The translations under genes and the position numbers were made by a program. The notes under the pieces are model-generated. The model was not told the origin of the DNA. It ran no database searches and saw only the letters and a list, made by a program, of their open reading frames with translations. From positions 5,941,299-6,005,298 of the forward strand of contig NZ_CP051167.1 of the NCBI RefSeq assembly GCF_012295525.1: 64,000 nt of DNA. Direction: 5' to 3'. Of this stretch, positions 1 through 64,000 are shown one piece after another. How positions within the stretch are numbered: position 1 is the stretch's first letter; every line of letters starts with the position of its first letter. Source of the stretch: Oxynema aestuarii AP17. Lineage in GTDB: Bacteria > Cyanobacteriota > Cyanobacteriia > Cyanobacteriales > Laspinemataceae.

Positions 1-838
1 CAATTTTCCGATCGCCGATAACCTCAAAGCCAGTATTTTCGCCAACGCAGGCGGACACCATTTTTACGCCCCCACCCTCAACCCCTATTTAGAAGCAGGT
101 GGCGGCGGAACCGGAGCCCTTTCTCGCTTTGGCGAACGCAACCCGATTTTCCGCACGACCCTCGGCGGCGTCGGGGTCGGGTTTCAGTACAAAGCGGGCA
201 ACCTTCTCGAAGTCAATGCCGGATATTTGAGCAACGAAGGGAACACCCCCCAGCGATCGCAAGGTCTGTTTGACGGCAACTATTCCGCCCTGACTCAGGT
301 GATTTTCGGCGATCGCTTCAAAATCGGCCTGACCTACATTCACGGCTACGACGGCACCAGTAACCCCCGCTTCGGCTTCGGCGGAACCGGAACTGCTTTA
401 GGAACCTTAAACCCCTCCGCCCTCGGCTTGCGCGCTACTCCCGTCGTCAGCAACTCCTACGGCGTCCAAACTTCTTTGAGAATTAGCCCCCAACTCATTC
501 TCGGCGGTTGGTTGGGGAAAACCAGCGCCCGTCTGATTGGTTTGGGAGATGCGGATATTTGGAATTATGCGGTCACCCTCGCTTTACCGGATTTGGGTAA
601 ACAAGGATCCCTCGGCGGTTTGATCTTCGGCGCCGAACCCTATTTGAGCGATCTCGACGTGCCGGGAAATCCCGATTTTCCTACAGATATCCCGTTTCAT
701 GTCGAAGGATTCTACAAATATCAAATGAGTGACAATATTGCCATTACGCCGGGTTTAATTTGGTTGACTTCTCCCAATCAAAATAAGGACAACGATGATG
801 TTTTTATTGGCACGGTGAGAACGACATTTTCGTTTTAA
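1..838 (+). CDS. Partial (5'-truncated by the window edge) C-terminal part of an OprB/cyanobacterial-type porin beta-barrel.
   Basis: The frame is open from position 2 to the stop at 838. The sequence is Gly/Asn/Ser/Thr-rich with alternating residues, as in beta-strands. The C-terminus ...GTVRTTFSF ends in an aromatic residue, the OMP beta-signal. This is typical of the C-terminal half of SomA/OprB-like porins. Confidence 0.65.
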   Translation, partial: NFPIADNLKASIFANAGGHHFYAPTLNPYLEAGGGGTGALSRFGERNPIFRTTLGGVGVGFQYKAGNLLEVNAGYLSNEGNTPQRSQGLFDGNYSALTQVIFGDRFKIGLTYIHGYDGTSNPRFGFGGTGTALGTLNPSALGLRATPVVSNSYGVQTSLRISPQLILGGWLGKTSARLIGLGDADIWNYAVTLALPDLGKQGSLGGLIFGAEPYLSDLDVPGNPDFPTDIPFHVEGFYKYQMSDNIAITPGLIWLTSPNQNKDNDDVFIGTVRTTFSF

Positions 839-1184
839 GGCACAAGGTAAAAGGGGGTGGGAGTCAAGGGTCGGGGGGCAACACGAGCGCCATACTCCTC
901 CCTCATTCCTCTTCTTTGTTGCCTCAATCTATATGGTTTAAATTGGGTTGAAATGTAAGAGGATAGAATGGGAAGCCGATTCTCAATTCGATTAAGTCCG
1001 AGTGCTGTGGGTGAATTCGCTGTTAATTCTCTTATCGTTTGATGATTTTCGGATATGATTTATCTTGCTCGCTTCTCGATCCAAAATCCAAAACCTCCGA
1101 GGGTTGTATCGATTTGTACTGTATTTGACGATCGATTCAGTTATGCTTGAAAAATTGACTTAAAATGAAACTGAATTTATAACA

Positions 1185-2174
1185 ATGCGCCTAGAGCAGT
1201 TACAAGCCTTTCTGGCTGTTGCTGAGACGGGAAGCTTTCAGCAATCCGCGCGTCAATGTGGGGTGACCCAATCGACGATCAGCCGACAAATTCAGGCACT
1301 CGAAGCAGAATTGGGTTTGCCACTGTTTCATCGGGCTGCTCAGGCTAAGTTAACATTGGCGGGCGATCGCTTTTGGCCGCGCGCCCGTAAAATTTGCCAA
1401 GAATGGGATAACGCCCGTCAAGAATTGGCGGATTTACTGGCAGGAAAACAGCCGGAATTGTGCGTGGCGGCAATTCATTCGGTTTGTGCGTATTATTTAC
1501 CCCCGGTTTTACAAAAGTTTTGTCAAAGTTATCCGGAAGTACAGTTAAGAGTGACGGCGTTGGGCAGCGATCGCGCACTGAAGGTTTTAAAGGATGGGTT
1601 AGTGGATTTGGCGATCGTCATGAACAACCGTTTTTTAACCGCCAGTCCGGAAATGGTGGTCGATATTCTTTACGAAGAAACCATCGAGGTGTTGATGGCG
1701 GTGGATCATCCCCTCGCCCAATACGATCGCATTCCCTGGTCGGAATTAGCTCGTTTTCCTCAAGTGGTGTTTAAAGATGGTTACGGGATGCAACGGTTGG
1801 TACAAGATTTGTTTTTAAAACAAGGAATTCCCTTGCGTGCGGTGTTGGAATTAAACACGCCGGATGCATTTCGTGGGGTAGTACGTCAGGGGGAAACGAT
1901 CGCCCTGCTGCCGGAATCGGCTCTGGTGGAAGCCCGACACGATCCGACGTTGGCGGTGCGATCGCTGGCCCCTCTATCGTCGCAGGTAGCGGTTGACGCC
2001 GAAAAAAACGGGGAAAATAGCCAGGTTCCCTGGAATCGCCAAGTGGCAATCGTGACGACGCGCGATCGCTTGCAAATTCCTCCGATCGAATACTTTTGGC
2101 AGTTGGTTCACGAATGCGTTCCCGAACAGCAGCCATGTCATCCCCGGGAGAGTGCGACTTTTCCCGTGTCGTGA
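1185..2174 (+). CDS. LysR-family transcriptional regulator.
   Basis: The N-terminal HTH MRLEQLQAFLAVAETGSFQQSARQCGVTQSTISRQIQALE is the canonical LysR signature. The C-terminal part is a substrate-binding domain of about 200 aa. Confidence 0.85.
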   Translation: MRLEQLQAFLAVAETGSFQQSARQCGVTQSTISRQIQALEAELGLPLFHRAAQAKLTLAGDRFWPRARKICQEWDNARQELADLLAGKQPELCVAAIHSVCAYYLPPVLQKFCQSYPEVQLRVTALGSDRALKVLKDGLVDLAIVMNNRFLTASPEMVVDILYEETIEVLMAVDHPLAQYDRIPWSELARFPQVVFKDGYGMQRLVQDLFLKQGIPLRAVLELNTPDAFRGVVRQGETIALLPESALVEARHDPTLAVRSLAPLSSQVAVDAEKNGENSQVPWNRQVAIVTTRDRLQIPPIEYFWQLVHECVPEQQPCHPRESATFPVS

Positions 2175-2292
2175 ACGAGAACAATCGGGCGATCGCGGGG
2201 AAATCTTGATTGAAAATGAGAGAAAAATAGTTTTCAAGCTGGATTTAGCCTAAAATCTCAAATCTGAAGCCATCTAAAATTCCATTTTCGCC

Positions 2293-3348
2293 ATGAGTGA
2301 TGCTTTTCGCGAACTTCTCAAAAAAATTGGCAGTGGTCCCCATACCGGACAAGCTCTCAACCGGGAAGAAGCAGCCAGTGCGATGCGAATGATGCTCCTC
2401 GGCGAAGCGACTCCAGCCCAAATCGGGGCGTTCTCGATCGCCCATCGAATCAAGCGTCCGACGGGGGAAGAGTTGGCGGGAATGTTGGATGCTTACGACG
2501 AGATCGGACCGCAGTTAGGGGCGATCGCGGGAATTGAGGCGATCGTCTTGGGGGTGCCTTATGACGGGCGATCGCGCACGGCCCCCGTAACCCTCCTGAC
2601 GGCGTTAATTTTAGCCAATGCGGGGGAATGGGTGGTCGTACACGGGGGCGATCGAATGCCGACGAAGTACGGCGTCCCTTTAATCGATCTCTGGCAGGGA
2701 TTGGGGATTGACTGGCGATCGCTCGATCTGGCACAAACTCAGGCAGTCTTTGAAAAAACCGGGATCGGTTTTGTGTATGTACCCGCTCATTTTCCCGAAG
2801 CGGCGAGTCTGATTCCCTACCGGGAGCAAATCGGCAAGCGCCCCCCGATCGCCACGTTGGAGTTAATCTGGTGTCCTTATGCCGGAAAGGCCCAGATCGT
2901 CTCGGGTTTCGTCCATCCTCCCACGGAAAATATGTTTCGCGAAGCGTTCCGGTTGCGCGGACAAGCCCATTTTACGACGGTGAAGGGGTTGGAAGGGAGT
3001 TGCGATTTACCGCGCGATCGCGCCGCGATCGTCGGGGTGAAGCAACCGGAACGATCGCCCCACGACGACTTAGAACGGTTGCTGCTGCACGCCCGCGATT
3101 ACGGTTTTAGCAGCGTTAACGTGCCTCTGTGTTCGGAAGCCTTTTTAATCGAGCAAATGCAAGCTATTGTCAAGGGCGAGGAAAGCGATTTGCTGCCGTC
3201 GGTGTTGTGGAATGCGGGCTTTTACTTGTGGCATCGCGGTATTGCCTCGAATTTGGAAATCGGCACGCAAATCGCTAAAGAAGCGTTGAGCGAAGGTCAA
3301 ATAGCCGCTAAAGTGGGGGCGATCGCCGAAGCCGTCGCCGCTAGTTAG
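2293..3348 (+). CDS. Anthranilate phosphoribosyltransferase (TrpD)-family protein, paralogue type.
   Basis: The N-terminal helical domain motif LLKKI..G..L..EEA..AM..ML.GEATPAQIGAF..A.R.K and the glycosyltransferase family 3 fold length (351 aa) match the TrpD family. Confidence 0.75.
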   Translation: MSDAFRELLKKIGSGPHTGQALNREEAASAMRMMLLGEATPAQIGAFSIAHRIKRPTGEELAGMLDAYDEIGPQLGAIAGIEAIVLGVPYDGRSRTAPVTLLTALILANAGEWVVVHGGDRMPTKYGVPLIDLWQGLGIDWRSLDLAQTQAVFEKTGIGFVYVPAHFPEAASLIPYREQIGKRPPIATLELIWCPYAGKAQIVSGFVHPPTENMFREAFRLRGQAHFTTVKGLEGSCDLPRDRAAIVGVKQPERSPHDDLERLLLHARDYGFSSVNVPLCSEAFLIEQMQAIVKGEESDLLPSVLWNAGFYLWHRGIASNLEIGTQIAKEALSEGQIAAKVGAIAEAVAAS

Positions 3349-3380
3349 AATGTAGGTTAAACGCAAAAAATAACTGTTAC

Positions 3381-3400
3381 TCTACAATCTACAATCTACA
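3381..3400. repeat. Tandem heptamer CTACAAT x3 immediately upstream of the mobA start codon.
   Basis: actctacaatctacaatctacaATG. Each unit resembles a -10 hexamer. Confidence 0.6.
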
Positions 3401-4009
3401 ATGCTCAAAAATCGCCTCACTGCCTTGGTTTTAGCGGGCGGTTCGAGTTCGCGGATGGGGCAGGACAAAGCCCTCTTAACTGTTGGAGGTCGGACATTTT
3501 TGCAGAAAGTCTGCGAAGTCGCGCGCCAGTGTTGCGATCGCGTCTGCATCCTGACCCCGTGGCCCGAACGCTATCAATTTTTAAATGAATTGCCCTCATG
3601 GGGAGCAGGGGAGATCGCCTTTCTCGACGAACTCCATCCCGGAGAAGGACCGTTAGTGGCGTTATGCGACGGTTTGGCGCAGGTCGAGAGCGAGTGGGTA
3701 TTGTTGCTGGCGTGCGATTTGCCGTTCTTGGACGGGGCGATCGTGGCACGCTGGGCCGCCCAATTAGATGCCCTTTCCCCGGAGATTCTGGCGTCGGTTC
3801 CGCAACAGGACAGTTTGTGGCAGCCGACATGTGGTTTTTACCGATCGCCGATTCTACCGCACCTGCAAGGGTTTGTCGCTCGGGGCGGGCGATCGTTCCA
3901 ACGGGGGTTGAGGGAGCTTCCGGTGCAGGCGATCGCCTTGAACTCAGCCGAGTCACAAATGTTGCTTAATGTCAATACCCCGGAAGCGTTTCGATCGCTG
4001 CAAAATTAG
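3401..4009 (+). CDS. mobA: Molybdenum cofactor guanylyltransferase MobA.
   Basis: The N-terminus carries LTALVLAGGSSSRMGQDKALL, the MobA nucleotide-binding signature. The length is about 200 aa. Confidence 0.8.
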   Translation: MLKNRLTALVLAGGSSSRMGQDKALLTVGGRTFLQKVCEVARQCCDRVCILTPWPERYQFLNELPSWGAGEIAFLDELHPGEGPLVALCDGLAQVESEWVLLLACDLPFLDGAIVARWAAQLDALSPEILASVPQQDSLWQPTCGFYRSPILPHLQGFVARGGRSFQRGLRELPVQAIALNSAESQMLLNVNTPEAFRSLQN

Positions 4010-4194
4010 GGTTTTGGGGGGCGATCGCACCGCCGAGGATCCTCGAATGAGTAAAAAAACTGACTTTGGTTCCGAGTTCCCAGGGATTCTTTGGAAAGAT
4101 TTTGGAATCCTTGCTTATAATCTGTACAGGAATCTATAGATTTCTCAATAGGTTACTTGCGAACCTTTACAAACTCAGTAGTTCAAACCCTTGA

Positions 4195-4938
4195 ATGATG
4201 CCCCGGATACTCGTCATCGACGATGACCCTGCGATTTCCGAATTAGTTGCCGTCAATCTCGAAATGGCTGGCTACGAAGTCAGCCAAGCTGAAGATGGCA
4301 TCAAAGGTCAGGCTCTAGCGCTCCAGCTTCTGCCGGATTTGATCATGCTCGATCTGATGCTGCCTCGCGTGGATGGATTTACTGTCTGTCAGCGTCTGCG
4401 CCGCGACGAACGAACTGCCGACATCCCCGTATTAATGTTGACGGCTTTGGGTCAAACTCAGGATAAAGTCGAGGGCTTTAATGCAGGGGCTGACGACTAC
4501 CTGACGAAACCGTTTGAAGTTGAGGAAATGCTCGCTCGGGTACGCGCTTTGTTGCGCCGAACCGATCGCATTCCCCAAGCGGCGAAACATACGGAAATTC
4601 TCAATTACGGCCCGCTCACCCTGGTTCCGGAACGATTTGAATGTATTTGGTTTGGCCAAACGGTGAAGTTGACCCATTTGGAGTTTGAGTTACTGCATTG
4701 CTTGCTCCAACGTCACGGTCAAACGGTGTCGCCGAGTGAAATTCTCAAGGAAGTGTGGGGTTACGATCCCGACGATGACATCGAAACGATTCGCGTTCAC
4801 GTCAGACATTTGAGAACGAAGCTCGAACCGGATCCGCGTCATCCTAAATATATCAAAACCGTTTATGGGGCGGGTTATTGTTTGGAGTTACCCAATACCC
4901 CCGTTAGCGAACGCCAGGAAGATGTAGAAGCCGGGTAG
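4195..4938 (+). CDS. rpaA: OmpR-family two-component response regulator, RpaA-like.
   Basis: The receiver domain [26 protein letters not shown]...[15 protein letters not shown] and a winged-helix C-terminus are present. From memory the sequence closely resembles the circadian-output regulator RpaA. The OmpR-family call is secure; the rpaA identity is recollection, not computed. Confidence 0.6.
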
Positions 4939-5025
4939 GGCGATCGAGATAGAGAAGGGAAAGGCAATGAAAGATAGCTTTCACGGCGATCGCCCGGATC
5001 GATCTCGGTCGAGCCACAGAAACAA

Positions 5026-5066
5026 ATACAGCTAGACAGATTGGTCTAGCTGTATTTTACGATTTT
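5026..5066 (+). terminator. Rho-independent terminator downstream of the response regulator.
   Basis: A perfect inverted repeat ATACAGCTAGAC-agattgg-GTCTAGCTGTAT is followed by TTTACGATTTT. Confidence 0.6.
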
Positions 5067-5332
5067 ATGGGGGGTCTGGGCGATCGCCCTTTGCCTGCCT
5101 TCGCGCGGCGATCGGGCGATCGGCTTCCAATTCGGTCTGTTTTCTTGGATCGTTTTATATACTATATATAACTTTAGTTAATAAATATTTCAGATCGAAT
5201 TCACCGCCCTCACCCTCAGATTCATCGGCGACCCGCGATCGGCGATCGGTCGGAATGACGGGTGCTAAAACCCGCATTCCGACCGATCGTTACCGAAAAT
5301 ATCAGCGATGGAGAAAGGGTTCCCAAGCCCCT

Positions 5333-6553
5333 CTAAGGCGCTAACGCATTTCCTCGCAGCAAGCTACCGATGGTTTTCGCCGTAATCTTGAGCTGCACCA
5401 AAGGATTGGCGGGAACGACGGTTTTGTAGAGATAGCTATCAAAGGTCAGCTTCTGCACGTCGAGGTCGGCGCACATTTCTACAAACGCTTCCCGGGTAGC
5501 GTCGGAACGGTAGAAGACCCGTTGCAAGATGTCGAGCACCTTGTAGGTCATGCCGTATTTCTTATCCCAACGCTTGATATAAAGCTGCAAGTCCGCTTCC
5601 GTCGGAATGCGCTGTCCGGCGTTGGTGGTTTCGACGATCGTTTCGGCGCACATCCGGGCGGATTTGGCGGCGAAGTAGATCCCTTCTCCCGAGGATTTGG
5701 TCACGGTTCCGGCAGCGTCTCCGACGAGAGCCACGCGACCGCGAACCCGGTGCGGACGGGGATGTTCGGGAATCGGGTGCGCTTCGACTTTGATGATTTC
5801 GCCACCTTCGAGGCGTTTTGCGGCCCGGGCGCGGATTCCAGCTTGAAGCTGTTTGATGCGCGCTTGGTTGACTTTCATCGTACCCGTTCCCACGGCGACG
5901 TGGTCGTATTTGGGGAACACCCAGGCGTAGAAGTCGGGGGAGACGTCGTTACCGACGTACATTTCCGCTAAATCTTGGTAATACGCCATTTTGTCTTCGG
6001 GCAGACGAATGCGCTCTTGGAAGGCGATCGCGTAGTTGTAATCTCCGGCTTCGATCGCCTTGGCTACCCGAGAGTTGGCGCCGTCCGCACCGATGACGAC
6101 ATCGACTTTCAGGGTTTTTTGAGTGCCTTCTAAAGTGCCGTCGGAATGATCGGCGTAGTGAATTGTATAAGGGTCGGTATTATTGGAGGGAATCTCAAGT
6201 TTGTGAACCGTGCCGTTAATCAGGTTAGCCCCTAATTTGGCGGCGCGATCGCGCATGAACCCATCGAGAATTTCCCGACGGCACATGCCAATATATTCGT
6301 CTTGATTGGGTAAATGAATATCGACTTCGATATTAGACGGGGAGATCATTTTCATATTTCTCACCCGCCGATCCACGATTTCGGGAGGTAGATCGAACTC
6401 GCTGACCATGCACAGTGGAATTGCACCGCCACAAGGCTTGGCATTATTGAGCTTGCGCTCGAACAGGAAGGTTTCAATACCCGCTTTTGCAAGTGTCTCG
6501 GCGGCGGAGGAGCCTGCGGGGCCTCCTCCCACGACAGCAACCCTTAGTCCCAA
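5333..6553 (-). CDS. chlP: Geranylgeranyl diphosphate reductase ChlP (chlorophyll/tocopherol phytyl tail).
   Basis: The FAD-binding N-terminus VAVVGGGPAGSSAAETLAKAGIETFLFERK and the CGGAIP motif are present. The 406-aa length matches the ChlP family. Confidence 0.9.
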   Translation of the reverse strand: MGLRVAVVGGGPAGSSAAETLAKAGIETFLFERKLNNAKPCGGAIPLCMVSEFDLPPEIVDRRVRNMKMISPSNIEVDIHLPNQDEYIGMCRREILDGFMRDRAAKLGANLINGTVHKLEIPSNNTDPYTIHYADHSDGTLEGTQKTLKVDVVIGADGANSRVAKAIEAGDYNYAIAFQERIRLPEDKMAYYQDLAEMYVGNDVSPDFYAWVFPKYDHVAVGTGTMKVNQARIKQLQAGIRARAAKRLEGGEIIKVEAHPIPEHPRPHRVRGRVALVGDAAGTVTKSSGEGIYFAAKSARMCAETIVETTNAGQRIPTEADLQLYIKRWDKKYGMTYKVLDILQRVFYRSDATREAFVEMCADLDVQKLTFDSYLYKTVVPANPLVQLKITAKTIGSLLRGNALAP

Positions 6554-6901
6554 AGCTGTTCTCCCTATGTCTGTTTGCGGTTACCGCCAGTCATGGTATC
6601 ACGGACTTCTAAGTCGCGCTTCTCTCCTCTCCCAGATATGACAAAAATGAAACAGACCTTAATATTTCGATACAATTTCTCGAACCCGTCAATCTCGACC
6701 ATCAGCAATTTTGAATGACAGGCGATCGCATTTATGGTATTAGGGCATGAGTCGGGCAGAAAAAAAGGCGACCGGGACGGTCGCACTCGGGAAAATTGGC
6801 AAGCTTGCGATTCTGGAAAAAATGCTAGACTTGCGTCTTTTTAGAAGGGGGGATTTTATGCTCCCTTTCGTTAAGCCAGGGCAAGATTATATAAAACAAG
6901 A

Positions 6902-7273
6902 TTAGTTTTCAGTATAAGCTTTGACCGCTTTTTTAACCTTCTGTTCTACAGAATTATCCTCTTGTGTATCTTCCGGACTAATCATTTTATTTTTGCTGGC
7001 GGCGCCTTGAACTTCGTTAATCCCTTCCTGCGCCTTTTTCTGAGTTTCTTTTAAAGACATCGGACTATCTTTGGCGACTTGTTCCGATCGCTGACGGATT
7101 TCGTTCAAATTCGCTTCGCCTTCCGTCGGCTGACTTTTAGCCGCAAAAGCCGGAAACGCACTACTCAAAATGAGTAAGCCCGCGATCGCGATCGCCAACA
7201 GAAAACGGATCGGACGGACGATCGCAAAATTAAAAGCACTAAAATTCATACAAAAAAACCTCCAAAATTTCAA
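6902..7273 (-). CDS. Small secreted hypothetical protein.
   Basis: A hydrophobic signal-like segment LLAIAIAGLLILSSAFPAFAA is followed by a charged low-complexity tail. The start is uncertain. Confidence 0.35.
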   Translation of the reverse strand: MKFWRFFCMNFSAFNFAIVRPIRFLLAIAIAGLLILSSAFPAFAAKSQPTEGEANLNEIRQRSEQVAKDSPMSLKETQKKAQEGINEVQGAASKNKMISPEDTQEDNSVEQKVKKAVKAYTEN

Positions 7274-7781
7274 AAATAAAATTCGCTTGGGGAGCGATGG
7301 TATCGACGGCCAATCCCCACTCGGGGAATTGAGTTCGATACAAATGAACTAACTTTAATTTAACGGAATTCGTGCGATCGCCAATCCCCCTAGAGAGAGA
7401 TTTGAAAAAGCGGGCGGTCTCTCTGTAGAGTGAGACCGATCGGTTTGGGACGATAGCCCTCTCGGAATCCAACAGTAGCCGAGACGAACACCAGCCGATA
7501 GAGTAAAAGCAATTTCCCTGTTTTCACTAATTTAGGCGATCGCCTCTACGCTTCCCTTGTATGTTATTCGTAGTCTGGTGGAAGACGATGAACCGCTCTG
7601 TCCGCTTCGGTCAGGTGAAGCTGGCGTGTCCCTTGTGGGAGATTCGCAAAACGAACACCTCGGATTCTTAGTCTCCGGTTCGATCGCGGCGATCTCCGTA
7701 TCTAGGGGAGAATTTGGATTGCCGGGTCGATCGGCTCCGTGCAATTAACGTCTATATCGTAAGATTTAGAATTCGAGGTTT

Positions 7782-9473
7782 ATGGATCTGGGGGATATGT
7801 CAAAGTTGAATTTCGTTCGTACGATCTGCGCTTGGGGAATGGCGATCGCGCCGAAGTCGCGGCGGCGGCGATCGCGCCTCCGATTTGTCGCACTGTTTGC
7901 CACCTGCTGCTTGTTGGCGGTCAGTTGCGGATCGCGAGAAAGCACGCAAGTCACTGAATCTCCGGGGGAACCCGGACGAATTACGATCGGCACGATCGCC
8001 AAAGTGCGAACCCTAGATCCGGCAGATGCTTACGAAAATGCGGCGGGAACCTTTCTCTACAATTTGGGCGATCGTCTCTACACCTACAAAACCGGGACGA
8101 CCCAGATCGAACCCCAACTCGCCAGCGCACTCCCCACCATCGGCGAGGACGGTTTGACCTATACGATTCCCTTGCGCGAAGGGGTGAAGTTTCACGACGG
8201 AAGCGCTTTCAACGCCGAAGCGATGAAGTTTTCTTTAACTCGGTTTATCGAAAATGGCGGGATTCCCTCGTCGATCTTAGGGGAAGTGGTCGAGGCGATC
8301 GAGGCGACCGGAGAATATGAGCTAACCATTACTTTGAAAAAGCCGTTTGCCGCCTTTACTTCCCTCTTGACATTTACTGGAACTTGTGCAGTCTCCCCCC
8401 AGGCTTACGAAATTGGCGACGGTAAATTCCAACCGGATCGATTTGTCGGAACCGGACCGTATAAATTAGCCAGTTACGGGACCGATTCGATCCAATTCGA
8501 CGTTTTCGAGGACTATTGGGGCGAACAACCCGCCAATCTCGGCGTCGATGTTCGGCGTTATTCTAGTGCTTCCAACGTGTACAATGCCTTGCAAACCGGG
8601 GCGATCGATTTAACCTACGGGACGTTAGATCTCGATCAAATTGCTCAGTTGGAAAAAGAGGCACAAGCGGGTAAGTTTAAAGGGGTTACCGGACCGGGAA
8701 ATGGCATTTATTATTTAAGTTTGAATTTGCAAAGCGAACCGTTAAACCGTCCCGAAGTGCGACAGGCGATCGCGGCGATCGTCAACCGTCCTTTACTGCA
8801 ACAACGAGTTTTTCGCGGACAAATCGAACCGATTTACAGTCTTTTACCCGCCACCTTAGACGAGTATTACAAACCCGTCTTTCAAACTTACGGCGATGGC
8901 GATGGCGAAAAAGCCTTAGCCCTGCTCGTACAAGCCGGATATTCACAACAAAATCCCTTGAATTTAGAGTTGTGGTATCGCTCTAATATTACCAGCAATG
9001 GTTTAGTTGCCACCACGATTAAAGCGGCGGCAGAACAGCAATTAAAAGGCTTCGTCAATATCGACCTGAAGAGTGTGGAATCGGCGACAGCTTATCAAAA
9101 TTTGGATAAAGGGGTTTATCCTATTTTCTTATTAGATTGGTCTCCGGACTTTCTCGATCCGGATAACTATATCCAACCGTTTATGGACTGCGATCGCGGC
9201 TCGGCGGAAACCGGATGTCAGGAAGGGGCGAGCAAATTACAAGGATCGTTTTATTACAGCGATCGCGTTAACGAGTTAATCGATCTCGAACGACAAGAAC
9301 GAGACCCGGTAAAACGTCAGGCAATTTTTGCCGAATTACAAGATATTTTAGCCCGCGACGTGCCGTTCGTTCCTTTATGGCAAAGTCGGCAATATCTGTT
9401 CGCCCAACCCAATCTTGAAGGGGTTGCGCTTCAACCCACTCAACACGTCAATTTTGCGACAATTAAAGAGTAG
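7782..9473 (+). CDS. ABC transporter substrate-binding lipoprotein, family 5 (oligopeptide/dipeptide/nickel type).
   Basis: A signal peptide with a lipobox LLAVSCGS is followed by a periplasmic binding-protein fold of about 540 aa typical of DppA/OppA/NikA. The start could be 7782 or 7797. Confidence 0.8.
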   Translation: MDLGDMSKLNFVRTICAWGMAIAPKSRRRRSRLRFVALFATCCLLAVSCGSRESTQVTESPGEPGRITIGTIAKVRTLDPADAYENAAGTFLYNLGDRLYTYKTGTTQIEPQLASALPTIGEDGLTYTIPLREGVKFHDGSAFNAEAMKFSLTRFIENGGIPSSILGEVVEAIEATGEYELTITLKKPFAAFTSLLTFTGTCAVSPQAYEIGDGKFQPDRFVGTGPYKLASYGTDSIQFDVFEDYWGEQPANLGVDVRRYSSASNVYNALQTGAIDLTYGTLDLDQIAQLEKEAQAGKFKGVTGPGNGIYYLSLNLQSEPLNRPEVRQAIAAIVNRPLLQQRVFRGQIEPIYSLLPATLDEYYKPVFQTYGDGDGEKALALLVQAGYSQQNPLNLELWYRSNITSNGLVATTIKAAAEQQLKGFVNIDLKSVESATAYQNLDKGVYPIFLLDWSPDFLDPDNYIQPFMDCDRGSAETGCQEGASKLQGSFYYSDRVNELIDLERQERDPVKRQAIFAELQDILARDVPFVPLWQSRQYLFAQPNLEGVALQPTQHVNFATIKE

Positions 9474-9618
9474 CGATCGTCGCGGATTCCCGCTTTTGTG
9501 GGAATCCATCACCTCGTTTATTCGCCAACCGATTCAGAACTCCTGTAGCGAACATCAATCATCTAGACGAGCGATCGAATCTAATAATCTAAAAAAATCT
9601 AAACTCTAAACGCCCAAC

Positions 9619-10644
9619 ATGTCTCGTTCAAAAGCCTTACAATCTTATATCCTCATTCGCTTATTGCTGGCGCCGTTGATGTTGTGGACGATTACCACCT
9701 TGGTTTTCCTCCTCCTACGGGCGACTCCCGGGGATCCCATCGATGCGATCCTCGGACCGAAAGCGTCGGACGAATTTAAAGAGCAAATGCGCGAACAGTT
9801 GGGATTGGGCGATCCGTTGTGGTTGCAATATGTCAATTACATGGGACGGTTGCTCAGTTTTGACCTGGGGACTTCGATTACCAGTCGCGGACAAAAGGTG
9901 TGGGAAATTATCGGCGACTTTTTCCCAGCGACGGTAGAATTGGCAGTGGTGAGTATGGCGATCGCCCTGATTGTCGGAATCGGGGTGGGGATGATGTCCG
10001 CTTCCCGTCCCAATACGGTTTGGGATGCGGGGGGACGCCTGTTCGGGATTTTGACTTATTCGATTCCGATGTTCTGGTTTGGGACGATCGTGCAATTGGT
10101 GTTTGCGGTTCAACTGCGTTGGTTTCCGTTGGGAACCCGCTATCCCACCGAGATTCCCGTTCCGAAAACGATCACCGGACTTTATACGATCGACAGTTTG
10201 CTGACGGGTCAGTTCGACCAATTTTTCGCCGCCTTGCACCATTTGGCGCTTCCCTGTCTGACCTTGGGAATTCTGATTAGCGGTATTTTCGAGCGCATTG
10301 TCCGGGTCAATCTCAAGCAAACATTGCAAGCGGACTATGTAGAAGCAGCACGGGCGCGCGGCATCCCGGAAGGTCGCATTTTAGTCGCCCACGCGCTCAA
10401 AAATGCCATGATTCCGGTGATTACGGTCATGGGATTGACTTTGGCGGCGCTCCTCGGCGGTGCGATTTTGACGGAAGTGACGTTTTCCTGGCCCGGATTG
10501 GCGAATCGACTGTACGAGGCGATTTCCCTGCGCGACTATCCGACGGTGCAGGGGATCGTGGTCTTTTTTGCGGCGATCGTGGTGTTGGCGAGTATTCTCA
10601 TCGATATTTTAAATGCGTATATCGACCCGCGCATTCGCTATTAA
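9619..10644 (+). CDS. ABC transporter permease, DppB/OppB type.
   Basis: It has multiple transmembrane segments and the EAA-like loop ...YVEAARARGIPEGRIL.... The C-terminus ends ...YIDPRIRY. Confidence 0.85.
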   Translation: MSRSKALQSYILIRLLLAPLMLWTITTLVFLLLRATPGDPIDAILGPKASDEFKEQMREQLGLGDPLWLQYVNYMGRLLSFDLGTSITSRGQKVWEIIGDFFPATVELAVVSMAIALIVGIGVGMMSASRPNTVWDAGGRLFGILTYSIPMFWFGTIVQLVFAVQLRWFPLGTRYPTEIPVPKTITGLYTIDSLLTGQFDQFFAALHHLALPCLTLGILISGIFERIVRVNLKQTLQADYVEAARARGIPEGRILVAHALKNAMIPVITVMGLTLAALLGGAILTEVTFSWPGLANRLYEAISLRDYPTVQGIVVFFAAIVVLASILIDILNAYIDPRIRY

Positions 10645-10653
10645 TTGATGGAG

Positions 10654-11460
10654 TTAACTATCGGGACGGGCGATCGTACTCAAGATTTGGTCGACGCGAT
10701 TCGCGGATTGGGTATTGCCTTGGAGTTCAAATAAATCCCGGGCATTTGTTAAAACTATTTGTGCTTCTTGCTCTTGACCTTTTTGATATAAAATAATGCC
10801 TAAATTGGCGTGAGCTTCGGCAAATTCAGGCTCGATCCGAATGGCATCGCGATAGGCGGCGATCGCGGCATCTTCTTCGCCTAAATTGACCCAAGCATTG
10901 CCCATGTTGTAATAAGCTTTGCTGTAGTTTGGCAAAATTTCGATCGCCCGTTTGTAGGCTTCGATCGCCTCGAAAAAGTTTTCATTTTTAGCCAGGGCAT
11001 TGCCTAAGTTGTAATGAGCGGCTGGCAATTGCGGATCGATTTGGATCGCCGTTTCATACGCTTCGATCGCGCGATCGATTTCTCCTCGATTGACAAAAAT
11101 AACGCCGGAATTGACGTGAGCTTCGGCTAAATTGGGATTGAGGCGGAGTGCTTTTCGATACTCTTCTAAAGCCCCTTCTAAGTCCCCTCGTTCTTGTAAG
11201 GTCGTGCCGAAGTTATAATGTTCTTCGGCTTCGTCGAGCTCGTTATTTTCGGGTTGTTGGGCGACGGTAGCGGGGAAATTCTTAAGTAACATTTCCCGAT
11301 CGCTTGTGGGGACGTGAGGCGGCCATTGTCTTTGAGAAAGAGGCGTCAAACGGGCGATCGCCGGAGTGGAAATCGCACAACTGAAAGCAAATATCGTGGC
11401 GGCGAACCAGTAAAATTGACGCAGCATTGGGTGGGATTTTTTATTGTCTATAAAGTTCAT
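10654..11460 (-). CDS. Tetratricopeptide repeat (TPR) protein with N-terminal signal/TM segment.
   Basis: There are about six tandem 34-aa repeats with the W-LG-Y / A-F-P pattern (AIEAYKRAIEILPNYSKAYYNMGNA...). Confidence 0.7.
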   Translation of the reverse strand: MNFIDNKKSHPMLRQFYWFAATIFAFSCAISTPAIARLTPLSQRQWPPHVPTSDREMLLKNFPATVAQQPENNELDEAEEHYNFGTTLQERGDLEGALEEYRKALRLNPNLAEAHVNSGVIFVNRGEIDRAIEAYETAIQIDPQLPAAHYNLGNALAKNENFFEAIEAYKRAIEILPNYSKAYYNMGNAWVNLGEEDAAIAAYRDAIRIEPEFAEAHANLGIILYQKGQEQEAQIVLTNARDLFELQGNTQSANRVDQILSTIARPDS

Positions 11461-11629
11461 TATTGTAGCATTTTTTAGTAAAAATTAAAACGTAGCTTTG
11501 GCGAGAAATGATTTTCTCCTTGAGTAAATTTATCGCCACAATTCAAGGGTTGAAAAGTGGCGACGATCGCCCTTATTCTCCCTTATAACCCCGGCGAGGC
11601 GATTGTCCTGGGCAGACGGTAAGCACAAA

Positions 11630-11689
11630 GCGCGAAGCCATGCCGTAGGCTATGGCGCACCCTCCGCGAAGCGCGAAGCCATGCCGTAG
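11630..11689. repeat. 19-bp direct repeat GCGCGAAGCCATGCCGTAG, two copies 22 bp apart, upstream of anmK.
   Basis: The copies at 11630-11648 and 11671-11689 are identical. An inverted GCCAT/ATGGC motif lies between them. Confidence 0.7.
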
Positions 11690-11891
11690 ACGAGATCGCG
11701 GCGATCGCGCGGTTTCGCTCAAAAACTAGCTTCAAAACTTATAAAAGCGACAAACCCTTTGAAACCATCTCGCGATAGAATTTTCACAGCAGCAATCTAG
11801 ACGATCGACGATCGACCCTACTCGAATCCATGACCGACCTTGCTTTCCCTTATCTTCTCGTTCGCGACGATCGCGAGGAACCCCAAACCGT

Positions 11892-13100
11892 ATGACCCGA
11901 GTCATTGGCGCCATTAGTGGCACGTCGGTGGACGGGATCGATGTTGCATTAGTAGAGATCGCGGGAACCGAACTCGATTTAGAAGTCAACTTACTCGCCG
12001 CTCGGACCCATCCCTATCCCCACGCCTTACAAGAGGAAATTTTAGCCGTTTGTGGGGGGAAACCGTTAACGATGGCGGCTTTGGCAGAACTCGACGATGC
12101 GATTGCGGGCGAATTCGCCCGGGCTGCCCTCTCCTTGCTCCCCCAACAGCCCCCCGTAGACCTGATCGGCTCTCACGGTCAGACCGTCTATCACCGACCG
12201 CCTGTCGGTTCCCGGGACAATGGCTCGCGCCGTCTCGGCTACAGTTTGCAACTGGGACGGGGGGAGGCGATCGCCCAGTTGACCGGAATCACCACAGTTT
12301 CTAACTTCCGGGCTGCAGATATTGCCGCAGGGGGGGAAGGCGCGCCCCTCGTCCCCAAAGTCGATCGGGCGTTGTTGGGCGATCGTCAGAAAACGCGCTG
12401 CATCCAAAACCTCGGCGGGATCGGCAACGTGGCATATTTGCCCCCGCGATCGGATCCCCACGAGACCCCGGAACCGATCCTCGGTTGGGATACCGGCCCG
12501 GCGAATAGCCTCTTAGATCTCGCCGTGCGGCGTTTGAGTCGGGGTCAACAAAGTTACGATCGCGGTGGCGCCTGGGCGGCCACCGGAACCCCCTGCGAAC
12601 CCCTGGTCGAACAGTGGTTGCAAGAACCGTTTTTCCAACAACCTCCGCCGAAGTCTACCGGACGCGAACTCTTCGGCCCGGACTATCTAGACCGATGTTG
12701 GCAAGAGGCGCAATCCTACGCTCTCTCCGACGAGGATTTCCTCGCTACCCTCGTCGAATTTACCGTCGCCTCGATTGTCGTCAATTACCGTGCGTTTCTT
12801 CCGGTTCAACCGGATGAGGTCTTGCTTTGTGGGGGCGGAAGTCGCAATCTGTATTTAAAACAACGCTTGCAAGCACGCTTGGCGGCGACGTCGAACCAAC
12901 CCGTCTCGGTGCTGACCACCGATGAGGTCGGTCTCAATGCGGATTTCAAAGAAGCGATCGCCTTCGCGGTTCTCGCCTACTGGCGGGTGCGAGGCATTCC
13001 GGGAAACCTCCCCGAATGTACTGGAGCCGAAACGCCCATGTTGCTGGGTGATATCCATCGGACCCCTCGGCGATCGCGTGCTAGCATAGAATGCCAGTAA
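11892..13100 (+). CDS. anmK: Anhydro-N-acetylmuramic acid kinase AnmK.
   Basis: The N-terminus [20 protein letters not shown] is the AnmK signature. The length is 402 aa. Confidence 0.85.
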
Positions 13101-13134
13101 CGGCAGTCAGTCGTGCAATTTAAGGAATTGTGCC

Positions 13135-13596
13135 GTGACTCACACCTTTTTATTAGAACCCGGTCGGTGGACTTTGGAAGGCACTTGGCTCGAACGAAAC
13201 GGAATGCTCGTGCCTGTCAAGGGTAAAACCTTGGTCGCCTGGTCGCGGGAAGATTGGTTTAATATGGTGACCAAGTTGATTTTTCCGGGCAGCGATCGCC
13301 ACGAAATTACACTACAGTACCGGGGTCATTTCGATTTAGGGGAGCGTCAGTATACTTTTGTCCTCCAACACAGCGATCTCGGTCGGGTCGAAGGGGAAGG
13401 CTGGATCGCCCCGGAGTCGATCGTCCAGCGTTTCTGGGTGCTCGGCGATCGCAAGCACCGCCGCAGTGGCTTTGAAACCCTCCACCGCCTCAGTCCGAAT
13501 ACCTACCATCATTCGAGCGGTCTGATGGCGGGGCATTACTTGGTCAGTGCGATGGAAGCCACCCTAGAACGGATTGCCACCGAACAAAACCAGTGA
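13135..13596 (+). CDS. Hypothetical protein.
   Basis: An ORF of 153 aa with coding-like composition. I recognise no family. Confidence 0.4.
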   Translation: MTHTFLLEPGRWTLEGTWLERNGMLVPVKGKTLVAWSREDWFNMVTKLIFPGSDRHEITLQYRGHFDLGERQYTFVLQHSDLGRVEGEGWIAPESIVQRFWVLGDRKHRRSGFETLHRLSPNTYHHSSGLMAGHYLVSAMEATLERIATEQNQ

Positions 13597-13701
13597 ACTG
13601 GGATCTTCGGTTCACTCCCATCGACGAATAAGGCGACTGAGTCCGGCGATCGTACCGTTTCAGTCGCCTTATTGGCGATCTTTAAAAATAACGCCGAATT
13701 T

Positions 13702-14583
13702 TTAATCTTGATGGGCCGGGAAGAAAATAATCGGTTCGCAACTGCGGCGCAGCAGTTCCCGGCGGAAGGAGGGCAGCCAGTCCCACAGATTGCTCAGGTT
13801 GTCTGCGGACACGGCGATCGCGCAAATATCCGACATCTGCGCCAATTCCAAAATATCGACGATTGGCTCGCCCAAGCGCACTTCCACATCGACTTGCAAG
13901 CCGAGGGCTTCGAGATCCGCTTTAATCGGGACGAGGGTTTCGTTCGCTTTACGCAATTGTTCGTCTTTGGGAATCTTATGCAGGACCCCCGCATCGACGA
14001 CCCAGGCTAGCAAACAGCGTTCTAGGGAGTTGGCGGGTCGATCTTTTGCGTAATACTTGAGCCGTTCCACCGTCTCGCTAGAGCGATCGCCCCCGTCGTA
14101 GGGAATCGCAATGTAACGCAATAAGTGTTGGCAACGTAAGGCCAATTCTTCGCTGGTCAACGCCGAAATTAACTCGGTCGGGAAGGTCATCAAGGGAATG
14201 CGCGTCCGTCCCGACAGCTCGATAGTCGTGCTACCAAACAGGTTTTCGCTGAGGGAATTGCGGTGGGACGTACCGAGGACGATTAAATCACTTTGGTACT
14301 TTTTGGCGATTTTGACAATTTTGTCGCTCGGTGGACCCGACAGCAATTCGACCGCGACTTCTACGCCCTCCGGCACGGTTTCGGGGATCGAACGGCTCAG
14401 GCGATCGCGTGCCCGCTCCATTTTTTCCGTATCTTCGCGAGGAATTTGACCTTTTGTCCACAAGGGAACGGCGTGTAGAAAAACTACTTGCTCGATCCCC
14501 CCTGCCGCCAAGTTGGGGAGGAAGTTCCCCAAACGATGCAGACCATCCGCAAAATCCGTACAAACTAAAAGCCGCCTAAACAT
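13702..14583 (-). CDS. Universal stress protein family protein (tandem Usp domains).
   Basis: Two UspA-like halves are present (LLVCTDFADG... and ...DLIVLGTSHRNSL...). The start is set at MFRRLL (ATG at 14583) rather than the longer ORF. Confidence 0.65.
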   Translation of the reverse strand: MFRRLLVCTDFADGLHRLGNFLPNLAAGGIEQVVFLHAVPLWTKGQIPREDTEKMERARDRLSRSIPETVPEGVEVAVELLSGPPSDKIVKIAKKYQSDLIVLGTSHRNSLSENLFGSTTIELSGRTRIPLMTFPTELISALTSEELALRCQHLLRYIAIPYDGGDRSSETVERLKYYAKDRPANSLERCLLAWVVDAGVLHKIPKDEQLRKANETLVPIKADLEALGLQVDVEVRLGEPIVDILELAQMSDICAIAVSADNLSNLWDWLPSFRRELLRRSCEPIIFFPAHQD

Positions 14584-15292
14584 TCTGTTTTGATTAAGAT
14601 TTAACTTTGAAGCTCTCAAATGCAGACATCGAGCGACGCCTGAAATCGCTGGGTCATGCCACGATAGGACTCGATTCGATCGCCGATCTCTTGTAGATCT
14701 AGGCGCGATCGGGGCGATTTGTTTCAAATTCTAGCACTTCTCATTGCCGCTCAGTCCGGCTCCGGTTCGGGCGATCGCCGTTCGTGGCGCTCTGATTACA
14801 TCGGCGATCGCCCCGGCTTTCAGCGTCCGATCGTCACTCAAAACACTTAATTTGCCGATCTTTTGAGGGCAAAAACCCTCAGTTCTCGCCGTTTTTAATC
14901 CCTGTGGCAGCTTATTGGTTTTATCAGATATTTTTAGAACAACTCTCGTTGGCTTCGATCGCCGCGATCTTCACCGACTCGCGACTCGATTCTCTCAAAA
15001 AGATCGACGGTCGATCGCCAGGTGCCCGTCCCACGTCTCGTTCTCCTTTTGAAGGGCGATCGGAGAACAATAGCTATCGCAACAGTCAAATTGAGCCCTG
15101 AGAAGGAGCGATACTCGACACCCGATCTTCGTTAACTCTCTCGGCAGTATGCGCCGTGCTTCTGACGCGATCGCGGGGAGTTAAACGCCCCGACATCCCC
15201 AGCTTTAGGTTCTCTCAAACGGAGAACGGAGCAAGAGAAGGAGGTCGTTGACTCGGTTGACCCACGGAAGGGATGACAACCCGTAAACCGGG

Positions 15293-15472
15293 TTATAAGT
15301 CCCACTCTTGTTTGAGGAAATGCCGATACATATTTTCGCGCATCAACATTTGCTTGTACAGTTCTTTGAGGAAGTATTGGGCTTGATCGCGGCTCATGCG
15401 ATCGACTTGATCCTCAAAGCTGCGGACGTTAAATTCTTGTTCTAAGGAGAGTTCTAAAGGTACTTGTTCCAT
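15293..15472 (-). CDS. nblA: Phycobilisome degradation protein NblA.
   Basis: The roughly 60-aa product MEQVPLELSLEQEFNVRSFEDQVDRMSRDQAQYFLKELYKQMLMRENMYRHFLKQEWDL matches the NblA family pattern (ELSLEQ.F..RSF...V..MS.DQA...L..LY.QM..RE..Y...L...W.L). Confidence 0.75.
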   Translation of the reverse strand: MEQVPLELSLEQEFNVRSFEDQVDRMSRDQAQYFLKELYKQMLMRENMYRHFLKQEWDL

Positions 15473-16080
15473 TGGTAACCTCCAAGTTCTATCGGTCGGT
15501 TTTGACAAGCGCTATCCAGCCGGATTGACTGGATTTGTCTCTTGTTTCGGGAGTCCTTCTTAGGGGTCAGGATTCCCTGTTGCCCCGGTGGCAGTTTCCC
15601 GATGTTACAAATTATAACAATCGTTTGACAAGTTGCCCACTTTAGGGGGGTAGTCTTGTGAATAAAAGATGACACGAATCGCCGAAAAGTTTCCGAACGG
15701 AGGGGTTCTGATGTCCTTTTATCAACTCGACCCGAGTAAAAATGCTCGGATTGAACGGAACGGGAGTGAATCCCGGGGTCAAGGGTTAAGAATCCCGGAC
15801 AAAACCGGGAAATCGAACGGCGATTCCGTCGGGATCGGTGCGAGAAGTGAAAGGGTTAGGGTGTGGGAAAAAAATAAACGCGCGGCGATCGCCCGACAGA
15901 CAATTTAAGCGATCGGGGCGAACCGGATCTCCCTACGAAAGCACGACGATCCGAGTCGAATGCAGCGTTTTCGACTCGGATCGAGGGGAGAGGCGATCGG
16001 CGCCCGTCAATGACAAAGTAGCCTGTCTCCAGCCCTAAAATTGGGGGGAATACGACCGTGGGGGGGTAGCGAAATTCCGT

Positions 16081-16818
16081 TTAAGTGACATTTTCGAGGG
16101 TAATGGCGATCGCGGTAATATTATCCCGCCCACCTTTATCTTTAGCGGCGCTGACGAGATTTTTAACCGCTTGGTCTCCGGCGCGGATCGATTTGAGGAT
16201 CGATTCGATCTTTTTATCCGAAAGTTCTTCCGTCAAGCCATCACTGCACAACAACAGGCGATCGCCCGGTTGTACGTCCAACCTCTGCACCTCAATTTCC
16301 TGAATGTCCTGTCTGCCCAAACATTGAGATAACACGTGGCGCCAGGGGTGAGTCCGCACCTCATCCGAGGTCAAATGTCCCGCCTTGAGGGCGCGCGCCA
16401 CCCAGGTATGATCTTCGGTAATCTGTTCGAGGTTCGCCCCACGCAGGCGGTAGAGACGGGAATCGCCGATATGGGAGCACCACGGGCCGTCTTCGTCCCG
16501 GAAAATCACGGCGACGGCAGTAGTTCCCATATCCGACCGTTCGGGATGGTCTAGCTGATCCTGGATAATGGCTTCGTTCGCTTTTAAAAAAGCCGCTTTC
16601 AATAACTCTTCCGAACTTTCCGGCGAGTCCCAATGCTCGATTAAATAGGTTTGAATCGTTTCAGTTGCAATTCGCGACGCTTCTTGACCCCCAGCATGAC
16701 CGCCCATACCGTCGGCGACGATAAAAAATCGTCCTTCGGAGTCGTCGATGTAATATGCATCTTGATTAACGGCGCGAACGAGTCCCGTATCCGTGAGACC
16801 CGCAAAATATCGTTTCAT
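16081..16818 (-). CDS. PP2C-family Ser/Thr protein phosphatase.
   Basis: The sequences GLTDTGLVRAVNQDAYY...FIVADGMGGHAGG are PP2C motifs 1-2, followed by CSDGLTE. Confidence 0.85.
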   Translation of the reverse strand: MKRYFAGLTDTGLVRAVNQDAYYIDDSEGRFFIVADGMGGHAGGQEASRIATETIQTYLIEHWDSPESSEELLKAAFLKANEAIIQDQLDHPERSDMGTTAVAVIFRDEDGPWCSHIGDSRLYRLRGANLEQITEDHTWVARALKAGHLTSDEVRTHPWRHVLSQCLGRQDIQEIEVQRLDVQPGDRLLLCSDGLTEELSDKKIESILKSIRAGDQAVKNLVSAAKDKGGRDNITAIAITLENVT

Positions 16819-16914
16819 AAGTCAACTGTAGGCGTGAAAATACGTGAAAACTAACCAAAATACGCCACGCGCAGCTAAAACGTGCGATCGCGGTGCGCCC
16901 GAGGGAAACCCCCT

Positions 16915-18732
16915 CTAAAACATCTTATCGGAGCGCTCGACACTCATGAGTAAGCGAATCAAGCTCCCCGCCAGGGCGATCGCCACTAAAGCTACCACCA
17001 ACGCCAGCCAAATTTTATCGTTGACTAACAAAATTGTCGCCGACAGGGTAAACGCACTGACCAACAAAGCTAAATTCGTTCCCATTTGGATGCTACCGAG
17101 GCGACGCAGCACGCGATCGGTTTCGATCGAGCGTACCCGTACCCGGACGTCACCGCGTTCGAGTTTTTCGATCGTATCTTCGATGCGACCGGGTAAACCC
17201 AGGGCCGTACTACTCACTTGAGCTGCTTGGCGTCCGAGTTCGTCGAAAAAGGTATTGCGATCGCTGGAATTGGCGTTACTCATAATTTGCATTGCAAAAG
17301 GTTTGGCAACCTCCATAAAGTTGAAGTCCGGATCTAACCCTTTTCCGACCCCTTCTAACGTGGAAAAGGCGCGCATGACAAACGTAAAAGTGGCGGGAAA
17401 CCGGAAAGGTTGGTCGTAGGCGATCGCGTAGAGATCGTCGCTAATCGCCGTCACCGACTGTTCCTCGAACGGCTTATCCATCAAGTGATCGAGAATGTAT
17501 TGAATCGATCGCCTCACCGGCCCCATATCGTCCATCGGCGAGAGGGCTTCCAATTCCACCAACGCCGTCACCACATCTTCGGCATTTTTCTTGGCAATCC
17601 CAAAAAACAAGTCGAGCATTTTCACGCGGATATCCCGGCGAACCCGTCCCATCATGCCGAAATCGTAGAAAATTAACGCCCCTTCCGGACTGACCGCCAC
17701 ATTACCGGGATGGGGGTCGGCGTGGAAAAAGCCGTGATTGAGTAACTGGCGTAAATAGGCTTCGGCGCCAAGTTGGGCGAGGACTTTGCGATCGAGTCCC
17801 GCCGCTTCGAGGGCTTCGTAGTGGCTGATTTTAATCCCGGGAACGTATTCGAGGGTGAGGACGCGGGGGGACGTGTAGCGCCAGTAAACGCGCGGAACCC
17901 TCACCCAGTCGCGATCGCGGAAATTGCGCCGGAAGGTGTCGGCGTTTTGTCCCTCGTTGAGATAGTCGATTTCTTCGTAGAGGATTTTATAACATTCGTC
18001 GTAAATGCCGATCCAATCGCGGCCCCGTCCCCATTTCGGGTGGTTATCGAAATACCGGACCACCGTTCGCGCGATCGCCAGATCGATTTGAAACAAGCGC
18101 TTCAGTCCGGGACGCTGCACCTTGACGACCACTTCTTCCCCGGAATGCAACTGCGCCTTGTGAACTTGCCCCAAACTGGCTGCGGCGAGGGGGATGGGCT
18201 CGAAGGCGCGAAACAGTTCGCCGACCTGGCGCCCGAAATCTTGCTCGACAATCGCTTCGGCTTGTTCGTAGCTAAACGCCGGAACTCGGTCTTGCAGTTT
18301 GGACAGTTCCTCGACATATTCCGCCGGGAATAAATCCGATCGCGTCGAGAACAATTGACCCAATTTGATAAAGGTCGGACCGAGTTGCAACATCGACTCG
18401 CGAATCCAAATCGCCTGTCGCTTGCGCCGTCGCGCCCGTTTTTCCTCGCTGTAACCGCCGCGATAGGTCCACGGTTTGCTGTCGTACCACAACTCGAACA
18501 GAAAGCGCAAAACGAACGCCCAAATTTCCAGGCGTCGCCGATTGCGCGAGTAGTTCGGGCGATTCCAGCGATACGCCCCTTGTTGATGTACGCTCAGTTG
18601 TATTTGTTCTATGGGTTCGATTTGAGATGAACTCTCTCCACTGACCGAACGCGCATTCTCTCGGGAATGATGCTGCCGGGAATGCTGGCGGTCGAGGGAA
18701 TCGTCAGAGATAGCAGACACGCGGGTTTCCAA
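16915..18732 (-). CDS. ABC1/UbiB/AarF-family atypical kinase.
   Basis: The segment AAASLGQVHKAQLHSGEEVVVKVQRPGL is the ABC1 kinase signature. C-terminal transmembrane helices follow. Confidence 0.85.
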   Translation of the reverse strand: METRVSAISDDSLDRQHSRQHHSRENARSVSGESSSQIEPIEQIQLSVHQQGAYRWNRPNYSRNRRRLEIWAFVLRFLFELWYDSKPWTYRGGYSEEKRARRRKRQAIWIRESMLQLGPTFIKLGQLFSTRSDLFPAEYVEELSKLQDRVPAFSYEQAEAIVEQDFGRQVGELFRAFEPIPLAAASLGQVHKAQLHSGEEVVVKVQRPGLKRLFQIDLAIARTVVRYFDNHPKWGRGRDWIGIYDECYKILYEEIDYLNEGQNADTFRRNFRDRDWVRVPRVYWRYTSPRVLTLEYVPGIKISHYEALEAAGLDRKVLAQLGAEAYLRQLLNHGFFHADPHPGNVAVSPEGALIFYDFGMMGRVRRDIRVKMLDLFFGIAKKNAEDVVTALVELEALSPMDDMGPVRRSIQYILDHLMDKPFEEQSVTAISDDLYAIAYDQPFRFPATFTFVMRAFSTLEGVGKGLDPDFNFMEVAKPFAMQIMSNANSSDRNTFFDELGRQAAQVSSTALGLPGRIEDTIEKLERGDVRVRVRSIETDRVLRRLGSIQMGTNLALLVSAFTLSATILLVNDKIWLALVVALVAIALAGSLIRLLMSVERSDKMF

Positions 18733-18852
18733 CTTGATTGATTCGGGCGATCGGAATGGATACGGAGAAATGGAGCAATGCGGGGAGTTCGCGGTTCAGT
18801 TGTCGGGAAAATTCAGGGATAGACGTCTTCCTACATGGACAGGAAAACAACC

Positions 18853-19185
18853 CTACTGCGATCGACTGCGATAGCGTTGCAATTCGGCTCTGACCCGAGC
18901 AATTTCAGCGCGTAATTCGTCGATGGTCGCTTGCAAGTCGCCTTCGGGTTCGTTGGCGAAGTTAAAGTCGCCTTCAGCAGAGTTAGCACTCCCTTGGGTC
19001 TGCGCCGCTTGCTGTTGGGCGCGTTGCATGACCTCTTCCATGAAGGCGTGCAAGCGCTCTCGTTGTTCGGCATCGAATTTCCCTAAATCGCTGAGGGCTT
19101 GGGTCAGCGTTTTTTCTACTTGTTCGCCAATGGCTTGAGCCAGCGCTCGACCGACGAAAAAGGCGTTGACTTCAGGTTTACTCAT
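18853..19185 (-). CDS. Conserved hypothetical small protein.
   Basis: An ORF of 110 aa with a helical, charged C-terminus. I recognise no family. Confidence 0.45.
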   Translation of the reverse strand: MSKPEVNAFFVGRALAQAIGEQVEKTLTQALSDLGKFDAEQRERLHAFMEEVMQRAQQQAAQTQGSANSAEGDFNFANEPEGDLQATIDELRAEIARVRAELQRYRSRSQ

Positions 19186-19283
19186 GCTGACGAAAGCTCC
19201 CTACATGCATCTCGCCAAAGATTATAACTTGGTTGCTCGATCTGATGTCGGCTTGGCGACGCAGAAGCGCGGATCGATCGCCT

Positions 19284-19697
19284 CTAAAACAGTTTGATGC
19301 CAATTTGTCCGTTAATTCCGCGAATGCTGTGATACCCGGCCCCGAAAAAAATATTGCCTTCCGGGAAGACCTGGACGCCTCCAGAAAAGGCAATGTCGCG
19401 ATCGTCGGAGTCGGGATCGTCGTAGAGTCCGACGCCGACATAACCGGATACTTGACTGACAAATGGCGGGTTGATGAATTTCATCACATCGACGCCGACG
19501 GTACTGTCATTGGTCAAGCCGAGTTCGGCGCCAAATCCGAGGGCGCGAACGCCGACGGAAAAGGTCGGTTCGCTGTCTTCAATACCGACGGATACCCAGG
19601 GACGGGGGACGAGTTGGGCGATCGCCTGTCGCTCGGATCCGAGCAGGATCGCGGCGATCGCCGCGATCGCCATACTGGTGTTGGCGAGGGATTTCAT
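19284..19697 (-). CDS. Small secreted, possibly outer-membrane beta-barrel protein.
   Basis: The signal peptide is MKSLANTSMAIAAIAAILLG. The protein is Gly-rich with alternating residues and ends ...IGIKLF, an aromatic terminal residue as in the OMP beta-signal. Confidence 0.5.
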   Translation of the reverse strand: MKSLANTSMAIAAIAAILLGSERQAIAQLVPRPWVSVGIEDSEPTFSVGVRALGFGAELGLTNDSTVGVDVMKFINPPFVSQVSGYVGVGLYDDPDSDDRDIAFSGGVQVFPEGNIFFGAGYHSIRGINGQIGIKLF

Positions 19698-19700
19698 TGG

Positions 19701-19727
19701 GGAGTTTGGAGTTTAGAGTTTAGATGG
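19701..19727. repeat. Tandem heptamer repeat (GGAGTTT/GAGTTTA, reverse complement TCTAAAC) directly upstream of the start of the 19284..19697 gene.
   Basis: ggagtttggagtttagagtttagatgg. Confidence 0.6.
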
Positions 19728-19763
19728 AGCAATATTATACTTTTTGACCGTTAAAATATCTTT

Positions 19764-20948
19764 TTAACGATCGCCCGCCCACTGCAGCAAGAACTTGGCG
19801 GCGCGATCGCAGACCCCGACTTCCCCCAAGGCTTCCTTCATGCGGGCGTAATCGGCGAACATTGCCTCGCGGGTTTCGCGATCGCGCAATAACTGCAGCC
19901 CTTCCCGGGCGATATTTTCCGGCGTCGCTTCTTCCTGCAACAACTCCGGAACCACCGATTTCATCAACACCAAATTCGGCGGCGACATGAACGGAATCGA
20001 GAAGCGCAACAGGTGGCGGGCGATCCACGCCGTAAGCGGACTGACGCGGTAAAGCACCACTTGAGGCACCCCGGCGAGGGCAATTTCGAGGTTGACCGTA
20101 CCGGATTTGGTCAGGGCCAAATCGGCGCAGGCGATCGCCCACGGCGTGTCCTCGCGGTCTACGACGGTCGCCTGCAAGCCGTAGCGGGCGATCGCCCCTT
20201 CGATCGCCTCCCGGTACGTCCCCAGAGACAGGGGAACGTAAAAGCGCACTTCGGGTAGGGCCGCTTGAATCCGACGCGCCGCCTCGAACAGGGGGGGTAG
20301 CAAGTAGCGGATTTCTTGAATTCGAGATGCTGGTAATAAGACGATCGCGGGGGTTTCCGGGGCGATCGCCCATTTTTCCCGGGCGCGATCGCGTGCGGGC
20401 CATTGGGACTGGCGATCGAGCAAGGGATGGCCCACCCAAGTCACCGAAGCGCCTTTCTCCCGGTAATAGCGGGCTTCTTCGGGGAAAATCGCCAAAATGC
20501 GATCGCACAGACGGACGATCTCGCTGGTGGTGCGATCGCCCAGAGACCAGACCCACTCTTGCGGCGCGATATAGTAAATCACCTTAACTTGGGGTAAATG
20601 CCGCTTCACAAAATTGGCGATCGCCAAATTCGGCCCCATATAATCGATCGCCACGACCAGATCCGGCGGATTCTCCCTCAAATACCGTTTGGCGCGCCGT
20701 TGAATCTGCAACGTCGGCCACACAAACGGCAGCGACTCCCACAATCCCACCGATCCGATCGCCGTCGTATCGGCGAGCAATTCGGCACCCGCGCGCGCCA
20801 TTTGCGCCCCGCCTAACGCCACGATTTGCAAGTCGATCCCCTGCCTCGCCGCCTGCTGGAATAACGACTCGACCAGGATCGCCCCTTGTAAATCCCCGGA
20901 GACCTCTCCGGTACAAATAAATATCCGCACCGCGCGCCCTCGATCCAT
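19764..20948 (-). CDS. lpxB: Lipid-A-disaccharide synthase LpxB.
   Basis: The N-terminus RIFICTGEVSGDLQGA is GT19-family. It is the last gene of the lpx cluster. Confidence 0.85.
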   Translation of the reverse strand: MDRGRAVRIFICTGEVSGDLQGAILVESLFQQAARQGIDLQIVALGGAQMARAGAELLADTTAIGSVGLWESLPFVWPTLQIQRRAKRYLRENPPDLVVAIDYMGPNLAIANFVKRHLPQVKVIYYIAPQEWVWSLGDRTTSEIVRLCDRILAIFPEEARYYREKGASVTWVGHPLLDRQSQWPARDRAREKWAIAPETPAIVLLPASRIQEIRYLLPPLFEAARRIQAALPEVRFYVPLSLGTYREAIEGAIARYGLQATVVDREDTPWAIACADLALTKSGTVNLEIALAGVPQVVLYRVSPLTAWIARHLLRFSIPFMSPPNLVLMKSVVPELLQEEATPENIAREGLQLLRDRETREAMFADYARMKEALGEVGVCDRAAKFLLQWAGDR

Positions 20949-20950
20949 TC

Positions 20951-21766
20951 CTACGAACGCGACCCCTTCGAGCCGGAGGTCGGACCGCGCCGTCCTTCGC
21001 CGAGAGAAGCGACTAAAAAGCGCTGCAGGTGGGCGACATATTCGTTCTCCGGGAGTAAATCCAACTGTTCGAGAGCGTGCTGTAACGTGTCGCCACTGCG
21101 GTAAAGGATGCGAAATGCCTTTTTTAGCAATTGGTGGTCTTCTCGGGTCAATGCCGCCCGTTTTAAGCCCACCAGATTGAGCGATCGCACCCGGCAGGGA
21201 TTGCCTTCGACGAGCATGTACGGCGGCACGTCCCGGTCTACCCGACTCATGCCGCCGATCATCGCCAACCGACCGATATGCACGAATTGGTGAATCCCCA
21301 AAACCCCGCCGAGAACGGCGCGATCCTCAATTTGGACGTGACCCGCCAGGGCGACATTATTGGCAATCACCACGCGATCGGCGATGCGACAGTTGTGGGC
21401 AACATGAACGTAAGCCATCAGCAAATTATCATTGCCGATCGCCGTCACTTCGCCTTCTCCCGTCGCCCGATTGATCGTCACGTATTCCCGAATCGTATTG
21501 CCGTCGCCGATTTTGGTCAGACTCGGCGCGCCGTCGTACTTTAAATCTTGAGGTTCCAGACCGATCGCCGCCCCCGGATAAATGCGATTGGCTGCCCCGA
21601 TTTCCGTCTGACCGTCCAACACGACATGCGCGCCGATCTTCGTTCCCGGACCGACCTTGACTTGCGCTGCGATCGTCGCGTAAGGACCGACCTCAACAGT
21701 GGGATGAATCTGGGCATCCGGATGGATGACCGCACTCGGGTGAATCAGTGTCCTCATAATTTTCAA
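20951..21766 (-). CDS. lpxA: Acyl-ACP--UDP-GlcNAc O-acyltransferase LpxA.
   Basis: It has hexapeptide repeats (IHPSAVIHPDAQIHPTVEVGPYATI...) and is 271 aa long. Confidence 0.9.
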   Translation of the reverse strand: MKIMRTLIHPSAVIHPDAQIHPTVEVGPYATIAAQVKVGPGTKIGAHVVLDGQTEIGAANRIYPGAAIGLEPQDLKYDGAPSLTKIGDGNTIREYVTINRATGEGEVTAIGNDNLLMAYVHVAHNCRIADRVVIANNVALAGHVQIEDRAVLGGVLGIHQFVHIGRLAMIGGMSRVDRDVPPYMLVEGNPCRVRSLNLVGLKRAALTREDHQLLKKAFRILYRSGDTLQHALEQLDLLPENEYVAHLQRFLVASLGEGRRGPTSGSKGSRS

Positions 21767-21829
21767 GAGTAAAAAGCCAAAAATAAAAAGAACCCGTTAT
21801 CAGCCGGGGTCTTTTTACCTTTGCTCCGG

Positions 21830-22339
21830 TCAATCCACGAGGGAAAACATTAATTCCCCTTCTACAGCCAGTTGGCCCTCAACTTCGGCGCGCGCTTTCA
21901 TTTGAGCGAACCGCCGCCGCATTCTCATTAATTCCGTGGTCATAATCAATTGGTCGCCGGGAACCACCGGACGACGAAAGCGGACTTTATCAATTCCGGC
22001 AAAGAGGAACAAAGCGCCTTCCATTCCCGGCAGTTGGGTTAAAACGACGCCGCCGACTTGGGCCATCGCTTCGACCATCAGCACTCCCGGCATAATCGGG
22101 CGTTGGGGAAAATGCCCTTGGAACTGGGGTTCGTTAAAGCTAATATTTTTCAACCCCACGGCCCGTTCGCCGGGGACGTATTCGAGGATGCGATCGACGA
22201 GGGCGAAGGGATAGCGATGGGGAAGGAGTTTGTGTATTTCTTCGATCGATAATTGGGAAGGCGTCGGCTTGCTCTCCTCATCGGTTTGAGGTTCGGTTTG
22301 ACGGTGGGCAGAATTGTTAAGGTCGGTCGAACTGGACAT
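21830..22339 (-). CDS. fabZ: 3-hydroxyacyl-ACP dehydratase FabZ.
   Basis: The hotdog-fold signature [16 protein letters not shown]...HFP..P.MPGVL is present. Confidence 0.9.
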
Positions 22340-22369
22340 GGTAGATTGCTTTGACTTGCGACGCCCGTA

Positions 22370-23284
22370 TCAGGTGAGTTGGGCTGTGGATTGAGTTGGA
22401 GTCGAACAGTTGCGAGAGCTTCCGGACTCGGCGATCGCCCGCGCGAGCCGGACGTGCAGCTTGTGACTGGCTTTGTAGGCGACGAGATGAGCTTGGGGCA
22501 GCACCCCGAGCAAGCTGAGATCTCCTACTAAGTCTAAAATTTTATGACGCACGGGTTCATTTGCAAATCGTAACGGTCCGTTGAGCCAGCCGTCGGCGCT
22601 GCAAACGAGGGCGTTGTCCAAGCTGCCGCCTTTGATTAAACCTGCATTGCGTAAGGCTTCGATTTGGTCGGCAAAACCGAAAGTCCGGGCCGGGGCGATC
22701 GCCCGTGCAAAGTCGGACGGCTCGATTTGACCGGGATCCGGGGACCAACTGTACCACTGATTGCCGATCGCCGCATAGGGAAAATCGATCCCGTAACTGA
22801 TTCGCACTCCCTCGTCGGGAAACGCCGCCACGAAGGCATCGCCGTCGCGCAGGACAATCGGTTCGTCCAACACGACGGGTTGGACGATCGCCTCGGGAAC
22901 CGCCACTCGTCCGACCCGGGCGATCGCCTCCACCCAGGGTTGGGCGGAACCGTCGAGTAACGGCACTTCCGGGCCGTCGATTTCGATGCGGGCGCGATCG
23001 ATCCCCATCCCGACCAGGGACGCTAACAGGTGTTCCACGGTTCGCACCTCGGCCCCGTCCGCTTTCAATTCCGTCGAAAGGGTGGTTTGGCTCACCGCTT
23101 CCACCCGCGCCGGAATCGTCGGTCCGTTGGGGAGATCGCGGCGCACGAACACCCGCCCCGGGGTCGTCCACTCCGGTTTGACCGTCACCGTGGTGATTTC
23201 GCCGCTATGCAAGCCGACCCCGGACAGGGTAAATTCCCCGGCCAAAGTGTACGCACTCCGGTGCTCTGTCCGTTCTGCTGTCAT
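22370..23284 (-). CDS. lpxC: UDP-3-O-acyl-GlcNAc deacetylase LpxC.
   Basis: The motifs [17 protein letters not shown]...HLLASL and the HKxL motif are present. Confidence 0.9.
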
Positions 23285-23289
23285 TCCCC

Positions 23290-25605
23290 TTAAAACCGCT
23301 CGCCGATGCCGAAGTGAAAGCGGCTTTCGCCTTCGTCGTTGAAGGCGTAATCGACGCGGATCGGGCCGAGGGGAGACTGCACCCGAACGCCGACGCCGTA
23401 GCCGAAGCCGCTACCGGGTTTGTCGCGCACCCCTGCCGGATCTCCGGGAACGTCCCCTCCGGTGCCCAAATCGGTCGCCGCGTCGAAAAAGAGCGCGCCG
23501 CCGACGATCGCGTAAATCGGGAACCGATATTCCGCCGTGGCTTGCACGAAACTGCGCCCGGTTCCGAGTTCCCCTTCCCCGTAACCGCGCACCGTGGTAC
23601 TCCCTCCCAAGGAAAAGGCTTCGTAAGGGGGCAGATCGCCGATCGTCGTGCCGCCTTGCACGCTCAGGGCGAGGGTTTCGGCGCCGTCGGAGAATTTGAC
23701 GATATCGAGGGGGACGTAGTAGCTGTAGCTGCTACGCAGTTGAGTCATAAAAATATTGCCGAGTCCGATGGGAACCGACTGTTCCGCACTGACTCGGAAG
23801 AGACTTCCGGCGGTGGGTTGCGCTCGGTTGTTGCGGCGATCGCGCGAGGCGGCTAACTGCACGGTCAACAGGTCGTCTTCCCCGTCGCCGCTAAAGCTCA
23901 AATCGTTGCCGAGTTCGTCTTCCGGTTCGATGTCGCCGTCGGAATCGCGAATGCTGACGCGCTGGTATTTGGCCCCGAGGGAAGCCCGCCAGTCGTTTTC
24001 TAAGGGACGGGAGAAGGTGACGCCGCCGCCCAACCGCAGCACCCGAGGGCGATCGCCATTATCGAGCTCGACGTCGTTGTCCCCGCCGTCAAAAATCAGA
24101 GAAATCGATCGCCGTCGGAAGGCGTTGACCGTGTACGAGGTACGATTTTCATCCCCGGCAATCCACGGGTCGGTAAAGTTCACGTCGAACAGCAATTCGC
24201 GTTGACCGACTTGCAATTCCGCCCCGAGTTTGAGGTTGCGTCCGAGTAAGTTCTGCTCTTGGTAGCTGACCGTTCCAAATAACCCGCTTGCGGAACTAAT
24301 CCCGGCCCCGGCGGCGATCGATCCGGTGTTTTTCTCCAGAACATTAATCACGACCACCACATTACGGGGGTTTTCGCCGGGATTGAGGGAAATCTGCACG
24401 TCTTCAAAGATGCCCAAACCGAACACCCGTTGCAAATCCCGTTCGACTTGTCCCCGGTTGAACACTTCCCCGGGTTCTAACTCCAACTCCCGGGTGATGA
24501 TATATTCCCGGGTTCGCCCTTTAATCGGTTGCCCTTCTTCATCGACGGTTTCGCCGTCTTCGTTAATAAAGCGAATTTGGATATCTTCGACTACCCCTTC
24601 GGCGACTTCGAGAATCGCGGTGCCTTCCGGGGTCACTTGGGGGGCGTCGATCACCTGGGCCAGCACGTAGCCGTTGGCTTGATACCACTCGTTGAGTTCT
24701 TTAATCCCGTTTTGGAAGCGGCGCAGGTTGAGGATTTCGCCGTACTGTTCGCCGAAAATTTCGTCGATGGTGGTTTGGGGTAAAACTTGGTTGCCGCGTA
24801 TTTCGACCGCCTGTAAGACCGGGTTGGGTTCGACGACGAAGGTGACGCGCACCCCTAACGGCGTGTCTTCCGGTCGGGCTCGGACGTTGGAGAAATATCC
24901 GGTGGCAAAAATGGCGTTGATGTCTTCTTGCAGTTGCGATCGCGTCGTGGTCCGTCCCGGTCGCAGGGAAATGGCCCGGTAAACTTCATCTTCGAGTTCC
25001 GGTTCGCCTTCGACTCCTTCGACGACCACTTCGGCGACGAGGACTTCGGGTTCGCTCGTTTGGCTTCCCTCCGGTTGGGTTTCCGGTTCGTCTCTCGGAA
25101 TCGGTAAGGGCGCTTGCGGACGGGAACGGGTCGGTTCGTCTTCCGTATCCCTAATCACTTCGGGGCTTCCGGTTCCGTCTTCCGTCGTGTCCGGCGTTTC
25201 GGTTTCGGTCTCGGCTTCCGGTTGGCTCCCTTCAGGCTCTCCGTCGGCTTCCTCCGCCGCCGAGGGCGCGTTGGTCGGGGGCTCGCCGGGTTCGTCGGGA
25301 ACGGGAGGGTCGCTGACTTGTGCTTGCAGCCTCGGGGACGCCCCAGGGGTTAGATGGCTCTCCCCTGGGGCGTTCTGGGTGGCTTCGATCGCTTGCCATT
25401 CCCGGGAGATCGCCTCCCAATCCACCCTCCGAGCGCTCGTTGCGGACTCTGGGGCGATCTCGGGATCGGCGTCGGCGTTCCCGGCGGCGGCAGGGGTTTC
25501 GGTTCCACGGCCCCCTTCACCGAGGGATTGGGTTTGACCCGGTTGCGAGAAACTGAGAAGGGCTGAGGCAGCCAGAAGGGCTCCCCAGACTGGAGATAAG
25601 CGCAT
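23290..25605 (-). CDS. bamA: Omp85/BamA outer-membrane protein assembly factor with Pro/Glu/Thr-rich N-terminal extension.
   Basis: The signal peptide is [22 protein letters not shown]-like segments are followed by a D15 beta-barrel. The C-terminus ...FHFGIGERF ends in Phe. A proline-rich low-complexity N-region like this is typical of cyanobacterial Omp85. Confidence 0.85.
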
Positions 25606-25689
25606 TTGTCGAGTTTTTGGCACGTCCACACACCACAGACAGAATACTATTGGGCTGCAAAGTCTGCATTCTTTGCCGTTTTTTGCCGT

Positions 25690-26433
25690 TTAATGGGGAG
25701 CTGACGGGGGCGTTTGAGCGAGAACCCGCTCTAACACTTTTTGATAGGCTCCTTCAACATTGCCCAAATCTTGCCGGAATCGGTCTTTGTCCATTACCCG
25801 TGCTTCGGGATCGCTTTGGCTGTCGTCCCACAACCGACAGGTATCGGGACTGATTTCGTCGGCTAAGATGAGGCGATCGCTCCCATCAATGCCGAATTCT
25901 AATTTGAAATCCACCAAGGTAATACCACATTGGTGGAAAAAGTCTTTGAGGATCTCGTCGATCCGCAGGGCCATGGTTTGGAGTTGTTGGAGCTGTTCGG
26001 CGGTCGCCAGCTCTAAGAGGAGCAGTCGGTCGCGCGTCAGGAGGGGATCTCCTAACTCGTCTTTCTTATAGAAGAACTCGACGAGGGGATGTTTCAAGAC
26101 GGTGCCGACGGCTAACCCGGTTTGCTTGCACAAACTTCCGGCAGCAATATTCCTGACTACAACTTCTAAGGGCAAAATCCGCACGCGCCGGACTTTCATG
26201 CGATCGCCTGCCGTTTGCTCGACGAAATGGGTGGGGATTCCCGCCGCTTCGAGATGTTTGAATAAGGCGGCGGACAGGGTGCAGTTGACTTGCCCTTTCC
26301 CGACGATGGTTCCCCGTTTTTGGGCGTTGAAGGCGGTCGCGTCGTCTTTATAGTACGCCAATAAAATCTCTGGATCGTCGGTGGGATACAGGATTTTGGC
26401 TTTCCCTTCGTAAAGTTTTTCTGGCACGGACAT
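25690..26433 (-). CDS. purC: Phosphoribosylaminoimidazole-succinocarboxamide synthase PurC.
   Basis: The N-terminus LYEGKAKILYPTDDPEILL is the SAICAR synthetase signature. Confidence 0.9.
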   Translation of the reverse strand: MSVPEKLYEGKAKILYPTDDPEILLAYYKDDATAFNAQKRGTIVGKGQVNCTLSAALFKHLEAAGIPTHFVEQTAGDRMKVRRVRILPLEVVVRNIAAGSLCKQTGLAVGTVLKHPLVEFFYKKDELGDPLLTRDRLLLLELATAEQLQQLQTMALRIDEILKDFFHQCGITLVDFKLEFGIDGSDRLILADEISPDTCRLWDDSQSDPEARVMDKDRFRQDLGNVEGAYQKVLERVLAQTPPSAPH

Positions 26434-27567
26434 CGGTGATAATGCTCGATTTTGATGGAACTGGGGTGGGGGTTGTCTCGCGATCGCGAGCCGTCATTTT
26501 TCCCCAATCATTCTATCGCTAGCTGGCGATCGCCCGATCGCTGGCGATCGCTTGCCCGATTTTTTGGTCTTTATTTCTCTTTTCTACCCGTTCTCGCTTC
26601 TGGGTTCCCTGATAGCATCGGGCAGATTGATTTTTTTGAGAATTAGCGATGTTATGGGGACGATTCTTGCGGCGCTCTTTCCCGGGGGCTTTTCCCGGGC
26701 GATCGCCCTTCACTCTGAAACCGATCGAATCGACGATTTAACCCACAATGAAAGGAGATCGCTCCCGATCGCCTTCTGCCTCGATCGCGGTGTTTAAAAG
26801 CCTGTATTTCTGTAACTTCCGTTACCTTAAAATATCTATTTCAAGAATAGACTAAAGATCGAATGACACATCAATCTCGTTCGTTAATTAATATTATGAA
26901 AATCTCAATTGTATTATCAAAAATTGACTCAATTCACCCCAAAATGCGATCGTCGAGCCTAAAAATCCTTAATTAAAGTTATTTCAACCGGGATTTAAAT
27001 TCGGCAGAGTAGCCTATAAATCGAGAAGCGATCGCCCAAACTCTACCTAGATTACGCCGATGTTTCCAAACTTTTCTGAACCCTAGATCTTGCACTTGTA
27101 GCGGCTACGGTTCTCCCAAAAGAAAACCCCGAGACTTGTCAAGTTTTGGTGACCCTCGCGATCCCTATCCAAATTCTCTATAAAATCTATACCGAGAGCT
27201 CTTTTACCTCGTCGTTCTCCTCGGTGGCATCGTACCCTCGGGAGGGGGCGATCGCGAGGATCCCCCAAAAGTGCAAAGTACAAAAATCTTCAGATCGATC
27301 CTGGTAACTTTTCAGCGCTTTAGGTTAAGATTGAGTTAAAAGGCGTTAACCTTCAGTTAAAATACCGAGAAGACAGGTTTCAAAAGACCTAAATTCCATA
27401 GATTTACCCAGAAAAAATACCCAAGATATCGAACATTTTGATAACCGTCAGTTCCCGGGATCGTCGCGGCGAGTACAACGAACAAATAGGAATCGTCAAA
27501 TCAGGATCGAGCGGGTAAATCCAGGCGGTCTGAAGCGCGCTCAAGCACTTATCAAGGAGAGATTGCC

Positions 27568-27837
27568 ATGAACAGCTATGACTTCTTTTATCCTCGCAGT
27601 CGCTATCGCGGACCGTTTACCCCAGAAAATCTCGTCTTTGATGCCAACTTGCAAGAGTTCGCCCAAAAAGTGACGACGATTAGCTGTCTGGAAACTGGGG
27701 GAAAATTATCCCCCGAACAAGCCTATAACGAAATCGAGGCGCTCTGGCAAAAATTGCAAACTGCCAAACAAGAATTAGGCATCGGCGATAACGGTCACGA
27801 CGGTCGAAGCCAACCCCGGGGGGGTGGCGCCCGGTGA
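27568..27837 (+). CDS. Small hypothetical protein.
   Basis: An 89-aa ORF follows a 1.1-kb AT-rich non-coding region. Its C-terminal tail runs into the cyclase gene's 3' end and may be partly non-genuine. Confidence 0.35.
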   Translation: MNSYDFFYPRSRYRGPFTPENLVFDANLQEFAQKVTTISCLETGGKLSPEQAYNEIEALWQKLQTAKQELGIGDNGHDGRSQPRGGGAR

Positions 27838-27842
27838 ATTGC

Positions 27843-30431
27843 TCACTTCGTGGTCATCGTATGCACCCCATCCCAATCTTCGGCGGGGGGATGTTCGAGA
27901 TAATCGAGGGCACGTTGGAGGTGGATCTCGGTAGCGCGATCCTCGGGAAACAAGCGCGCTGCAGCGCGAAACTGCTCGATACAGGCGTCGAAGTCCCGCT
28001 TGATATAGGCATCCCGTCCGGCGCGGTAAAAGTCTAAAAAGCGCCGTTTCTCGTCGCTGAGGGGCATGGAGCGATCGCCGATCAACTCGTAAATGCTGAC
28101 GGCTTCATTTTTGCCTTTGACCCGAATTTTATCTAACTCGCGCACCCAGAGGCGATCGCCGCACAGGTGATAGGTAAACTCGCTCAAAATAATATCGCAA
28201 TGATATTCCTTAGTGACGCTTTCCAAACGCGCACTGAGGTTCACCCCGTCGCCAATCACCGTATAGTCCATGCGTTTTTGGCTGCCAATATTCCCCGAAA
28301 CCACCTCCCCGGAACTAATACCGATCCCGATCCGGATTTTATGTTCCGGTTGGCGGCGGTTGAACTCGCGCAGGCGGCGGCGCATGTCCAGGGCCGACTG
28401 AACCGCCATCCAGGCGTGTTCTTCCAAGGGTAGGGGCGCGCCGAACACCGCCATCAGGGCATCGCCGATAAACTTATCGAGGGTTCCGTCGTGGTTGAAC
28501 ACCGCCTCGACCATGGTCTCGAAATATTGGTTGAGCAGGGAAACCACTTCCGACGCTTCCAAATTCTCAGTCAACGTCGTATAGCCGCGAATGTCGGAGA
28601 ACAAGATCGTCACTTCCTTGCGTTCGCCGACCATCAACGAATCTTCTCCCAGGGCCATCACCCGTTCGGCGACCCCGGGGGTCATGTAACGGTACATGGT
28701 CGTCTTCATCCGTTTTTCGCGGCTGATATCTTCCAACACCACCAAACCGCCGCGTACCCCCCCTTCGGGATTGGTCAGGGGATTGACGGTCAAATTGAGA
28801 CTGCGTTCGATTTCTTTGACCTGCTGTGTAGGAATCGGCTCGACCCCAGGGTTGGCGGGGTTTTCGTTCCAGGGAATGTAAAGACTGGGGTCGGCGCGAT
28901 CGCGGATCGCCAAAATATAGCGATCGCCGTGCCGTTCGCCCTCGGACTCGCCCCCGGATGCGCCCGTTGCCGCTCTCGAACTCGGTTCTAGATACAACCC
29001 CACCGTCACACTCTGTTCCGGCACGTAGTGACGCGCCGCATGGCGCAAGCTGTCTTCCAACCGAAATTGCAAATTTTCGATCGGCACCACCTCCCAGACC
29101 GATCGCCCCTGTAATTTTTTCTCCCAGAACTGTAATTGAGACTTGTTCGACCCTTCCGCCGTCGGACAACCGAGCAGTTCTAAAGCCGCCTCGTTAATCG
29201 TCACGATCCGTCCTTGCATGTCCGTCGAAATCACCGCATCGGAAAGACTTTCGAGCATATCTTTCTGATACTGTTTTTCCAGCAGCACATTTTCAAACAG
29301 TTGGGCATTTTGCAGGGCAATCCCCGCTTGAGCGTTAAACGCCCGTAAAAAGGCTTCGTCGGCGGTGGTAAAACTGCCTTGATGCTTGTTAATCAACTGG
29401 GTGACCCCGATCAAATCTCCGGCAGCATTAAAGACGGGCATACAAAGAATATTGCGAGTTTGATATCCCGTGCGGCGATCGGTCGTCGGGTCGAAGCGGG
29501 GGTCGAGATAGGCGTCGGGGATGTTGAGGGTTGCCCCGGTGGAGGCGACGTACCCCGCAATCCCTTTATTGGCGGGGATGCGAATTTCGACCATCGTTTT
29601 GCCGTCGGCTTTGGCGACTTTCGTCCACAACTCGTTCGTTTCTTTACTGAGGAGAAACAAGGTGCTGCGATCGGCCTGCATCAAGTCTTTAGCCCGATCC
29701 ATGACCGCGCGCAAGGTGGTTTCGAGGTCCAAACTCTGGCCCAAGGTCGTCGTCGCTTCTAACAGGGCGCTGGCGGCGCGTTGGTTGCGGGCGGCGACGT
29801 AGAAAGACTGACAGCTTTCGAGGATAATACCGATCGCGCTGGCGAATTCGCGAAATTGCTGCTCGTCCGCCTCGTCGAAAGGGATGCCATTTTCCTTGTT
29901 GAGCAGTTGGACGACCGCCACGGCGCGATCGCCGTCCTTACTGCTGAAAATAGGAATACAGAGTATATTTCGAGCCTCGCATCCCGGCGGTTCGTCCACT
30001 TCGCGATCGAACAGAGGATGGTTCGCCGCCTCGGTAATATTGAGTTCTTCCCCAGTTTTGGCGACGTGACCGAGAATCCCCACATTCATCGGCAGCCGAA
30101 TTTCCGTAGTTTTGCCCGTTTCGCTGTCGCTAACTTGAGACCACAATTGCTCGCGATTCTGGTCTACTAAAAAAATGGTCGTCCGTTCGGCTTTGAGAAT
30201 TTGACCGATTTTGAGGGTTAACGCATCGAGAATCTGATTGAGAATCGTTTCGAGGGCTTCGTTGCCAATCAGATCGATCGCCCGAAAATACTGTTGAAAT
30301 TCCGCCGTGATAAAGTCGAGCAGGCAGACAAATTCACCAACTGGTAAATTACTGACCAGATTGGCAAGGACGCCACTTTGATTAACTTGCGTTAACCTAG
30401 CCAGAATGCTACCAGTCGGAGAAAATTGCAT
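27843..30431 (-). CDS. cyaB: Class III adenylate cyclase with tandem GAF domains and a PAS domain (CyaB1/CyaB2-like).
   Basis: Two GAF domains are present. The second carries the NKFDE-type cyclic-nucleotide-binding motif (LINKHQGSFTTADE). A PAS region follows, then a CHD cyclase domain (ILFSDIRGYTTLTE...FIGDALMAVFGAP). The 862-aa length is comparable to Anabaena CyaB1. Confidence 0.8.
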   Translation of the reverse strand: MQFSPTGSILARLTQVNQSGVLANLVSNLPVGEFVCLLDFITAEFQQYFRAIDLIGNEALETILNQILDALTLKIGQILKAERTTIFLVDQNREQLWSQVSDSETGKTTEIRLPMNVGILGHVAKTGEELNITEAANHPLFDREVDEPPGCEARNILCIPIFSSKDGDRAVAVVQLLNKENGIPFDEADEQQFREFASAIGIILESCQSFYVAARNQRAASALLEATTTLGQSLDLETTLRAVMDRAKDLMQADRSTLFLLSKETNELWTKVAKADGKTMVEIRIPANKGIAGYVASTGATLNIPDAYLDPRFDPTTDRRTGYQTRNILCMPVFNAAGDLIGVTQLINKHQGSFTTADEAFLRAFNAQAGIALQNAQLFENVLLEKQYQKDMLESLSDAVISTDMQGRIVTINEAALELLGCPTAEGSNKSQLQFWEKKLQGRSVWEVVPIENLQFRLEDSLRHAARHYVPEQSVTVGLYLEPSSRAATGASGGESEGERHGDRYILAIRDRADPSLYIPWNENPANPGVEPIPTQQVKEIERSLNLTVNPLTNPEGGVRGGLVVLEDISREKRMKTTMYRYMTPGVAERVMALGEDSLMVGERKEVTILFSDIRGYTTLTENLEASEVVSLLNQYFETMVEAVFNHDGTLDKFIGDALMAVFGAPLPLEEHAWMAVQSALDMRRRLREFNRRQPEHKIRIGIGISSGEVVSGNIGSQKRMDYTVIGDGVNLSARLESVTKEYHCDIILSEFTYHLCGDRLWVRELDKIRVKGKNEAVSIYELIGDRSMPLSDEKRRFLDFYRAGRDAYIKRDFDACIEQFRAAARLFPEDRATEIHLQRALDYLEHPPAEDWDGVHTMTTK

Positions 30432-30639
30432 GTTTGCGAGGGTTTAAGGGGCATTCACGGGGGGACGACCGGGGTGTTGACACTTTTAAAACTCGTAGAA
30501 CATCCCGTCTCGATAGAGAGGAAGCGAAACCAAATCTTTTCGACGTTCTTGCTTACGTTTAAATCGCCGTCAGTTCCGGCTTTTCATATCTTTTAAAGGG
30601 TCGAGTTTAGAGAGGAGTACAAGAGGTGCATAGAGCAAA

Positions 30640-32463
30640 ATGACTTCAATTCGCGCAGGACGCCGTATATTTCGGCAACTGCTGTCAGCCTTCCAATATA
30701 GTACCCGAGCTGTCGGCTTGGTGTGGTCGAGCAGTCGAGCGCTGACGGTGGCCCTCGCCGTTTTAACCGTACTCGCCGGGTTGTTACCTGCGGGGGTGGC
30801 TTACCTGGGTAAGCTCATCGTCGATAGTGTGGTACGGGCCGCCGAAACTGGATTGGCGAGCGATCGCACCACCGCGATCGCCTACGTCGCCCTCGAAGCT
30901 GCCGCCGTTATGCTTTTAACCCTAACCCAACGGGGTCTGAATGTCTGCCAGTCGTTGCTACGGGTTCTACTCGGTCAACGGGTCAATGTTGCCATTTTAG
31001 AAAAAGCCCTCACCCTCAGCCTCCGTGATTTTGAGGATTCTGAATTGTACGACAAAATGACCCAGGCGCGCCGCCAAGCCTCCAATCGTCCCCTGTCTTT
31101 GGCGAATCGAACCTTTCGCCTGGTTCAAGATGTACTGGCGTTAGGCAGTTTTAGCGGCTTATTGATTCAATTTTCGCCGTTGGCGGTGGCGATCCTGGCG
31201 ATCGCCGCCGTTCCGCCGTTCGTCGCCGAAACCCGCTTTGCGACCGAAGCCTTTCGCCTGTTTCGCTGGCGATCGCCCGCCACCCGCGCCCAAATCTATC
31301 TCGAAACCTTAATCGCCCGAGAAGATTACGCCAAAGAGGTTCAACTCTACCAACTCGGTTCCAACTTCCTGCAACGCTACCGCAATATTTTCGACGAACT
31401 CTACGGCGAAGACCGCGATCTCACCTTGCGTCGCGGCTTTTGGGGCTATTTACTCAGTTTGCTCAGTACGATCGCCTTTTACGGCGCCTATACCTGGATC
31501 GTCCTCGCCACCATTTACGGGCGCATTTCTTTAGGGGAAATGACCATGTACTTGACCATTTTTCGGCAAGGACAAACGACCTTTTCCGATGCCCTGACCT
31601 CGATCGGCGGCATGTACGAAGATAATCTTTATCTGTCCAATCTTTACGAATTTCTCGAACGACCGACCCCGCCCGAAGCCGGAATCTTTACCCGGGGCAG
31701 CCATCCCCAAGATGGCATTCGGTTCGAACGAGTCGGGTTTACCTATCCGGGGAGCGATCGCCCCGCCGTCAGCGATCTGTCTTTGCATCTCAAACCCGGC
31801 GAAAAATTAGCGTTAGTCGGTAAAAATGGTTCGGGAAAAACGACGTTAATTAAACTGCTTACCCGGCTTTACATCCCCAGTGAAGGGCGCATTTTACTCG
31901 ATGGCGTCGATTTACAAGAGTGGGATATCGATGCCTTACGCCGTCGCATGGCGGTGATTTTTCAAGATTTCGTTCGCTATCATTTCACCGTCGGCGAAAA
32001 TATCGGCGTCGGCGATGTCGATCGCCTCCAAGAGGAATCCCAATGGCACGCCGCCGCCGAAAAAGGGATGGCGCGATCGTTTGTCGAAACCTTGCCGGAA
32101 AAATTTAAAACCCAGTTAGGACGCTGGTTTAAAGGGGGTTTTGAATTGTCGGGGGGTCAATGGCAAAAAATCGCGCTTTCGCGGGCGTTTATGCGCAGCC
32201 AAGCGGATATTTTAATTTTGGACGAACCCACCGCCGCGATGGATGCGGAAGCGGAAATCGCCGTGTTCGAGCGCTTGCAAGCATTGGCGAGCGACGCAAT
32301 AGTAATTTTAATTTCTCATCGGTTTTCGACCGTTCGCATGGCGGATAAAATTGCGGTGATGGAAGGGGGAAAAATTATCGAACAGGGAACTCACGAGGAA
32401 TTACTCGCCGCCGACGGACGCTATGCGAAGTTATTCACGATGCAAGCGTCGGGATATTTGTAG
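30640..32463 (+). CDS. ABC exporter, fused permease/ATPase (MsbA-like type I exporter).
   Basis: An N-terminal six-helix transmembrane domain is followed by an NBD with Walker A GKNGSGKTT, the signature LSGGQWQKIALSRA and Walker B ILILDEPT. Confidence 0.85.
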   Translation: MTSIRAGRRIFRQLLSAFQYSTRAVGLVWSSSRALTVALAVLTVLAGLLPAGVAYLGKLIVDSVVRAAETGLASDRTTAIAYVALEAAAVMLLTLTQRGLNVCQSLLRVLLGQRVNVAILEKALTLSLRDFEDSELYDKMTQARRQASNRPLSLANRTFRLVQDVLALGSFSGLLIQFSPLAVAILAIAAVPPFVAETRFATEAFRLFRWRSPATRAQIYLETLIAREDYAKEVQLYQLGSNFLQRYRNIFDELYGEDRDLTLRRGFWGYLLSLLSTIAFYGAYTWIVLATIYGRISLGEMTMYLTIFRQGQTTFSDALTSIGGMYEDNLYLSNLYEFLERPTPPEAGIFTRGSHPQDGIRFERVGFTYPGSDRPAVSDLSLHLKPGEKLALVGKNGSGKTTLIKLLTRLYIPSEGRILLDGVDLQEWDIDALRRRMAVIFQDFVRYHFTVGENIGVGDVDRLQEESQWHAAAEKGMARSFVETLPEKFKTQLGRWFKGGFELSGGQWQKIALSRAFMRSQADILILDEPTAAMDAEAEIAVFERLQALASDAIVILISHRFSTVRMADKIAVMEGGKIIEQGTHEELLAADGRYAKLFTMQASGYL

Positions 32464-32549
32464 GACGGGAATTCGCGACGATCGCCGTCGCGATCGAAGT
32501 CGCGATAACATAGGGGCGAGAAGTCGCAAGAAAAAGCAACAAAAAATCG

Positions 32550-33260
32550 ATGAATTCCCGAAAAGTAACCGACCGACAAAGCCAACGAGTTTTAATTACT
32601 GGAGTCAGTCGCGGTTTGGGTCGGGCGATGGCGGAGAGGTTTATTGAATTGGGACATACGGTGTGGGGATGCGCGCGATCGCCTGTGGCGATCGAAGAGT
32701 TACAAAAACAATTCGATCGCCCCCATCAATTTGCCGTTGTCGATGTCTCCGACGATTCCCAAGTGCGCGACTGGGCCAGGGAATTATTAACCGAAAAAAT
32801 TGCGCCGGATTTGTTAATCAATAATGCAGGAGTGATTAACCGTCCGGCTGTATTATGGGAACTCGACGATCGCGAATTTTCCCAAACGATCGATGTCAAT
32901 GTTAAAGGCGTTGCCAATACGATCCGGCATTTCGTGCCGTCGATGGTGGCGAACGATCGCGGGATTATTGTCAATTTTAGTTCGGGATGGGGACGCTCGA
33001 CTTCCCCGCAAGTCGGACCGTATTGTGCGACGAAATGGGCGATCGAAGGGCTGACGCGATCGCTCGCTCAAGAATTACCGACGACGATGGGGGCGATCGC
33101 CCTCAATCCAGGAATTATTCATACCGAAATGCTCGAAATTTGTTTTGGAGAAAGTGCGGCTTCCTACACTCCAATCGCCCGGTGGGTCGATCGGGCCGTT
33201 CCTTTTTTATTGGATTTATCTCCTCGGAATAATGGGGCTGCATTGACGGTGGGGGTGTAG
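32550..33260 (+). CDS. SDR-family short-chain dehydrogenase/reductase.
   Basis: The Rossmann motif VLITGVSRGLGRA and the active-site YxxxK motif (YCATKWAIEG) are present. Confidence 0.8.
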   Translation: MNSRKVTDRQSQRVLITGVSRGLGRAMAERFIELGHTVWGCARSPVAIEELQKQFDRPHQFAVVDVSDDSQVRDWARELLTEKIAPDLLINNAGVINRPAVLWELDDREFSQTIDVNVKGVANTIRHFVPSMVANDRGIIVNFSSGWGRSTSPQVGPYCATKWAIEGLTRSLAQELPTTMGAIALNPGIIHTEMLEICFGESAASYTPIARWVDRAVPFLLDLSPRNNGAALTVGV

Positions 33261-33367
33261 GGAGAAACCCGTCTATGACAGCTAGAAAACTGGCAATTTT
33301 AGCTCCCGGTTAACGGTTTTTTTCCCTGAAAATATGGATAAGTGGGATAACAGAGGAGTGTGATTCA

Positions 33368-33565
33368 ATGGACGAGAGAACGCAACCCCAACCGGATCGA
33401 AAACCATCGGAGGTTTCGCCAGAGTCGGAAATGCTTACGGAACTCGATCTCATGTCTAAGGACTTAGCCCGGGCTTTGACCGTTTATTTTACCTGGAAAA
33501 GTTCCGGATTACTCGACGAGAAGCGACCTTCTAGGGAGGTTCAACACCCCGATCGCGCGGAGTGA
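33368..33565 (+). CDS. Small hypothetical protein.
   Basis: A 65-aa ORF ending just before a strong bidirectional terminator. Confidence 0.35.
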   Translation: MDERTQPQPDRKPSEVSPESEMLTELDLMSKDLARALTVYFTWKSSGLLDEKRPSREVQHPDRAE

Positions 33566-33572
33566 AAGGGAA

Positions 33573-33635
33573 TAGAAAAAGGGCGATCGCGCAGTTGTCG
33601 AGTTCGAGACGCGATCGCCCTTTTTCTATTTTTAT
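33573..33635. terminator. Bidirectional rho-independent terminator between convergent small genes.
   Basis: A 17-bp perfect stem GAAAAAGGGCGATCGCG...CGCGATCGCCCTTTTTC is flanked by A-runs and T-runs on both sides. Confidence 0.7.
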
Positions 33636-33679
33636 GGCTATTTTATGGCTATTTTACGGCCACGATCGGGCCTGGGAGT

Positions 33680-33895
33680 TTAGCCGATGGTAGAGAGGTC
33701 GTCCACGATTTGAACGCGACCCCGGCAGATCGAACGCAGGAGGCGGTCGAGACAGCGCCGATCGTCTTCGGCTAAGGATTCGTCTAACACCGCAGCCATC
33801 AAGCCGTAGCGGTCGGCTTTGGCGATTTGTTGAGTTTCGCGGACGCAGGCGAGTAATTCAGGAATGGCGCCGGGGAGAAGATTGAGCGTAATCAT
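33680..33895 (-). CDS. Small hypothetical protein.
   Basis: A 71-aa ORF terminated by the bidirectional terminator. Confidence 0.4.
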   Translation of the reverse strand: MITLNLLPGAIPELLACVRETQQIAKADRYGLMAAVLDESLAEDDRRCLDRLLRSICRGRVQIVDDLSTIG

Positions 33896-34079
33896 GGGAC
33901 GATCTCGAACTCGATATTTATATCGTCGCTAGAATTCAAGGCGATCGCCGCGATCGCGCGACCCTCGAAGAGGCGATCGACTTCGGCAAGGGAAGCGATC
34001 GCGCTTAGATTATGACGCGATCGCCATCACAAAATCAATCGGCATCCTTGCGGGTCTCGGCGAACGAGATCGGCAATTT

Positions 34080-34754
34080 TTATCGGGACGTTCCGGGAGA
34101 GGCGATCGACGGGCGTTTCCGAAAAACTACGGAAAAGTTATTGGCAGGCATTTCTACCAGTTCGTTCAAATCGAGACAGGCGCCCTCGGCGATCGCCACC
34201 ACTTCATCTAAATCGCGCACTCCCCAACTCGGATTTTGCTGCTGCAAGATTTCGTCAAACGCCGCATTACTCGCCGCCGTATGCCGACCGCCGCGTTTAA
34301 ACGCCCCGTAAATGTACAGAACGCCATCGGGGGGTAATAGGCGATTCGCCCCCGCCAACAAGCCGAGGGTCGTTTCCCAGGGGGAAATATGCAGCAAATT
34401 AATCGCCACGATCGCCGTCAGAGGCGGTTTTCCCGTCGCCCATTCCCGATCGGTTTCGATCGCCCATTGCGACGCCCGCGCATCCACAGCCAACGGCGGA
34501 TATAAACTTTTACAGGGACGAGCCATTTGCCACGCTTCGATACTGCGGCGCAACATGGCTTCCGGTTCTGTAGGCTGCCAACCTCGCGGCTGCAACTGGG
34601 GCGCGAAATAAACCGCGTGTTCCCCCGTTCCACTGGCAATTTCCAACACCGTCCCCGTCGGCGGCAGCACTCGCTTCAAGACCGTTAAAATTGGGTCTCG
34701 GTTGCGCTGGGTCGCGGGGGCGTATTTTCTAGCATCTTCCGAAAGTTGAGTCAT
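34080..34754 (-). CDS. DUF938-like SAM-dependent methyltransferase-fold protein.
   Basis: The N-terminus YAPATQRNRDPILTVLKRVLPPTGTVLEIASGTGEHAVYFAP is the DUF938 signature. The start is taken at MTQLSE (ATG at 34754). Confidence 0.55.
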   Translation of the reverse strand: MTQLSEDARKYAPATQRNRDPILTVLKRVLPPTGTVLEIASGTGEHAVYFAPQLQPRGWQPTEPEAMLRRSIEAWQMARPCKSLYPPLAVDARASQWAIETDREWATGKPPLTAIVAINLLHISPWETTLGLLAGANRLLPPDGVLYIYGAFKRGGRHTAASNAAFDEILQQQNPSWGVRDLDEVVAIAEGACLDLNELVEMPANNFSVVFRKRPSIASPGTSR

Positions 34755-35214
34755 CGGGGCTTGATTTTGCCTCGGGCAAAATGCGAACGGTTCGTCGCGA
34801 TCGAGCTTAGAAGCCGATGGCACAATTGACAATTATTTGGCGCAAATCGCGTCACCTCCATGAGGTTCACCCAATTGGGGGATTGGCGATCGCCCGGTCG
34901 GTCGATGTTGGAGCAGCCTAGATTCGGACATAATAAAATCAATCGCGGTTAACCAAACAAGCGAACCTTTTCATACCCCTGGAAAGGACCCCCCAGTTTG
35001 GTAATAGGAAACCGCTAGCTTTGGCTAACCCCCCCTTAGCCAATTCAAAAATCCTACCCTATTTCAAAGACAGCCCCAGTGATTTAAACATTGGGGCTTC
35101 TCCTTATTTAAGGCTCTTTTTTAACCTTGAGAAGGGGAACTTCTCGAACGACTTGGCTTTAATCCAACAAGTTCGGTTCCTCATGACGATCGAAAAGGCT
35201 ATAACTGAAAGAGT

Positions 35215-35550
35215 TTACCCGCGAATTCCGAAATAGGTCACGACTAAGTTTTCTTGACTATCATTGATGAGTTCGTGAATTTCTCCGGGTTCCACGGCGA
35301 TGCAGGTTCCCGGTGCTAAAGGATAGGCGCGATCGCCGATCCGAATCGTTCCCCTCCCTTCACTAACAAAAAACACCTCATACATATCGGAGTGAGCGTG
35401 ACCGTCGGCAATTTCTCCTGGCGGAAAAGTCGCTTGAGAAAAATAGACTAAGTTAGGCAACTCTCCCGGTTCGATTATTACTTTTTTGTTGATTTTTTGA
35501 TTATGAGAAACGGGTTTTACTGCCAAATCTTCGAGACGAATATATTTCAT
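35215..35550 (-). CDS. Cupin-domain protein.
   Basis: The two-His cupin motifs HAHSDMYEVFFVSEG ... PGEIHEL are present. Confidence 0.7.
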   Translation of the reverse strand: MKYIRLEDLAVKPVSHNQKINKKVIIEPGELPNLVYFSQATFPPGEIADGHAHSDMYEVFFVSEGRGTIRIGDRAYPLAPGTCIAVEPGEIHELINDSQENLVVTYFGIRG

Positions 35551-35671
35551 GTTTTGAGGTTAATTTGACTACAAATAGTTTTAATTTCAAACTAACAGAG
35601 GATAAAAGTAGGGGCGAAACATGTTTCGCCCCTAAATACAATTGGTTCCGATCGCCGTGAACTTAAAAAGA

Positions 35672-35920
35672 TCAAAGATACTCTCGATTCTCTTCATCTT
35701 CCAAGGCTTGAATTGCCAATAATAGCTCTTCCTCTTGGGCTTCAAATTCTTCCTCAGAAAGATCGCCGAGGTCGAAAGCTAACTGTAAAGACAACAAGCG
35801 CTTTTGTAGGTTTTCGCGATCGTCGAGTTCTGCATTGGCGCGGTCTAAAATTTGTTCGCCAATCCAGGTAATGCCTTCGAGTGGGCCGAGTACGGGGAAC
35901 GTGAGCAAGCGCAATAACAT
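35672..35920 (-). CDS. GvpG-like small protein (gas-vesicle protein G family fold), orphan.
   Basis: An N-terminal hydrophobic helix MLLRLLTFPVLGPLEGITWIGEQIL is followed by an acidic coiled region, the pattern of GvpG. No other gvp genes are nearby. Confidence 0.45.
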   Translation of the reverse strand: MLLRLLTFPVLGPLEGITWIGEQILDRANAELDDRENLQKRLLSLQLAFDLGDLSEEEFEAQEEELLLAIQALEDEENREYL

Positions 35921-36190
35921 AATGACAATTGGGGATTCTAACGAGACGGATAGACAAGCGGATTTTCGGTCAATTTTCGCTCAAAACGATCGCCCCTGGG
36001 GGGATTGGGGGAAACAATTTCGCCCAATACAGGGGTGATATGTAACAAACTTTGGCAAAATGTCGATTTATTTCCCAATGCCTTCAAAATAGCAAGTAAC
36101 CCACGTTAACGCAGTACATCGAACTCGCCGATCTCGATCCGCGAAGGCGACGATCGCCACTGAGGGCTGGAGACAGGAAACTCCCCCAAT

Positions 36191-36952
36191 ATGCCGCGAG
36201 TTCGCTGCAATGTCTCATCCAACCTTGCGCTTTTGAATCGTTCGATGAATAACTCGGTGCAACTCGATCCCCTCGACAGTCCCCATCCGATCCCGTGGAG
36301 TTGGATTGTCGCCATTCAAACCCAAGCGTCGGCGAGAAAATTGTGTGCTGTTCGTCACTATCGCAGTAGTTCTCTGATTTCGCCGGACGGTTGTTATGCA
36401 GCTTACAGTCGCATTTCGATGAAAGTCGATCCGGTGATGGTTCGTTCTCGGGTCAGCAGTGTGGCGATCGTCGAAAATCTGAAAACGGGTCAGTTACGAA
36501 CCCTCTGTCCGACGTCACCGCTAGCAGAAAATCCGTTCGATCGCGAGAGGGGGGCGCCTGTCTCGGGGACGATTTCGATCGCCGTTCCGATTTCTTGGTC
36601 CCATCGGGGCGATCGCCTGTTAGTCAGAGTCTTTGAATCCTTATTCTGTTCCGATATTGCCTCGGATTATGCCTTAGTTTGGGATCGAGAGTCGCTCAAC
36701 AGCAATACGGTAGCCCCTACGGAAATTCAATACACCCATGCAGTGTTATTGGGGTGGAGCGATCGCGCGCCGGATTCTATCTTATTCCGTGCGGGTAAAA
36801 TTGGCGGCGATTTGTGGTCCGAGTGGCGGGTGGAGGTCACCGGAAAAACCTCGTTGGCGAAAGGCGATCGCCCGGTCATCATAGGGGAAAAGGTGAATAC
36901 AGTCTGGAGTGGACCGCAATTGGGCGAGTCGTGGGGTGTGGGCCATGGCTAG
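36191..36952 (+). CDS. Hypothetical protein.
   Basis: A 253-aa ORF with coding-like composition. The start is uncertain. Confidence 0.4.
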   Translation: MPRVRCNVSSNLALLNRSMNNSVQLDPLDSPHPIPWSWIVAIQTQASARKLCAVRHYRSSSLISPDGCYAAYSRISMKVDPVMVRSRVSSVAIVENLKTGQLRTLCPTSPLAENPFDRERGAPVSGTISIAVPISWSHRGDRLLVRVFESLFCSDIASDYALVWDRESLNSNTVAPTEIQYTHAVLLGWSDRAPDSILFRAGKIGGDLWSEWRVEVTGKTSLAKGDRPVIIGEKVNTVWSGPQLGESWGVGHG

Positions 36953-37055
36953 GTCTACCGGGAGGATGTCGGCATGGCGCAGATTTTATCCCAAAAGTGG
37001 ACCACGGCAACTTAAACTCTAAAAGCTCAATAAAAGCTCAATATCCCTATCCAAA

Positions 37056-38954
37056 ATGCCTCCTCTCGAATGGAATACCCTACTACTTGTTGTCGCTTTA
37101 TTGGGATTGACGGCAATTTTAATGGGGGTTTATCGCCGTCGGTTTTATATCGTCCCCAAACCGCCGTTTTCAAAACGCCCCCCTCCGATTGCTGAAGACG
37201 ATGTAGGGCAATTACTCGATCGCGACAATCTCATTGCAGCACGAGCACTTTACCAACCGATCGCCCCGTGGACGGGTCGGCTGATTTTACCGACCCCGGA
37301 TCGCCGTCAACGGTCGGGGGCGATCGCCTTTGAAGTCCACAACAGCCCGCCGGAGTGGGCATTTTTGCGCGATCGCGTGGTGACGTTGAAATGGAGAGAC
37401 ACGCCGGAAGTTCGCGATTACCTGCAACAAGTCACGGTGGATCTGCGCTTCGGTCCTCAACTCAAACTGGCGCGGAAACTCGGGGCGATCGTCCCGAAGC
37501 GCCTCGACGGGTGGGATCGGGTCGGACCGTTGGAATCGTTGGCGGGGGGACGACCGGAAAACGATGTCGCGGTCAAACTGTGCGATCCGCAGGTCGAAAA
37601 AGACGCAGAGGCGATCGCCTTGACGATCGATCGCGAACCGATCCAAATAGCGGGTCGGTTGAAAGCCTTAGTCACGTTAATTCAACGGTTAGAAGCAGGG
37701 GAGAGCGATCGCTTTTTAGTACGTCACTACGATCGCGAGACCGGAGGATTCGACGGCCCGTTCGAGGCGATCGCCATTCCCCAAGTTCCGCGCAACCGTC
37801 AGGGAGTGTATCCCTCTACGAATCGGGATTTAGAACGATCGCCGTTCAATGCAAGCGGTTGGTACGTTTACGGGAATCGAGAGGCGGACGGGATCTTTGT
37901 GGTCGAAGCGATCGAACCGCGCGCCCTGACTTGGGTGCAATGCGATCGCGCGATCGTCACGGCTAAAGCGGCGATCGCCCATTTACGAAAGCACAACTGG
38001 TCCGATACTGCGGCGAAAAAAGGCAGGGGGTCGGCGGTGTTATTGGATACGACCTCGGAAGGACCGCAAGGGGCGATCGCGCGGTGGCGAGGGGGCGATC
38101 GCGCGATCGTCATCCATCTCTTCGGCGGAATCGGCGGTCAAAACGCCGAACCCGCGCCCTTGGGTCTAGTGACGGGTCATTTTGCCTACGGTTTCGCCAC
38201 GGCGATCGAAGATTCGTTTACCGGAGAATTGCGCTTCGCGATCGAATATCGCCAAATTTACGCCCACAATCGCGAAGGCATTATTTCCGGGGCGATCGAT
38301 TGGTCCGAGTACATGGGCAATTTGCGCCGGGGATGGTTGGGGTTGCGGCCCGTATCCGATATTTTGGTCAAATTCGAGACCGTGACCGAAGCGTTTGAGT
38401 TTGACGCGATCGAACTGTCGCCGATCGCCTATCTCGACCGGGAATTGACGACGATGTGCGCCCGCTACCGAACCGGAGACGGGACGGGGGTTTCCCTGGT
38501 CAATCCGGCGAGTTCGTGCGTGCAGGACTCGAATCAGGCGCTTTACGTCACCATCAAACGTCTGGAAGAGGCGATCGCCACCAGCGCCCCGATTCAAAAT
38601 TGGCTGGCGCGCCACCTCGACCACCCGCAAAGGGTACAACTGAGTCAATTAGACGATTTAGCGAAAGTTCTCGAACGCAATCTCGTTCCGTTCGGTATCG
38701 TACAGCCCGACTGGCGGCGAAATGTCGAGCGAGTGGCGGCGAGTCGGGGATCTAAAGACCCGATCGCCGTGTTGCTCAAAACGATCGCCACCTGGCGGAC
38801 CTTGCTCCCCCGTCGCGCCCACGACGAAATTGCCGCCATTTTGCTCAAACGGGGGGCCGCTTTGTGGATTTTGCGAACCAATCAGATCGGCGGCTTCGAT
38901 CCGGAGATCTTGCCGGAAGCACCGACGGCGTTACTCGGGCCTCGCCTGCGCTAG
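37056..38954 (+). CDS. Large conserved hypothetical membrane-anchored protein.
   Basis: An N-terminal TM helix LLLVVALLGLTAILMGVY is followed by a 600-aa soluble region. I recognise no family. Confidence 0.6.
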   Translation: MPPLEWNTLLLVVALLGLTAILMGVYRRRFYIVPKPPFSKRPPPIAEDDVGQLLDRDNLIAARALYQPIAPWTGRLILPTPDRRQRSGAIAFEVHNSPPEWAFLRDRVVTLKWRDTPEVRDYLQQVTVDLRFGPQLKLARKLGAIVPKRLDGWDRVGPLESLAGGRPENDVAVKLCDPQVEKDAEAIALTIDREPIQIAGRLKALVTLIQRLEAGESDRFLVRHYDRETGGFDGPFEAIAIPQVPRNRQGVYPSTNRDLERSPFNASGWYVYGNREADGIFVVEAIEPRALTWVQCDRAIVTAKAAIAHLRKHNWSDTAAKKGRGSAVLLDTTSEGPQGAIARWRGGDRAIVIHLFGGIGGQNAEPAPLGLVTGHFAYGFATAIEDSFTGELRFAIEYRQIYAHNREGIISGAIDWSEYMGNLRRGWLGLRPVSDILVKFETVTEAFEFDAIELSPIAYLDRELTTMCARYRTGDGTGVSLVNPASSCVQDSNQALYVTIKRLEEAIATSAPIQNWLARHLDHPQRVQLSQLDDLAKVLERNLVPFGIVQPDWRRNVERVAASRGSKDPIAVLLKTIATWRTLLPRRAHDEIAAILLKRGAALWILRTNQIGGFDPEILPEAPTALLGPRLR

Positions 38955-40369
38955 AAGCCGTCCCAGGGGCTGACTTCGGGAACCCCCGTGGGTCTGAAGA
39001 CCACTCGAAATTGAGCGATCGCGGCGGGGGTGACGGTGTTGTTGCTGCGAACGACGGCGGCGGAGGGCTGATGGAGTTCTTGGAGGGGGGTTTTGTCCAA
39101 ATTCTCCTCGGAGAGGCGATCGACGGCCTCGTAATCGACAATGGTGCCATCTTCGATGACGCCGACCCGGTAGGTGAGGGGGCGAACGAAGTCCCGAGAA
39201 GCGGGCAAGGCATCGATTAATTGACCTTGGAGGGTGTAAACGAGATCGTCGATGACGGCGCGATCGGTAATTTCCGGGGCGTCGCCGAGATCGATGGCTT
39301 CCTCACGCTGTTGGTTTTGCCAGGGATCGACTTGCAGTCTGCCGTCGGGTTGAAAGATGACTTCAAACAGGGCGACGGGTTCGGGGGCGCTGCCCCCTTC
39401 GACGGGTTTGTAAACCAGTTGGCTCAAGGGGGTCCCGTCGCTGTATTCGCGGGCGAGATCGTTTTGAGCTTCGTAACCGACGATCGCCCCGTCTGCACCG
39501 ACGCCGACTCGATAGATTAAATCGAGATCGAACTCGGGGCGGGTTTGCCACGCTTCATCGATCTGGTCGTAGAGTTGGTCTTCGAGGGTTGCTAAGGTTT
39601 CGGGGTCGGTAATGGTGGGGGTCGCCGGGGCGCTGGTGCGGCTCAACTCGTCCGGAGACGGCGGCGAGGGGCGATCTTCCGGCGGATCGCTCCCGGCGGG
39701 GGTCGTGTCTTGAGAGTCTTGCAGTTGTTCGGAGGTCGGTTGGGGTTTGGGATCTTCGACGGGTCGTTCGATGTCCGGGACGGGGACGAAGAAGAACGCC
39801 ATGGCGGCGATCGCCAAACTGGAAACCCCGATTGCCGCAGGTAAGGCGCGCTGGGTGACGGGTATTTGAGTTTTGGCCTCGCTTTTTGAGACCGATCGCA
39901 ACTGCAGCGCCAATTGGGGTAGGGTTTCGCGATCGGCTAAAAATTGATCGACTGCTTCGACGAGATCGAACAACTGCACCGAGTTGAGATCGATGGTCAG
40001 GGGAGGGCTTCCGGGACGGTCCGGCGATCGTACCAGCAAGCGATGTAAGTTGGTATCGAGGGGTTTGAACTGCACCAACGCCGACTCGCTCTCGTCTTCG
40101 TCGCCGTGCGGATCCCCCAAACGCCTGTAAGCTCTTACGCCACTTAAGAATTCTTGCGCGTAACTACTGACCGCCATCACCAAGGCTTGGAAGAATTCCA
40201 TCCCCCCGGAAAGCGGTTGCTCTTTCCCCGCCACGTAACAGTCCGCATTGACTAAAATTGACAGGGTGTTCGCAGAGGTCGAACTTCCCGACCCGGAGCT
40301 TTTCTCGTCACTCAAGCCTTCTAAAATTAGCTTGCAATTGGGCAGGATATATTCACGTTGAATGCTCAT
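38951..40369 (-). CDS. DUF4335-like conserved cyanobacterial protein.
   Basis: The N-terminus MSIQREYILPNCKLILEGLSD resembles the DUF4335 start, followed by a central Pro/Ser-rich linker. The family name comes from recollection. Confidence 0.5.
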   Translation of the reverse strand: MSIQREYILPNCKLILEGLSDEKSSGSGSSTSANTLSILVNADCYVAGKEQPLSGGMEFFQALVMAVSSYAQEFLSGVRAYRRLGDPHGDEDESESALVQFKPLDTNLHRLLVRSPDRPGSPPLTIDLNSVQLFDLVEAVDQFLADRETLPQLALQLRSVSKSEAKTQIPVTQRALPAAIGVSSLAIAAMAFFFVPVPDIERPVEDPKPQPTSEQLQDSQDTTPAGSDPPEDRPSPPSPDELSRTSAPATPTITDPETLATLEDQLYDQIDEAWQTRPEFDLDLIYRVGVGADGAIVGYEAQNDLAREYSDGTPLSQLVYKPVEGGSAPEPVALFEVIFQPDGRLQVDPWQNQQREEAIDLGDAPEITDRAVIDDLVYTLQGQLIDALPASRDFVRPLTYRVGVIEDGTIVDYEAVDRLSEENLDKTPLQELHQPSAAVVRSNNTVTPAAIAQFRVVFRPTGVPEVSPWDGF

Positions 40370-40974
40370 CAGACCTCTCCATCAAACAGACTCGTCCACA
40401 ACCGTTGCATTCCTGCGGTTCCCGTGCATAAGAGCAGTTGACCGAGCAGGGAAATGGCCAGTTCGTCGAGCTTCTCGTTGGAGTTATAAGCCATTACTCC
40501 CGCCCGTCGGGGATTCATCCGACTACGAAAGTGGGCTCGAAATCGTTCTAAATAGTTCGACAGGCGCAGGTGTTGCTCGATCGGAATCTGCTTGACTTGT
40601 AATTGGTGGTAGTCGAGTAAGAGTTGGCGGATCGTTACGGTCAAGCGACGGGCTAGGGAGCAGGCGATCGCCACGAGGGCTTTGGCTTCGAGCAAGCTTA
40701 AGGGACGCCGTTGGCTGTAGCGTCTGAGGGGATTGCTACTGCGAAGTTGCCACAAAAATACCCGGTTTTTAATAATGTGGTCTAGCTGTTGTTCTTTCGC
40801 CACCGCTAAAATTGCCTCGGAACCTCCTAGATATAAGGCTTCAATGGCCAGTAAAATCAGGTCGATTTGCAACCGGGTACTGCGAGGACAGCCGATTTCC
40901 CAGTGTCCTGGCGGATCGGGCAGACTTTGTAGAAGATCTGGGATAGTTTTGTCTGGTGGACTCTTAGATTGCAT
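40369..40974 (-). CDS. DUF3038-like conserved cyanobacterial protein.
   Basis: It is adjacent to and co-directional with the DUF4335-like gene, with start/stop overlap. The assignment relies on recollection of this recurring gene pair. Confidence 0.45.
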   Translation of the reverse strand: MQSKSPPDKTIPDLLQSLPDPPGHWEIGCPRSTRLQIDLILLAIEALYLGGSEAILAVAKEQQLDHIIKNRVFLWQLRSSNPLRRYSQRRPLSLLEAKALVAIACSLARRLTVTIRQLLLDYHQLQVKQIPIEQHLRLSNYLERFRAHFRSRMNPRRAGVMAYNSNEKLDELAISLLGQLLLCTGTAGMQRLWTSLFDGEV

Positions 40975-41023
40975 GAGGGTTACTGGACCATTCATTCCTA
41001 ACGGACTCGGCACGCGATCGGCA

Positions 41024-41258
41024 CTAAGTTGACATCCTCTGCGGCCTCAAGGCGCCCAGATCCCCAGACCTCACGATCTGAGTTTCTGTTTCGTAGCACC
41101 AGCATAAGCGAGATTTACGCTCTTCGGGTCTTACGATCGCGACCCAGATTGACACCGCTTGCCCGGCGGCCAAGACATTGATAGCAGCATTGACATCGCG
41201 ATCGGGGTTGCAACTACATTCAGTTGGATAGAAACGATATCGGAACGCCTTTTTAGTC
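41024..41258 (-). pseudogene. Internally deleted IS200/IS605-family tnpB relic (miniature element).
   Basis: The 78-aa ORF fuses a TnpB N-terminus MTKKAFRYRFYPT directly to a TnpB C-terminal RuvC-III/Zn-finger remnant ECSCNPDRDVNAAINVLAAG. The roughly 350 aa normally between them are missing. Confidence 0.65.
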
Positions 41259-41628
41259 ATGCTCACATTATGGCGCGGACAATGTAAAGCTGCCCTACAA
41301 GGCTTGCCCTGAGCTGAGCCGAAGGGGCGGGGTTTCAGAACCAGGAGTTTTGATGATAACAGAAGCCGTGTAGATTTTAGGTTTCGGGGGATTGAACCGC
41401 TCAATTTACGCGGCCTACACCACCAGCCAAATCAAGGATTATAGCTGGAGTACGGGTCGGTTCTTGACCGTTGATTGTATCAAGATCGCCGCCAACTCCT
41501 ATCGCAACAACCGTTTTCAGCTATAATTTGCACTTTAAAGCTTAGAGCGTCCGGACTTCAAAATCTTCTCCCGATCGCTGCTTAATTCTGTGTTCTGTAG
41601 GGACGGCTGAATCCACACCAGTTTTGAT

Positions 41629-42144
41629 ATGGATCTTAAATCTCTGATTCGCAACATTCCAGATTTTCCCAAACCCGGTATTGTTTTTCGCGATATTACG
41701 ACTCTGCTGCGCGATCGCGAGGGTCTGCGATTCGCGATCGATGCCATGGCTCAAACTTGCCAAGCTTGGGAACCCGAGTTTATCGTCGGGATGGAATCTC
41801 GTGGCTTCATGTTTGGCGTGCCCCTCGCTTACCAACTCGGCGTCGGTTTTATCCCCGTTCGCAAACCCGGCAAACTCCCCGCAGACTGTCACTCGGTCGA
41901 GTACGAACTCGAATATGGTAGCGATCGCCTCGACATGCACAAAGATGCCCTCGATCCCGGTCACCGCGTCGTCGTCGTCGATGACCTGATCGCCACTGGA
42001 GGCACTGCCAAAGCCACCGCCGACCTCCTCGAACGGGCGGGCGCCCACGTGGCAGGGTTCTGTTTTGCTGTAGAACTGCGCGAGTTGGGCGGACGGGAAA
42101 AACTGCCGTCCAACGTGCCAATTGTTAGTTTAGTGCAGTATTAA
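41629..42144 (+). CDS. apt: Adenine phosphoribosyltransferase.
   Basis: The motifs [19 protein letters not shown] and the PRPP-binding [14 protein letters not shown] are present. Confidence 0.9.
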
Positions 42145-42308
42145 GAGGATTAAGAACAATCTTAAGACTGTCGTATCGAACGCTACGACCCCGTTAGCGC
42201 AGCGACGCCGACCGGCGTTAGGGGAGGCTGAGGTTGTCGGACTGGGCTGATTTCCGTGTCCCTCGTCCCCAACGCCTCTTCCGGATTGAGACTATACGCG
42301 ATCGCCTT

Positions 42309-43349
42309 ATGACTTTTTCGACTAAAAAGAGCGCCGCTTTACACGAGAGCTTGTCTAATTTGAAAACTCATCTCCTCGGTTTAGCTCAAAGCGAAACCTT
42401 TTTCTACATCCTCAAGCGATTATTACAAGCGCTCTTGACGCTGTTTCTCGCCTCCGCTTTGAGTTTTTTTATCATTCAATTAGCCCCTGGAGATTATTTA
42501 GATAACCTCCGTCAAAATCCCCAAATTTCCAAAGAAACTCTCGACCAACTTCAAGCTCGATTCGGCTTGGACCGATCGCCGATCGCTCAATATTTTCTCT
42601 GGCTGAAACAAGTCCTGACCCAAGGCGATTTTGGCACCAGTTTCGTCTACCGTCGCCCCGTCGCCGAACTCCTCTGGGAACGCATCCCCAATACCCTCTT
42701 ACTCTCGATTTCATCCCTCCTGCTCACTTGGGCGATCGCCCTCCCCCTCGGTATCGTCGGCGCCGTCAATCAAAATCGCTGGCTCGATCGCGTCCTGCGC
42801 GTCCTCAGCTATACCGGACAAGGGTTTCCCAGCTTCATCACCGCCTTACTCCTCCTCCTGTTCGCCCAAATCACCTCCCCCCTCTTCCCCGTCGGCGACA
42901 TGCGCAGCGTCTACCACGACCAACTCACCCCATTGGGTCAAATCGTCGATATCGCTTGGCACATGATTTTACCGACTCTCGCCCTCAGTATCACCAGTTT
43001 TGCAGGATTGCAGCGCATCACGCGCGGCGAATTACTCGACGTTCTGCGCCAAGAGTACATCCAAACTGCCCGCGCTAAAGGTTTACCAGAAAATCGCGTG
43101 ATCTACGTCCATGCTTTACGCAATGCGGTCAATCCTTTAATCACTCTCTTGGGTTTTGAGTTTGCCAGTTTGCTCGGCGGTGCATTTATTGCTGAATTTT
43201 TCTTTAACTGGCCCGGGTTGGGGCGCTTGATTTTACAAGCGGTTCAATCCCAAGATATTTATTTAGTTATGGCCAGTTTGATGATGGGAGGCATGATGTT
43301 AATTGTCGGTAATTTATTGGCTGATTTCAGAAGTGTTGAACGGTACTAA
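42309..43349 (+). CDS. ABC transporter permease, DppB/OppB type, 3' end replaced by IS sequence.
   Basis: It has multiple TM segments and the EAA loop YIQTARAKGLPENRVI. The last seven codons (RSVERY*) are encoded by the left end of the IS4-family element. Confidence 0.8.
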   Translation: MTFSTKKSAALHESLSNLKTHLLGLAQSETFFYILKRLLQALLTLFLASALSFFIIQLAPGDYLDNLRQNPQISKETLDQLQARFGLDRSPIAQYFLWLKQVLTQGDFGTSFVYRRPVAELLWERIPNTLLLSISSLLLTWAIALPLGIVGAVNQNRWLDRVLRVLSYTGQGFPSFITALLLLLFAQITSPLFPVGDMRSVYHDQLTPLGQIVDIAWHMILPTLALSITSFAGLQRITRGELLDVLRQEYIQTARAKGLPENRVIYVHALRNAVNPLITLLGFEFASLLGGAFIAEFFFNWPGLGRLILQAVQSQDIYLVMASLMMGGMMLIVGNLLADFRSVERY

Positions 43350-44503
43350 TGAATTAGCATAAAATAGATACAAGAATCCTATGAAAAGCTGATTTCAGTG
43401 ATGGAAAACTAGCTCTCTAAACCAGTGGACATAACTAATCTTTTCACACATAAAAGCCTGTAAATATCGCAACTTATCTAATAATGATGAACCCCATTCT
43501 TGGTTAATTTTTACTAATTTTAAAATTAGATATCCGATTAAACAGCAATAAATCTGGATTTCCATTCCATTCACATTTTTCGTGATAAATTTATCCAACT
43601 TTAAGTGCATTTTCAAGAACTTCCACAGCAATTCAATTTGCCAGCGTAGTCGATAAAATTCACCAATTTCTTCGTTACTTATTCCTCCTTCTCCTGTCTC
43701 TGGCAAATTCGTCACTAAGCGAAATTCAGTTTTTTCTTCCCGGTCGCAAAACATTACTACTCTTCCTTGTACTTGTGCTGTTCCTGTCCCCATTAAATAT
43801 TCCCCATTCTCTAACATTTCTAATTTAATGTTTTTTCGGATTCTCAAGACGAAGTAGCGATTTTTTTGAGCTTGAAGTTGGGCAATTCTTTCTAAGCTGC
43901 AAAAACCTCTATCCATTACGGCGACTCCGTTTTCCGGCGTGGCTTCTATCGTTTCATTTCCATATTTGCTATCGTGTCCTTGACCCAAATGAATTGATAT
44001 TCCTCCTGGGTTTCCTGTCACTAAGTTAATGCCACTAAACAGTTTCAATTGGTGATATCCTTGATGCCATAAGAGTTTACTCGTCAAAGTGATAATGGTT
44101 GAATCTAAAGGAAATATCATCAACTCTTTATCTGAATTTTGGGATTTTTTGGCTACTTCTTTTTTCAATTCATCCCACAATCGATGAAAAACTTCTGGAC
44201 TACGAGTTTTACTGGCTTTTGAGAAGGTTGATATATCTACGGATTCTCCGCGAATATTTAGTCTTTTAAACAAACTTCTCATCGTTGTTTGACTCTGGTC
44301 TAAAATGAAATTTAGCCAAATTGAGACAAACTTGAAAGTGTCTAGTACTGGATAATCGTCTTGGGGCAGATGACTTAGATGTTTTTGGAGAATTTCAGGA
44401 AAGTTTGATACAATCATTGTTAAGTATTTATCGAAATATTGCCCCTATTTTACTTGATTAGGGACTTTTTTTGTCAAATTTCTCTTAACATTCAACACTT
44501 CTG
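43328..44503. mobile_element. IS4-family insertion sequence (1176 bp) with 13-bp perfect terminal inverted repeats and 9-bp target-site duplication.
   Basis: The left IR is CAGAAGTGTTGAA (43328-43340). The right IR is TTCAACACTTCTG (44491-44503). The TSD GGCTGATTT lies at 43319-43327 and 44504-44512. The interior is AT-rich. Confidence 0.8.
43395..44417 (-). CDS. IS4-family DDE transposase.
   Basis: The 340-aa product has the C-terminal Y-x2-R-x3-E-x6-K motif (YRLRWQIELLWKFLK) typical of IS4-type transposases. Confidence 0.85.
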   Translation of the reverse strand: MIVSNFPEILQKHLSHLPQDDYPVLDTFKFVSIWLNFILDQSQTTMRSLFKRLNIRGESVDISTFSKASKTRSPEVFHRLWDELKKEVAKKSQNSDKELMIFPLDSTIITLTSKLLWHQGYHQLKLFSGINLVTGNPGGISIHLGQGHDSKYGNETIEATPENGVAVMDRGFCSLERIAQLQAQKNRYFVLRIRKNIKLEMLENGEYLMGTGTAQVQGRVVMFCDREEKTEFRLVTNLPETGEGGISNEEIGEFYRLRWQIELLWKFLKMHLKLDKFITKNVNGMEIQIYCCLIGYLILKLVKINQEWGSSLLDKLRYLQAFMCEKISYVHWFRELVFHH

Positions 44504-44504
44504 G

Positions 44505-44561
44505 GCTGATTTATTACTCAAAGCCGTCGATCCTCGCATTAAGTTGAGCAATCTTAAATGA
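44505..44561 (+). other. Displaced native 3' end of the permease gene (ADLLLKAVDPRIKLSNLK*).
   Basis: It reads in frame from the right TSD copy. The DPRI motif matches the C-terminus of the paralogous permease (...YIDPRIRY). Confidence 0.7.
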
Positions 44562-44798
44562 AATTTGAGGTGAGGACAGTTAAAAGCTAAAAGGGTTGAT
44601 TTTTCAAGTTGAAACAACAAGAAAAATGATGATTTTTTGAACAATAAAACATTGCTGCCTGTAGCCATTTTTAAAGGACCATATAGCAATCGTAAATCGG
44701 TTGTAAAATTTAGGGCTTTCTGGGGACAGGGAACTGCCGTTTTCCTAAGGGGATTTGGCGACTTTCCCGGGTCGATCTCAGATTCAATTGAGGATTGC

Positions 44799-44822
44799 TA
44801 TAAAATCTAAAATCTAAAATTC
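44799..44822. repeat. Tandem heptamer repeat (CTAAAAT x3) directly upstream of the start codon at 44829.
   Basis: ctataaaatctaaaatctaaaattcc. Confidence 0.7.
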
Positions 44823-44828
44823 CCAAAA

Positions 44829-45125
44829 ATGTTATCGCAAACTTATTATTTAGTTCGTTCTAAAGTAGACGGGCAATATTTAACCGCCAATCCCGATCGC
44901 CCGTCAGAACAAGTCAATAAGATAAGTTATCTGCTATTATTTTCAGAACATTTTGACGCTTTAACTTATCTGAATAAATATGGGGAAGATTTGCGCGATC
45001 GCCTCGCCGTAGAATCGATCCCCGGTTCGCAACTTCCCGGACTGCTCAAACGTTGGAGTTATTCGGGAATTGCGATCGTTCGCGATCCACTTTTACCTCA
45101 AGTTGAGTTTTTAGAAATGACTTGA
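44829..45125 (+). CDS. Small conserved hypothetical protein.
   Basis: A 98-aa ORF preceded by the heptamer repeats. Confidence 0.45.
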   Translation: MLSQTYYLVRSKVDGQYLTANPDRPSEQVNKISYLLLFSEHFDALTYLNKYGEDLRDRLAVESIPGSQLPGLLKRWSYSGIAIVRDPLLPQVEFLEMT

Positions 45126-45184
45126 ATGTTCAAATATCAGCGATTTTAAATAATTTATACAGCATTTTCCTCTGTCATTTAAGA

Positions 45185-45330
45185 CATTTAGAGCCCCCTA
45201 AATCTCCCTTAAAAATCCCCCTAAATCCCCCTTAAAAAGGGGGACTTTCCTCGTTCCCCCCGAAATCCCCCCTTCGCCCCCCTTTCAAAGGGGGGTTGGG
45301 GGGATTGGGGGATCGGCACTGTTGTACCTC
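45185..45330. repeat. C5-6/G5-6 nested-palindrome repeat cluster (MITE-like).
   Basis: There are successive CCCCC(C)-AT-GGGGG(G) hairpins, for example CCCCCTTAAAAAGGGGG and AATCCCCCC-ttcg-CCCCCCTTT-c-AAAGGGGGG-tt-GGGGGGATT. The same architecture recurs inside tnpB at 60468-60513. Confidence 0.7.
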
Positions 45331-45382
45331 ATCAGACGCCCGAGTGCTGTAAATCAATCAGGGAGCAAGATGCTCGCCCTAG

Positions 45383-46082
45383 TTAGTCATTTTCTCCAGA
45401 GGCGATCGCCTCCAAACTTTCACGATCGCCGATCGTGATTTTGCCGCCGCGACGGTAGGTAATCGCGGGTTTCATAGTTTTAATTAAGCGCACGCATTCT
45501 TCATAAGTAATCCCGACGGTGCGCGCCATTCGATAGTAAGATAACTCAATTTTCAATAGTTCTCCCCCCGGAACGCGATCGGTACCGTGGAGGGTGGCAA
45601 AATAAAGAATTAAGCGCGCCAAACGAACGATCGCCCGTTCCGAAACCAAACCGTGTACGGTGTCGTGTAACTGCTGCAAACGGCGGTTAAAAACGACTAA
45701 TAAACGCAATGCCAATTCTGGATTTTGGGCGATCGCGTCGAGCAATCCCTGACGGTCGAGCAGCAGCACTTGAGTATCACATAAAGCGATCGCCGTCGCC
45801 GGAGCGCTGCGATCGCCAAATAACGCCGGAGCGGCAAAAATTTCGCCAGAATGAATATTCCGTAAAATTGTTTCTTTTCCGGTTGGAGCAATTTTTTTAA
45901 CTTGCAATTCTCCCTCGATTAAAGCGTGTAAAGCTTCCGGGAGGCGATCGCCTTCATGAATGACAATTTCGCCACTGTGATAGTCTTGAATGCGCGCGTG
46001 GGGTTGCAACCGTTGCAGTTCGGCGGGTTCCAACCCACTAAAAACCGCAATCTTTGCTAATGTTTCGACAGTCGCCTGCATG
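45383..46082 (-). CDS. Crp/Fnr-family transcriptional regulator (cNMP-binding domain plus HTH).
   Basis: An N-terminal cNMP-binding fold (FSGLEPAELQRL...GEIFAAPALF) is followed by a C-terminal HTH (YRMARTVGITYEECVRLIK). The start is set at MQATVETLAK. Confidence 0.8.
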
Positions 46083-46204
46083 GTCGAGCTTCCCGATTCA
46101 ATCGAGGCATTTTGAAACGATCGCCGCCGGGATCGACCCGATCGCGATCGGATCGAAGCACCGCCAAACAAGGCAAAAGCGCGATCGCATCGCTTTTGCC
46201 TTTT

Positions 46205-47350
46205 CTACGAACTCGATCGCGCAGCAGAAGCTAAGCGCTGACCTTGCAAAACCCCTTGATAATATTGACTTAACTGACGGGTCGCGGCGGCCCAACTCCA
46301 GCGTTGCGCTTCAGTGCGTGCGTTGTGGCGCAAACTGTCGCGTTCCGACCCATTGGCGAGCAAGCGTCGAGTCGCGGCGATCGCCCCATCGTCGTCATCC
46401 GGGTCGAACAAGTAACCATTGACGCCGTCGGTGACGATATCGAGAATCCCACCGCGTGCGGCGGCGACCACCGGACACCCGGCAGCCATGGCTTCCAACA
46501 GCACTAACCCCAGAGTTTCCGTGCGCGACGGGAAGATAAACGCATCCGCCGAAGCAAAAGCGCTGGCGAGTTCTTCCCCGTGGAGGTAGCCGACAAAATG
46601 GGTCGCCGTTCCGGCGAAATAGGCTTCGAGTTGGGCGCGGTTGGGACCGTCGCCGACCAACGCCAGACGGGCGCCGGGAATCGCTTCGAGGACGGGTTTA
46701 ATCCGATCGATCTCTTTTTCCGCCCCCAGGCGTCCGACGAACAGTAGTAAAGGACTGTCCGGGTGACCTTGAGAAAGGCGCGATCGCATGTCGCGGCTGG
46801 CTAATTCCGGGCGGAACAGTTCCGTATCGACTCCCCGTTGCCATAAATCGACCCGCTCGATCCCGTGAGCGCGCAACTCTTCCACCATTGCCATCGACGT
46901 ACACAAATTGAGTGCGGCTTGGTTGTGCGCGCCTTTGAGCAGTTCCCACAACAACGGTTCGAGCATCCCGAATCCGTAGTGATGGAGATATTGGGGTAAA
47001 TGAGTGTGGTAAGAGGCGACTAAGGGGATTTTGAGGTTTTTTGCGTAATAGATACCGCCAAGACCCAAAATTGCCGGGTTGACGACATGAATGAGGTCGG
47101 GGTCGAACTTTTCGAGAACCCGTCGAATCGAGGGAGTCGGCAGGGCGATTTTGAGTTCGGGATACATCGGTAAGGGATAACCCGTTACCCCGTACACCTT
47201 AGCCCCTTGGTACTCGTCGATGCCGTAATCGGGGGAGAACACGAGGACGCGATCGCCAGCACGCTGTAAGTGTTCGACGGTTCGGCACAGTCGCGTCACG
47301 ATCCCATCTACTTTGGGATAAAAGGTTTCGGTGAAAAGGGCTACTCTCAT
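46205..47350 (-). CDS. sqdX: Sulfoquinovosyl diacylglycerol synthase-type GT4 glycosyltransferase (SqdX-like).
   Basis: A GT4 fold (MRVALFTETFYPKVDGIV ... EAMAAGCPVVA) lies immediately downstream of sqdB, the arrangement seen in cyanobacteria. Confidence 0.75.
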   Translation of the reverse strand: MRVALFTETFYPKVDGIVTRLCRTVEHLQRAGDRVLVFSPDYGIDEYQGAKVYGVTGYPLPMYPELKIALPTPSIRRVLEKFDPDLIHVVNPAILGLGGIYYAKNLKIPLVASYHTHLPQYLHHYGFGMLEPLLWELLKGAHNQAALNLCTSMAMVEELRAHGIERVDLWQRGVDTELFRPELASRDMRSRLSQGHPDSPLLLFVGRLGAEKEIDRIKPVLEAIPGARLALVGDGPNRAQLEAYFAGTATHFVGYLHGEELASAFASADAFIFPSRTETLGLVLLEAMAAGCPVVAAARGGILDIVTDGVNGYLFDPDDDDGAIAATRRLLANGSERDSLRHNARTEAQRWSWAAATRQLSQYYQGVLQGQRLASAARSSS

Positions 47351-47535
47351 AAAAAATTTCCAGACAACCGACGGTCCGAGCGGCTGGTTAACACGGCTCA
47401 CGAACGACAGAAACGAGCGATCGTGGCTCTTAAAAAGCTAGAGGGGAGGGGGCGAATCGCGATCTCGAACCCGCCGGAAGATCGCGAAATCGGCGATCGC
47501 CCCGAGAAGACCCCTCAAAGGTCAACGGCGGACGT

Positions 47536-49453
<1,918 letters not shown>

Positions 49454-49562
49454 TTCTATGCTTAAACTTCAATTAACCCATCCATGCTCTCCTCATCGTT
49501 GAGGGGGCAAGGAGGACGAACATTCCCTCTATTTTAGAATGACTGGCGATCGCCGATCCCCT

Positions 49563-50798
49563 TTAGATCCCGATCGCCTCGTCAGTTTTCACCCGCAATA
49601 GCAAAAACTGGGTGAGGCGATCGTCACTAAAATTATCGTCGCTGACCACGATCAAACTGACCGACCCATCGGGCAATCGCGGACCGAAACTCATCCCCTC
49701 CAAATTGTGAATCGGAACCCCCAACTCGGCAAAATCTAAGACTAACTTCTTCTCAATCGGAGCAACTTTCGTTAACTGCCCTTTCAAACTGGCAATTCTC
49801 GACGTATCCGTCGCCGAACCCAGGGTAATTTGAAAGATCTTCGCTTCGTAACCGAGAAAGCCAAAAGAACGCTCTAAACTCAACAAGTGACCGCCGCGAT
49901 CTAATGCCAGCAAATCGGTTAATCCCGTAAATAAACTCCATCGTTCGTCCGTGTCGAGTTCGTAGAGGTGCTCGGCGATCGGAATCGGCGGTCCGTCGCC
50001 GATCAGATAGTGCAGCAGGCGATTTTTCGGCTTCAATCCCGCCTCGGGATCGTCTAAATCTTGTACGAGGGGGGCTTCGGTCGCCGTAAATAACCGAATC
50101 GGATCCACACTCGGATCCCCGAAGCTGCGGGCGTTGAGGGTGAGCGATTCAAACCCTAAATTCTCTTGAACTCCCCGGGTTTGACCGTTTTCGGTCTCGT
50201 CGGGGAGATAGGTTTTCGGAATCGGGACGCCCCGTTGCCATTGTCCGGTTTCTAGGTCGTACTCGGCGACGAAAGGAGCAATCTGTTTGCGATTGACCCC
50301 TTCGCTGGAGATGTAGAGTTGGTGGGGTGGGGCGAAGGCGATTCCTTCGGGATTGATTTCGCCGATGGGATAGGGACGATTGTTTTCGTTGCGGATTTCG
50401 GTAACGTTCTCGATTTCGAGCTTTTGAATGCCGATCGCGTCAGGATTGCTAGAATCCAGGGTAAGTTTGAGGGTGTAGAAACGGGCCGGTCCGTAGTTTC
50501 CGCGATCGTCGGAAATGGCGTAGAAGCGATCGCGCCCGCGATCGTAGGTTATCCCGGATAACCCGCCGATTTGGGTTCCCTGAAAACTGCTCCCGGTTAA
50601 TTTATATTCGTCTAAAAATTCTAGGGAAAGGTCGAGAAACATCCGATCTTGCGCGGAGACTGCAGGTAATGTACAGCCACTCAAGAGATTGGAGATCGCT
50701 AAAACTAATGCGACTAGGGCGATCGCCCCTTTGCGAAAACCAAATTTTACGAACTGCTTCCCTTGCTGCAACACTCGAACCTCTGAATTATTACCCAT
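49563..50798 (-). CDS. Lipoprotein of the 'esterase-like activity of phytase' family.
   Basis: A lipobox LLSGC is followed by the motif ISDDRGNYGPARFYTL typical of that family. Confidence 0.55.
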   Translation of the reverse strand: MGNNSEVRVLQQGKQFVKFGFRKGAIALVALVLAISNLLSGCTLPAVSAQDRMFLDLSLEFLDEYKLTGSSFQGTQIGGLSGITYDRGRDRFYAISDDRGNYGPARFYTLKLTLDSSNPDAIGIQKLEIENVTEIRNENNRPYPIGEINPEGIAFAPPHQLYISSEGVNRKQIAPFVAEYDLETGQWQRGVPIPKTYLPDETENGQTRGVQENLGFESLTLNARSFGDPSVDPIRLFTATEAPLVQDLDDPEAGLKPKNRLLHYLIGDGPPIPIAEHLYELDTDERWSLFTGLTDLLALDRGGHLLSLERSFGFLGYEAKIFQITLGSATDTSRIASLKGQLTKVAPIEKKLVLDFAELGVPIHNLEGMSFGPRLPDGSVSLIVVSDDNFSDDRLTQFLLLRVKTDEAIGI

Positions 50799-51135
50799 TA
50801 GCTATCTTACCGAAAATTTGGGTTTAAAGCCCCGGCCTGCTAGGACGGTTTTTCTTCTTGTAATCTGTCAATCTAATCTTCAATCATCTGAATCATTGTC
50901 TTGCGTTTTTGCTTGGAAATTCTTCTCAGTTTTGTGAGTCTTTCACTGTCAAAATGCTCGATCTTTCCTCGATCGTCCTACCCACTGGCTACCGATCCAC
51001 GTTATCATAAATCCCATGAAGATATTGAAGTTTAAGTTATACAGCCACAAGCACAATAGGCACCTCAAGCGGTCAATTAATGCGGCTGGGGTTTTTTATA
51101 ACCATTGCATTGCTCTCCATAAACCGTACTAGCGT

Positions 51136-51453
51136 ATGGGGGGTAAGCACTTGAACTGTGCAAAACTTCAGTCTCATCTGGTCAAGTTGCGAAAGCGTAA
51201 TCCCTGCTGGAAATGGGTTGGCTCTCAGGCGGTGCAGGAAAGCTGTCAACGTATTGAGAAAGCCGATGGATGGTTCTTCAAGCCTCATAAAAAAGGAGTT
51301 AGATCCCCCGGATTTAAGAAGGTTAAAAAGTACAATTCCTGCACCCTGAAGCAAGCTGGATACAAGTTTCTAGGCGGTAATCGGGTCAAGATTGAGAATC
51401 GAGTCGATCGGTTTTGGAACTCCAGAGAAATAGAAGGGGTGAAACTGTCTTGA
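51136..51453 (+). pseudogene. Internal fragment of an IS200/IS605-family tnpB.
   Basis: The fragment ...SQAVQESCQRIEKADGWFFK...GVRSPGFKKVKKYNSCTLKQAGYKF...NRVKI parallels the SQ-L..AF.NFF...G.P.FK.K....S..Y region of the full TnpB at 60078..61304. It has no N-terminus and no RuvC domains. Confidence 0.5.
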
Positions 51454-51515
51454 AGAGTCACAATTTGTTTCAATTTGCGTTTTTCTGGCATGATTTAGCC
51501 CATTTTGCCAAATTT

Positions 51516-52790
51516 ATGTACAAATTACCCCCGATTTTGACAAAAACCCGTTTTCAACGGTTTACAGGCTGTTTTGGTTTCGCTCAGATTCCCATTAGTC
51601 TGCTGGCGATCGCCCTATGGAGTGGGGCGCCCGCCCCGGTTGGCGCCCGTTCGGAAACGACGGAAGCACCGCCGATTCCGGCGACGGAGTCTTCGGAAAT
51701 GGCGCCGGATCCCCTGTTGCCCAATCCTCCTGAAGACGGTGTATTGCCTCCAGAACGCCGTCAATCTCTGGAATTGGCGTTGGATCGCCTCAATGCGGAA
51801 GCGTTGGCTCAATTGGCGGCGGGAAATGGGAAAGAGGCGTTTAAATTGTGGAATCGGGAATTACGGTTGCGTCGCTATCTCGGCCCGATCGCCGAAGTGC
51901 AGGCGTTGAGTCGGGTGGGGGCGATCGCGTGGCAACAGGAGGAGTTAACTCAAGTCGAAATTGTCGAGACCCGCTTGGAGGCGATTCACCAGGAGTTTTG
52001 TCCGGGGGGTCAGTTATGCGATTTGGCGCTTTTGCGGGAGTTGGGAGGAGCATTCGAGCAGGTGCGATCGCGGGATCTCGCTATTCGCGTCTACAGCAAA
52101 CTGTTGGGTAATGCCCGTCAACGGGAAGATATTGAGGAAATTAAGCTTAATTTAGAAAAAATTGGACAATTACAGGTAGAAAATCTCGACTATCGAGCTG
52201 CCGCTCCCTATTACGAAGAATTGCTTGCTCATGCGACAGCACGAAACGATCGCGAGGCTCAAATCGGTTATATCGAGCGCTTGATTTTCGTGTACGCCCA
52301 AGGACGCGATCGCGAACGGGCGATCGTCATGCGCCAACAACTGATCGCCCACTATTTAAACGTGCAGGATTTACGCAAAGTTCCGCAGTTGAAAGTGGCG
52401 GTGGGCGTCAATTACCAACTGCTGGGCAAACTGCCGGAGGCGATCGAAAATTACCGCGAAGCTTATACGATGGCTTGGTCGCTCCAACAATTCCAAGTGG
52501 CTCGCGAAGCCCTGCAACAATTGGCGGACTTGTATTATTCTTTAGAGAAAGTTGATGAAGCGTTGCAAGTTTACGAGGCGATGTTAGTTGTCGATCGCCG
52601 CGCCACCAATCTTTACGGATTGATGGAGAGTTTCGATCGCATCGGCCAAATTCAGCGCGATCGTGGGGCCTATCCGGAAGCGCTCGCCGCCTTCCAAAGC
52701 GCTTTAGAATTGGCTCAACGCCTCGATGCCCCCACGGATCGATTCAGCCGCCAAATCGAGGAAATCGTCCGCCAATCTGCTCAACAATAA
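51516..52790 (+). CDS. Secreted TPR-like hypothetical protein.
   Basis: A signal-like ISLLAIALWSGAPAPVGA is followed by helical repeat-rich sequence. The start is set at MYKLPP. Confidence 0.5.
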   Translation: MYKLPPILTKTRFQRFTGCFGFAQIPISLLAIALWSGAPAPVGARSETTEAPPIPATESSEMAPDPLLPNPPEDGVLPPERRQSLELALDRLNAEALAQLAAGNGKEAFKLWNRELRLRRYLGPIAEVQALSRVGAIAWQQEELTQVEIVETRLEAIHQEFCPGGQLCDLALLRELGGAFEQVRSRDLAIRVYSKLLGNARQREDIEEIKLNLEKIGQLQVENLDYRAAAPYYEELLAHATARNDREAQIGYIERLIFVYAQGRDRERAIVMRQQLIAHYLNVQDLRKVPQLKVAVGVNYQLLGKLPEAIENYREAYTMAWSLQQFQVAREALQQLADLYYSLEKVDEALQVYEAMLVVDRRATNLYGLMESFDRIGQIQRDRGAYPEALAAFQSALELAQRLDAPTDRFSRQIEEIVRQSAQQ

Positions 52791-52924
52791 GCGGCGACGG
52801 GCTAAAAATTTGAGTTTAATTTTAGAATTGATGGGTTACACTTTTCGGCGATCGGGTTGGGTGGCGCTCAGGGGTTGGCGATCGCTGCCGAAGGATGCGT
52901 ACACCACAGCCTGTTGAGTGGCAA

Positions 52925-52968
52925 TCTAAAATCTAAAACCTAAAACCTAAAATCTAAAATCTAAAATT
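52925..52968. repeat. Tandem heptamer repeat (CTAAAAT/CTAAAAC x6) directly upstream of the decarboxylase start codon.
   Basis: tctaaaatctaaaacctaaaacctaaaatctaaaatctaaaattcc. Confidence 0.75.
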
Positions 52969-52972
52969 CCTC

Positions 52973-54451
52973 GTGTCATCTACCCACAATCCTAAAAAAG
53001 CTCCCATTCTCGAAACCCTGCAAGCGTGTACTCAGCGTTGTCATGCGCCGTTTTATACCCCCGGTCACAAGCACGGGCGGGGAATGCCGCAGGAGTTGAC
53101 GGCGTGGCTGGGGTTGCCCGTATTTCAGGCGGACTTGCCGGAATTGCCGGAACTCGATAATTTGTTTTCGCCCCAAAGTGTGATTCAAGAAGCCCAGGAG
53201 TTGGCGGCAGAAACATTTGGAGCCGATCGCACCTGGTTTTTAGTGAATGGGTCTACCAGTGGTATTGTGGCGGCGATTTTGGCGACTTGCAGCAGTGGGG
53301 ACAAAATCATTTTGCCGCGCACGGTCCACCGTTCGGTGATTTCCGGTTTAATCCTTTCCGGGGCGATGCCGATTTTTATCAATCCGGAATACGATCCCGT
53401 GTGGGATCTGGCGTGGGGGATGGGGCCAGAGGCCGTGGAAGGGGCGTTAAACGAGCATCCGGACGCTAAAGCCGTGATGGTGGTTTATCCAACCTATCAG
53501 GGGGTTTGTAGTGACATCGAGGCGATCGCCCGTGTTTGCCGCGATCGCGACGTTCTCCTGTTGGCCGACGAAGCCCACGGACCTCATTTTACCTTTCATC
53601 GAGACTTGCCGATGGCGGCGTTGGCGGCGGGGGCGGATGTCAGCGTGCAGTCGATCCACAAAGTCCTCGGGGCGTTGACCCAAGCTTCGATGGTACACGT
53701 AAAAGGCGATCGCCTCGATCCGGACCGCCTCAGTGCGAGTTTGCAACTGCTGACATCGAGTAGTCCGAGTTACTTGCTGTTGGCGTCCCTGGATGCGGCG
53801 CGGCGACAGATGGCCCTCGACGGCGAGGCGCTGATGGAGGAGACGTTAAGATTAGGGCGATCGGCCCAAGCGCAAATTGCGGCGATTCCCGGGTTGAGGG
53901 TGTTGGACGGGCCGAGTGCGCCGACCTCGGGATTTACGGCACGCGATCGCACCCGCATCGTCGTCAACGTCAGCGAGTTGGGATTGAGCGGTTACGAAGC
54001 GGACGAGCTTCTCGACGAAAAATTCGGCGTAGTTTGCGAATTGCCGTTACCGAAAACGGTGACTTTTATCGTCAGTTTGGGCAATACTCAAACCGATATC
54101 GATCGCCTCGTAGCGGGATTGGAGGGGTTAGCTCGGCAGTTTCGACGGGAGGGCGCCTGTGGTGGCGATCGCCCCCCCCTCGCCTTTCCCGAATTGTCCC
54201 CGAAACCGTTGTGCCTGTCTCCACGGGATGCCTTTTTTGCTCCGGTGGAAACGATTCGCGCGATCGATGCCGTCAACCGCATCAGTGCGGAGTTGGTCTG
54301 TCCCTATCCGCCTGGAATTCCGATTTTGATGCCCGGAGAGGCGATTTGTGCAGCCGCGATCGATTACTTGCACGCCGTCAAGACCCGAGGAGCCCTGCTC
54401 ACCGGATGTAGCGATCCGAGCTTTCAAACCGTGCAAGTCGTGCAAGAGTAG
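52973..54451 (+). CDS. PLP-dependent Orn/Lys/Arg decarboxylase family protein.
   Basis: The N-terminus FYTPGHKHGRG and the major-domain motif WFLVNGSTSGIVAAI...SIHKVLG (PLP Lys) are present. Confidence 0.85.
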   Translation: MSSTHNPKKAPILETLQACTQRCHAPFYTPGHKHGRGMPQELTAWLGLPVFQADLPELPELDNLFSPQSVIQEAQELAAETFGADRTWFLVNGSTSGIVAAILATCSSGDKIILPRTVHRSVISGLILSGAMPIFINPEYDPVWDLAWGMGPEAVEGALNEHPDAKAVMVVYPTYQGVCSDIEAIARVCRDRDVLLLADEAHGPHFTFHRDLPMAALAAGADVSVQSIHKVLGALTQASMVHVKGDRLDPDRLSASLQLLTSSSPSYLLLASLDAARRQMALDGEALMEETLRLGRSAQAQIAAIPGLRVLDGPSAPTSGFTARDRTRIVVNVSELGLSGYEADELLDEKFGVVCELPLPKTVTFIVSLGNTQTDIDRLVAGLEGLARQFRREGACGGDRPPLAFPELSPKPLCLSPRDAFFAPVETIRAIDAVNRISAELVCPYPPGIPILMPGEAICAAAIDYLHAVKTRGALLTGCSDPSFQTVQVVQE

Positions 54452-54457
54452 GGAAGA

Positions 54458-54516
54458 TGAGTGAAAAGTGAAAAGTGAAAAGTTACTCTTCACTCACTAT
54501 TCACTATTCACTTTTT
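54458..54516. repeat. Heptamer tandem repeat GTGAAAA x3 followed by inverted TTCACT copies (hairpin-forming).
   Basis: gagtgaaaagtgaaaagtgaaaagttactcttcactcactattcactattcactttt. Confidence 0.7.
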
Positions 54517-54553
54517 AGCTCCGTATCGAAATTTTTCAACTGCTGTAACGATT

Positions 54554-55156
54554 ATGCCTTCTACTTTGTGGCCCTACATGACCCCTGGAATTCCCGACCA
54601 TTTGTTCGAGCGACTGCCGGGAATTCCGATGAGCAAGCGCGAAATCCGCGTCTTGTTACTCTCCCACCTGAGATTGATGCCGGATTCGGTGTTGTGGGAT
54701 ATCGGCGCGGGAACGGGGACGATTCCGGTAGAAGCTGGGTTGAGTTGTCCTCAAGGGCGAATTGTGGCCGTAGAACGGGATGAGGAAGTAGCGGCACTGA
54801 TTCGCAAAAACTGCGATCGCTTCGAGGTGACCAATGTGGAAGTGATCGAAGGCAGTGCGCCGGAATGTCTCGCCGAGTTGACGACTCGACCCGATCGCGT
54901 TTGCATCGAAGGGGGGCGATCGATTTCCACGATTCTCAAAGAAGTCTGGCCCTATCTCAATTCCGGCGGTCGCGTCGTCGCTACTGCCGCCAATTTAGAA
55001 AATCTCTACAGCATTTCCGAAAGTTTCGCGCAGTTGCACGTGCGAAATGTCGAAGTCGTGCAATCGTCGATCAATCGCTTGGAAACGCGCGGCACCCATC
55101 AAACTTTTGCCGCCGTGGATCCGATTTTTATCCTGAGTGGAGAAAAGCTCGACTGA
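54554..55156 (+). CDS. cbiT: Precorrin-6Y C5,15-methyltransferase (decarboxylating) subunit CbiT.
   Basis: The sequences MSKREIRVLLLSHLRL...VLWDIGAGTGTIPVEA (a SAM-binding methyltransferase) and the 200-aa length match CbiT. Confidence 0.8.
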   Translation: MPSTLWPYMTPGIPDHLFERLPGIPMSKREIRVLLLSHLRLMPDSVLWDIGAGTGTIPVEAGLSCPQGRIVAVERDEEVAALIRKNCDRFEVTNVEVIEGSAPECLAELTTRPDRVCIEGGRSISTILKEVWPYLNSGGRVVATAANLENLYSISESFAQLHVRNVEVVQSSINRLETRGTHQTFAAVDPIFILSGEKLD

Positions 55157-55554
55157 AGTCGGTGCGAGACTCCGATGGCTTTTGGCTCGACCGTTTCCCT
55201 CCCCGACGGGGAAGGTTCCACGGTCGAGGACGACTCGAAACCCGTGGCGTTAGGAAGGCGATGCCAACGATCGCGGCATCGAACCCCTGAATTGGCTTGA
55301 GGGAGTTCGTGTATCCCCGCCGTCAAACATTGCTCGTCTGGACGACTCGCCCATTTTTGCATTTTTGAGGACGGGGTTTTATAGCTCCCTCAATCTCCCT
55401 GGTTCGGATAAAATTAAGCTTCGGTTAACTCCGATTTTCGCTACGGTTAATAGAGTAAGCCGGATGGGTCAGTCTGGCTCCCCGTGCTTGCTTAGCTGGC
55501 TTGTTCTATTCGATCGCCTAACTCAACGCCAACTCTACTCGAACAACCCTTTTT

Positions 55555-56433
55555 ATGCCTTGGTCCCGGATTCTCAGTACGATTGTCGCTAGCCCCCTCG
55601 CTTTAGGGGCGATTTGGCTGGGGGGTTGGTACTACACCCTCGGTTTTGCCATCCTCGTTTACCTCGCCCATCGCGAATATCTCAATTTAGTTCGCGCCAA
55701 GGGAATTATCCCGGCAGGGAAAACGAGTCTATTTTTAACGATTTGTCTGGTCTGCTGCGCCAATATCAACCCGCAGTTTGCCGATGCACTCTTGCCTCTG
55801 GCTGGAACGTTTATCTGTTTTTATTTATTGTTCAAACCGAAAATGGCGACGATCGCCGATTTGGCGGCCTCCATTCTCGGTTTGTTTTATATCGGCTATT
55901 TACCCAGTTTTTGGGTCCGTCTGCGATCGCTCGGGCGCAGTCTGACCCTCAACGATTCCGTGTTTCCTTTCCCGGAAACCTGGCAGTTGGGCGCCGACGG
56001 GGTGCGCCACCTCTCGGAAGGCTTGACCCTGACCTTAATCGCGTTCGGCTGTATTGTCGCCGCCGATATCGGCGCCTACGTGTTCGGGAGATGTTTCGGT
56101 CGCACGCCGTTGTCCGATATCAGTCCCAAGAAAACCGTAGAAGGGGCGATCTTCGGCATCGCTAGCAGTGTGGCGGTGGCGACTGCCGGAGGCTGGTATA
56201 TCCACTGGCCTGCATGGCCGGAAACGGGGGTCGCCTTGGGGCTGTTAATCGGGATTGCCAGTTTGCTCGGGGATTTAACCGAGTCGTTGATGAAGCGCGA
56301 TGCCGGGGTGAAAGATTCGGGACAGTTGATTCCCGGTCACGGCGGCATTCTCGATCGCGCCGACAGTTACGTGTTTACCGCGCCGATCGTTTATTATTTC
56401 GCGACCTTAGTGCTGCCGTTGTTACGAGGTTGA
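55555..56433 (+). CDS. cdsA: Phosphatidate cytidylyltransferase CdsA.
   Basis: The C-terminal signature SLMKRDAGVKDSGQLIPGHGGILDRADS is on a multi-TM protein. Confidence 0.85.
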   Translation: MPWSRILSTIVASPLALGAIWLGGWYYTLGFAILVYLAHREYLNLVRAKGIIPAGKTSLFLTICLVCCANINPQFADALLPLAGTFICFYLLFKPKMATIADLAASILGLFYIGYLPSFWVRLRSLGRSLTLNDSVFPFPETWQLGADGVRHLSEGLTLTLIAFGCIVAADIGAYVFGRCFGRTPLSDISPKKTVEGAIFGIASSVAVATAGGWYIHWPAWPETGVALGLLIGIASLLGDLTESLMKRDAGVKDSGQLIPGHGGILDRADSYVFTAPIVYYFATLVLPLLRG

Positions 56434-56531
56434 GCGTTTGCCCCTGGCGGGGATTGACCCCGGTGCGATCGCCGGACATCGAGGCGGCCCGAGGGTCGCC
56501 CGATTGACTTGATTCTCGATGGGCGAATCGC

Positions 56532-57218
56532 TTAAGACGGTTGGCTTTGGGAGTCCGGCGCGACGAGCTTTTCGCCGATGCGCGGTTCGGTTCCGGCGAG
56601 CAAGCGCTCGATGTTGGTGCGATGCCGCCAGATCACGTACAGCCCTCCGACGATCGCAAAGACACAGTAGGGCGCGGGTTCTCCGAATAACACCATCAAG
56701 CCGGATACGGCGATCGCTCCGGCGATCGAACTGAGGGAGACAATTCGGGAAATAGCGACAAAGACCGCAAATACGCCCAAGGTTCCCAAGCCGACGGGCC
56801 AAGACATCGCCAGCAAGACGCCGAGGCTGCTGGCGACTGCTTTTCCGCCTTGGAAGCCGAGCCAGACCGATTTACTATGACCGATTAAGGCGGCAAAAGC
56901 GGCGATCGTACTCATCCAGGGCAACCACTGGTCCGCGTCGGCGGTCGGCGGTACGAACGGGGCGATCGCCTCCCAACCGTAGACGGCGCGCACGAGGGCG
57001 ATCGCGGCGGCTCCTTTTAAAATATCCACGAGTAATACGGCGATCGCCGGACCTTTGCCGATCGTTCTGAGCACGTTGGTGGCTCCGGTCGAACCCGATC
57101 CCTCTTGTCGCAAATCGATCCCTTTGAGCAGTTTGCCGACGAGGTACCCGGTCGGAATCGAGCCGAGTAAGTAGCCCGCCAGCCATAATCCAGCATTAAG
57201 TGTCAGCCAAGCAATCAT
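56532..57218 (-). CDS. plsY: Glycerol-3-phosphate acyltransferase PlsY.
   Basis: The N-terminus GYLLGSIPTGYLVGKLLKGIDLR..GSGSTGATNVLRT is the PlsY signature. Confidence 0.9.
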   Translation of the reverse strand: MIAWLTLNAGLWLAGYLLGSIPTGYLVGKLLKGIDLRQEGSGSTGATNVLRTIGKGPAIAVLLVDILKGAAAIALVRAVYGWEAIAPFVPPTADADQWLPWMSTIAAFAALIGHSKSVWLGFQGGKAVASSLGVLLAMSWPVGLGTLGVFAVFVAISRIVSLSSIAGAIAVSGLMVLFGEPAPYCVFAIVGGLYVIWRHRTNIERLLAGTEPRIGEKLVAPDSQSQPS

Positions 57219-57273
57219 GTTTTTTGTGTTTTGTCAACTGTATTCAAGGAGTTGGGGGAGTGGAGAATAAGGA

Positions 57274-58518
57274 TTAAAACTGCCCTCCCGGCATTTCTGG
57301 ATCCGGGGCGAATGCCAGCCATAAAGGAAATTGCAACAGTGCCAAACTGATGCTGTTTTCCGTTTCGTCGATCGCGATGAATGGTAATTGACCTTGTTTG
57401 ACCAGGCGATCGGCTCTTTGTGCTAGCACTTCGGGTTCTTCAAATAAAATCACCCCGCGTTCCGGTCCGAAATCCCCGCGCGAAATGCCCAGACAATCTT
57501 GCAGACCGCGCCGCCATTCCCCCAGGCGTTCGGGACTGTTGGCTAAAATTAACGTCCGAAAACGGTTCCCGTAAAGGGTTTTGAGGACCGACATCGCCGC
57601 CGAAGCGATCAAGATATTTTGCAGGCGAGAACCCATCGTGCGGATCGCACCGCGTCCCCCTTGCACGAAAAACCAATCGGAGAGGCGATCGGCATGAATC
57701 GGCTCGAAGGTTCGCCGCAACTGCCATGCAGGCCCGTAGTAATCGGGCATGGTGCGATATTGGTCGAGCAGTTGGCGAATTTGCTTGACCCGATCTTGAA
57801 ACCGTTGTTTGGCAAATTTCGGGGCGGCGATCCGTTCGGGGGGTTCCGGGGTCGGACTTGGGGGGGCGCTTCGTTGTCCTTGCCAATTGGGCGCTTGGCT
57901 CAATTCCAATTGTTCGGCGGCGGTGGCTAAATCTTGCAAGCTGCCGACTAAATATTCTTTAAATCCTTGGACGCGAATCGCTAAATCTTGGGAAACTCCG
58001 GCGAAGCTGGTTTTCATTTCTTCGCGGATGCGTTCTTGTCGCCGTTCGAGTTGCTCGACGGTAATTTGTAGGTTGTGTTTGCGCTGTTCGAGTTCGCTGA
58101 GGGACTCTTGAATCAGGCGTCCCATCGCCCCTTGAGTTTGGGTGAGTTGGTCTTGCAGTAGTTGGGCGCGGCTGTCTTGCAGTTGGGCGATTTCTTCTTG
58201 AAGGGCGCGGTGTTGGGCTTCAAGCTGGGCAATGCGATCGCCCCACTGCGCGGCGATCGCCTCTTCTGTCGGGGCGCTTTCCGGTTCTGCCGGGGGTTCG
58301 GTGTCGCTGGCGGTGTCGGTGTCGGCTTCTTCCTCGGCGGCGCTTGCGGCGGCGATCGCCTCTGAAGCGTCTGTTTCTGGCGCGGATTCCTGTTCTGGCG
58401 CGGGTTCTGCCTCGGTGGGCGTTTCCGCGATCGCCGGATCCTCGTCGGTCGTTTGCTCTTTCGTAGCTTCCCCTTGGGGGTCTAAGGCTTCTGGATTGTG
58501 GATATCGTCCGAACTCAT
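57274..58518 (-). CDS. Conserved hypothetical protein with an acidic N-terminal region and a coiled-coil.
   Basis: An Ala/Glu/Pro-rich N-terminus is followed by the heptad-rich segment QLEAQHRALQEEIAQLQDSRAQLLQDQL and a globular C-terminal domain. The start is uncertain. Confidence 0.5.
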   Translation of the reverse strand: MSSDDIHNPEALDPQGEATKEQTTDEDPAIAETPTEAEPAPEQESAPETDASEAIAAASAAEEEADTDTASDTEPPAEPESAPTEEAIAAQWGDRIAQLEAQHRALQEEIAQLQDSRAQLLQDQLTQTQGAMGRLIQESLSELEQRKHNLQITVEQLERRQERIREEMKTSFAGVSQDLAIRVQGFKEYLVGSLQDLATAAEQLELSQAPNWQGQRSAPPSPTPEPPERIAAPKFAKQRFQDRVKQIRQLLDQYRTMPDYYGPAWQLRRTFEPIHADRLSDWFFVQGGRGAIRTMGSRLQNILIASAAMSVLKTLYGNRFRTLILANSPERLGEWRRGLQDCLGISRGDFGPERGVILFEEPEVLAQRADRLVKQGQLPFIAIDETENSISLALLQFPLWLAFAPDPEMPGGQF

Positions 58519-58617
58519 AGCAAGTACAGTCTCATTTTCAAGCTTTTTTAGCGTACCAGTCAGCCCGAATTCTCCGCGATCGGGCGATCGGGCGATCGCC
58601 TGTGGTTTCAACGGGAT

Positions 58618-59004
58618 TTAGCGATAAGGACAGCGCTGTTCCAAGCAATTTTGCAAGGTTTTCGGGTCGAACAAGACCGGGACGAAGTGAATGCTATTGA
58701 TTTCCTTGAAATAGAGCAGAATCGGCACGGGCGGCCAAAAAATCCGCCAATTTTCCCACTCCCGATAGGGAAAGCGCCGAATCCGCTTCTCTCCGCGATA
58801 GATATCCAGGTCGGTCGCGGTAAATTCTAAGCGCAAGGTCGCCGCCTGCAGCAGTAGAAAGATCGAAAAAGCCAGGATGACAAAGCCGATCCACAGGTTG
58901 AGTAAGGCGACGGGAATCGAGCCGATTAAAATGGCTAAGGGTAAGACGTAACTGGGTTCGAGTCGAACGGTTTGGGTCGGTTGTAAGCCAGAACTGGTGG
59001 TCAC
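58618..59004 (-). CDS. DUF3119-like small membrane protein.
   Basis: Two TM helices are followed by FPYREWENWRIFWPPVPILLYFKEINSIHFVPVLFD, which resembles the DUF3119 signature. The family name is from memory. Confidence 0.5.
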   Translation of the reverse strand: MTTSSGLQPTQTVRLEPSYVLPLAILIGSIPVALLNLWIGFVILAFSIFLLLQAATLRLEFTATDLDIYRGEKRIRRFPYREWENWRIFWPPVPILLYFKEINSIHFVPVLFDPKTLQNCLEQRCPYR

Positions 59005-59198
59005 GAGATTAAAGCCCTCCCGAATTGGTGATACGATACGAGTGAATCTGAAAGCGCTAATTTTATAGCAGTTCTCAATAGAGTCGTGTTGAGTTGCACT
59101 TGAGTTGAGGATAACGATCTCGGTGGATTTCCGTACCCCGGGAAGGGGCGATCGCCTCTAATCGCCTCTATTTTAGAAGGTCGATCGACGGGTCTCAA

Positions 59199-59990
59199 CT
59201 ACAAGCCGCCTCCCTGACCCATTCCTTGGAACATCAGCCAGGAAAGGAAGAAATTCGCAATAAAAATCGCGAGTAAGGAGGTGACGACGGCGGTGGTGGT
59301 GGATTGTCCGACGCCTTTCGCTCCGCCTGTGGTGGTCAAGCCCCAGCTACAGCCGATCGTGGCAATTAAACCGCCAAAAAATAAGCCTTTAATTCCGGCG
59401 CTGAGGATATCCCAAATATCTAAAAAGTTGCGAATCGATTCGAGAAACATGGTTTGCGACAAGCTGTAGAGATTGGTGGCGATGAACAGCCCGCCGACTA
59501 GACCCGTGACTAGAGAAAACAAGGTCAAGATCGGCAACATGATGCAACAAGCGAGAAAACGCGGAATCACGAGGTAATCGATCGGATCGGTTTTGAGGAT
59601 GTAGAGGGCGTCAATTTGTTCGGTCACTTGCATGGTACCGAGCTCGGCGGCGAAGGCGGAACCGACGCGACCCGCGAGGATGACGGCGGTCAGGACGGGG
59701 GCGAGTTCTCTGGCGAGGGCGATCGCGAGGACCCCACCCACCGCACTCCCGGCGCCGAAGTTAATGAATTCTCGCGACACTTGGATGGTGAAGACCATCC
59801 CGACGAAGGCGGCGGTAATTAGGGCGATCAGCAGGGAGTCCGGACCGACGGCGGCGAGTTGTTCGAGGGTGTTGCGACGGTGGATTTTGCCGGAGAGTAG
59901 GTGATAGATGACTTGACCGCCGAGCATGATCGCGGCGAACGATCGCCGCATCCATTGGGTCAAGCTGGATTGAGATTTCTTTTTATTCAA
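59199..59990 (-). CDS. mlaE: MlaE-family ABC transporter permease (lipid asymmetry/phospholipid transport).
   Basis: A multi-TM permease of about 260 aa with the conserved MlaE core (...DALYILKTDPIDYLVIPRFLACCIMLPILT...). Confidence 0.8.
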   Translation of the reverse strand: MNKKKSQSSLTQWMRRSFAAIMLGGQVIYHLLSGKIHRRNTLEQLAAVGPDSLLIALITAAFVGMVFTIQVSREFINFGAGSAVGGVLAIALARELAPVLTAVILAGRVGSAFAAELGTMQVTEQIDALYILKTDPIDYLVIPRFLACCIMLPILTLFSLVTGLVGGLFIATNLYSLSQTMFLESIRNFLDIWDILSAGIKGLFFGGLIATIGCSWGLTTTGGAKGVGQSTTTAVVTSLLAIFIANFFLSWLMFQGMGQGGGL

Positions 59991-60077
59991 GGCGACGCCG
60001 AACGTACAATGTTGAATTGTAGCGAATTGAATTGACTCATCTGCAATAATTTTTTTGAGTGAACTACCGCTATTGAA

Positions 60078-61304
60078 TCAAAGATTACAATAGCGGCTTC
60101 CCTCTTCACTGGGGACTGCGCTAGATAGAACTGAAGTTCTACCACCTCGTCTTAGATCCCCTCCAAGGGCAGTAGAGCGAGTTCCTAACTCTAATATCCG
60201 TAAGCCTTCATTTTTGAGATTGATGGCCGCATTGATATCCCTGTCATGATGAGTTTGGCAATGTTCGCAAGTCCAGCTTCTCACATCGAGAGGTAAGGTT
60301 TTGACTTGATTGAGGCATACATGGCAGGTTTTAGAAGAAGGAAACAATCGATCGACTTCTAGATCAACTTTTCCTTCTGATTCAGCCTTGTACTTTAACA
60401 TCGTACAAAACATCCCCCAACCGACATCACTAATCGCTTTGGCGAGTTGGTGATGGCGAACCATGCCTATCCCCCCTTTAGTTCCCCCCTTATTAAGGGG
60501 GGTTAGGGGGGATTCGACCACAATCACTTGGTTTTCGTTCACTATCTTACGGGATAGCTTGTGGAGAAAATCTTCACGACAGCGACTTATTTTGGTGTGA
60601 ATCTTAGCAACTTTTACCCGCGATTTATTGCGGTTGTTGCTGCCTTTCCTTTTTCGAGCGTGTTTTTGCTGTTTTCTTTTTAGGTTTCGCGCGTGTTTAT
60701 CAAAATGCTTGGGATTATTATATTTCGACCCCTCACTGGTCATCGCAAAATCGGTCAGCCCTAAATCAATGCCAATTGCTTTTCCTTCAGTTGAGAGGAG
60801 GGGAGGTTCTTTTTTACCCTCTACCAAAACTGAAGCATAATATTTACCATCTGGATTTTTGGAGAGGGTTACAGTTTTGATTTTTCCCTCAAAACTTCGA
60901 TGCTGACGACAACGCACTAACCCAACTTTAGGCAGTTTGATGTAGTTTCCCTCAAACTTAACATTTTGAGGATAACTGATAGATTGCCTTCCCTGCTTGG
61001 ATTTGAATCGGGGTAATTTTGCCCGTTTCTCAAAGAAGTTTCGATACGCGGTCGATAAGTTCAACGCCACGACTTGCAAGCATTGGGAATAGACATCTTC
61101 TTTAAGCCAAGGGTATTCCTTTTTGAGGGCAGGTAATAATCCCTGAAGATAACCCCTCGATAGACCTTTCCCGGTCGATTGATAAGTCTCTTGGCACAAA
61201 TTTAACGCATAGTTCCAATACCAACGACAGCAACCAAAGCTCTTGGCTAAAGTCGCTTGTTGCTTGTGGGTTGGATAGATGCGGTATTTGTACGCCTTGA
61301 ACAT
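60078..61304 (-). CDS. tnpB: TnpB (IS605 OrfB, RuvC-like RNA-guided endonuclease family).
   Basis: It has the N-terminus MFKAYKYRIYPT, RuvC-I AIGIDLGLTDF, the zinc finger CHVCLN...CEHCQ and RuvC-III HDRDINAAINL. Confidence 0.85.
   Translation of the reverse strand: MFKAYKYRIYPTHKQQATLAKSFGCCRWYWNYALNLCQETYQSTGKGLSRGYLQGLLPALKKEYPWLKEDVYSQCLQVVALNLSTAYRNFFEKRAKLPRFKSKQGRQSISYPQNVKFEGNYIKLPKVGLVRCRQHRSFEGKIKTVTLSKNPDGKYYASVLVEGKKEPPLLSTEGKAIGIDLGLTDFAMTSEGSKYNNPKHFDKHARNLKRKQQKHARKRKGSNNRNKSRVKVAKIHTKISRCREDFLHKLSRKIVNENQVIVVESPLTPLNKGGTKGGIGMVRHHQLAKAISDVGWGMFCTMLKYKAESEGKVDLEVDRLFPSSKTCHVCLNQVKTLPLDVRSWTCEHCQTHHDRDINAAINLKNEGLRILELGTRSTALGGDLRRGGRTSVLSSAVPSEEGSRYCNL
60468..60513. repeat. Nested-palindrome C6/G6 repeat inserted in frame within tnpB.
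   Basis: TATCCCCCCTTTAGTTCCCCCCTTATTAAGGGGGGTTAGGGGGGATT encodes ...VVESPLTPLNKGGTKGGIGMV... where TnpB proteins normally have a short ...VED-LNVKGM... segment. It belongs to the same family as the 45270-45313 repeat. Confidence 0.55.
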
Positions 61305-61371
61305 TATCGCCGATATAGCCAGATGATAAGATTATAACTGATTTGCCGAAGAGTCGCTTTCATCCCCCGAT

Positions 61372-62397
61372 TCACCTTCGGTAGAATCGGGGAATTCCCG
61401 CTCCCATTGTTAAACAAGTTGCGATGCGATATAGCTGTTTAGTCCATCGATCTAAAAGATCTGTGCCGATAGTAGTAATGATAACTGAATCAATTGCATT
61501 CAACTCGACAAGTTTTTTTAAAATTTCTAATGCAGTTCGCGTTTTCCCGGTTCCTGTTGCCATTTCTAAAACACCGTGACAGTGGTCTAGAAATATTTCA
61601 ATTGCTTCGCTTTGGTGTCGCCAAGTATTCTGTTTTTTAGATGATTTTAAATTATAATTATCCCGAGCTTCAGATACCGAAAACTGATTGAATGTTACCT
61701 CATATCTTTCCTCAGTCGGTGGGCGATCGGGTGCCATTCTCAGCAGCGATCGCCGCGCGGCTTCCGGAAATTCAATAACTTCTACATTGTCAGTTCTATT
61801 ATTCCAGAGGCGATCGAAGTCTTCAACTTTTCGTAAAACTCTCGATCGCACTTCTGAAGACCAAGAGCAAAAAACATCGATACATTCAAAATTGGCAATT
61901 AAACCGGAAGAGCTTTCATTCGCAGAACCAGTAAAAGCAACACTGTTATTGTTTCGATCTGTAAAAATTCCCAGTTTTTCATGATAAATTCCATAACCAT
62001 TGACAGCTTTGGTAATCGCTAATTTGATTTCGAGAATATCTCGTGCTAACAACCAAGCCAAACAAGCCAGACGATCGCCTACAATCTTTTCAAATTCTCG
62101 ATCGAGTTCTCTCGCGATCGCCCGCGCAATAATTTCTTCGCGTTGTTGCAATCCCATCGCGATCGCGTGAGTATCTTCTGAAGATAACTTCGGAGACGTA
62201 ATTAATTGCATTTTACCGCCCGAACGAATTAAAGCCGTCAACCCTTTGGCGGCAATTGCCATCGAACTGCTTGAAAAAAAACCGACGGCGCGTCGATAAA
62301 GTATTGCTTTTGCCAAGCAAGGGATGTAAAAATCGTCAATCAAATTATCGCGATCGCTCCGATAATCTTCTTTAAGGTCTAACTCAGCTAAATTCAA
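61372..62397 (-). pseudogene. 3'-truncated gene for a PLD-family nuclease fused to a superfamily-2 (ResIII/DEAD-like) helicase.
   Basis: An N-terminal PLD HxK(x)4D motif (GIYHEKLGIFTDRNNNSVAFTGSANES) is followed by helicase motif I (MATGTGKTRTAL). The ORF stops shortly after, with no motif II-VI or helicase C-domain, exactly where the IS605 element begins. The low GC is island-like. Confidence 0.65.
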
Positions 62398-62526
62398 CTC
62401 GGATACTCCTCCTGTTGAGGCGATCGGTCACCGCGCCAATTGAGTGAGATTAGAGCAAGCTCTAGTTGCACGAAAATGACCGATAAAAGCCTTGTAAAAA
62501 TCTACAATTTATTCCTTGAGATCGAG

Positions 62527-63117
62527 CTACAAAAATCGACTTAAATCGAACTCTTTTTGTCCGTGTTCGTCTTCCTTAAAACGTTCTCCAATCAACAACA
62601 ACGCTAACTTGTCGGAATAATCGATCGCCCCGCGCAGTTCCTCACGCAAGACCTCCAAACCTCCATTGGCGTATTCCTCGAAAATCTGACCGCGTTGAGC
62701 TTCCGCATTCGGATCCGTGGGTGAAATAATATTGGGGTTGCCGAGTTCGACGATCGCCAGTAACTTGAAGAGAAAATCATAGCCGCGCGAAATGAAAATT
62801 TCCGTCGGAATGGGGGAGGGTTCGCGCTTCGCCGCTTGTTGTACCGGGATCCGTTGGTGTCGCTTGGCGCCTAACGCCGCCGCAAAAGCTAACACGTCAG
62901 CATAAGTGGAAAAAGGCCCCTCTTTATTGTCGTCGTCGGTGAGGGCTTTGACTAATTCGGCTTTATCTTTCGCCACTTTAACGCGATAGGAACCCATGAG
63001 GATCGAAATCGGGCTGAACCGAAGGGCAGATGCAATAATAATATATTTACCATATTTGCCGTGATTGAGCATAAAATAGAGCGATCGCCTGTTTTGGCGA
63101 TCGCTCCGATATTGCAA
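62527..63117 (-). CDS. Hypothetical protein co-located with the PLD-helicase gene.
   Basis: An ORF of 196 aa with lower GC than the core genes. I recognise no family. Confidence 0.45.
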   Translation of the reverse strand: MQYRSDRQNRRSLYFMLNHGKYGKYIIIASALRFSPISILMGSYRVKVAKDKAELVKALTDDDNKEGPFSTYADVLAFAAALGAKRHQRIPVQQAAKREPSPIPTEIFISRGYDFLFKLLAIVELGNPNIISPTDPNAEAQRGQIFEEYANGGLEVLREELRGAIDYSDKLALLLIGERFKEDEHGQKEFDLSRFL

Positions 63118-63134
63118 CTCTCCTTTAGTTCGAC

Positions 63135-64000
63135 CTAACTCGATATGCGATACACGGCCACATCATCAACGATAAACTCCGTAGCCCACTGACCGTCATT
63201 ACTGCCGAGAGAGAAGAAAACGTAATCTAAATCCTGAAATTCCAGCCCGTAAGCTTTGTATGTCGCTACTGCACTTTGCGACCCCGCCCGATAGGCGAGA
63301 ATATCGCTCGCTTTGAGGTCGTCTACCCCCGGACTGGCATAATAACTAATCGATCCGTCCTCATTAAATGCCATTCCTAGGGTCCACCAACCCCCGCGCG
63401 TGTGGCGGCGATCGCTCGCAAAAGCATCCTCCCCTTTTTCATTCGCCCGAACTACAAACTGATAGGATTGTTCCCCAGCTTTATTGTTAAACCAAATCCA
63501 AATTCCCGGCCAATAATTCTCGCTTTTGCCATTTTTTTCGCCCGTCGCCCCGACGCGAAAACCGATGTGATACCCTTGGCGATTTTCCCATTCACTTAAT
63601 GGCGGTACGTAAATCCGGGTGACGACACTAACTCCCTTACCTTTTGCTAAATTAACACTCTGATTTCCCGGACGCAGTAACAAGTCATCTTGCTGCAATG
63701 TTCCTCGGGTTACATTGGGGGTCCCGCAGTCTTTAGTCGCCAATCTCAACGCATATTGACTGCCCGGTATACCGCCAGAAGGGGTGGGAACTTGTTCGAC
63801 AATATCCGGTTGTCCGCGTACTTGCCCTTCATGCCATTTATTATTCGTGGACTGACCGAAAGGAGCATTTTTGGCGGGGATTTCGTTGACCCAGCCGGAA
63901 CCGGGATTGTGGTAGCGATTGTAAACTTTGGGGGCGTTATAAGTGTAACTCCAGTTACGGTCTTCAAAATTGTCACTAAATGAATCTACACGGGTACCCG
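63135..64000 (-). CDS. Hypothetical protein, 5'-partial at the window edge.
   Basis: In-frame translation upstream of the listed 63749 start stays open to position 64000 (...YNRYHNPGSGWVNEIPAKNAPFGQSTNNKWHEGQVRGQPD...), so the gene continues beyond the window. The product is Gly/Asn/Trp-rich and probably a secreted beta-rich protein. Confidence 0.5.
   Translation of the reverse strand, partial: GTRVDSFSDNFEDRNWSYTYNAPKVYNRYHNPGSGWVNEIPAKNAPFGQSTNNKWHEGQVRGQPDIVEQVPTPSGGIPGSQYALRLATKDCGTPNVTRGTLQQDDLLLRPGNQSVNLAKGKGVSVVTRIYVPPLSEWENRQGYHIGFRVGATGEKNGKSENYWPGIWIWFNNKAGEQSYQFVVRANEKGEDAFASDRRHTRGGWWTLGMAFNEDGSISYYASPGVDDLKASDILAYRAGSQSAVATYKAYGLEFQDLDYVFFSLGSNDGQWATEFIVDDVAVYRISS

Follow-up and report, generated by a model that had tools for sequence, protein, structure and literature searches.

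A very probably immobile, stepwise-deleted remnant of a tnpB-only IS200/IS605-family element in front of the DUF3038 gene of Oxynema aestuarii AP17

Decayed copies of IS200/IS605-family elements are very common in cyanobacteria. Members of the IS1341 group of this family insert 3′ of a short motif without duplicating it, carry subterminal hairpins instead of inverted repeats, have a right end in TCAA, and contain a guide-RNA scaffold that overlaps the 3′ end of tnpB. In the TnpB omega-RNA, the scaffold extends from within the 3′ end of tnpB as far as the transposon boundary, and the adjoining flank serves as the guide (PMC8612924). The end hairpins are recognised by IS608-type TnpA (PMC10055086), and they are intact in PATEs, the multi-copy, protein-less IS200/IS605 derivatives (PMC3119063, PMC10055086), for which omega-RNAs acted on in trans have been described (PMC10055086).

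Here we analysed a window of 64,000 nucleotides from Oxynema aestuarii AP17, within which the initial annotation had placed an internally deleted IS605-derived element at 41024-41420. The element was borne out as an IS200/IS605-family, tnpB-only, IS1341-type copy, with a corrected extent: the relic runs from 41351 to 41029 on the minus strand (323 bp), and 41357-41420 belongs to the flank. Taking the evidence below together, we consider it very probable that the relic derives from a tnpB-only IS200/IS605-family element of the IS1341/IS891 type, is fixed at its site, no longer moves and is in decay. The same window holds 169 copies of the cyanobacterial repeat GCGATCGC, and the DUF3038 protein encoded in it matches that of O. 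aestuarii AP17 at 100% identity.

The initial annotation had advised defining the ends of the relic from its full-length relatives, and by tblastn and DNA alignment the relic was linked to full-length cyanobacterial TnpB elements. A tblastn search against plasmids led to annotated TnpB genes of Calothrix NIES-22, where the relative is annotated as an ‘IS891/IS1136/IS1341 transposase’, and of Stanieria PCC 7437. Alignment with these two plasmid elements revealed a strongly conserved block 3′ of the TnpB C-terminus that finishes in GAGGATGTCAA, and from this block a degenerate 34-nt pattern was made; scanning with it yielded 33 genome and 52 metagenome loci, the named genome loci being cyanobacterial with one exception (‘uncultured bacterium’) and the metagenome contigs being unnamed. 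None of these 85 loci came from Oxynema, in genome and metagenome collections that do not include the AP17 genome. Full-length family members are tnpB-only elements of ~1.3 kb, exemplified by the Symploca copy L033, whose 1,303 bp comprise a left end of 88 nt, the gene for a 390-aa TnpB and 42 nt between the stop codon and the right end, and no tnpA was identified inside the element or adjoining full-length family copies. The homology of every member stops at ...GTCAA, and the invariant family sequence AGGATGTCAA is preceded by a hairpin whose arms covary and whose length varies widely. Many other family loci are internally deleted as well (e.g. L013, L078 and L068).

Closer relatives emerged when proteins were searched with N- and C-terminal parts that had been reconstructed from the orthologous copy in Oxynema sp. 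CENA135 (assembly GCA_016632315.1), a strain published as O. mangrovii with an average nucleotide identity to AP17 of 95.78% (PMC12895190). This search identified L098, a second same-subfamily relic in CENA135 (2434-2945, 512 bp, DNA 88% identical to the AP17 relic), and L099, the start of a same-subfamily element in Baaleninema. In L098 a different deletion joins aa ~71 to VERLPLKIREW, the left-end hairpin is intact, and the protein (P0124, 166 aa) is annotated as a helix-turn-helix domain protein. Oxynema aestuarii proteins were absent from the best 120 relatives of the reconstructed query, and the CENA135 relatives of that query are themselves deleted (248 and 166 aa).

The relic, L098 and L099 represent three independent insertions of one subfamily, and together they set the borders. 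All three share TCATC followed by AAAACTCCTGG... onward, with unrelated flanks upstream, and the right border after ...GAGGATGTCAA is common to the relic and L098, which alone of the three extend as far as the right end. Among 12 family left ends, the preceding motif was TCATC in 9 (two of them representing one Calothrix element), TTATC in 2 and TTCTC in 1. Neither a target-site duplication, according to the motif survey and flank comparison, nor terminal inverted repeats were found at the relic, consistent with IS200/IS605-type insertion 3′ of a short motif. The features of the relic and the other TnpB sequences of the window are as follows.

41352-41356, minus strand: transposon-adjacent motif TCATC, in the flank immediately 5′ of the left end
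41261-41351, minus strand: left end, AAAACTCCTGGTTCTGAAACCCCG..., placed by alignments to L098, L099, L033 and L043; its left-end motif sequence is AAAACTCCTGGKTCTGAAACCCCGCCC
~41330-41325 (5′ arm CCGCCC) and ~41295-41290 (3′ arm GGGCAG), minus strand: left-end hairpin remnant
41300-41324, minus strand: 25-nt insertion (CTTCGGCTCAGCTCAGGGCAAGCCT) in the left-end hairpin loop
41024-41260, minus strand: 78-aa pseudo-ORF, MTKKAFRYRFYPTECSCNPDRDVNAAINVLAAG..., with its ATG at 41260; full translation MTKKAFRYRFYPTECSCNPDRDVNAAINVLAAGQAVSIWVAIVRPEERKSRLCWCYETETQIVRSGDLGALRPQRMST
41222-41260, minus strand: TnpB codons 1-13 (MTKKAFRYRFYPT), matching aa 1-13 of family TnpBs
41221-41223, minus strand: junction of the AP17-specific 289-nt deletion, with CTG microhomology; junction sequence CCAACTGAATGTAGTTGC
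41172-41220, minus strand: TnpB C-terminal codons, comprising the last Cys of the second CxxC and then DRDVNAAINVLAAG with the RuvC-III Asp
41029-41171, minus strand: omega-RNA-type scaffold and right end (covariance model R1, 85.3 bits), made up of stem 1 (41171-41153), the CUCAGAUC/GGUCUGGG stem, a terminal hairpin and the terminal GAGGATGTCAA (41039-41029)
41059-41065, minus strand: GGGGATC in place of the family GGGAATC, just 5′ of the right-end hairpin
41009-41028, minus strand: would-be guide flank (CTTAGTGCCGATCGCGTGCC), placed by the known TnpB omega-RNA architecture
51016-51453, plus strand: TnpB N-terminal fragment, with a short ORF at 51016-51132 that begins MKILKFKLY
60078-61304, minus strand: intact 408-aa TnpB with all three Pfam domains

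The 78-aa ORF that had been described as joining a TnpB start to a TnpB end is real, and reads from 41260 to 41024 with TnpB codons 1-13 fused in frame to the TnpB C-terminus. The C-terminal codons correspond to ~aa 342 onward of the 390-aa L033 TnpB; from ~residue 53 on, the last ~25 residues translate scaffold and right-end DNA, and the frame of this tail differs from that of the stop codon of the wider family. When set against Pfam profiles, the two motifs of the AP17 ORF scored below threshold and yet fell in the right places, with HTH_OrfB_IS605 matched at profile positions 1-14 (E 0.008) and Cas12f1-like_TNB at positions 44-60 of 60 (E 0.011), both at the expected profile ends, and the longer, 99%-identical CENA135 copy exceeded both cut-offs (56.6 bits against 21 for HTH_OrfB_IS605 and 30.3 against 26.3 for Cas12f1-like_TNB). 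The proposed check of both motifs against TnpB profiles thus came out negative for AP17 in score, and positive in placement and in the ortholog. The same two pieces also aligned by BLASTP to the intact TnpB of the window, and a word-indexed protein search with the 78-aa ORF returned the ORF itself only. Profile placement, the CENA135 copy and tblastn all identify the coding sequence as tnpB-derived. A TldR-type protein has a near-full-length TnpB fold with an inactivated RuvC; here 13 N-terminal and ~40 C-terminal residues are left.

Comparison with CENA135 revealed how this fusion arose. The syntenic locus L094, ordered apt, element, DUF3038, DUF4335, carries the same element at the same site, with a length of 612 bp versus 323 bp in AP17. 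In the CENA135 copy, TnpB aa 1-95 are retained and are followed by ...QVVERLPLNIREWECSECSCNPDRD..., read in a different frame, and the DNA matching the 78-aa ORF is covered there by two ORFs of 157 and 149 aa in different frames. Window positions 41699-41221 match L094 2009-2486, and 41223-40900 match L094 2773-3096; CTG stands at both 2484-2486 and 2773-2775 of L094, and AP17 is without L094 2487-2775 (289 nt). As the orthologous copy is 289 nt longer and keeps aa 1-95, at least two successive deletions occurred, and the single clean deletion of about 1 kb put forward initially gives way to a stepwise loss of ~0.97 kb, with ~0.69 kb removed first and 289 nt later. Given that 289 equals 3n+1, the second deletion brought codons 1-13 into the frame of the C-terminal remnant, and the neat in-frame fusion is thus a chance outcome of two or more deletions. 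A separate 15-nt zinc-finger deletion, which the alignment to L033 had suggested, was rejected as an artefact of the 289-nt deletion endpoint on the basis of the CENA135 ortholog. No scaffold match was found in the syntenic intergenic regions (421-459 nt) of Microcoleus FACHB-672 and another relative (a Logan contig), indicating that the insertion is specific to the Oxynema lineage.

The left end has fared worse than the borders. It retains a CTTTACA box and a −10-like CATAAT at 41272-41267, and the 25-nt loop insertion occurs in the AP17 and CENA135 orthologous copies and is found neither in L098 and L099 nor in any family left end. The intact hairpins of relatives read CCGCCC-TTTGA-GGGCGG or CCGTCC-TAAA-GGACGG, and AP17 alone has a G→A change at 41291 within the 3′ arm. 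In single-stranded DNA folds, z was −2.3 and −2.6 for the relatives, which formed a hairpin of 6-7 bp, and −1.6 for the CENA135 copy, whereas the AP17 left end formed a 4-bp stem around a 28-nt loop that was no better than shuffled sequence (z 0.07). The subterminal hairpin typical of an IS200/IS605 left end was therefore present ancestrally and is lacking in AP17. Of the claim that both transposon ends are preserved, the left boundary, TCATC and the right end stood, and the left-end hairpin and the invariant A 5′ of the right-end hairpin, now G, did not. Given that the left-end hairpin, the structure which TnpA recognises, is damaged, excision by a Y1 transposase is unlikely, and by analogy with IS608-type elements it would no longer be possible.

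Family left ends (L023, L033, L043, L099 and others) carry an extended −10 (TGnTAAAAT or TATAAT) 7-9 nt before the tnpB ATG, and the conservation of this motif so near the start codon implies a nearly leaderless tnpB mRNA in the relic’s family.

The other end of the relic is preserved far better. To search for the scaffold, we built a covariance model, R1, from alignment A4, which covers the terminal 140-176 nt of 26 diverse members of the family and excludes the relic. The minus-strand omega-RNA search called for in the initial annotation gave one match in the window, from 41171 to 41029, with 85.3 bits, an E value of 1.5e-22 and model positions 1-162 covered, the next-best match having 9.8 bits; the claim that the omega-RNA-encoding region had been kept was thus upheld. 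The family consensus folds into seven helices, with 98.4% of cells paired versus 30-46% when the partners were slid, and a covariation score of 0.244 versus 0.03-0.05 for slid partners. The helices of the relic are mostly intact, with compensatory changes, which counts against plain decay; as in an omega-RNA, the structured scaffold spans the DNA between the 3′ end of tnpB and the boundary of the right end. Its right end, complete to the last base, consists of an imperfect 8-bp subterminal hairpin, also with compensatory changes, followed by the invariant GAGGATGTCAA as cleavage motif. Searches with Rfam gave no window matches at gathering thresholds, and none at E<=10 in 40900-41500.

With the same model, complete uncut family copies at loci still encoding TnpB sequence scored 104-178 bits, the closest subfamily (L033 type) 127-137 bits, the CENA135 ortholog 89.1 bits and L098 83.2 bits. 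Because the independent copy L098 scores alike, the lower score is mostly a trait of the Oxynema subfamily; the reading of a low R1 score and a frameshifted tail as decay after insertion was rejected, as L098 has both. The GGGGATC change is common to the AP17 and CENA135 orthologous copies, and GGGAATC was found in 86 of 86 pattern hits and in L098, although the pattern allowed R at the changed position.

Protein-less elements of the same family, ~370-400 nt in length, were observed in Oscillatoriales, Microcoleus and Limnoraphis (L009 at ~6245-6612, L025, L038, L011 and L058). They share the same left end after TCATC, a conserved ~210-nt non-coding insert (GGTATAATTAAAGTGGTTACGACCCAC...) without meaningful Rfam match, and the scaffold and right end, and they score 118-129 bits with R1.

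In Logan unitigs from two independent runs on AP17-like samples, assembly stops at 41234 on the apt side and starts again at 41179 on the DUF3038 side (loci L006, L007, L101 and L102). These breaks hint that stretches of at least 31 nt inside the relic may recur elsewhere in the genome as paralogous copies, which would count against the reading as a non-mobile remnant.

These comparisons show that a full element inserted 3′ of TCATC between apt and the DUF3038 gene, in the same orientation as DUF3038, before O. aestuarii AP17 and Oxynema sp. CENA135 split. A first deletion, of ~0.69 kb, cost it TnpB aa ~96-325 and with them the catalytic residues of RuvC-I and RuvC-II; before or after this loss, the left-end hairpin loop received the 25-nt insertion common to both species. 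The AP17 lineage later lost a further 289 nt between the CTG repeats, comprising aa 14-95 and the beginning of the C-terminal remnant, which by chance restored the reading frame and yielded the 78-aa ORF. The left end is now damaged and no more than a few dozen TnpB codons are left, while the omega-RNA-type scaffold is complete and retains the right end.

The DUF3038 gene starts 33 nt downstream of the relic and is encoded on the same strand (ATG at 40995); homology to the outgroups restarts just 14 nt before this ATG. Transcription of DUF3038-DUF4335 would thus start in or pass through the relic, making it probable that the relic’s minus strand is still transcribed, with the scaffold in the leader RNA of the DUF3038 gene, and we infer that the relic is now at most leader or promoter DNA for this operon. 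A dead transposon is compatible with a further role, in which the relic has been exapted as a promoter and/or structured 5′ leader of DUF3038-DUF4335 and is under selection. We regard this as possible though doubtful. Along with its position, the relic retains CATAAT where the family has its extended −10 (TGnTAnAAT) just before the tnpB ATG, and the fold of scaffold and flank beats shuffled sequence (z −2.56). The relic is also less diverged between AP17 and CENA135 than its surroundings, at 4/323 (1.2%) versus 18/394 in the non-coding flanks (Fisher p 0.015) and 46/1448 in the ±1 kb flanks (p 0.06), with 3.5% for apt, 2.9% for DUF3038, 6.7% for DUF4335 and 3.3-9% for the intergenic flanks, which gives a weak hint that constraint, rather than neutral decay, may account for the difference; these counts are small, and local rates range from 1.2% to 9%. 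Against such a role, a scan for a consensus sigma-70 promoter found nothing, the TG of the extended −10 is gone from the relic, and 289 interior nt have proved dispensable in AP17.

The complete scaffold, recognised by the family model and probably transcribed as part of the leader, could alternatively act as an orphan guide-RNA locus, in which case a TnpB encoded elsewhere, or a nuclease-dead TnpB derivative, would be loaded in trans with its processed RNA, the DUF3038 leader serving as guide. The precedent of protein-less IS605-type elements served in trans, and the protein-less elements of the relic’s own family in Microcoleus and Limnoraphis, lend this reading some plausibility, but we judge it improbable. 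An invariant scaffold position is mutated, and the would-be guide, which ends within 14 nt of the DUF3038 ATG, is unique in the window, matching its own flank only. Nor is there an intact close TnpB for O. aestuarii among the best 120 protein relatives. The only intact TnpB of the window, at 60 kb, is 40% identical to L033, a full-length member of the relic’s family, in agreement with its initial assignment to a different TnpB subfamily; with this low identity and no similar scaffold near it, we consider it an unlikely partner of the relic. No tnpA was noticed beside it among ORFs of at least 90 aa in 58.8-62.5 kb. A second TnpB fragment, reported initially at 51136-51453, was confirmed by the 76.5% identity of its 105-aa ORF to a Nostoc PCC 7120 plasmid TnpB (E 1e-42), with no Pfam match. 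It is very unlikely that the scaffold and its DUF3038-leader “guide” are under selection and used, either in trans by a TnpB-family protein or as a structured leader controlling DUF3038-DUF4335; if true, a transposon guide RNA would here be at an early step of domestication as a regulator of host genes.

Equally hard to sustain is the initial suggestion that the relic can still be mobilised in trans, as a PATE- or MITE-like non-autonomous miniature. TCATC, the first left-end bases and the terminal TCAA are in place, and the right-end hairpin has been kept through compensatory changes. Set against these are the disrupted left-end hairpin and the occupation of one and the same site, in different deletion states, in two species that are 3-7% diverged in the flanks. 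In the 90% protein cluster to which the 78-aa ORF belongs, all three members come from the orthologous site, and L098 has a different deletion; with the AP17 whole genome outside the scan, neither a further copy with the relic’s junction nor the several same-structure copies at different sites expected of a PATE or MITE were found. With no tnpA identified in the element or beside full-length family copies, mobility is in our view highly improbable. That the 78-aa ORF encodes a functional small protein is scarcely credible and was rejected, although the frame is open from an ATG and the JGI pipeline calls a gene, because the frame is confined to the AP17 lineage, where a chance 289-nt deletion created it, all TnpB catalytic residues but the RuvC-III Asp are absent, the tail is translated scaffold DNA and no Pfam domain exceeds its cut-off; presumably no functional protein is made from the relic.

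The preferred reading, a decaying TnpB relic, places the locus among an already known and routine kind. Its modest worth is that of a worked example, in which cross-species dating, stepwise deletion at microhomology and a chance in-frame mini-ORF can be followed at one site, and the relic stands out for its place within the leader of a conserved operon, combined with a divergence below that of its surroundings. Like the IS1341 group of the IS200/IS605 family, it has TnpB N- and C-terminal remnants, an insertion 3′ of a short motif without duplication, subterminal hairpins rather than inverted repeats, a right end in TCAA and a guide-RNA scaffold overlapping the tnpB 3′ end; unlike that group, it is ~75% deleted, disrupted in its left-end hairpin and fixed at one site. 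It resembles PATEs in being short and non-coding and in keeping its ends and an omega-RNA-like region, but PATEs are multi-copy with intact end hairpins, whereas the relic is a single-site copy with a damaged left-end hairpin that arose by local stepwise deletion, not by spreading as a miniature. With the TnpB omega-RNA it shares a scaffold that begins within the tnpB 3′ end, stops at the transposon boundary and adjoins a guide-like flank, the scaffold here being predicted from sequence and standing without a cognate nuclease in cis or an Rfam family match. Similar in construction are the truncated ‘HTH + TNB’ pseudo-proteins, widespread TnpB mini-proteins of 166-226 aa that carry the annotation of helix-turn-helix domain proteins (P0123-P0135), in which an internal deletion likewise joins the TnpB N-terminus to the zinc-finger/RuvC-III part, and of which the AP17 version, with 13 + ~40 residues, is the most reduced.

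What the first reader, a model, noticed from the sequence alone, without database searches (positions are those of the whole stretch)
43319..44561. Recent IS4-family insertion splits the 3' end of an OppB-type permease gene; the displaced native C-terminus is still readable.
Perfect 13-bp terminal inverted repeats (CAGAAGTGTTGAA / TTCAACACTTCTG) are flanked by a perfect 9-bp direct duplication, GGCTGATTT. Reading in frame from the downstream TSD copy gives ADLLLKAVDPRIKLSNLK*, which restores a DPRI-containing C-terminus like the paralogous permease at 9619..10644 (...IDPRIRY*). The permease as it now stands ends in seven IS-encoded residues (RSVERY*). Intact TSD and IRs imply a recent event. 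A permease with a substituted tail may or may not be functional.
Basis: seen in the sequence. Interest (0 to 1): 0.55.

Follow-up and report, generated by a model that had tools for sequence, protein, structure and literature searches.

The report
IS4Sa-type insertion clipping a permease gene
A 1176-bp jumping gene of a well-known cyanobacterial type (IS4Sa/ISY203-like) has recently landed in the last 16 codons of a peptide/nickel-type ABC permease gene of Oxynema aestuarii AP17; this is real and precisely proven, but it is an ordinary event.

Summary
The element at 43328..44503 is 1176 bp long. It has perfect 13-bp terminal inverted repeats and a perfect 9-bp target duplication (GGCTGATTT). 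It carries one intact 340-aa DDE transposase on the minus strand, which scores above the NCBIfam IS4 cut-off and has a complete YREK motif.

The window comes from Oxynema aestuarii AP17. Four contigs from near-identical relatives (99.3-99.8% over 21 kb where measured) carry the exact predicted empty site with one copy of GGCTGATTT. Their permease is 100% identical to the "repaired" protein. More distant Oxynema relatives and 52 cyanobacterial orthologues are also uninterrupted, and seven positions of the displaced tail (L342, K343, D346, P347, R348, I349, L351) are invariant in them.

An independent 1176-bp metagenome contig equals the element base for base. At least four other AP17 protein accessions carry the same transposase. 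The closest named relative is IS4Sa (ISY203 group) of Synechocystis PCC 6803. It shares 64% amino-acid identity, an identical 13-bp left terminus, a length of 1174 bp and a 9-bp duplication.

The insertion replaces 16 native residues, namely the end of the last transmembrane helix plus DPRI, with FRSVERY. Loss of function is likely but untested. This is a new member of a known kind, and interest is low.

The parts
42309..43349 (+). OppB/DppB-type ABC permease gene as it now stands. It encodes a 346-aa chimeric product ending ...LLAD-FRSVERY*.
   Evidence: Pfam PF00528 and PF19300 match. The exact 346-aa product equals QIZ73266.1 / WP_168571412.1, 'ABC transporter permease [Oxynema aestuarii]'. 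This identifies the window as strain AP17.
43319..43327 (.). Left copy of the 9-bp target-site duplication, GGCTGATTT.
   Evidence: Relatives with the empty site have a single copy.
43328..44503 (-). Complete 1176-bp IS4-family, IS4Sa-subgroup insertion sequence. The transposase is on the minus strand.
   Evidence: The blastn blocks of L008 and L009 break exactly at 43327 and 44504, with a 9-nt overlap in the query. Contig L007 (1176 bp) is the exact reverse complement of this span. GC is 35% against 52% for the window. It holds no HIP1 site, where 3.1 are expected.
43328..43340 (.). Terminal inverted repeat at the window-left end, CAGAAGTGTTGAA. This is the end distal to the transposase start.
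   Evidence: The same terminus is conserved in related elements of many cyanobacteria and in IS4Sa on pSYSX.
43395..44417 (-). Intact 340-aa DDE transposase gene. Catalytic residues are D105, D169 and E262. The YREK motif lies at 255-269.
   Evidence: PF01609 E=1.8e-25. NF033592 transpos_IS4_1 scores 187.9 bits against a cut-off of 115. It is 64% identical over 99% of its length to 'IS4-like element IS4Sa family transposase'.
44491..44503 (.). Terminal inverted repeat at the window-right end, TTCAACACTTCTG.
44504..44512 (.). Right copy of the 9-bp target-site duplication, GGCTGATTT.
44513..44561 (+). Displaced native 3' end of the permease gene: 16 codons (LLLKAVDPRIKLSNLK) plus the stop. It is no longer joined to the gene.
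   Evidence: The translation is. It is identical to the C-terminus of the uninterrupted P0249, P0001 and P0251. Seven of its positions are invariant in 52 orthologues.

Best explanation
A single autonomous insertion sequence of the IS4 family, IS4Sa subgroup (the ISY203 group of cyanobacteria), transposed into codon 340 of a 355-codon OppB/DppB-type ABC permease gene in the lineage of Oxynema aestuarii AP17. Staggered 9-bp cleavage of the target and gap repair duplicated GGCTGATTT. The gene now reads seven codons into the element and stops. The last roughly six residues of the final transmembrane helix and the invariant DPRI tail are replaced by FRSVERY. The native 3' end lies stranded 1.2 kb downstream. 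The event is recent and derived, and the element is still multicopy and probably active in this genome. Shown here: the element's anatomy, its family, the empty-site alleles, the polarity of the event, and the conservation of the lost tail. Inferred: cut-and-paste transposition as in other IS4-family members, and impairment of the permease (my estimate is about 70% likely). It is also possible that the jump happened during the strain's long laboratory subculture.
For: Anatomy: there are perfect 13-bp inverted repeats, a perfect 9-bp duplication and a 1176-bp body with one intact 340-aa ORF.

Family: PF01609 matches, and NF033592 is above its curated cut-off. D105, D169, E262 and Y-(2)-R-(3)-E-(6)-K are present, the latter in 126 of 127 homologues. 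Size, CA------T ends and a 9-bp duplication fit the IS4Sa row of Table 1 in PMC2266710. The transposase is 64% identical over 99% of its length to the RefSeq 'IS4-like element IS4Sa family transposase'. The pSYSX copy is 1174 bp with an identical left terminus and a 9-bp duplication, GGTCAGATG. Relatives in many cyanobacterial genomes share the CAGAAGTGTTGAAT ends, lengths of 1165-1184 bp and 9-bp duplications.

Empty site: L008 and L009 match the window at 99.3-99.8% over 21 kb, in two blocks that overlap by exactly the 9-nt target. The predicted 76-nt junction is exact in L008-L011. P0249 equals the repaired protein. The outgroups L001-L006 and Oxynema sp. CENA135 (L012), about 94-98% identical, are also uninterrupted.

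Activity: L007 equals the element at 100% and comes from the same sample as the empty-site contig L009. At least four other AP17 accessions carry the identical transposase.

Effect: the tail positions are invariant in 52 orthologues. The tail motif is shared with solved DppB and OppB structures. The predicted last helix spans 317-345 and is cut after D339. TM3-TM6 line the translocation pathway in E. coli DppB (PMC12136057).
Against: Nothing contradicts the insertion itself. Several points remain weak. Copy number in AP17 rests on accession numbers of an identical protein, not on inspected DNA. Exact scans of two public collections for the IS end found nothing, so no second copy with flanks was examined. 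The functional consequence is inferred from conservation and from a moderate-confidence model (mean pLDDT 64.6). NCBI annotates the chimeric product as an ordinary ABC transporter permease. A seven-residue substitute tail might still complete the helix.
Confidence: 0.96

Rival explanations
1. The insertion is ancestral, and the relatives lost the element by precise excision that restored the gene.
For: Precise excision leaves exactly one copy of the target, which is what the empty sites show.
Against: Three successively more distant lineages are all empty: J007/L008/L009 at about 99.7%, the L001 group at about 95-97%, and Oxynema sp. CENA135 at about 96%. All 52 orthologues from other cyanobacteria are intact. 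Both duplication copies carry the window lineage's own wobble base (GCT), whereas the outgroups have GCC or GCG. The element is 100% identical to another copy. Several independent precise excisions are far less parsimonious than one insertion.
Confidence: 0.02
2. The junction is an assembly artefact: a repeat was wrongly placed in the long-read assembly and the gene is intact in the organism.
For: The element is multicopy, and repeats are the usual source of misassembly.
Against: A misplaced repeat would not create a perfect 9-bp duplication of the local target exactly abutting both inverted repeats. The assembly is a single circular PacBio contig from reads averaging about 6 kb, far longer than the element (PMC7595944).
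Confidence: 0.01
3. The permease with the substituted tail is still functional, so the insertion is effectively neutral: a tolerated 3'-end insertion rather than a knock-out.
For: Only 16 of 355 residues are replaced. All six predicted transmembrane helices are present apart from the last turn or two. The EAA coupling region is untouched. NCBI's pipeline does not flag the protein.
Against: The lost segment contains seven positions invariant in 52 orthologues of 71-80% identity. It also contains a (D/N)P(R/K)I motif shared with E. coli DppB and OppB at about 30% identity. Such conservation implies a structural or functional requirement.
Confidence: 0.3

Closest known systems
IS4Sa (ISY203 group) of Synechocystis sp. 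PCC 6803; IS4 family, IS4Sa subgroup
   Same: Both have a single-ORF DDE transposase of about 338-340 aa with the YREK motif. The transposases are 64% identical over 99% of the length. The 13-bp left terminus CAGAAGTGTTGAA is identical, the lengths are 1174 and 1176 bp, and both make a 9-bp target duplication. Copies of ISY203 differ between very closely related laboratory substrains (PMC4060947), just as this copy differs between 99.7%-identical genomes.
   Different: At 64% protein identity it is a distinct element by the usual ISfinder naming practice (my own knowledge; ISfinder was not queried). The host is Oxynema (Oscillatoriales). The right terminus differs from that of IS4Sa, CAGAAGTGTTGAAT against CAGAATCGTTGAAT.
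IS10 and IS50 (Tn10 and Tn5), the mechanistically studied IS4-family members
   Same: They share the DDE plus YREK transposase, 9-bp target duplications and short terminal inverted repeats. By family inference they share non-replicative cut-and-paste transposition (PMC2266710).
   Different: IS10 and IS50 have 5'-CT/CW ends and form separate subgroups. NF033591 and other IS4 models score far below their cut-offs here. No mechanism was tested for this element.
E. coli DppB and OppB and M. tuberculosis OppB (PDB 8z1v, 8z21, 8j5q), the solved relatives of the interrupted gene
   Same: The restored protein aligns end to end with them (E = 5e-51 to 8e-46). The alignment includes the C-terminal NLLxDLLY..(D/N)P(R/K)IR segment that the insertion removes.
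   Different: No NCBIfam equivalog cut-off is reached; the best is Opp2B at 274 bits against 350, so the substrate is unassigned. The gene stands alone next to an apt-like gene rather than in an opp/dpp operon.

Membership tests
IS4 family (insertion sequences) | A single transposase ORF without a frameshift, carrying a DDE catalytic domain. | tested here: met
   One uninterrupted 340-aa ORF. PF01609 E=1.8e-25. D105, D169 and E262 identified.
IS4 family (insertion sequences) | The Y-(2)-R-(3)-E-(6)-K signature, including the DDE glutamate (PMC2266710). | tested here: met
   YRLRWQIELLWKFLK at residues 255-269. The motif is present in 126 of 127 homologues. The definition was read.
IS4 family (insertion sequences) | The curated NCBIfam IS4 model is passed. 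| tested here: met
   NF033592 transpos_IS4_1 scores 187.9 bits against a cut-off of 115. The IS1634, IS701, IS5 and IS982 models all fall far below their cut-offs.
IS4 family (insertion sequences) | Terminal inverted repeats and a target duplication of about 8-13 bp. | tested here: met
   13 of 13 (16 of 18) inverted repeats and a perfect 9-bp duplication. The duplication is confirmed against empty sites.
IS4 family (insertion sequences) | Non-replicative cut-and-paste transposition. | not testable with these tools
   Inferred from the family only.
IS4Sa subgroup of the IS4 family | Size 1150-1750 bp, ends CA------T, YREK present, direct repeats of 8-10 bp (Table 1 of PMC2266710). | tested here: met
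   The element is 1176 bp. Its ends read CAGAAGTGT, with T at position 9. The duplication is 9 bp.
IS4Sa subgroup of the IS4 family | The transposase groups with IS4Sa itself. | tested here: met
   64% identity over 99% of the length to WP_010872287.1, 'IS4-like element IS4Sa family transposase'. This is the best named hit among plasmid records. The 13-bp terminus is identical. No formal tree was built.
IS4Sa itself (same element or isoform) | Near-identity to the reference element. The usual practice is above about 95% amino-acid or 90% nucleotide identity (my own knowledge). | tested here: not met
   Only 64% amino-acid identity, so this is a distinct IS of the same subgroup.
OppB/DppB/NikB-type ABC importer permease (peptide/nickel family) | BPD_transp_1 core plus the BPD_transp_1_N N-terminal domain. 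| tested here: met
   PF00528 E=6.5e-40 and PF19300 E=1.9e-10. End-to-end alignment to solved DppB and OppB.
OppB/DppB/NikB-type ABC importer permease (peptide/nickel family) | Assignment to a specific equivalog (OppB, DppB, NikB, GsiC and others). | tested here: not met
   All NCBIfam equivalog scores are below their cut-offs. The best is Opp2B at 274.3 against 350. The substrate is left open.
OppB/DppB/NikB-type ABC importer permease (peptide/nickel family) | The conserved C-terminal ...DLL(x)K..DPRI tail after the last transmembrane helix. | tested here: not met
   The tail is absent from the present 346-aa product, which ends in FRSVERY.

The most novel reading that the evidence does not exclude
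The jump happened during the years of fortnightly laboratory subculture of AP17, as part of an ongoing burst of this low-GC, HIP1-free and probably recently acquired IS. This would parallel the ISY203 copies that distinguish Synechocystis 6803 substrains. On this reading the sequenced 'type' genome carries culture-born lesions, and loss of this transporter may even be favoured in peptide-free ASN-III medium.
Probability: 0.3. Interest if true: 0.25.

Novelty: new member of a known kind. Interest (0 to 1): 0.13.

Why it matters
The main value is for annotation and strain bookkeeping. WP_168571412.1 / QIZ73266.1 is deposited as an ordinary ABC transporter permease. It is in fact an IS-truncated chimera whose intact form is known from near-identical genomes. 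The case gives a fully documented filled-site and empty-site pair for an IS4Sa-type element. It shows that the element is mobile within a species whose sampled members are about 99.7% identical at this locus. It also warns that the reference genome of O. aestuarii may differ from wild populations through IS activity. It opens no new biological question.

Tried and rejected
Exact scans for the 28-nt left end of the element found nothing in genome contigs or metagenome contigs. No second copy with flanks could therefore be inspected. The source genome is evidently not in those collections.

Look-ups of the chimeric permease and of the NCBI 339-aa transposase in the gene-position index found nothing on record.

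A protein-based scan of metagenome contigs gave only relatives of 76% identity or less. It added nothing on copies of this element.

The promoter and terminator scan of 43200-44900 gave 6 promoter-like sites against 4.8 expected and 1 terminator-like site against 1.6. There is thus no evidence for an outward promoter or a polar effect.

A target-site consensus from 29 duplications of related elements showed only weak biases: T at position 3 in 18 of 29 and C at position 9 in 14 of 29. I do not claim a preference.

The AlphaFold model is only moderate (mean pLDDT 64.6). I used it solely to place the end of the last helix and ran no fold search.

I considered and rejected several alternatives. 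A non-autonomous MITE is excluded because the transposase is intact. IS5, IS701, IS1634 and IS982 membership is excluded because their models score far below cut-off and the duplication is 9 bp. A natural alternative C-terminus is excluded because no orthologue has it.

Full report
**Observation.** Re-reading 42200-44900 confirms every coordinate in the finding.
- The left target duplication GGCTGATTT lies at 43319-43327 and the left inverted repeat CAGAAGTGTTGAA at 43328-43340.
- Its exact reverse complement lies at 44491-44503, followed by GGCTGATTT again at 44504-44512.
- The element is therefore 1176 bp long.
- The repeat finder extends the inverted repeats imperfectly, to 37 nt at 70%.
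- The 13-mer occurs only at these two places in the 64-kb window, against 0.08 expected.
- Inside the element lies a single 340-aa ORF on the minus strand, at 43395-44417.
- The permease ORF now ends ...LLADFRSVERY* at 43349.
- Translating from the downstream duplication copy gives ADLLLKAVDPRIKLSNLK*.
- The paralogue at 9619-10644 ends ...IDPRIRY* and is 31% identical to the repaired permease.

**What the element is.**
- The ORF matches Pfam DDE_Tnp_1 with E=1.8e-25.
- It passes NCBIfam NF033592 (IS4 family transposase) at 187.9 bits against a cut-off of 115. Models for IS1634, IS701, IS5 and IS982 score far below theirs.
- The catalytic residues are D105, D169 and E262.
- The family-defining Y-(2)-R-(3)-E-(6)-K signature is present at residues 255-269, and in 126 of 127 homologues retrieved.
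- Table 1 of De Palmenaer et al. 2008 (PMC2266710) gives the IS4Sa subgroup a size of 1150-1750 bp, ends CA------T, YREK present and direct repeats of 8-10 bp. All four features are met.
- The best named relative is the 'IS4-like element IS4Sa family transposase' of the Synechocystis PCC 6803 plasmids, at 64% identity over 99% of the length.
- The copy on plasmid pSYSX is 1174 bp. It begins with the identical 13 bases CAGAAGTGTTGAA and is flanked by a 9-bp duplication, GGTCAGATG.
- A scan of species-representative genomes found 290 relatives, almost all in cyanobacteria.
- In the 70 of those loci I could analyse, the ends CAGAAGTGTTGAAT, lengths of 1165-1184 bp and 9-bp duplications recur. Apparent 7-bp cases arose because my script extended the repeat outwards.

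**Source and empty site.**
- The chimeric 346-aa product is identical to QIZ73266.1 / WP_168571412.1 of Oxynema aestuarii AP17. A protein with an IS-encoded tail can only come from this locus, so the window is AP17. That genome is CP051167, a single circular PacBio contig of 6,357,750 bp (PMC7595944).
- The same protein cluster holds 355-aa uninterrupted forms.
- P0249 (RMH76127.1, 'Cyanobacteria bacterium J007') is 100% identical to the repaired protein.
- Its contigs L008 (a 6.31-Mb JGI contig) and L009 (82 kb) match the window at 99.3-99.8% over 21 kb. The match falls in exactly two blocks, query 1-11019 to window ..43327 and query 11011-21068 to window 44504... These overlap by the nine bases of the target.
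- The 76-nt junction predicted by joining 43327 to 44513 is found exactly in four contigs, L008-L011.
- More distant relatives are also uninterrupted, with a single GGC(C/G)GATTT. These are L001-L006 and Oxynema sp. CENA135 (L012), at about 94-98% identity.
- The insertion is therefore derived and confined to AP17 among everything sampled. The chimeric protein is on record from only one contig.

**Activity.**
- Contig L007 is 1176 bp and is the exact reverse complement of 43328-44503 with no mismatch.
- L007 comes from JGI sample 3300014822, the same sample as the empty-site contig L009. That population therefore carries the identical element elsewhere but not in the permease.
- A contig that equals a repeat is what assemblers produce for a multicopy element.
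- In AP17 the identical transposase carries at least four other accession numbers: QIZ73550, 73583, 73761 and 73833. NCBI calls it from the second codon, giving 339 aa.
- The element has 35% GC against 52% for the window.
- It contains no HIP1 (GCGATCGC) site, where about 3 would be expected at the window's density. This fits a recent arrival in this genome.

**Consequence for the permease.**
- The gene is an OppB/DppB-type ABC importer permease with PF00528 and PF19300.
- It reaches no NCBIfam equivalog cut-off, so the substrate is open.
- In 52 orthologues of 71-80% identity, L342, K343, D346, P347, R348, I349 and L351 are invariant and L340 and L341 nearly so. All of these lie in the displaced segment.
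- The segment also aligns with the NLLxDLLY..(D/N)P(R/K)IR end of the solved E. coli DppB and OppB structures.
- An AlphaFold model of the intact protein places the last helix at 317-345, so the cut after D339 removes its last turns and the DPRI motif. Overall model confidence is moderate (mean pLDDT 64.6), with 72-78 over residues 301-340.
- In E. coli DppB, TM3-TM6 line the translocation pathway (PMC12136057).
- I infer that function is probably impaired (about 70%), but this is not shown.
- The promoter and terminator scan gives no support for polar or promoter effects.
- The 98-aa gene downstream is separated from the native stop by 267 bp in all relatives.

**Timing.** AP17 has been subcultured every 15-21 days since its isolation. 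ISY203/IS4Sa copies are known to differ between laboratory substrains of Synechocystis 6803 (PMC4060947). A culture-born insertion is therefore plausible, but it cannot be tested here.

**Verdict.** This is a textbook recent insertion of an IS4Sa-type element. It is a distinct, apparently unnamed member of a known subgroup, sitting in the 3' end of a conserved permease gene. Its practical value is an annotation correction. Its scientific interest is low.

Noticed in passing
window 41024-41404 (minus strand); compare L001 4155-5030: This is a decayed TnpB (IS200/IS605 OrfB) remnant. The 126-aa ORF starts with a TnpB-like FRYRFYPT and ends with NPDRDVNAAINVLAAG, but has no Pfam hit. The L001 group of relatives keeps a 291-aa ORF with a weak HTH_OrfB_IS605 hit. 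The window lacks about 630 bp relative to L001 here.
   Followed up: partly
L001 7882-9606 and L002 2921-4645; corresponds to window 45126-45382: The more distant relatives carry a complete IS200/IS605 element (Y1_Tnp of 131 aa plus a 428-aa OrfB/TnpB). It sits between the 98-aa gene and the Crp-like regulator gene. It is absent from the window, L008, L009 and L012. This is a second insertion polymorphism within 2 kb of the first.
   Followed up: partly
window 43328-44503 versus the whole window: The IS has 35% GC against 52% for the window. It contains none of the window's 169 HIP1 (GCGATCGC) sites, where about 3.1 are expected. This suggests a recent foreign origin.
   Followed up: partly
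window 17823, 37279, 42245, 43319, 44504: The 9-mer GGCTGATTT occurs five times, against 0.77 expected. The three extra sites have no IS ends beside them. The one at 42245 lies just upstream of the permease start. This is probably coincidence or codon usage.
   Followed up: no
window 42309-43349 and 43395-44417 (public annotation): NCBI lists the IS-truncated chimera as a plain 'ABC transporter permease' (WP_168571412.1). It calls the transposase one codon short (339 aa, MVSN...), which implies an ATT start although ATG lies immediately upstream.
   Followed up: partly
L007, L020, L044, L065, L071 (whole contigs of 1166-1181 bp): Many short-read assemblies contain a contig that is exactly one copy of an IS4Sa-type element from end to end. 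One has a stated coverage of 7437x (L071). This is a handy independent read-out of IS boundaries and multicopy status.
   Followed up: partly
window 7782-10644: An SBP_bac_5 solute-binding protein gene is followed by a second OppB-type permease gene. No OppC-type partner or ATPase gene is adjacent; the next gene is a TPR protein on the other strand. Both B-type permeases in this window are thus separated from the rest of their transporters.
   Followed up: no

Follow-up and report, generated by a model that had tools for sequence, protein, structure and literature searches.

STRR-like heptamer arrays upstream of start codons in Oxynema aestuarii as candidate Shine-Dalgarno-independent translation leaders

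Genes and heptamer arrays in the window

The window, that is, the whole stretch of DNA analysed here, comprises 64,000 nt of Oxynema aestuarii AP17 (GCF_012295525.1, NZ_CP051167.1:5941299-6005298), and positions are counted from its first letter. A coding sequence for a PLP decarboxylase of the Orn/Lys/Arg family occupies 52973..54451 on the plus strand and begins with GTG, as delimited by NCBIfam, gene calls and orthologues. It is preceded by a tandem array at 52923..52967 (+), which consists of TCTAAAA/CCTAAAA units in the sense orientation (TRF: period 7, 6.4 copies, 94% match, score 76) and ends 5 nt before the start codon. The preliminary description had placed this array 5 nt upstream of an ATG; the distance is right, and the codon is the GTG at 52973. 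We take this GTG as the true start because the conserved motif APFYTPGHK lies upstream of the next ATG (53084), because the NCBIfam alignments of the decarboxylase start at residues 9-11, and because two gene callers (L001, L002) called the protein as 492 aa. GTG 52973 is also the only canonical start between the array and the motif, and the orthologues likewise extend N-terminal of APFY. Judged from these sequence comparisons, two other gene calls of the decarboxylase are 37 codons too short.

Four more arrays adjoin start codons in the window. TAAAATC x2.9 at 44801..44820 (+; TRF, 2.9 copies, 100% match) lies upstream of the ATG of a 98-aa ORF (44829-45125), as had been noted, at a distance of 8 nt rather than 7 nt. 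The array at 9578..9612 (+), 6 nt before ATG 9619 of an ABC permease, is an imperfect repeat of the TCTAAAC type that reads TCTAATA-A-TCTAAAA-AAA-TCTAAAC-TCTAAAC and contains a perfect TCTAAACTCTAAAC; it fell under the TRF threshold, though it is evident by eye, and it sits in the 145-nt spacer that leads from a substrate-binding-protein gene to the permease gene. On the minus strand, TCTAAAC-TCTAAAC-TCCAAAC (in sense orientation) occupies 19701..19727, 3 nt before ATG 19697 of a gene for a 137-aa protein and within the 66-nt spacer after lpxB (TRF on 19702-19724: 3.3 copies, 93% match). Both of these TCTAAAC-type arrays had been named beforehand and are real, the permease one being imperfect. 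The array before mobA, TCTACAA x3.1 at 3381..3402 (+; TRF, 3.1 copies, 100% match), lies inside the 52-nt trpD-mobA spacer; it was rightly described as a CTACAAT repeat preceding the gene, with the correction that it continues into the mobA ATG itself (3401). Decayed sequences of related appearance are found at 2249..2283 (+), where a CTAAAAT-type remnant lies about 10 nt upstream of the trpD ATG (2293), and at 37011..37043 (+), where a TCTAAAA-like sequence together with an 11-nt repeat lies about 12 nt upstream of ATG 37056.

The five start-adjoining arrays are A-rich and G-poor (TCTAAAA, TCTAAAC, TCTACAA), all stand in the sense orientation, and leave gaps of 0-8 nt to the start codon. All window arrays lie between ORFs, that is, in non-coding intergenic DNA, and four of the five start-proximal ones follow a co-directional gene, in spacers of 52, 145, 66 and 182 nt. 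In our own scan of the window, 7 was the only period among 4-12 that gave arrays of at least three copies. The two-unit pattern TCTAAAMTCTAAAM, allowing up to two mismatches, matched the window 20 times against 1.5 matches expected from shuffled sequence (maximum 5 in 100 shuffles). The MobA start is supported by NF002741 (residues 3-201 against profile positions 5-195 of 200) and that of the ABC permease by a near end-to-end profile match. A search of the whole window against Rfam 15 at the gathering score returned no match. The genes downstream of the window arrays share no common functional theme.

Heptamer arrays are thus present at all six sites named in the preliminary description, as found by TRF and in the sequence itself (for the permease array, by sequence). 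Its claim that they stand directly 5' of start codons holds for five of them. The sixth, the GTGAAAA/TTCACT element, is a 3'-of-gene hairpin, and its architecture is unlike that of the five start-codon leaders. This inverted heptamer pair spans 59 nt at 54456..54514 (+) and is followed by UUUUU; it starts 5 nt after the TAG stop of the decarboxylase and ends about 37 nt before the cbiT ATG. Its arms are diverged versions of one unit, AGTGAAA and AGTGAAT, and were reported by TRF as AGTGAAA x3.4 on 54460-54483 and TCACTAT x2.7 on 54494-54512, each at 100% match. The RNA is predicted to fold into a long A/U-rich stem (-29.8 kcal/mol, z = -2.6) with arms 0.80-0.88 paired; a terminator consensus scan made no plus-strand call for this A/U-rich stem with its UUUUU. 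As a block, the hairpin is wholly missing from Oxynema mangrovii (L002) and from one SRA assembly (L004), and its junctions display no clear target-site duplication. A search of the window and of about 130 kb of Oxynema loci turned up no further copy; we dropped the idea of a MITE or other mobile repeat, as there were no copies beyond its own locus among the loci compared.

Placement and predicted accessibility of arrays at start codons

Because the window sites had been picked for their proximity to starts, an independent sample was needed. An exact scan of species-representative genomes for TAAAATCTAAAATCTAAAAT yielded at least 120 loci. Those listed belong mostly to Microcoleus, with many Nostocales and also Symploca, Lyngbya and Oscillatoria, a dozen Flavobacterium and other Bacteroidota, and a few Acidobacteriota, Ignavibacteria, Planctomycetes and Oscillochloris. 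Many of the Microcoleus copies belong to a dispersed element.

Among the matches listed, 107 (TCTAAAA)n arrays had enough flanking sequence to be scored, and an array was counted as near a start when an ORF of at least 100 aa began within 15 nt of it. Among these matches, such a start lay on the TCTAAAA strand in 43 of 107 cases and on the opposite strand in 2 of 107, so that the arrays indeed stand where a ribosome-binding site would be expected, as the preliminary description had proposed (p about 1e-10). The sense placement was found in 8 of 13 arrays from Bacteroidota, 11 of 21 from Nostocales and 21 of 59 from Microcoleus and other non-heterocystous cyanobacteria (after de-duplication, again among the matches listed). 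Repeated counting of Microcoleus orthologues was considered as a source of the bias and rejected: after de-duplication by shared flank 12-mers, the count among the matches listed was still 42 versus 2 (binomial p = 1e-10). We likewise rejected the possibility that stop codons within the arrays create false ORF starts, given that stops occur in all three frames on either strand of the unit, which makes the antisense control a fair one. The starts of MobA, the permease and the decarboxylase are moreover backed independently by homology. The remaining 60% of the sampled arrays lie away from the start of a long ORF (among the matches listed).

The same placement was found for other units. In 0.91 Mb of related loci there were 336 period-7 arrays of at least three copies, against 1-19 for each other period (among the matches listed). 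For 172 arrays of other heptamers, which had played no part in selecting the loci, starts lay on the A-rich strand in 29 cases and on the T-rich strand in 6 (matches listed). As a general rule, arrays directly upstream of a start have their A-rich, G-poor strand in the sense orientation. In the TCTAAAA sample, a gene of the same orientation lies 40-450 nt upstream of 33 of the 43 near-start arrays (among the matches listed). It is therefore very likely that start-proximal arrays are transcribed within operons, and the co-directional upstream genes point to a role at the mRNA level rather than to a promoter role.

To describe the physical properties of these leaders, we set 52 ATG starts that follow an array against 383 control starts taken from the same loci, among the matches listed. 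Over positions -20..+5, the predicted unpaired probability was 0.66 for array-preceded starts and 0.51 for controls (p = 3e-12, matches listed). A Shine-Dalgarno (SD)-like 4-mer at -20..-4 preceded 1 of the 52 array-preceded starts and 93 of the 383 controls, and over -30..-1 the A fraction was 0.53 versus 0.37 and the G fraction 0.05 versus 0.165 (all among the matches listed). The leaders of the five window genes contain no SD-like 4-mer (0 of 5); the heptamer units hold no G or a single G and do not amount to a Shine-Dalgarno sequence. Four of the five start-proximal window arrays have a predicted paired fraction of 0.04-0.22 (0.11 for the decarboxylase array, 0.14 for the permease array), and the mobA array is predicted to be about half paired (0.52). 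A unit that is G-poor and A-rich will almost inevitably have low structure and lack SD sequences, so neither property counts as separate evidence of selection. In promoter consensus scans, no sigma-70 consensus with a -35 element appeared on the sense strand of the arrays. A-tract DNA bending was set aside, as units spaced 7 bp apart do not keep step with the helical repeat.

Heptamer arrays in inverted arrangement also occur commonly in the external sample, where a TTTTGGA/TTTTAGA array often precedes the TCTAAAA array (among the matches listed). Of the 107 external arrays, 23 reach a predicted paired fraction of 60% or more, and such arrays are rarer at starts (6 of 43 near-start arrays versus 17 of 64 others, among the matches listed).

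Unit number and turnover between strains

Four related assemblies were found through exact-protein look-ups with CbiT, MobA, a response regulator and FabZ; an exact-sequence look-up of the decarboxylase protein gave no match. One of them, GCA_016632315.1 of O. mangrovii CENA135 (non-heterocystous, Oscillatoriales), is 96.6% identical to the window, and the three others are metagenome/SRA assemblies of 99.4-99.8% identity.

The decarboxylase array has 6 units in the window, L001 and L003 and 4 units in O. mangrovii, where a clean 14-nt gap removes both CCTAAAA units. At the 98-aa ORF, 2.9 units in the window face 3.9 units (+7 nt) in O. mangrovii; in the same comparison the middle of the spacer is unalignable, and the array with the start codon is 97.8% identical. 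The array of the 137-aa gene has about 3 units in the window and about 6 in L128/L129, in which lpxB and the 137-aa gene are separated by a 6-kb segment with an RND pump and a two-component system, and in which homology to the window begins inside the array. The mobA and permease arrays are identical in strains of at least 99.5% identity, a comparison limited to near-identical strains. Whole 7-nt unit differences were therefore found at all three start-proximal arrays that have an informative relative (3/3), which bears out the earlier suggestions of repeat-number slippage and of a copy number that differs between strains (6 vs 4, 2.9 vs 3.9, and about 3 vs 6 units). Among the assemblies of 99.4-99.8% identity that cover them, four of the five start-proximal arrays do not vary at all, and the fifth, that of the 137-aa gene, differs only where the 6-kb segment is also present or absent.

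Orthologous arrays in Microcoleus differ by exactly one unit (7 nt). A protein-based rescan found no array at decarboxylase orthologues of 56-63% identity, and metagenomes scanned for the unique left flank joined to the first unit, so as to count units across populations, gave 0 matches. The 7-nt-step differences between strains, the array-free distant orthologues and the decayed remnants together point to replication slippage; on this comparative evidence, it is a supported view that the arrays are born, resized in 7-nt steps and eroded over short evolutionary times. Their absence from deeper orthologous loci indicates that any function they have is dispensable or easily replaced.

Known heptamer repeats and the proposed role of the arrays

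The arrays belong to the known STRR-like class of heptamer repeats, which filamentous cyanobacteria carry in strong excess between their genes, and their units and host genus, Oxynema, are new. They are tandem 7-nt units in 2.7-6.4 copies with 93-100% match (TRF), they are intergenic, period 7 is over-represented, and unit number is polymorphic between strains. The classical STRR1-3 units, said to go back to work by Mazel in 1990, reportedly read CCCCAGT, TTGGTCA and CAACAGT. Compared with these, the units here (TCTAAAA, TCTAAAC, TCTACAA, AGTGAAA) are different, as had been pointed out beforehand; they are not thereby set apart, being of the same element class. STRR were defined in heterocystous strains, whereas Oxynema is non-heterocystous.

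STRR are 7-bp tandem units of several families at many non-coding loci (PMC4679880, PMC4692102, PMC2670836), and heptamers are over-represented in cyanobacterial intergenic DNA, with slippage proposed as the cause (Mrazek 2007, as cited in PMC4679880 and PMC4692102). Hairpins formed by STRR between hupS and hupL have been proposed to act in transcript stabilisation, translational coupling or termination (PMC4679880, PMC4692102, PMC2670836). The likeness to STRR extends to a uniquely over-represented period of 7, to slippage as its proposed cause and to hairpin-forming inverted arrays between genes. Inverted array pairs may represent a second use of the heptamer raw material, as intercistronic or 3' hairpins, and by analogy with hupS-hupL, the 59-nt element and hairpins like it could act in transcript stabilisation or termination.

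The closest precedent for the placement (MacGregor 2015, PMC4679880) concerns TAACTGA heptamers in marine Beggiatoaceae, some Cyanobacteria and Bacteroidetes. There, 2-6 forward copies lie a few nt upstream of starts, over the expected ribosome-binding site and without an SD sequence; no functional theme unites the downstream genes, indels between Cyanothece strains come in steps of 7 nt, and a translational role was proposed (PMC4679880). The arrays described here are alike in forward start-proximal placement, SD absence, phyletic spread and 7-nt indels, whereas unit and host (Oxynema) differ and the arrays are not TAACTGA repeats; only the GAYTGAC tail of the Microcoleus arrays resembles TAACTGA. 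Beyond PMC4679880, the antisense control is quantified and accessibility is predicted here. In Nostoc PCC 7120, work that includes recF and recO described (TTCAAAA)3-4 upstream of about 21 genes and GAC(C/T)AAT x8 overlapping the recO start, the latter unit lying within 30 nt of at least 13 gene starts (bioRxiv 10.1101/2022.06.06.494920). The recF/recO repeats are A-rich with a non-canonical or distant SD, and a translational role was suggested; reporter deletions had modest, context-dependent effects that were inconclusive as to mechanism (same preprint). Units and organism differ from ours.

Heptamers of another composition, GGGGA(T/C)T in Nostoc and GGGAATC in Xanthomonas, are mostly found 0-50 bp ahead of ORFs; their G-rich strand is the non-coding one, and their lengths vary between close relatives (Rehm 2015, PMC4692102). 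A non-coding G-rich strand means that the G-poor strand is sense, the same strand rule as here; however, those repeats can form G-quadruplexes or i-motifs, whereas our units have no G runs and are predicted to be unstructured. The repeat (ATCTTTC)n of Haemophilus influenzae hmw1A/hmw2A is a transcribed 5'-UTR SSR in which slippage grades expression (PMC12721329, PMC8262952). It has at least 11 units, is T/C-rich, pairs with a G-rich arm in a hairpin cleaved by RNase III, and controls a surface adhesin under host selection (PMC12721329, PMC8262952). None of these features (at least 11 units, a partner-arm hairpin, adhesin control) was seen at the start-proximal arrays. As to mechanism, SD-independent, A-rich initiation regions have been described in Bacteroidetes and some Cyanobacteria, where upstream adenines and low structure promote initiation and S1 was proposed to bind the A/U-rich leader (Baez 2019, PMC6847099). 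The composition and predicted accessibility of the arrays match these leaders, although the latter are not tandem and A-3, A-6, A-12 and A-13 are inconsistently present in the window arrays.

Taken together, we consider the best explanation, with a probability of about 0.55, to be that these STRR-like heptamer arrays are slippage-generated, SD-independent translation leaders. The translational role is one that we infer from position and predicted physical properties; the role in translation initiation suggested in the preliminary description fits the SD-free and predicted unstructured arrays. On the comparative evidence, replication slippage creates the arrays and resizes them in whole 7-nt units, with fast evolutionary turnover. 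Once transcribed, an array would form an SD-free, unstructured, A-rich leader with stops in three frames, and this leader would serve as the translation-initiation region. The likely route is initiation independent of SD sequences, helped by adenines and low structure and perhaps by ribosomal protein S1; this pathway is prominent in Cyanobacteria and Bacteroidota, the phyla in which the arrays concentrate. Units would be inserted inside the array, so that the last, often degenerate unit would keep a fixed position relative to the start codon. A change in unit number would lengthen or shorten the leader, and with the last unit fixed it should tune expression modestly rather than act as an on/off switch.

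The main rival is that the arrays are neutral by-products without function, which arise by slippage in A-rich, SD-less leaders and persist where they are harmless; position and strand bias would then mark the sites of birth and tolerance. We regard this as possible, if on the unlikely side. It has in its favour that control leaders are already A-rich and G-poor (A 0.37 and G 0.165 at -30..-1, matches listed), that the arrays are labile and missing from distant orthologues, that decayed remnants lie upstream of trpD and the 37056 gene, that the downstream genes have no functional theme, and that 60% of the sampled arrays lie elsewhere in intergenic DNA (among the matches listed). Yet 40% of the arrays reach to within 15 nt of a start (matches listed), where constraint on the spacer is strongest, and a strand bias of 21:1 (matches listed) is hard to derive from neutral birth alone, given that both strands of intergenic DNA are AT-rich. 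An array was also kept at the start codon while the remaining spacer was replaced. Strand bias and array retention together argue against pure neutrality. Frequent slippage could alternatively switch or grade expression within a population, as at hmw1A of H. influenzae, which would make the arrays phase-variable contingency loci. Strain copy numbers do differ in 7-nt steps, and in that species a heptamer SSR located in a 5' UTR has been proven to act as a graded switch. The phase-variable expression that had been suggested for the present arrays is nevertheless improbable and unsupported: the arrays lie outside the reading frame and are short (3-6 units against at least 11 natural units at hmw), four of the five start-proximal ones are invariant across the covering assemblies of 99.4-99.8% identity, they have no partner arm for a regulatory hairpin, and the downstream genes are housekeeping or metabolic (mobA, ABC permease, decarboxylase) rather than surface antigens.

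Another reading has the units bound by a dedicated protein with affinity for RNA or DNA (Csp-like or some other regulator that binds single strands) that ties the genes into a co-regulated network, as was proposed for the TAACTGA repeats by MacGregor (PMC4679880) and for Nostoc 7120 by Pradhan et al. (bioRxiv 10.1101/2022.06.06.494920). The recurrence of one unit at several unrelated window genes and of the TCTAAAA-type unit across phyla would agree with it. It is hardly probable, however: many different heptamer units obey the placement rule, which favours an effect of composition or structure over sequence-specific recognition, and the array-bearing genes have no functional theme, with no candidate protein identified. 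Finally, the units might be stacked -10-like promoter elements (TAnnnT: TAAAAT, TACAAT, TAAACT) that give leaderless or near-leaderless mRNAs. A TAnnnT hexamer is indeed found at every TCTAAAAT, TCTACAAT or TCTAAACT junction, and at the window sites 4-13 nt separate the end of the last or penultimate hexamer from the start codon. Against this, the distance from the last hexamer to the start is broad (1-9 nt), with a mode too short for a TSS (matches listed), no sense-strand sigma-70 consensus with a -35 element lies within the arrays, CCAAAAT, AATTACC and AATGACT share the placement rule and are not -10-like, and most arrays sit in short co-directional, operon-like spacers. We consider such promoters very improbable.

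Start selection without Shine-Dalgarno pairing is partly understood in Cyanobacteria and Bacteroidota. The translation-leader reading leaves the basic picture unchanged, since class and placement had already been described. The start-adjoining arrays provide naturally occurring leaders whose only difference is the number of units, which suits reporter testing. For annotation, an array with stops in three frames followed by ATG or GTG within about 10 nt helps to mark the true start; here it settles the GTG start of the decarboxylase, which two assemblies have annotated 37 codons too short. For strain typing, the array loci offer variable-number markers in Oxynema and Microcoleus.

The most far-reaching version of this reading, which we hold to be doubtful, is a joint claim that A-rich heptamer arrays are a portable, selected ribosome-recruitment module and at the same time homology patches for swaps of upstream DNA, with convergent use or horizontal spread and with unit number setting the translation rate. 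If true, this module would be in use in SD-poor Cyanobacteria and Bacteroidota and in some Acidobacteriota and Chloroflexota, and the idea of homology patches would account for the loss of homology at the 5' edge of the arrays of the 137-aa and 98-aa genes.

Possible recombination at the array of the 137-aa gene

In two related-assembly loci, L128 and L129 (both 99.7% identical), lpxB and the 137-aa gene are separated by a ~6-kb segment (L128 12577-18736) that is missing from the window, where the corresponding spacer is 19698-19763. This segment encodes an RND efflux pump, a membrane-fusion protein, a response regulator and a histidine kinase. Its right-hand junction falls within the heptamer array of the 137-aa gene, and the stop codon of the L128 histidine kinase is a TAA belonging to one of the array units. 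This is a hint that heptamer arrays may serve as recombination junctions.

Start of the decarboxylase gene and its spacer to cbiT

Automatic annotation of two further assemblies called the decarboxylase 37 codons too late (L003 7524-8891 and L004 143-1510). The resulting 455-aa product, starting at the ATG equivalent to window position 53084, lacks the conserved APFYTPGHK region; the correct start is the array-adjacent GTG. Downstream of the gene, the 59-nt hairpin at 54456-54514 is present or absent as a whole block when the window is compared with L002 (the O. mangrovii CENA135 assembly) and L004. The decarboxylase-cbiT spacer is accordingly 102 nt in the window versus 43 nt in O. mangrovii. 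The junctions of the hairpin show no clear target-site duplication, and no second copy was detected in the window or in ~130 kb of Oxynema loci. Template switching and insertion are candidates for its origin.

TCTAAAA arrays within larger elements in other genomes

Many of the (TCTAAAA)4.5 arrays in Microcoleus, including those at L016, L017, L049, L079, L094, L105, L110 and other loci of this genus, are part of a dispersed element, whose conserved left part carries a CCCCNG...CNGGGG hairpin (aagcccccgcatttatccgtggggtc) and whose right tail is a conserved GAYTGAC. In the GAATGAC version of this tail, a long ORF begins at the internal ATG. The element accounts for the array-length peak at 31-33 nt. 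There are also compound arrays, in which the TCTAAAA array runs directly into an array of another heptamer: in L019 from ~6597 on, in L027 and L066 on the downstream side of the arrays, and in L125 at 3281-3334. In Lyngbya the second unit is TCCCGAC; Sphaerospermopsis has CCCCAGT/CACCAAT, and an Acidobacteriota MAG has GGAAAAT.

Other repeats and an insertion in the window

The stretch at 45190-45315, between the convergent 98-aa ORF and gene 45383-46171, is densely packed with C5-6 and G5-6 runs. It contains CCCCCTAAATCCCCCTTAAAAAT twice, then GGGGGGTTGGGGGGATTGGGGGAT, and is similar to the GGGGATT heptamers described from Nostoc. It can fold into several hairpins or adopt i-motif and G-quadruplex structures.

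Compared with O. mangrovii, an ABC permease gene of the window has a ~1.18-kb IS4-family element inserted in its 3' end (43328-44503; transposase ORF 43395-44417, minus strand), and the permease ORF (42234-43349) terminates within this element. Window 43182-43327 aligns with L002 1-146 and window 44504-44614 with L002 138-247, a 9-bp overlap that would fit a target-site duplication.

Throughout the window (for example, at 5107-5123, 19647-19671, 38073-38109 and 58576-58598), GCGATCGC, the HIP1 octamer, occurs very frequently and forms short tandem runs of 8-9 nt, some within coding regions. Most non-heptamer TRF rows in the window are such runs.

Follow-up and report, generated by a model that had tools for sequence, protein, structure and literature searches.

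A tnpB-only IS200/IS605 element at the site of a ~4.0-kb loss from a cyanobacterial PbeABCD operon

The IS200/IS605 element ISDra2 of Deinococcus radiodurans integrates 3′ of a pentanucleotide, TTGAT. It carries subterminal hairpins at both ends and has a structured RNA that lies over the 3′ end of tnpB and ends at the right end of the element. The locus described here, from a contiguous 64-kb stretch of DNA of Oxynema aestuarii AP17 (the window), holds an element with the same anatomy. Its 408-aa TnpB has the domain order of the ISDra2 protein (PDB 8EXA, 8H1J; E 2e-63), and the D-E-D RuvC residues and the zinc finger of the two proteins align. It differs from ISDra2 in having no linked tnpA (the IS1341-type arrangement), in using TTTAA as its target, and in a 10-aa expansion of TnpB at the residues equivalent to ISDra2 279–284.

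The same family includes 80 IS1341-type cyanobacterial elements, for example from Baaleninema simplex PCC 7105, Spirulina sp. 06S082, Microcoleus, Planktothrix and Crocosphaera, whose TnpB proteins are 67–89% identical to the window copy. These relatives and the window element all terminate at the right in GGTAGTTCAC, and they have their TTTAA target and RNA fold in common. By contrast, the window copy alone has a palindromic insertion after the RuvC-II glutamate, and it is the only one shown at a deletion junction in this analysis.

The gene adjoining the element belongs to the defence system PbeABCD, for which PbeA–D domain assignments describe a CxC ABC-ATPase-DndE-centred system (PMC10853773). 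In the described system the genes for a small PbeB (66 aa), the CxC ABC-ATPase PbeC and a DndE-like PbeD (152 aa) follow pbeA (Xiong et al. 2019, PMC6459918; reappraisal PMC10853773), pbeB, pbeC and pbeD are indispensable, and pbeAC pairs are solitary in 58% of cases (PMC6459918). Close relatives of the window strain match this system in gene order and gene sizes, whereas the window keeps only half of pbeA and has an extra dnd_assoc_4 gene upstream. Our account, to which we assign a probability of about 0.85, is that a TTTAA-targeting tnpB-only element with an omega-RNA is tied to the loss of ~4.0 kb of PbeABCD and that this loss was element-mediated.

Anatomy and target site of the element

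The element and its termini comprise the following features.

60059..61409, minus strand: complete tnpB-only IS200/IS605 (IS1341-type) element, 1351 bp, CAATGGGAGC...GGTAGTTCAC; ends from copy comparison
61410..61414, minus strand: TTTAA target pentamer (TAM), directly 5′ of the left end
61365..61392, minus strand: left-end subterminal hairpin, CCCCGATTC / GAATCGGGG; from sequence reading and DNA fold
60067..60096, minus strand: right-end subterminal hairpin, CCGCTATTG (60096-60088) / CAATAGCGG (60075-60067); from DNA fold
61331..61336, minus strand: TATAAT box, predicted -10 element, inside the left end and upstream of tnpB

The ends were placed at the bases where homology to two copies in other genomes begins and stops; the flanks of those copies are unrelated. 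At the nucleotide level the copy from B. simplex PCC 7105 is 90.7% identical to the window element and that from Spirulina sp. 06S082 is 82.6% identical, and two element-free genomes (L081 and L082) lack exactly the segment 60059–61409. All three compared copies have TTTAA directly 5′ of the left end, as do 39 family insertions whose flanks are otherwise unrelated. The flanks of the window copy contain no duplication, as for insertion 3′ of the pentamer without target-site duplication.

In place of terminal inverted repeats the element has subterminal imperfect palindromes at both ends, as is characteristic of the IS200/IS605 family. The left-end hairpin folds as DNA with −11.6 kcal/mol (z = −2.9) and is also conserved in the Baaleninema and Spirulina copies. 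The right-end hairpin folds with −14.4 kcal/mol (z = −7.7; 0 of 200 shuffles fold as well), and its stem covaries, the sequence changing among family members while pairing is kept. The first-pass annotation of this DNA had noted a 9-bp-stem hairpin at the tnpB stop, and 60096–60088 indeed pairs with 60075–60067, with the stop codon TGA (60080–60078) held in the loop.

The left end and the tnpB ATG are just 105 nt apart. The TATAAT box is part of a block, AAATCAGTTATAATCTTATCA, that is invariant in four copies; it was not called by a strict consensus promoter scan, and we infer that it serves as the -10 element for tnpB.

The 64-kb window contains no second tnpB and no IS200-type tnpA. A search of the DNA up to 10 kb from each of the 80 relatives likewise turned up no IS200-type TnpA, and this absence matches the tnpB-only subgroup. 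The earlier description of an IS605-type element with tnpB and no tnpA is thus borne out, with its ends now set by two other copies. A genome scan for copies of the element found none at 100% identity. Metagenome scans returned no match to the exact left end; with the right-end hairpin they returned seven more distant family members and no single-site intermediates. The element is a non-autonomous, tnpB-only member of IS200/IS605 that integrates 3′ of TTTAA without target duplication. Elsewhere in the window, an ORF at 5333–6553 (406 aa) was considered as a tnpB and ruled out by tblastn.

TnpB, its palindromic insertion and the predicted omega-RNA

60078..61304, minus strand: tnpB CDS, 408 aa plus stop; from Pfam, NCBIfam and ISDra2 alignment
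60468..60512, minus strand: 45-nt C6/G6 palindromic repeat inside tnpB; from comparison with relatives
60059..60199, minus strand: omega-RNA-like scaffold, ~141 nt, overlapping the tnpB 3′ end and stopping at the right end; from covariation
60043..60058, minus strand: predicted guide segment TCAAAAAAATTATTGC, 16 nt of host sequence directly following the right end

TnpB matches the Pfam families HTH_OrfB_IS605, OrfB_IS605 and Cas12f1-like_TNB and the NCBIfam model IS200_TnpB (398 bits), and has the HTH/WED-REC N-terminal part, split RuvC (D, E, D) and zinc-finger TNB domain that define the family. Residues D180, E264 and D356 align with D191, E278 and D361 of ISDra2, and the zinc finger CHVC...CEHC (C327-C330, C346-C349) is present. 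The original reading of a full-length TnpB with three RuvC motifs and a zinc finger is correct for these residues but has to be qualified by a palindrome, unique to this copy, that follows E264. The dN/dS of tnpB is 0.19 against the Baaleninema copy and 0.10 against the Spirulina copy.

The 45-nt palindrome takes the place of an ancestral 15 nt, AATCTCAATGTTAAA, directly after the RuvC-II residue Glu264, in frame and with a net gain of 10 aa. It is missing from L001–L003 (L001 being the Baaleninema and L003 the Spirulina copy) and from all 80 relatives, in which the length of this segment is invariant. As DNA it folds into a hairpin of −16.8 kcal/mol (z = −3.7). L029 has a near-identical copy between genes, and related repeats are found at window positions 45190–45320. 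Cyanobacteria carry small dispersed palindromic repeats, reportedly described by Elhai and colleagues in 2008. By description, the unit seen here resembles them in being very short, palindromic and intergenic at 45190–45320 and in L029, and in tnpB it lies in frame within a gene; it differs in that 45 nt replace 15 nt rather than forming a clean insertion.

[quoted passage not shown] Judged from this alignment, the palindromic expansion may impair or deregulate cleavage by TnpB. Because of this possible effect, and because the window has no tnpA, the element is probably immobile now.

The omega-RNA-like fold rests on a 36-sequence family alignment and has five helices with 26 pairs. In this alignment 98% of cells are paired, against 33–49% when the partners are slid, compensatory changes occur in 13 pairs, and 0 of 500 shuffles reach the observed score. 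The right-end hairpin is the last helix of the structure, which agrees with the earlier expectation that an omega-RNA scaffold would lie at the tnpB stop. An Rfam search of 58500–64000 at E <= 1 found no omega-RNA family, its one match being a chance one to manA. Family sequences diverge completely just after GGTAGTTCAC, where the host flank begins. By analogy with ISDra2-type TnpB biology, TCAAAAAAATTATTGC would act as a guide, and the element would encode an omega-RNA that takes its guide from the adjoining host DNA. Searched within the window, the guide matches the flank alone; in L081 and L082 the same sequence is directly preceded by TTTAA.

Loss of pbeBCD and half of pbeA

61410..62397, minus strand: pbeA remnant, native codons 1–329 of 656; from PADLOC profile and relatives
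62527..62997, minus strand: dnd_assoc_4 gene, 156 aa, retained; NCBIfam TIGR04062, E 8e-52
59199..59990, minus strand: mlaE, intact housekeeping gene; Pfam MlaE, 212/212 profile positions

Comparator genomes were reached through exact-sequence matches of a 200-aa methyltransferase-like protein and of MlaE, the latter being identical in GCA_016632315.1. The PbeA fragment, TnpB, the dnd_assoc_4 protein and a 204-aa ORF of the window gave no exact-sequence match. Two near-identical genomes are free of the element (L081, 99.7% identity; L082, 96%). Window 44551–60058 corresponds to L081 1–15505 at 99.74%, and window 61410–62505 to L081 19512–20603; the L082 alignment shows the same pattern. In the window, 4006 bp of the relatives' sequence have been swapped for the 1351-bp element.

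In the relatives pbeA (HKD and SF2 domains) reaches 656 aa; pbeB, pbeC and pbeD come next, and mlaE lies beyond pbeD after a spacer of 384 nt. The full-length PbeA of L082 scores 956 bits over the whole PADLOC profile, PbeB (63 aa) matches Pfam Sp-CxC (E 5e-11), and PbeC (658 aa) matches PbeC/DndD-type ATPase profiles (E 6e-23). The PbeD-like gene (155 aa) has no profile match and is assigned by size and position. The pbeB/pbeC/pbeD set is present in L081, L082 and L085 and absent from the window, where mlaE comes after the element; the window has therefore lost the 3′ half of pbeA and all three downstream genes. In L081 the pbeA frame is full length except that a separate 4-nt frameshift interrupts it near codon 33. 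The 10 kb around the L085 operon contain no linked DNA modification module, whether dndCDEA or a methyltransferase, and on this gene content the PbeABCD system here is solitary. The dnd_assoc_4 gene, upstream of pbeA in the window, also precedes pbeA in L085. By analogy with the studied system, which requires every one of pbeB, pbeC and pbeD, the operon in the window is dead. The PbeABCD identity, the size of the loss and the palindrome beside the RuvC-II glutamate had escaped the first-pass annotation.

What remains of pbeA is read as an ORF of 341 aa (61372–62397, minus strand) that matches positions 2–318 of 626 of the PADLOC PbeA profile (E 3e-119). It carries the HKD/PLD nuclease domain and SF2 helicase motif I and, as had been recognized for a PLD(HKD)-helicase ORF, breaks off after motif I; the complete SF2 part is found in the intact 656-aa form in L082 and L085. 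Compared with the corresponding 5′ half of the intact gene in L081 and L082, the remnant shows 98–99% identity, and three of its four window-specific substitutions lie within 39 nt of the left junction. The final 12 codons and stop of the ORF are element sequence, common to copies in other genera, and the stop codon (61372–61374) falls inside the left-end hairpin. The element adjoins the truncation, as originally described, and its left end, at 61409, lies within the ORF. The suggestion of an insertion into, or a deletion in, a defence nuclease-helicase gene was borne out: the gene is pbeA, and comparison with the two near-identical genomes links its truncation to a deletion.

Both breakpoints are directly 3′ of TTTAA, and in L081 and L082 the empty sites read TTTAA up to the breakpoint. 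The pentamer occurs at only 0.36% of positions on the breakpoint strand. Since both breakpoints follow the target of the element family, we regard the deletion as element-mediated and not random. In the metagenome scans no genome turned up that carried the element at just one of the two sites.

Routes to the deletion and competing explanations

The left junction is a normal insertion junction at TTTAA inside pbeA, and the right junction is the exact product expected had the element gone into another TTTAA, 68 nt upstream of mlaE. Two copies in the same orientation may have occupied both TTTAA sites and then undergone homologous recombination, a route that we favour tentatively, at somewhat less than even odds. 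A trans-acting TnpA may instead have joined one end of a single copy to a second TTTAA on the same strand, releasing the intervening DNA as a circle; we hold this possible but more doubtful. Neither route predicts the clustering of substitutions near the left junction.

It seems unlikely that TnpB and its omega-RNA also worked as a drive for the deletion allele. The guide TCAAAAAAATTATTGC matches, beside a TTTAA TAM, the wild-type site upstream of mlaE, which L081 and L082 still have and which the deletion destroyed. In a cyanobacterium that is polyploid and naturally transformable, cut wild-type copies would be repaired from the element-bearing chromosome, and the element with its 4-kb deletion would thereby spread to every chromosome copy; the substitution cluster beside the left junction could then be a repair scar. 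A lesser variant predicts that the palindrome-expanded RuvC lid makes a functional, differently gated TnpB and is not a lesion.

Element-mediated deletion has to be weighed against explanations in which the element did not remove the genes. Collapse of a repeat during assembly, with two real copies (in pbeA and upstream of mlaE) flanking an intact 4 kb, would give junctions exactly like those of two bona fide insertions. We consider it very unlikely, given that the window is a contiguous 64 kb, that assemblers usually end contigs at repeats of 1.35 kb rather than leaving out unique sequence, and that the substitutions accumulated in the pbeA remnant fit a real pseudogene. The chances are slimmer still that the element inserted once, into pbeA, and that illegitimate recombination later caused an unrelated, random deletion from the right end to a point upstream of mlaE: deletions of arbitrary extent next to IS elements are generally known to be common and only one copy is visible in the window, but the distal endpoint is exactly 3′ of TTTAA, which has a chance of ~0.4% for a random endpoint, and the right end is intact down to its final base.

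The co-orientation of tnpB with mlaE, 68 nt away, the complementarity of the guide to mlaE leader DNA, and a lid-boundary insertion that could lower cleavage would together suit a domesticated, nuclease-impaired, TldR-like regulator of the mlaE promoter region in place of a selfish element. This is highly implausible. TldR proteins are marked by loss of RuvC residues or C-terminal truncation and by lost transposon ends, whereas here the catalytic triad, the zinc finger and both ends are all kept. In front of the flank stands the right end (TTCAC) instead of a TTTAA TAM, which should keep the resident copy from binding there, and the arrangement is recent because it is missing from the closest strains. 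A short PLD-helicase variant lying naturally beside an independent tnpB, with no disruption, can be practically dismissed. A homology search with the PbeA fragment gave a closest match of 59% identity and many truncated matches, and many PbeA homologues are indeed only 300–360 aa, even on long contigs. These short forms, however, end at scattered positions and not naturally at this point, as the first-pass annotation had considered, and the closest relatives read on: strains 96–99.7% identical have an uninterrupted 656-aa gene across the junction, and the window ORF ends in 12 codons of element sequence found in other genera. Nor is a C-terminal helicase half encoded nearby, since mlaE starts 68 nt past the right end of the element.

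Element-mediated loss of the operon is an ordinary case of a known type of event, a mobile element deleting host genes, and leaves current understanding unchanged. At this locus the removal of most of an anti-phage operon by a tnpB-only IS200/IS605 element is seen in nature at base resolution, and because both endpoints lie at the element's own target pentamer, the deletion can be tied to transposition chemistry or to recombination between two copies. Together with the independent pbeA frameshift of a sister strain, it points to repeated decay of solitary PbeABCD modules in this lineage. The tnpB gene itself illustrates that short palindromic repeats can land in frame, here at the RuvC lid boundary. 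From the family alignment, a widespread clade of cyanobacterial TnpB gains a TAM (TTTAA) and an omega-RNA fold backed by covariation, both of practical use for mining compact RNA-guided nucleases.

A tnpB-only element in pbeA

The minus-strand gene order runs from dnd_assoc_4 through a PLD-helicase ORF and tnpB to mlaE, with G+C passing from ~60% in mlaE to 40–45% over 60000–62600; HIP1 (GCGATCGC) is found throughout the window, which marks the host as a cyanobacterium.

Features of the locus
62997–62527, minus: dnd_assoc_4 (TIGR04062 match), upstream of the PLD-helicase ORF
62397–61372, minus: PLD-helicase ORF, 341 aa (PADLOC PbeA profile match)
61392–61365, minus: left-end hairpin CCCCGATTC/GAATCGGGG
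61304–60078, minus: tnpB, 408 aa (Pfam and NCBIfam matches)
60096–60067, minus: right-end hairpin CCGCTATTG/CAATAGCGG, whose loop contains the tnpB stop
60058–60043, minus: predicted guide TCAAAAAAATTATTGC, host flank after the right end
59990–59199, minus: mlaE, last in the gene order

A genome-collection scan with the window TnpB yielded 80 cyanobacterial loci. The two closest, in Baaleninema simplex PCC 7105 (90.7% nucleotide identity) and Spirulina sp. 06S082 (82.6%), share homology with the window only from CAATGGGAGC (61409) to GGTAGTTCAC (60059) and have unrelated flanks, which defines an element of 1351 bp. Both terminal hairpins fold far better than shuffled sequences. The three close copies all carry TTTAA directly 5′ of the left end, as do 39 family insertions whose more distant flanks show no relationship. 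The tnpB ATG is just 105 nt from the left end, leaving no room for tnpA, and a TnpA query sequence detected no IS200-type tnpA in the 64-kb window or up to 10 kb away from any of the relatives.

The tnpB product matches Pfam HTH_OrfB_IS605, OrfB_IS605 and Cas12f1-like_TNB, and NCBIfam IS200_TnpB (398 bits). Its alignment with ISDra2 TnpB (8EXA/8H1J; E 2e-63) runs from end to end, with D180/E264/D356 corresponding to ISDra2 D191/E278/D361 and both CxxC pairs kept. By every sequence-level test the element is assigned to the tnpB-only branch of IS200/IS605, differing from ISDra2 in its target pentamer, its missing tnpA and a lid insertion (below).

The PLD-helicase ORF encodes the N-terminal half of PbeA, the HKD/PLD nuclease and SF2 helicase of the PbeABCD defence system (profile positions 2–318 of 626, E 3e-119). 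Native pbeA stops after codon 329, and the final 12 codons and stop of the 341-aa ORF derive from the element. The first-pass annotation had described a full-length TnpB with RuvC motifs and zinc finger, no tnpA, and a PLD-helicase ORF truncated at the element, and this holds, qualified by the lid insertion in TnpB. In cyanobacteria, many PbeA homologues from long contigs or complete genomes (P0004, P0011, P0030, P0034 and others) are only 200–360 aa with varied stop positions, which suggests frequent pbeA pseudogenisation across the group.

Loss of the pbe operon

Looking up the exact sequence of a nearby housekeeping protein identified two genomes collinear with the window: a 6.3-Mb JGI contig (L081) and GCA_016632315.1 (loci L082 and L085). 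Positions 1–15505 of L081 match window 44551–60058 at 99.74% identity and 19512–20603 match 61410–62505 at 99.0%; L082 repeats this arrangement (~96% and 98.5%). The 1351-bp element therefore stands in place of 4006 bp (L081) or 4020 bp (L082), bearing out the proposal that it was inserted in, or tied to a deletion in, a defence nuclease-helicase gene.

Genes in the replaced segment
pbeA 3′ half: full-length gene 656 aa, scoring 956 bits across the whole PbeA profile
PbeB: 63 aa, Sp-CxC protein
PbeC: 658 aa, ABC ATPase (PbeC and DndD profiles)
PbeD-like gene: 155 aa, assigned by size and position only

Gene order and sizes in the comparators fit the described system (PbeB 66 aa, PbeD 152 aa there), which cannot do without pbeB, pbeC or pbeD (PMC6459918); domain assignments follow a 2024 reappraisal (PMC10853773). 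The 155-aa protein has no match among PADLOC, NCBIfam or Pfam profiles. The comparator pbe module has no dndCDEA genes within 10 kb and is therefore solitary, as are 58% of pbeAC pairs (PMC6459918). Judged by homology, the host remnant is that of a PbeABCD system no longer present in the window.

L081 retains pbeABCD, yet has its own 4-nt deletion near pbeA codon 33 (~20396–20400; equivalent to window 62298–62301), shifting the frame ahead of invariant PbeA N-terminal residues; the solitary module is thus undergoing independent decay in two closely related strains. The PbeD-like protein (L085 9135–9602) and dnd_assoc_4 (L085 4325–4795; window 62527–62997) have in common a weak C-terminal motif, YA(H/N)GG..L.EEL (BLASTP E 2e-4), and are possibly distant paralogues on either side of the operon.

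Route of the deletion

In both comparators the breakpoints are cgTTTAA/atccaag inside pbeA and gtTTTAA/tcaaaaaaattattgcag, which lies 68 nt upstream of mlaE. This makes the left junction an ordinary insertion junction, and the right reads as the exact product expected from insertion at the second TTTAA. TTTAA occurs at 18 of 4981 positions of that strand, so a random endpoint there has a probability of ~0.4%. Two same-orientation copies, one at each TTTAA site, could have recombined homologously and removed the intervening DNA; alternatively, TnpA could have acted on a lone copy, joining one of its ends to the other same-strand TTTAA, a route deduced from the HUH chemistry known for IS608 and ISDra2. 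Metagenome scans found no single-insertion intermediate. A collapsed-repeat assembly error would produce the same picture and is considered unlikely.

Three of the four window-specific pbeA substitutions in the 1-kb remnant, where both comparators agree against the window, fall in the 39 nt next to the left junction (61416, 61427 and 61448) and are all nonsynonymous (Q317R, P324R, R328C); one further substitution lies ~50 nt beyond the right junction. The native 384-nt spacer upstream of mlaE (L081 15438–15821) is cut to 68 nt (59991–60058). The gene is co-oriented with tnpB and may now rely for its transcription on read-through out of the element; scans for consensus promoters were uninformative.

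TnpB and its candidate RNA

In a 160-nt alignment up to the right end of 36 non-redundant family members, RNAalifold gave a consensus of five helices and 26 pairs. Paired cells reach 98%, against 33–49% when partners are slid by 1–3 columns, compensatory double changes occur in 13 pairs (2–7 in slid controls), and the covariation score of 0.373 (0.04–0.08 in those controls) was matched by 0 of 500 shuffles. The final helix is the right-end hairpin, which the first-pass annotation had noted at the tnpB stop; its stem varies by subfamily with pairing maintained. The window copy fits the fold except for one U-C mismatch, common to the B. simplex copy, and Rfam has no matching family. Every family copy terminates in GGTAGTTCAC (one or two in T) with complete divergence beyond, the expected scaffold–guide boundary; the predicted guide has no further match in the window.

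The Spirulina copy carries a 24-nt in-frame insert, TACT(G/T)CGACT..GCTCAGTAC(A/G)AG (L003 ~11090–11113), at the 3′ end of tnpB and in the 5′ part of the omega-RNA. It recurs at the identical alignment position in seven phylogenetically scattered loci (L017, L026, L035, L061, L065, L066, L069), and L074 and L080 have a different 25-nt insert ~13 nt upstream. Either a small mobile unit that recurs or an optional RNA hairpin could account for them.

dN/dS is 0.19 between the window and B. simplex copies and ~0.10 for other pairs, so purifying selection has acted on tnpB through most of its history. Only the window copy has 45 nt (TCCCCCCTAACCCCCCTTAATAAGGGGGGAACTAAAGGGGGGATA, 60512–60468, minus) in place of a segment of 15 nt (AATCTCAATGTTAAA) invariant in length across 80 relatives, changing VE-NLNVKG-M to VE-SPLTPLNKGGTKGGIG-M. 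The insert is an in-frame C6/G6 repeat, strongly palindromic on folding, directly after the RuvC-II glutamate. A near-identical unit is intergenic in an unrelated Oscillatoriales MAG (L029 4806–4839), and related CCCCC(T/A)n...GGGGG units cluster between genes at window 45190–45320; this makes the insert a small dispersed repeat that happened to land in frame. Its position is equivalent to ISDra2 residues 279–284, where P282 bounds the lid gating the RuvC site, and it probably impairs cleavage by the window TnpB. With its catalytic residues and both ends intact, the element gives no support to a TldR-like domesticated repressor.

Since the predicted guide targets the wild-type site upstream of mlaE, surviving only in undeleted chromosomes, TnpB cleavage might have driven the deletion allele through a polyploid population, although we regard this as unlikely. 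The original interpretation is supported and now more precisely defined, and the case is one of ordinary IS-mediated gene loss with unusually clean documentation.
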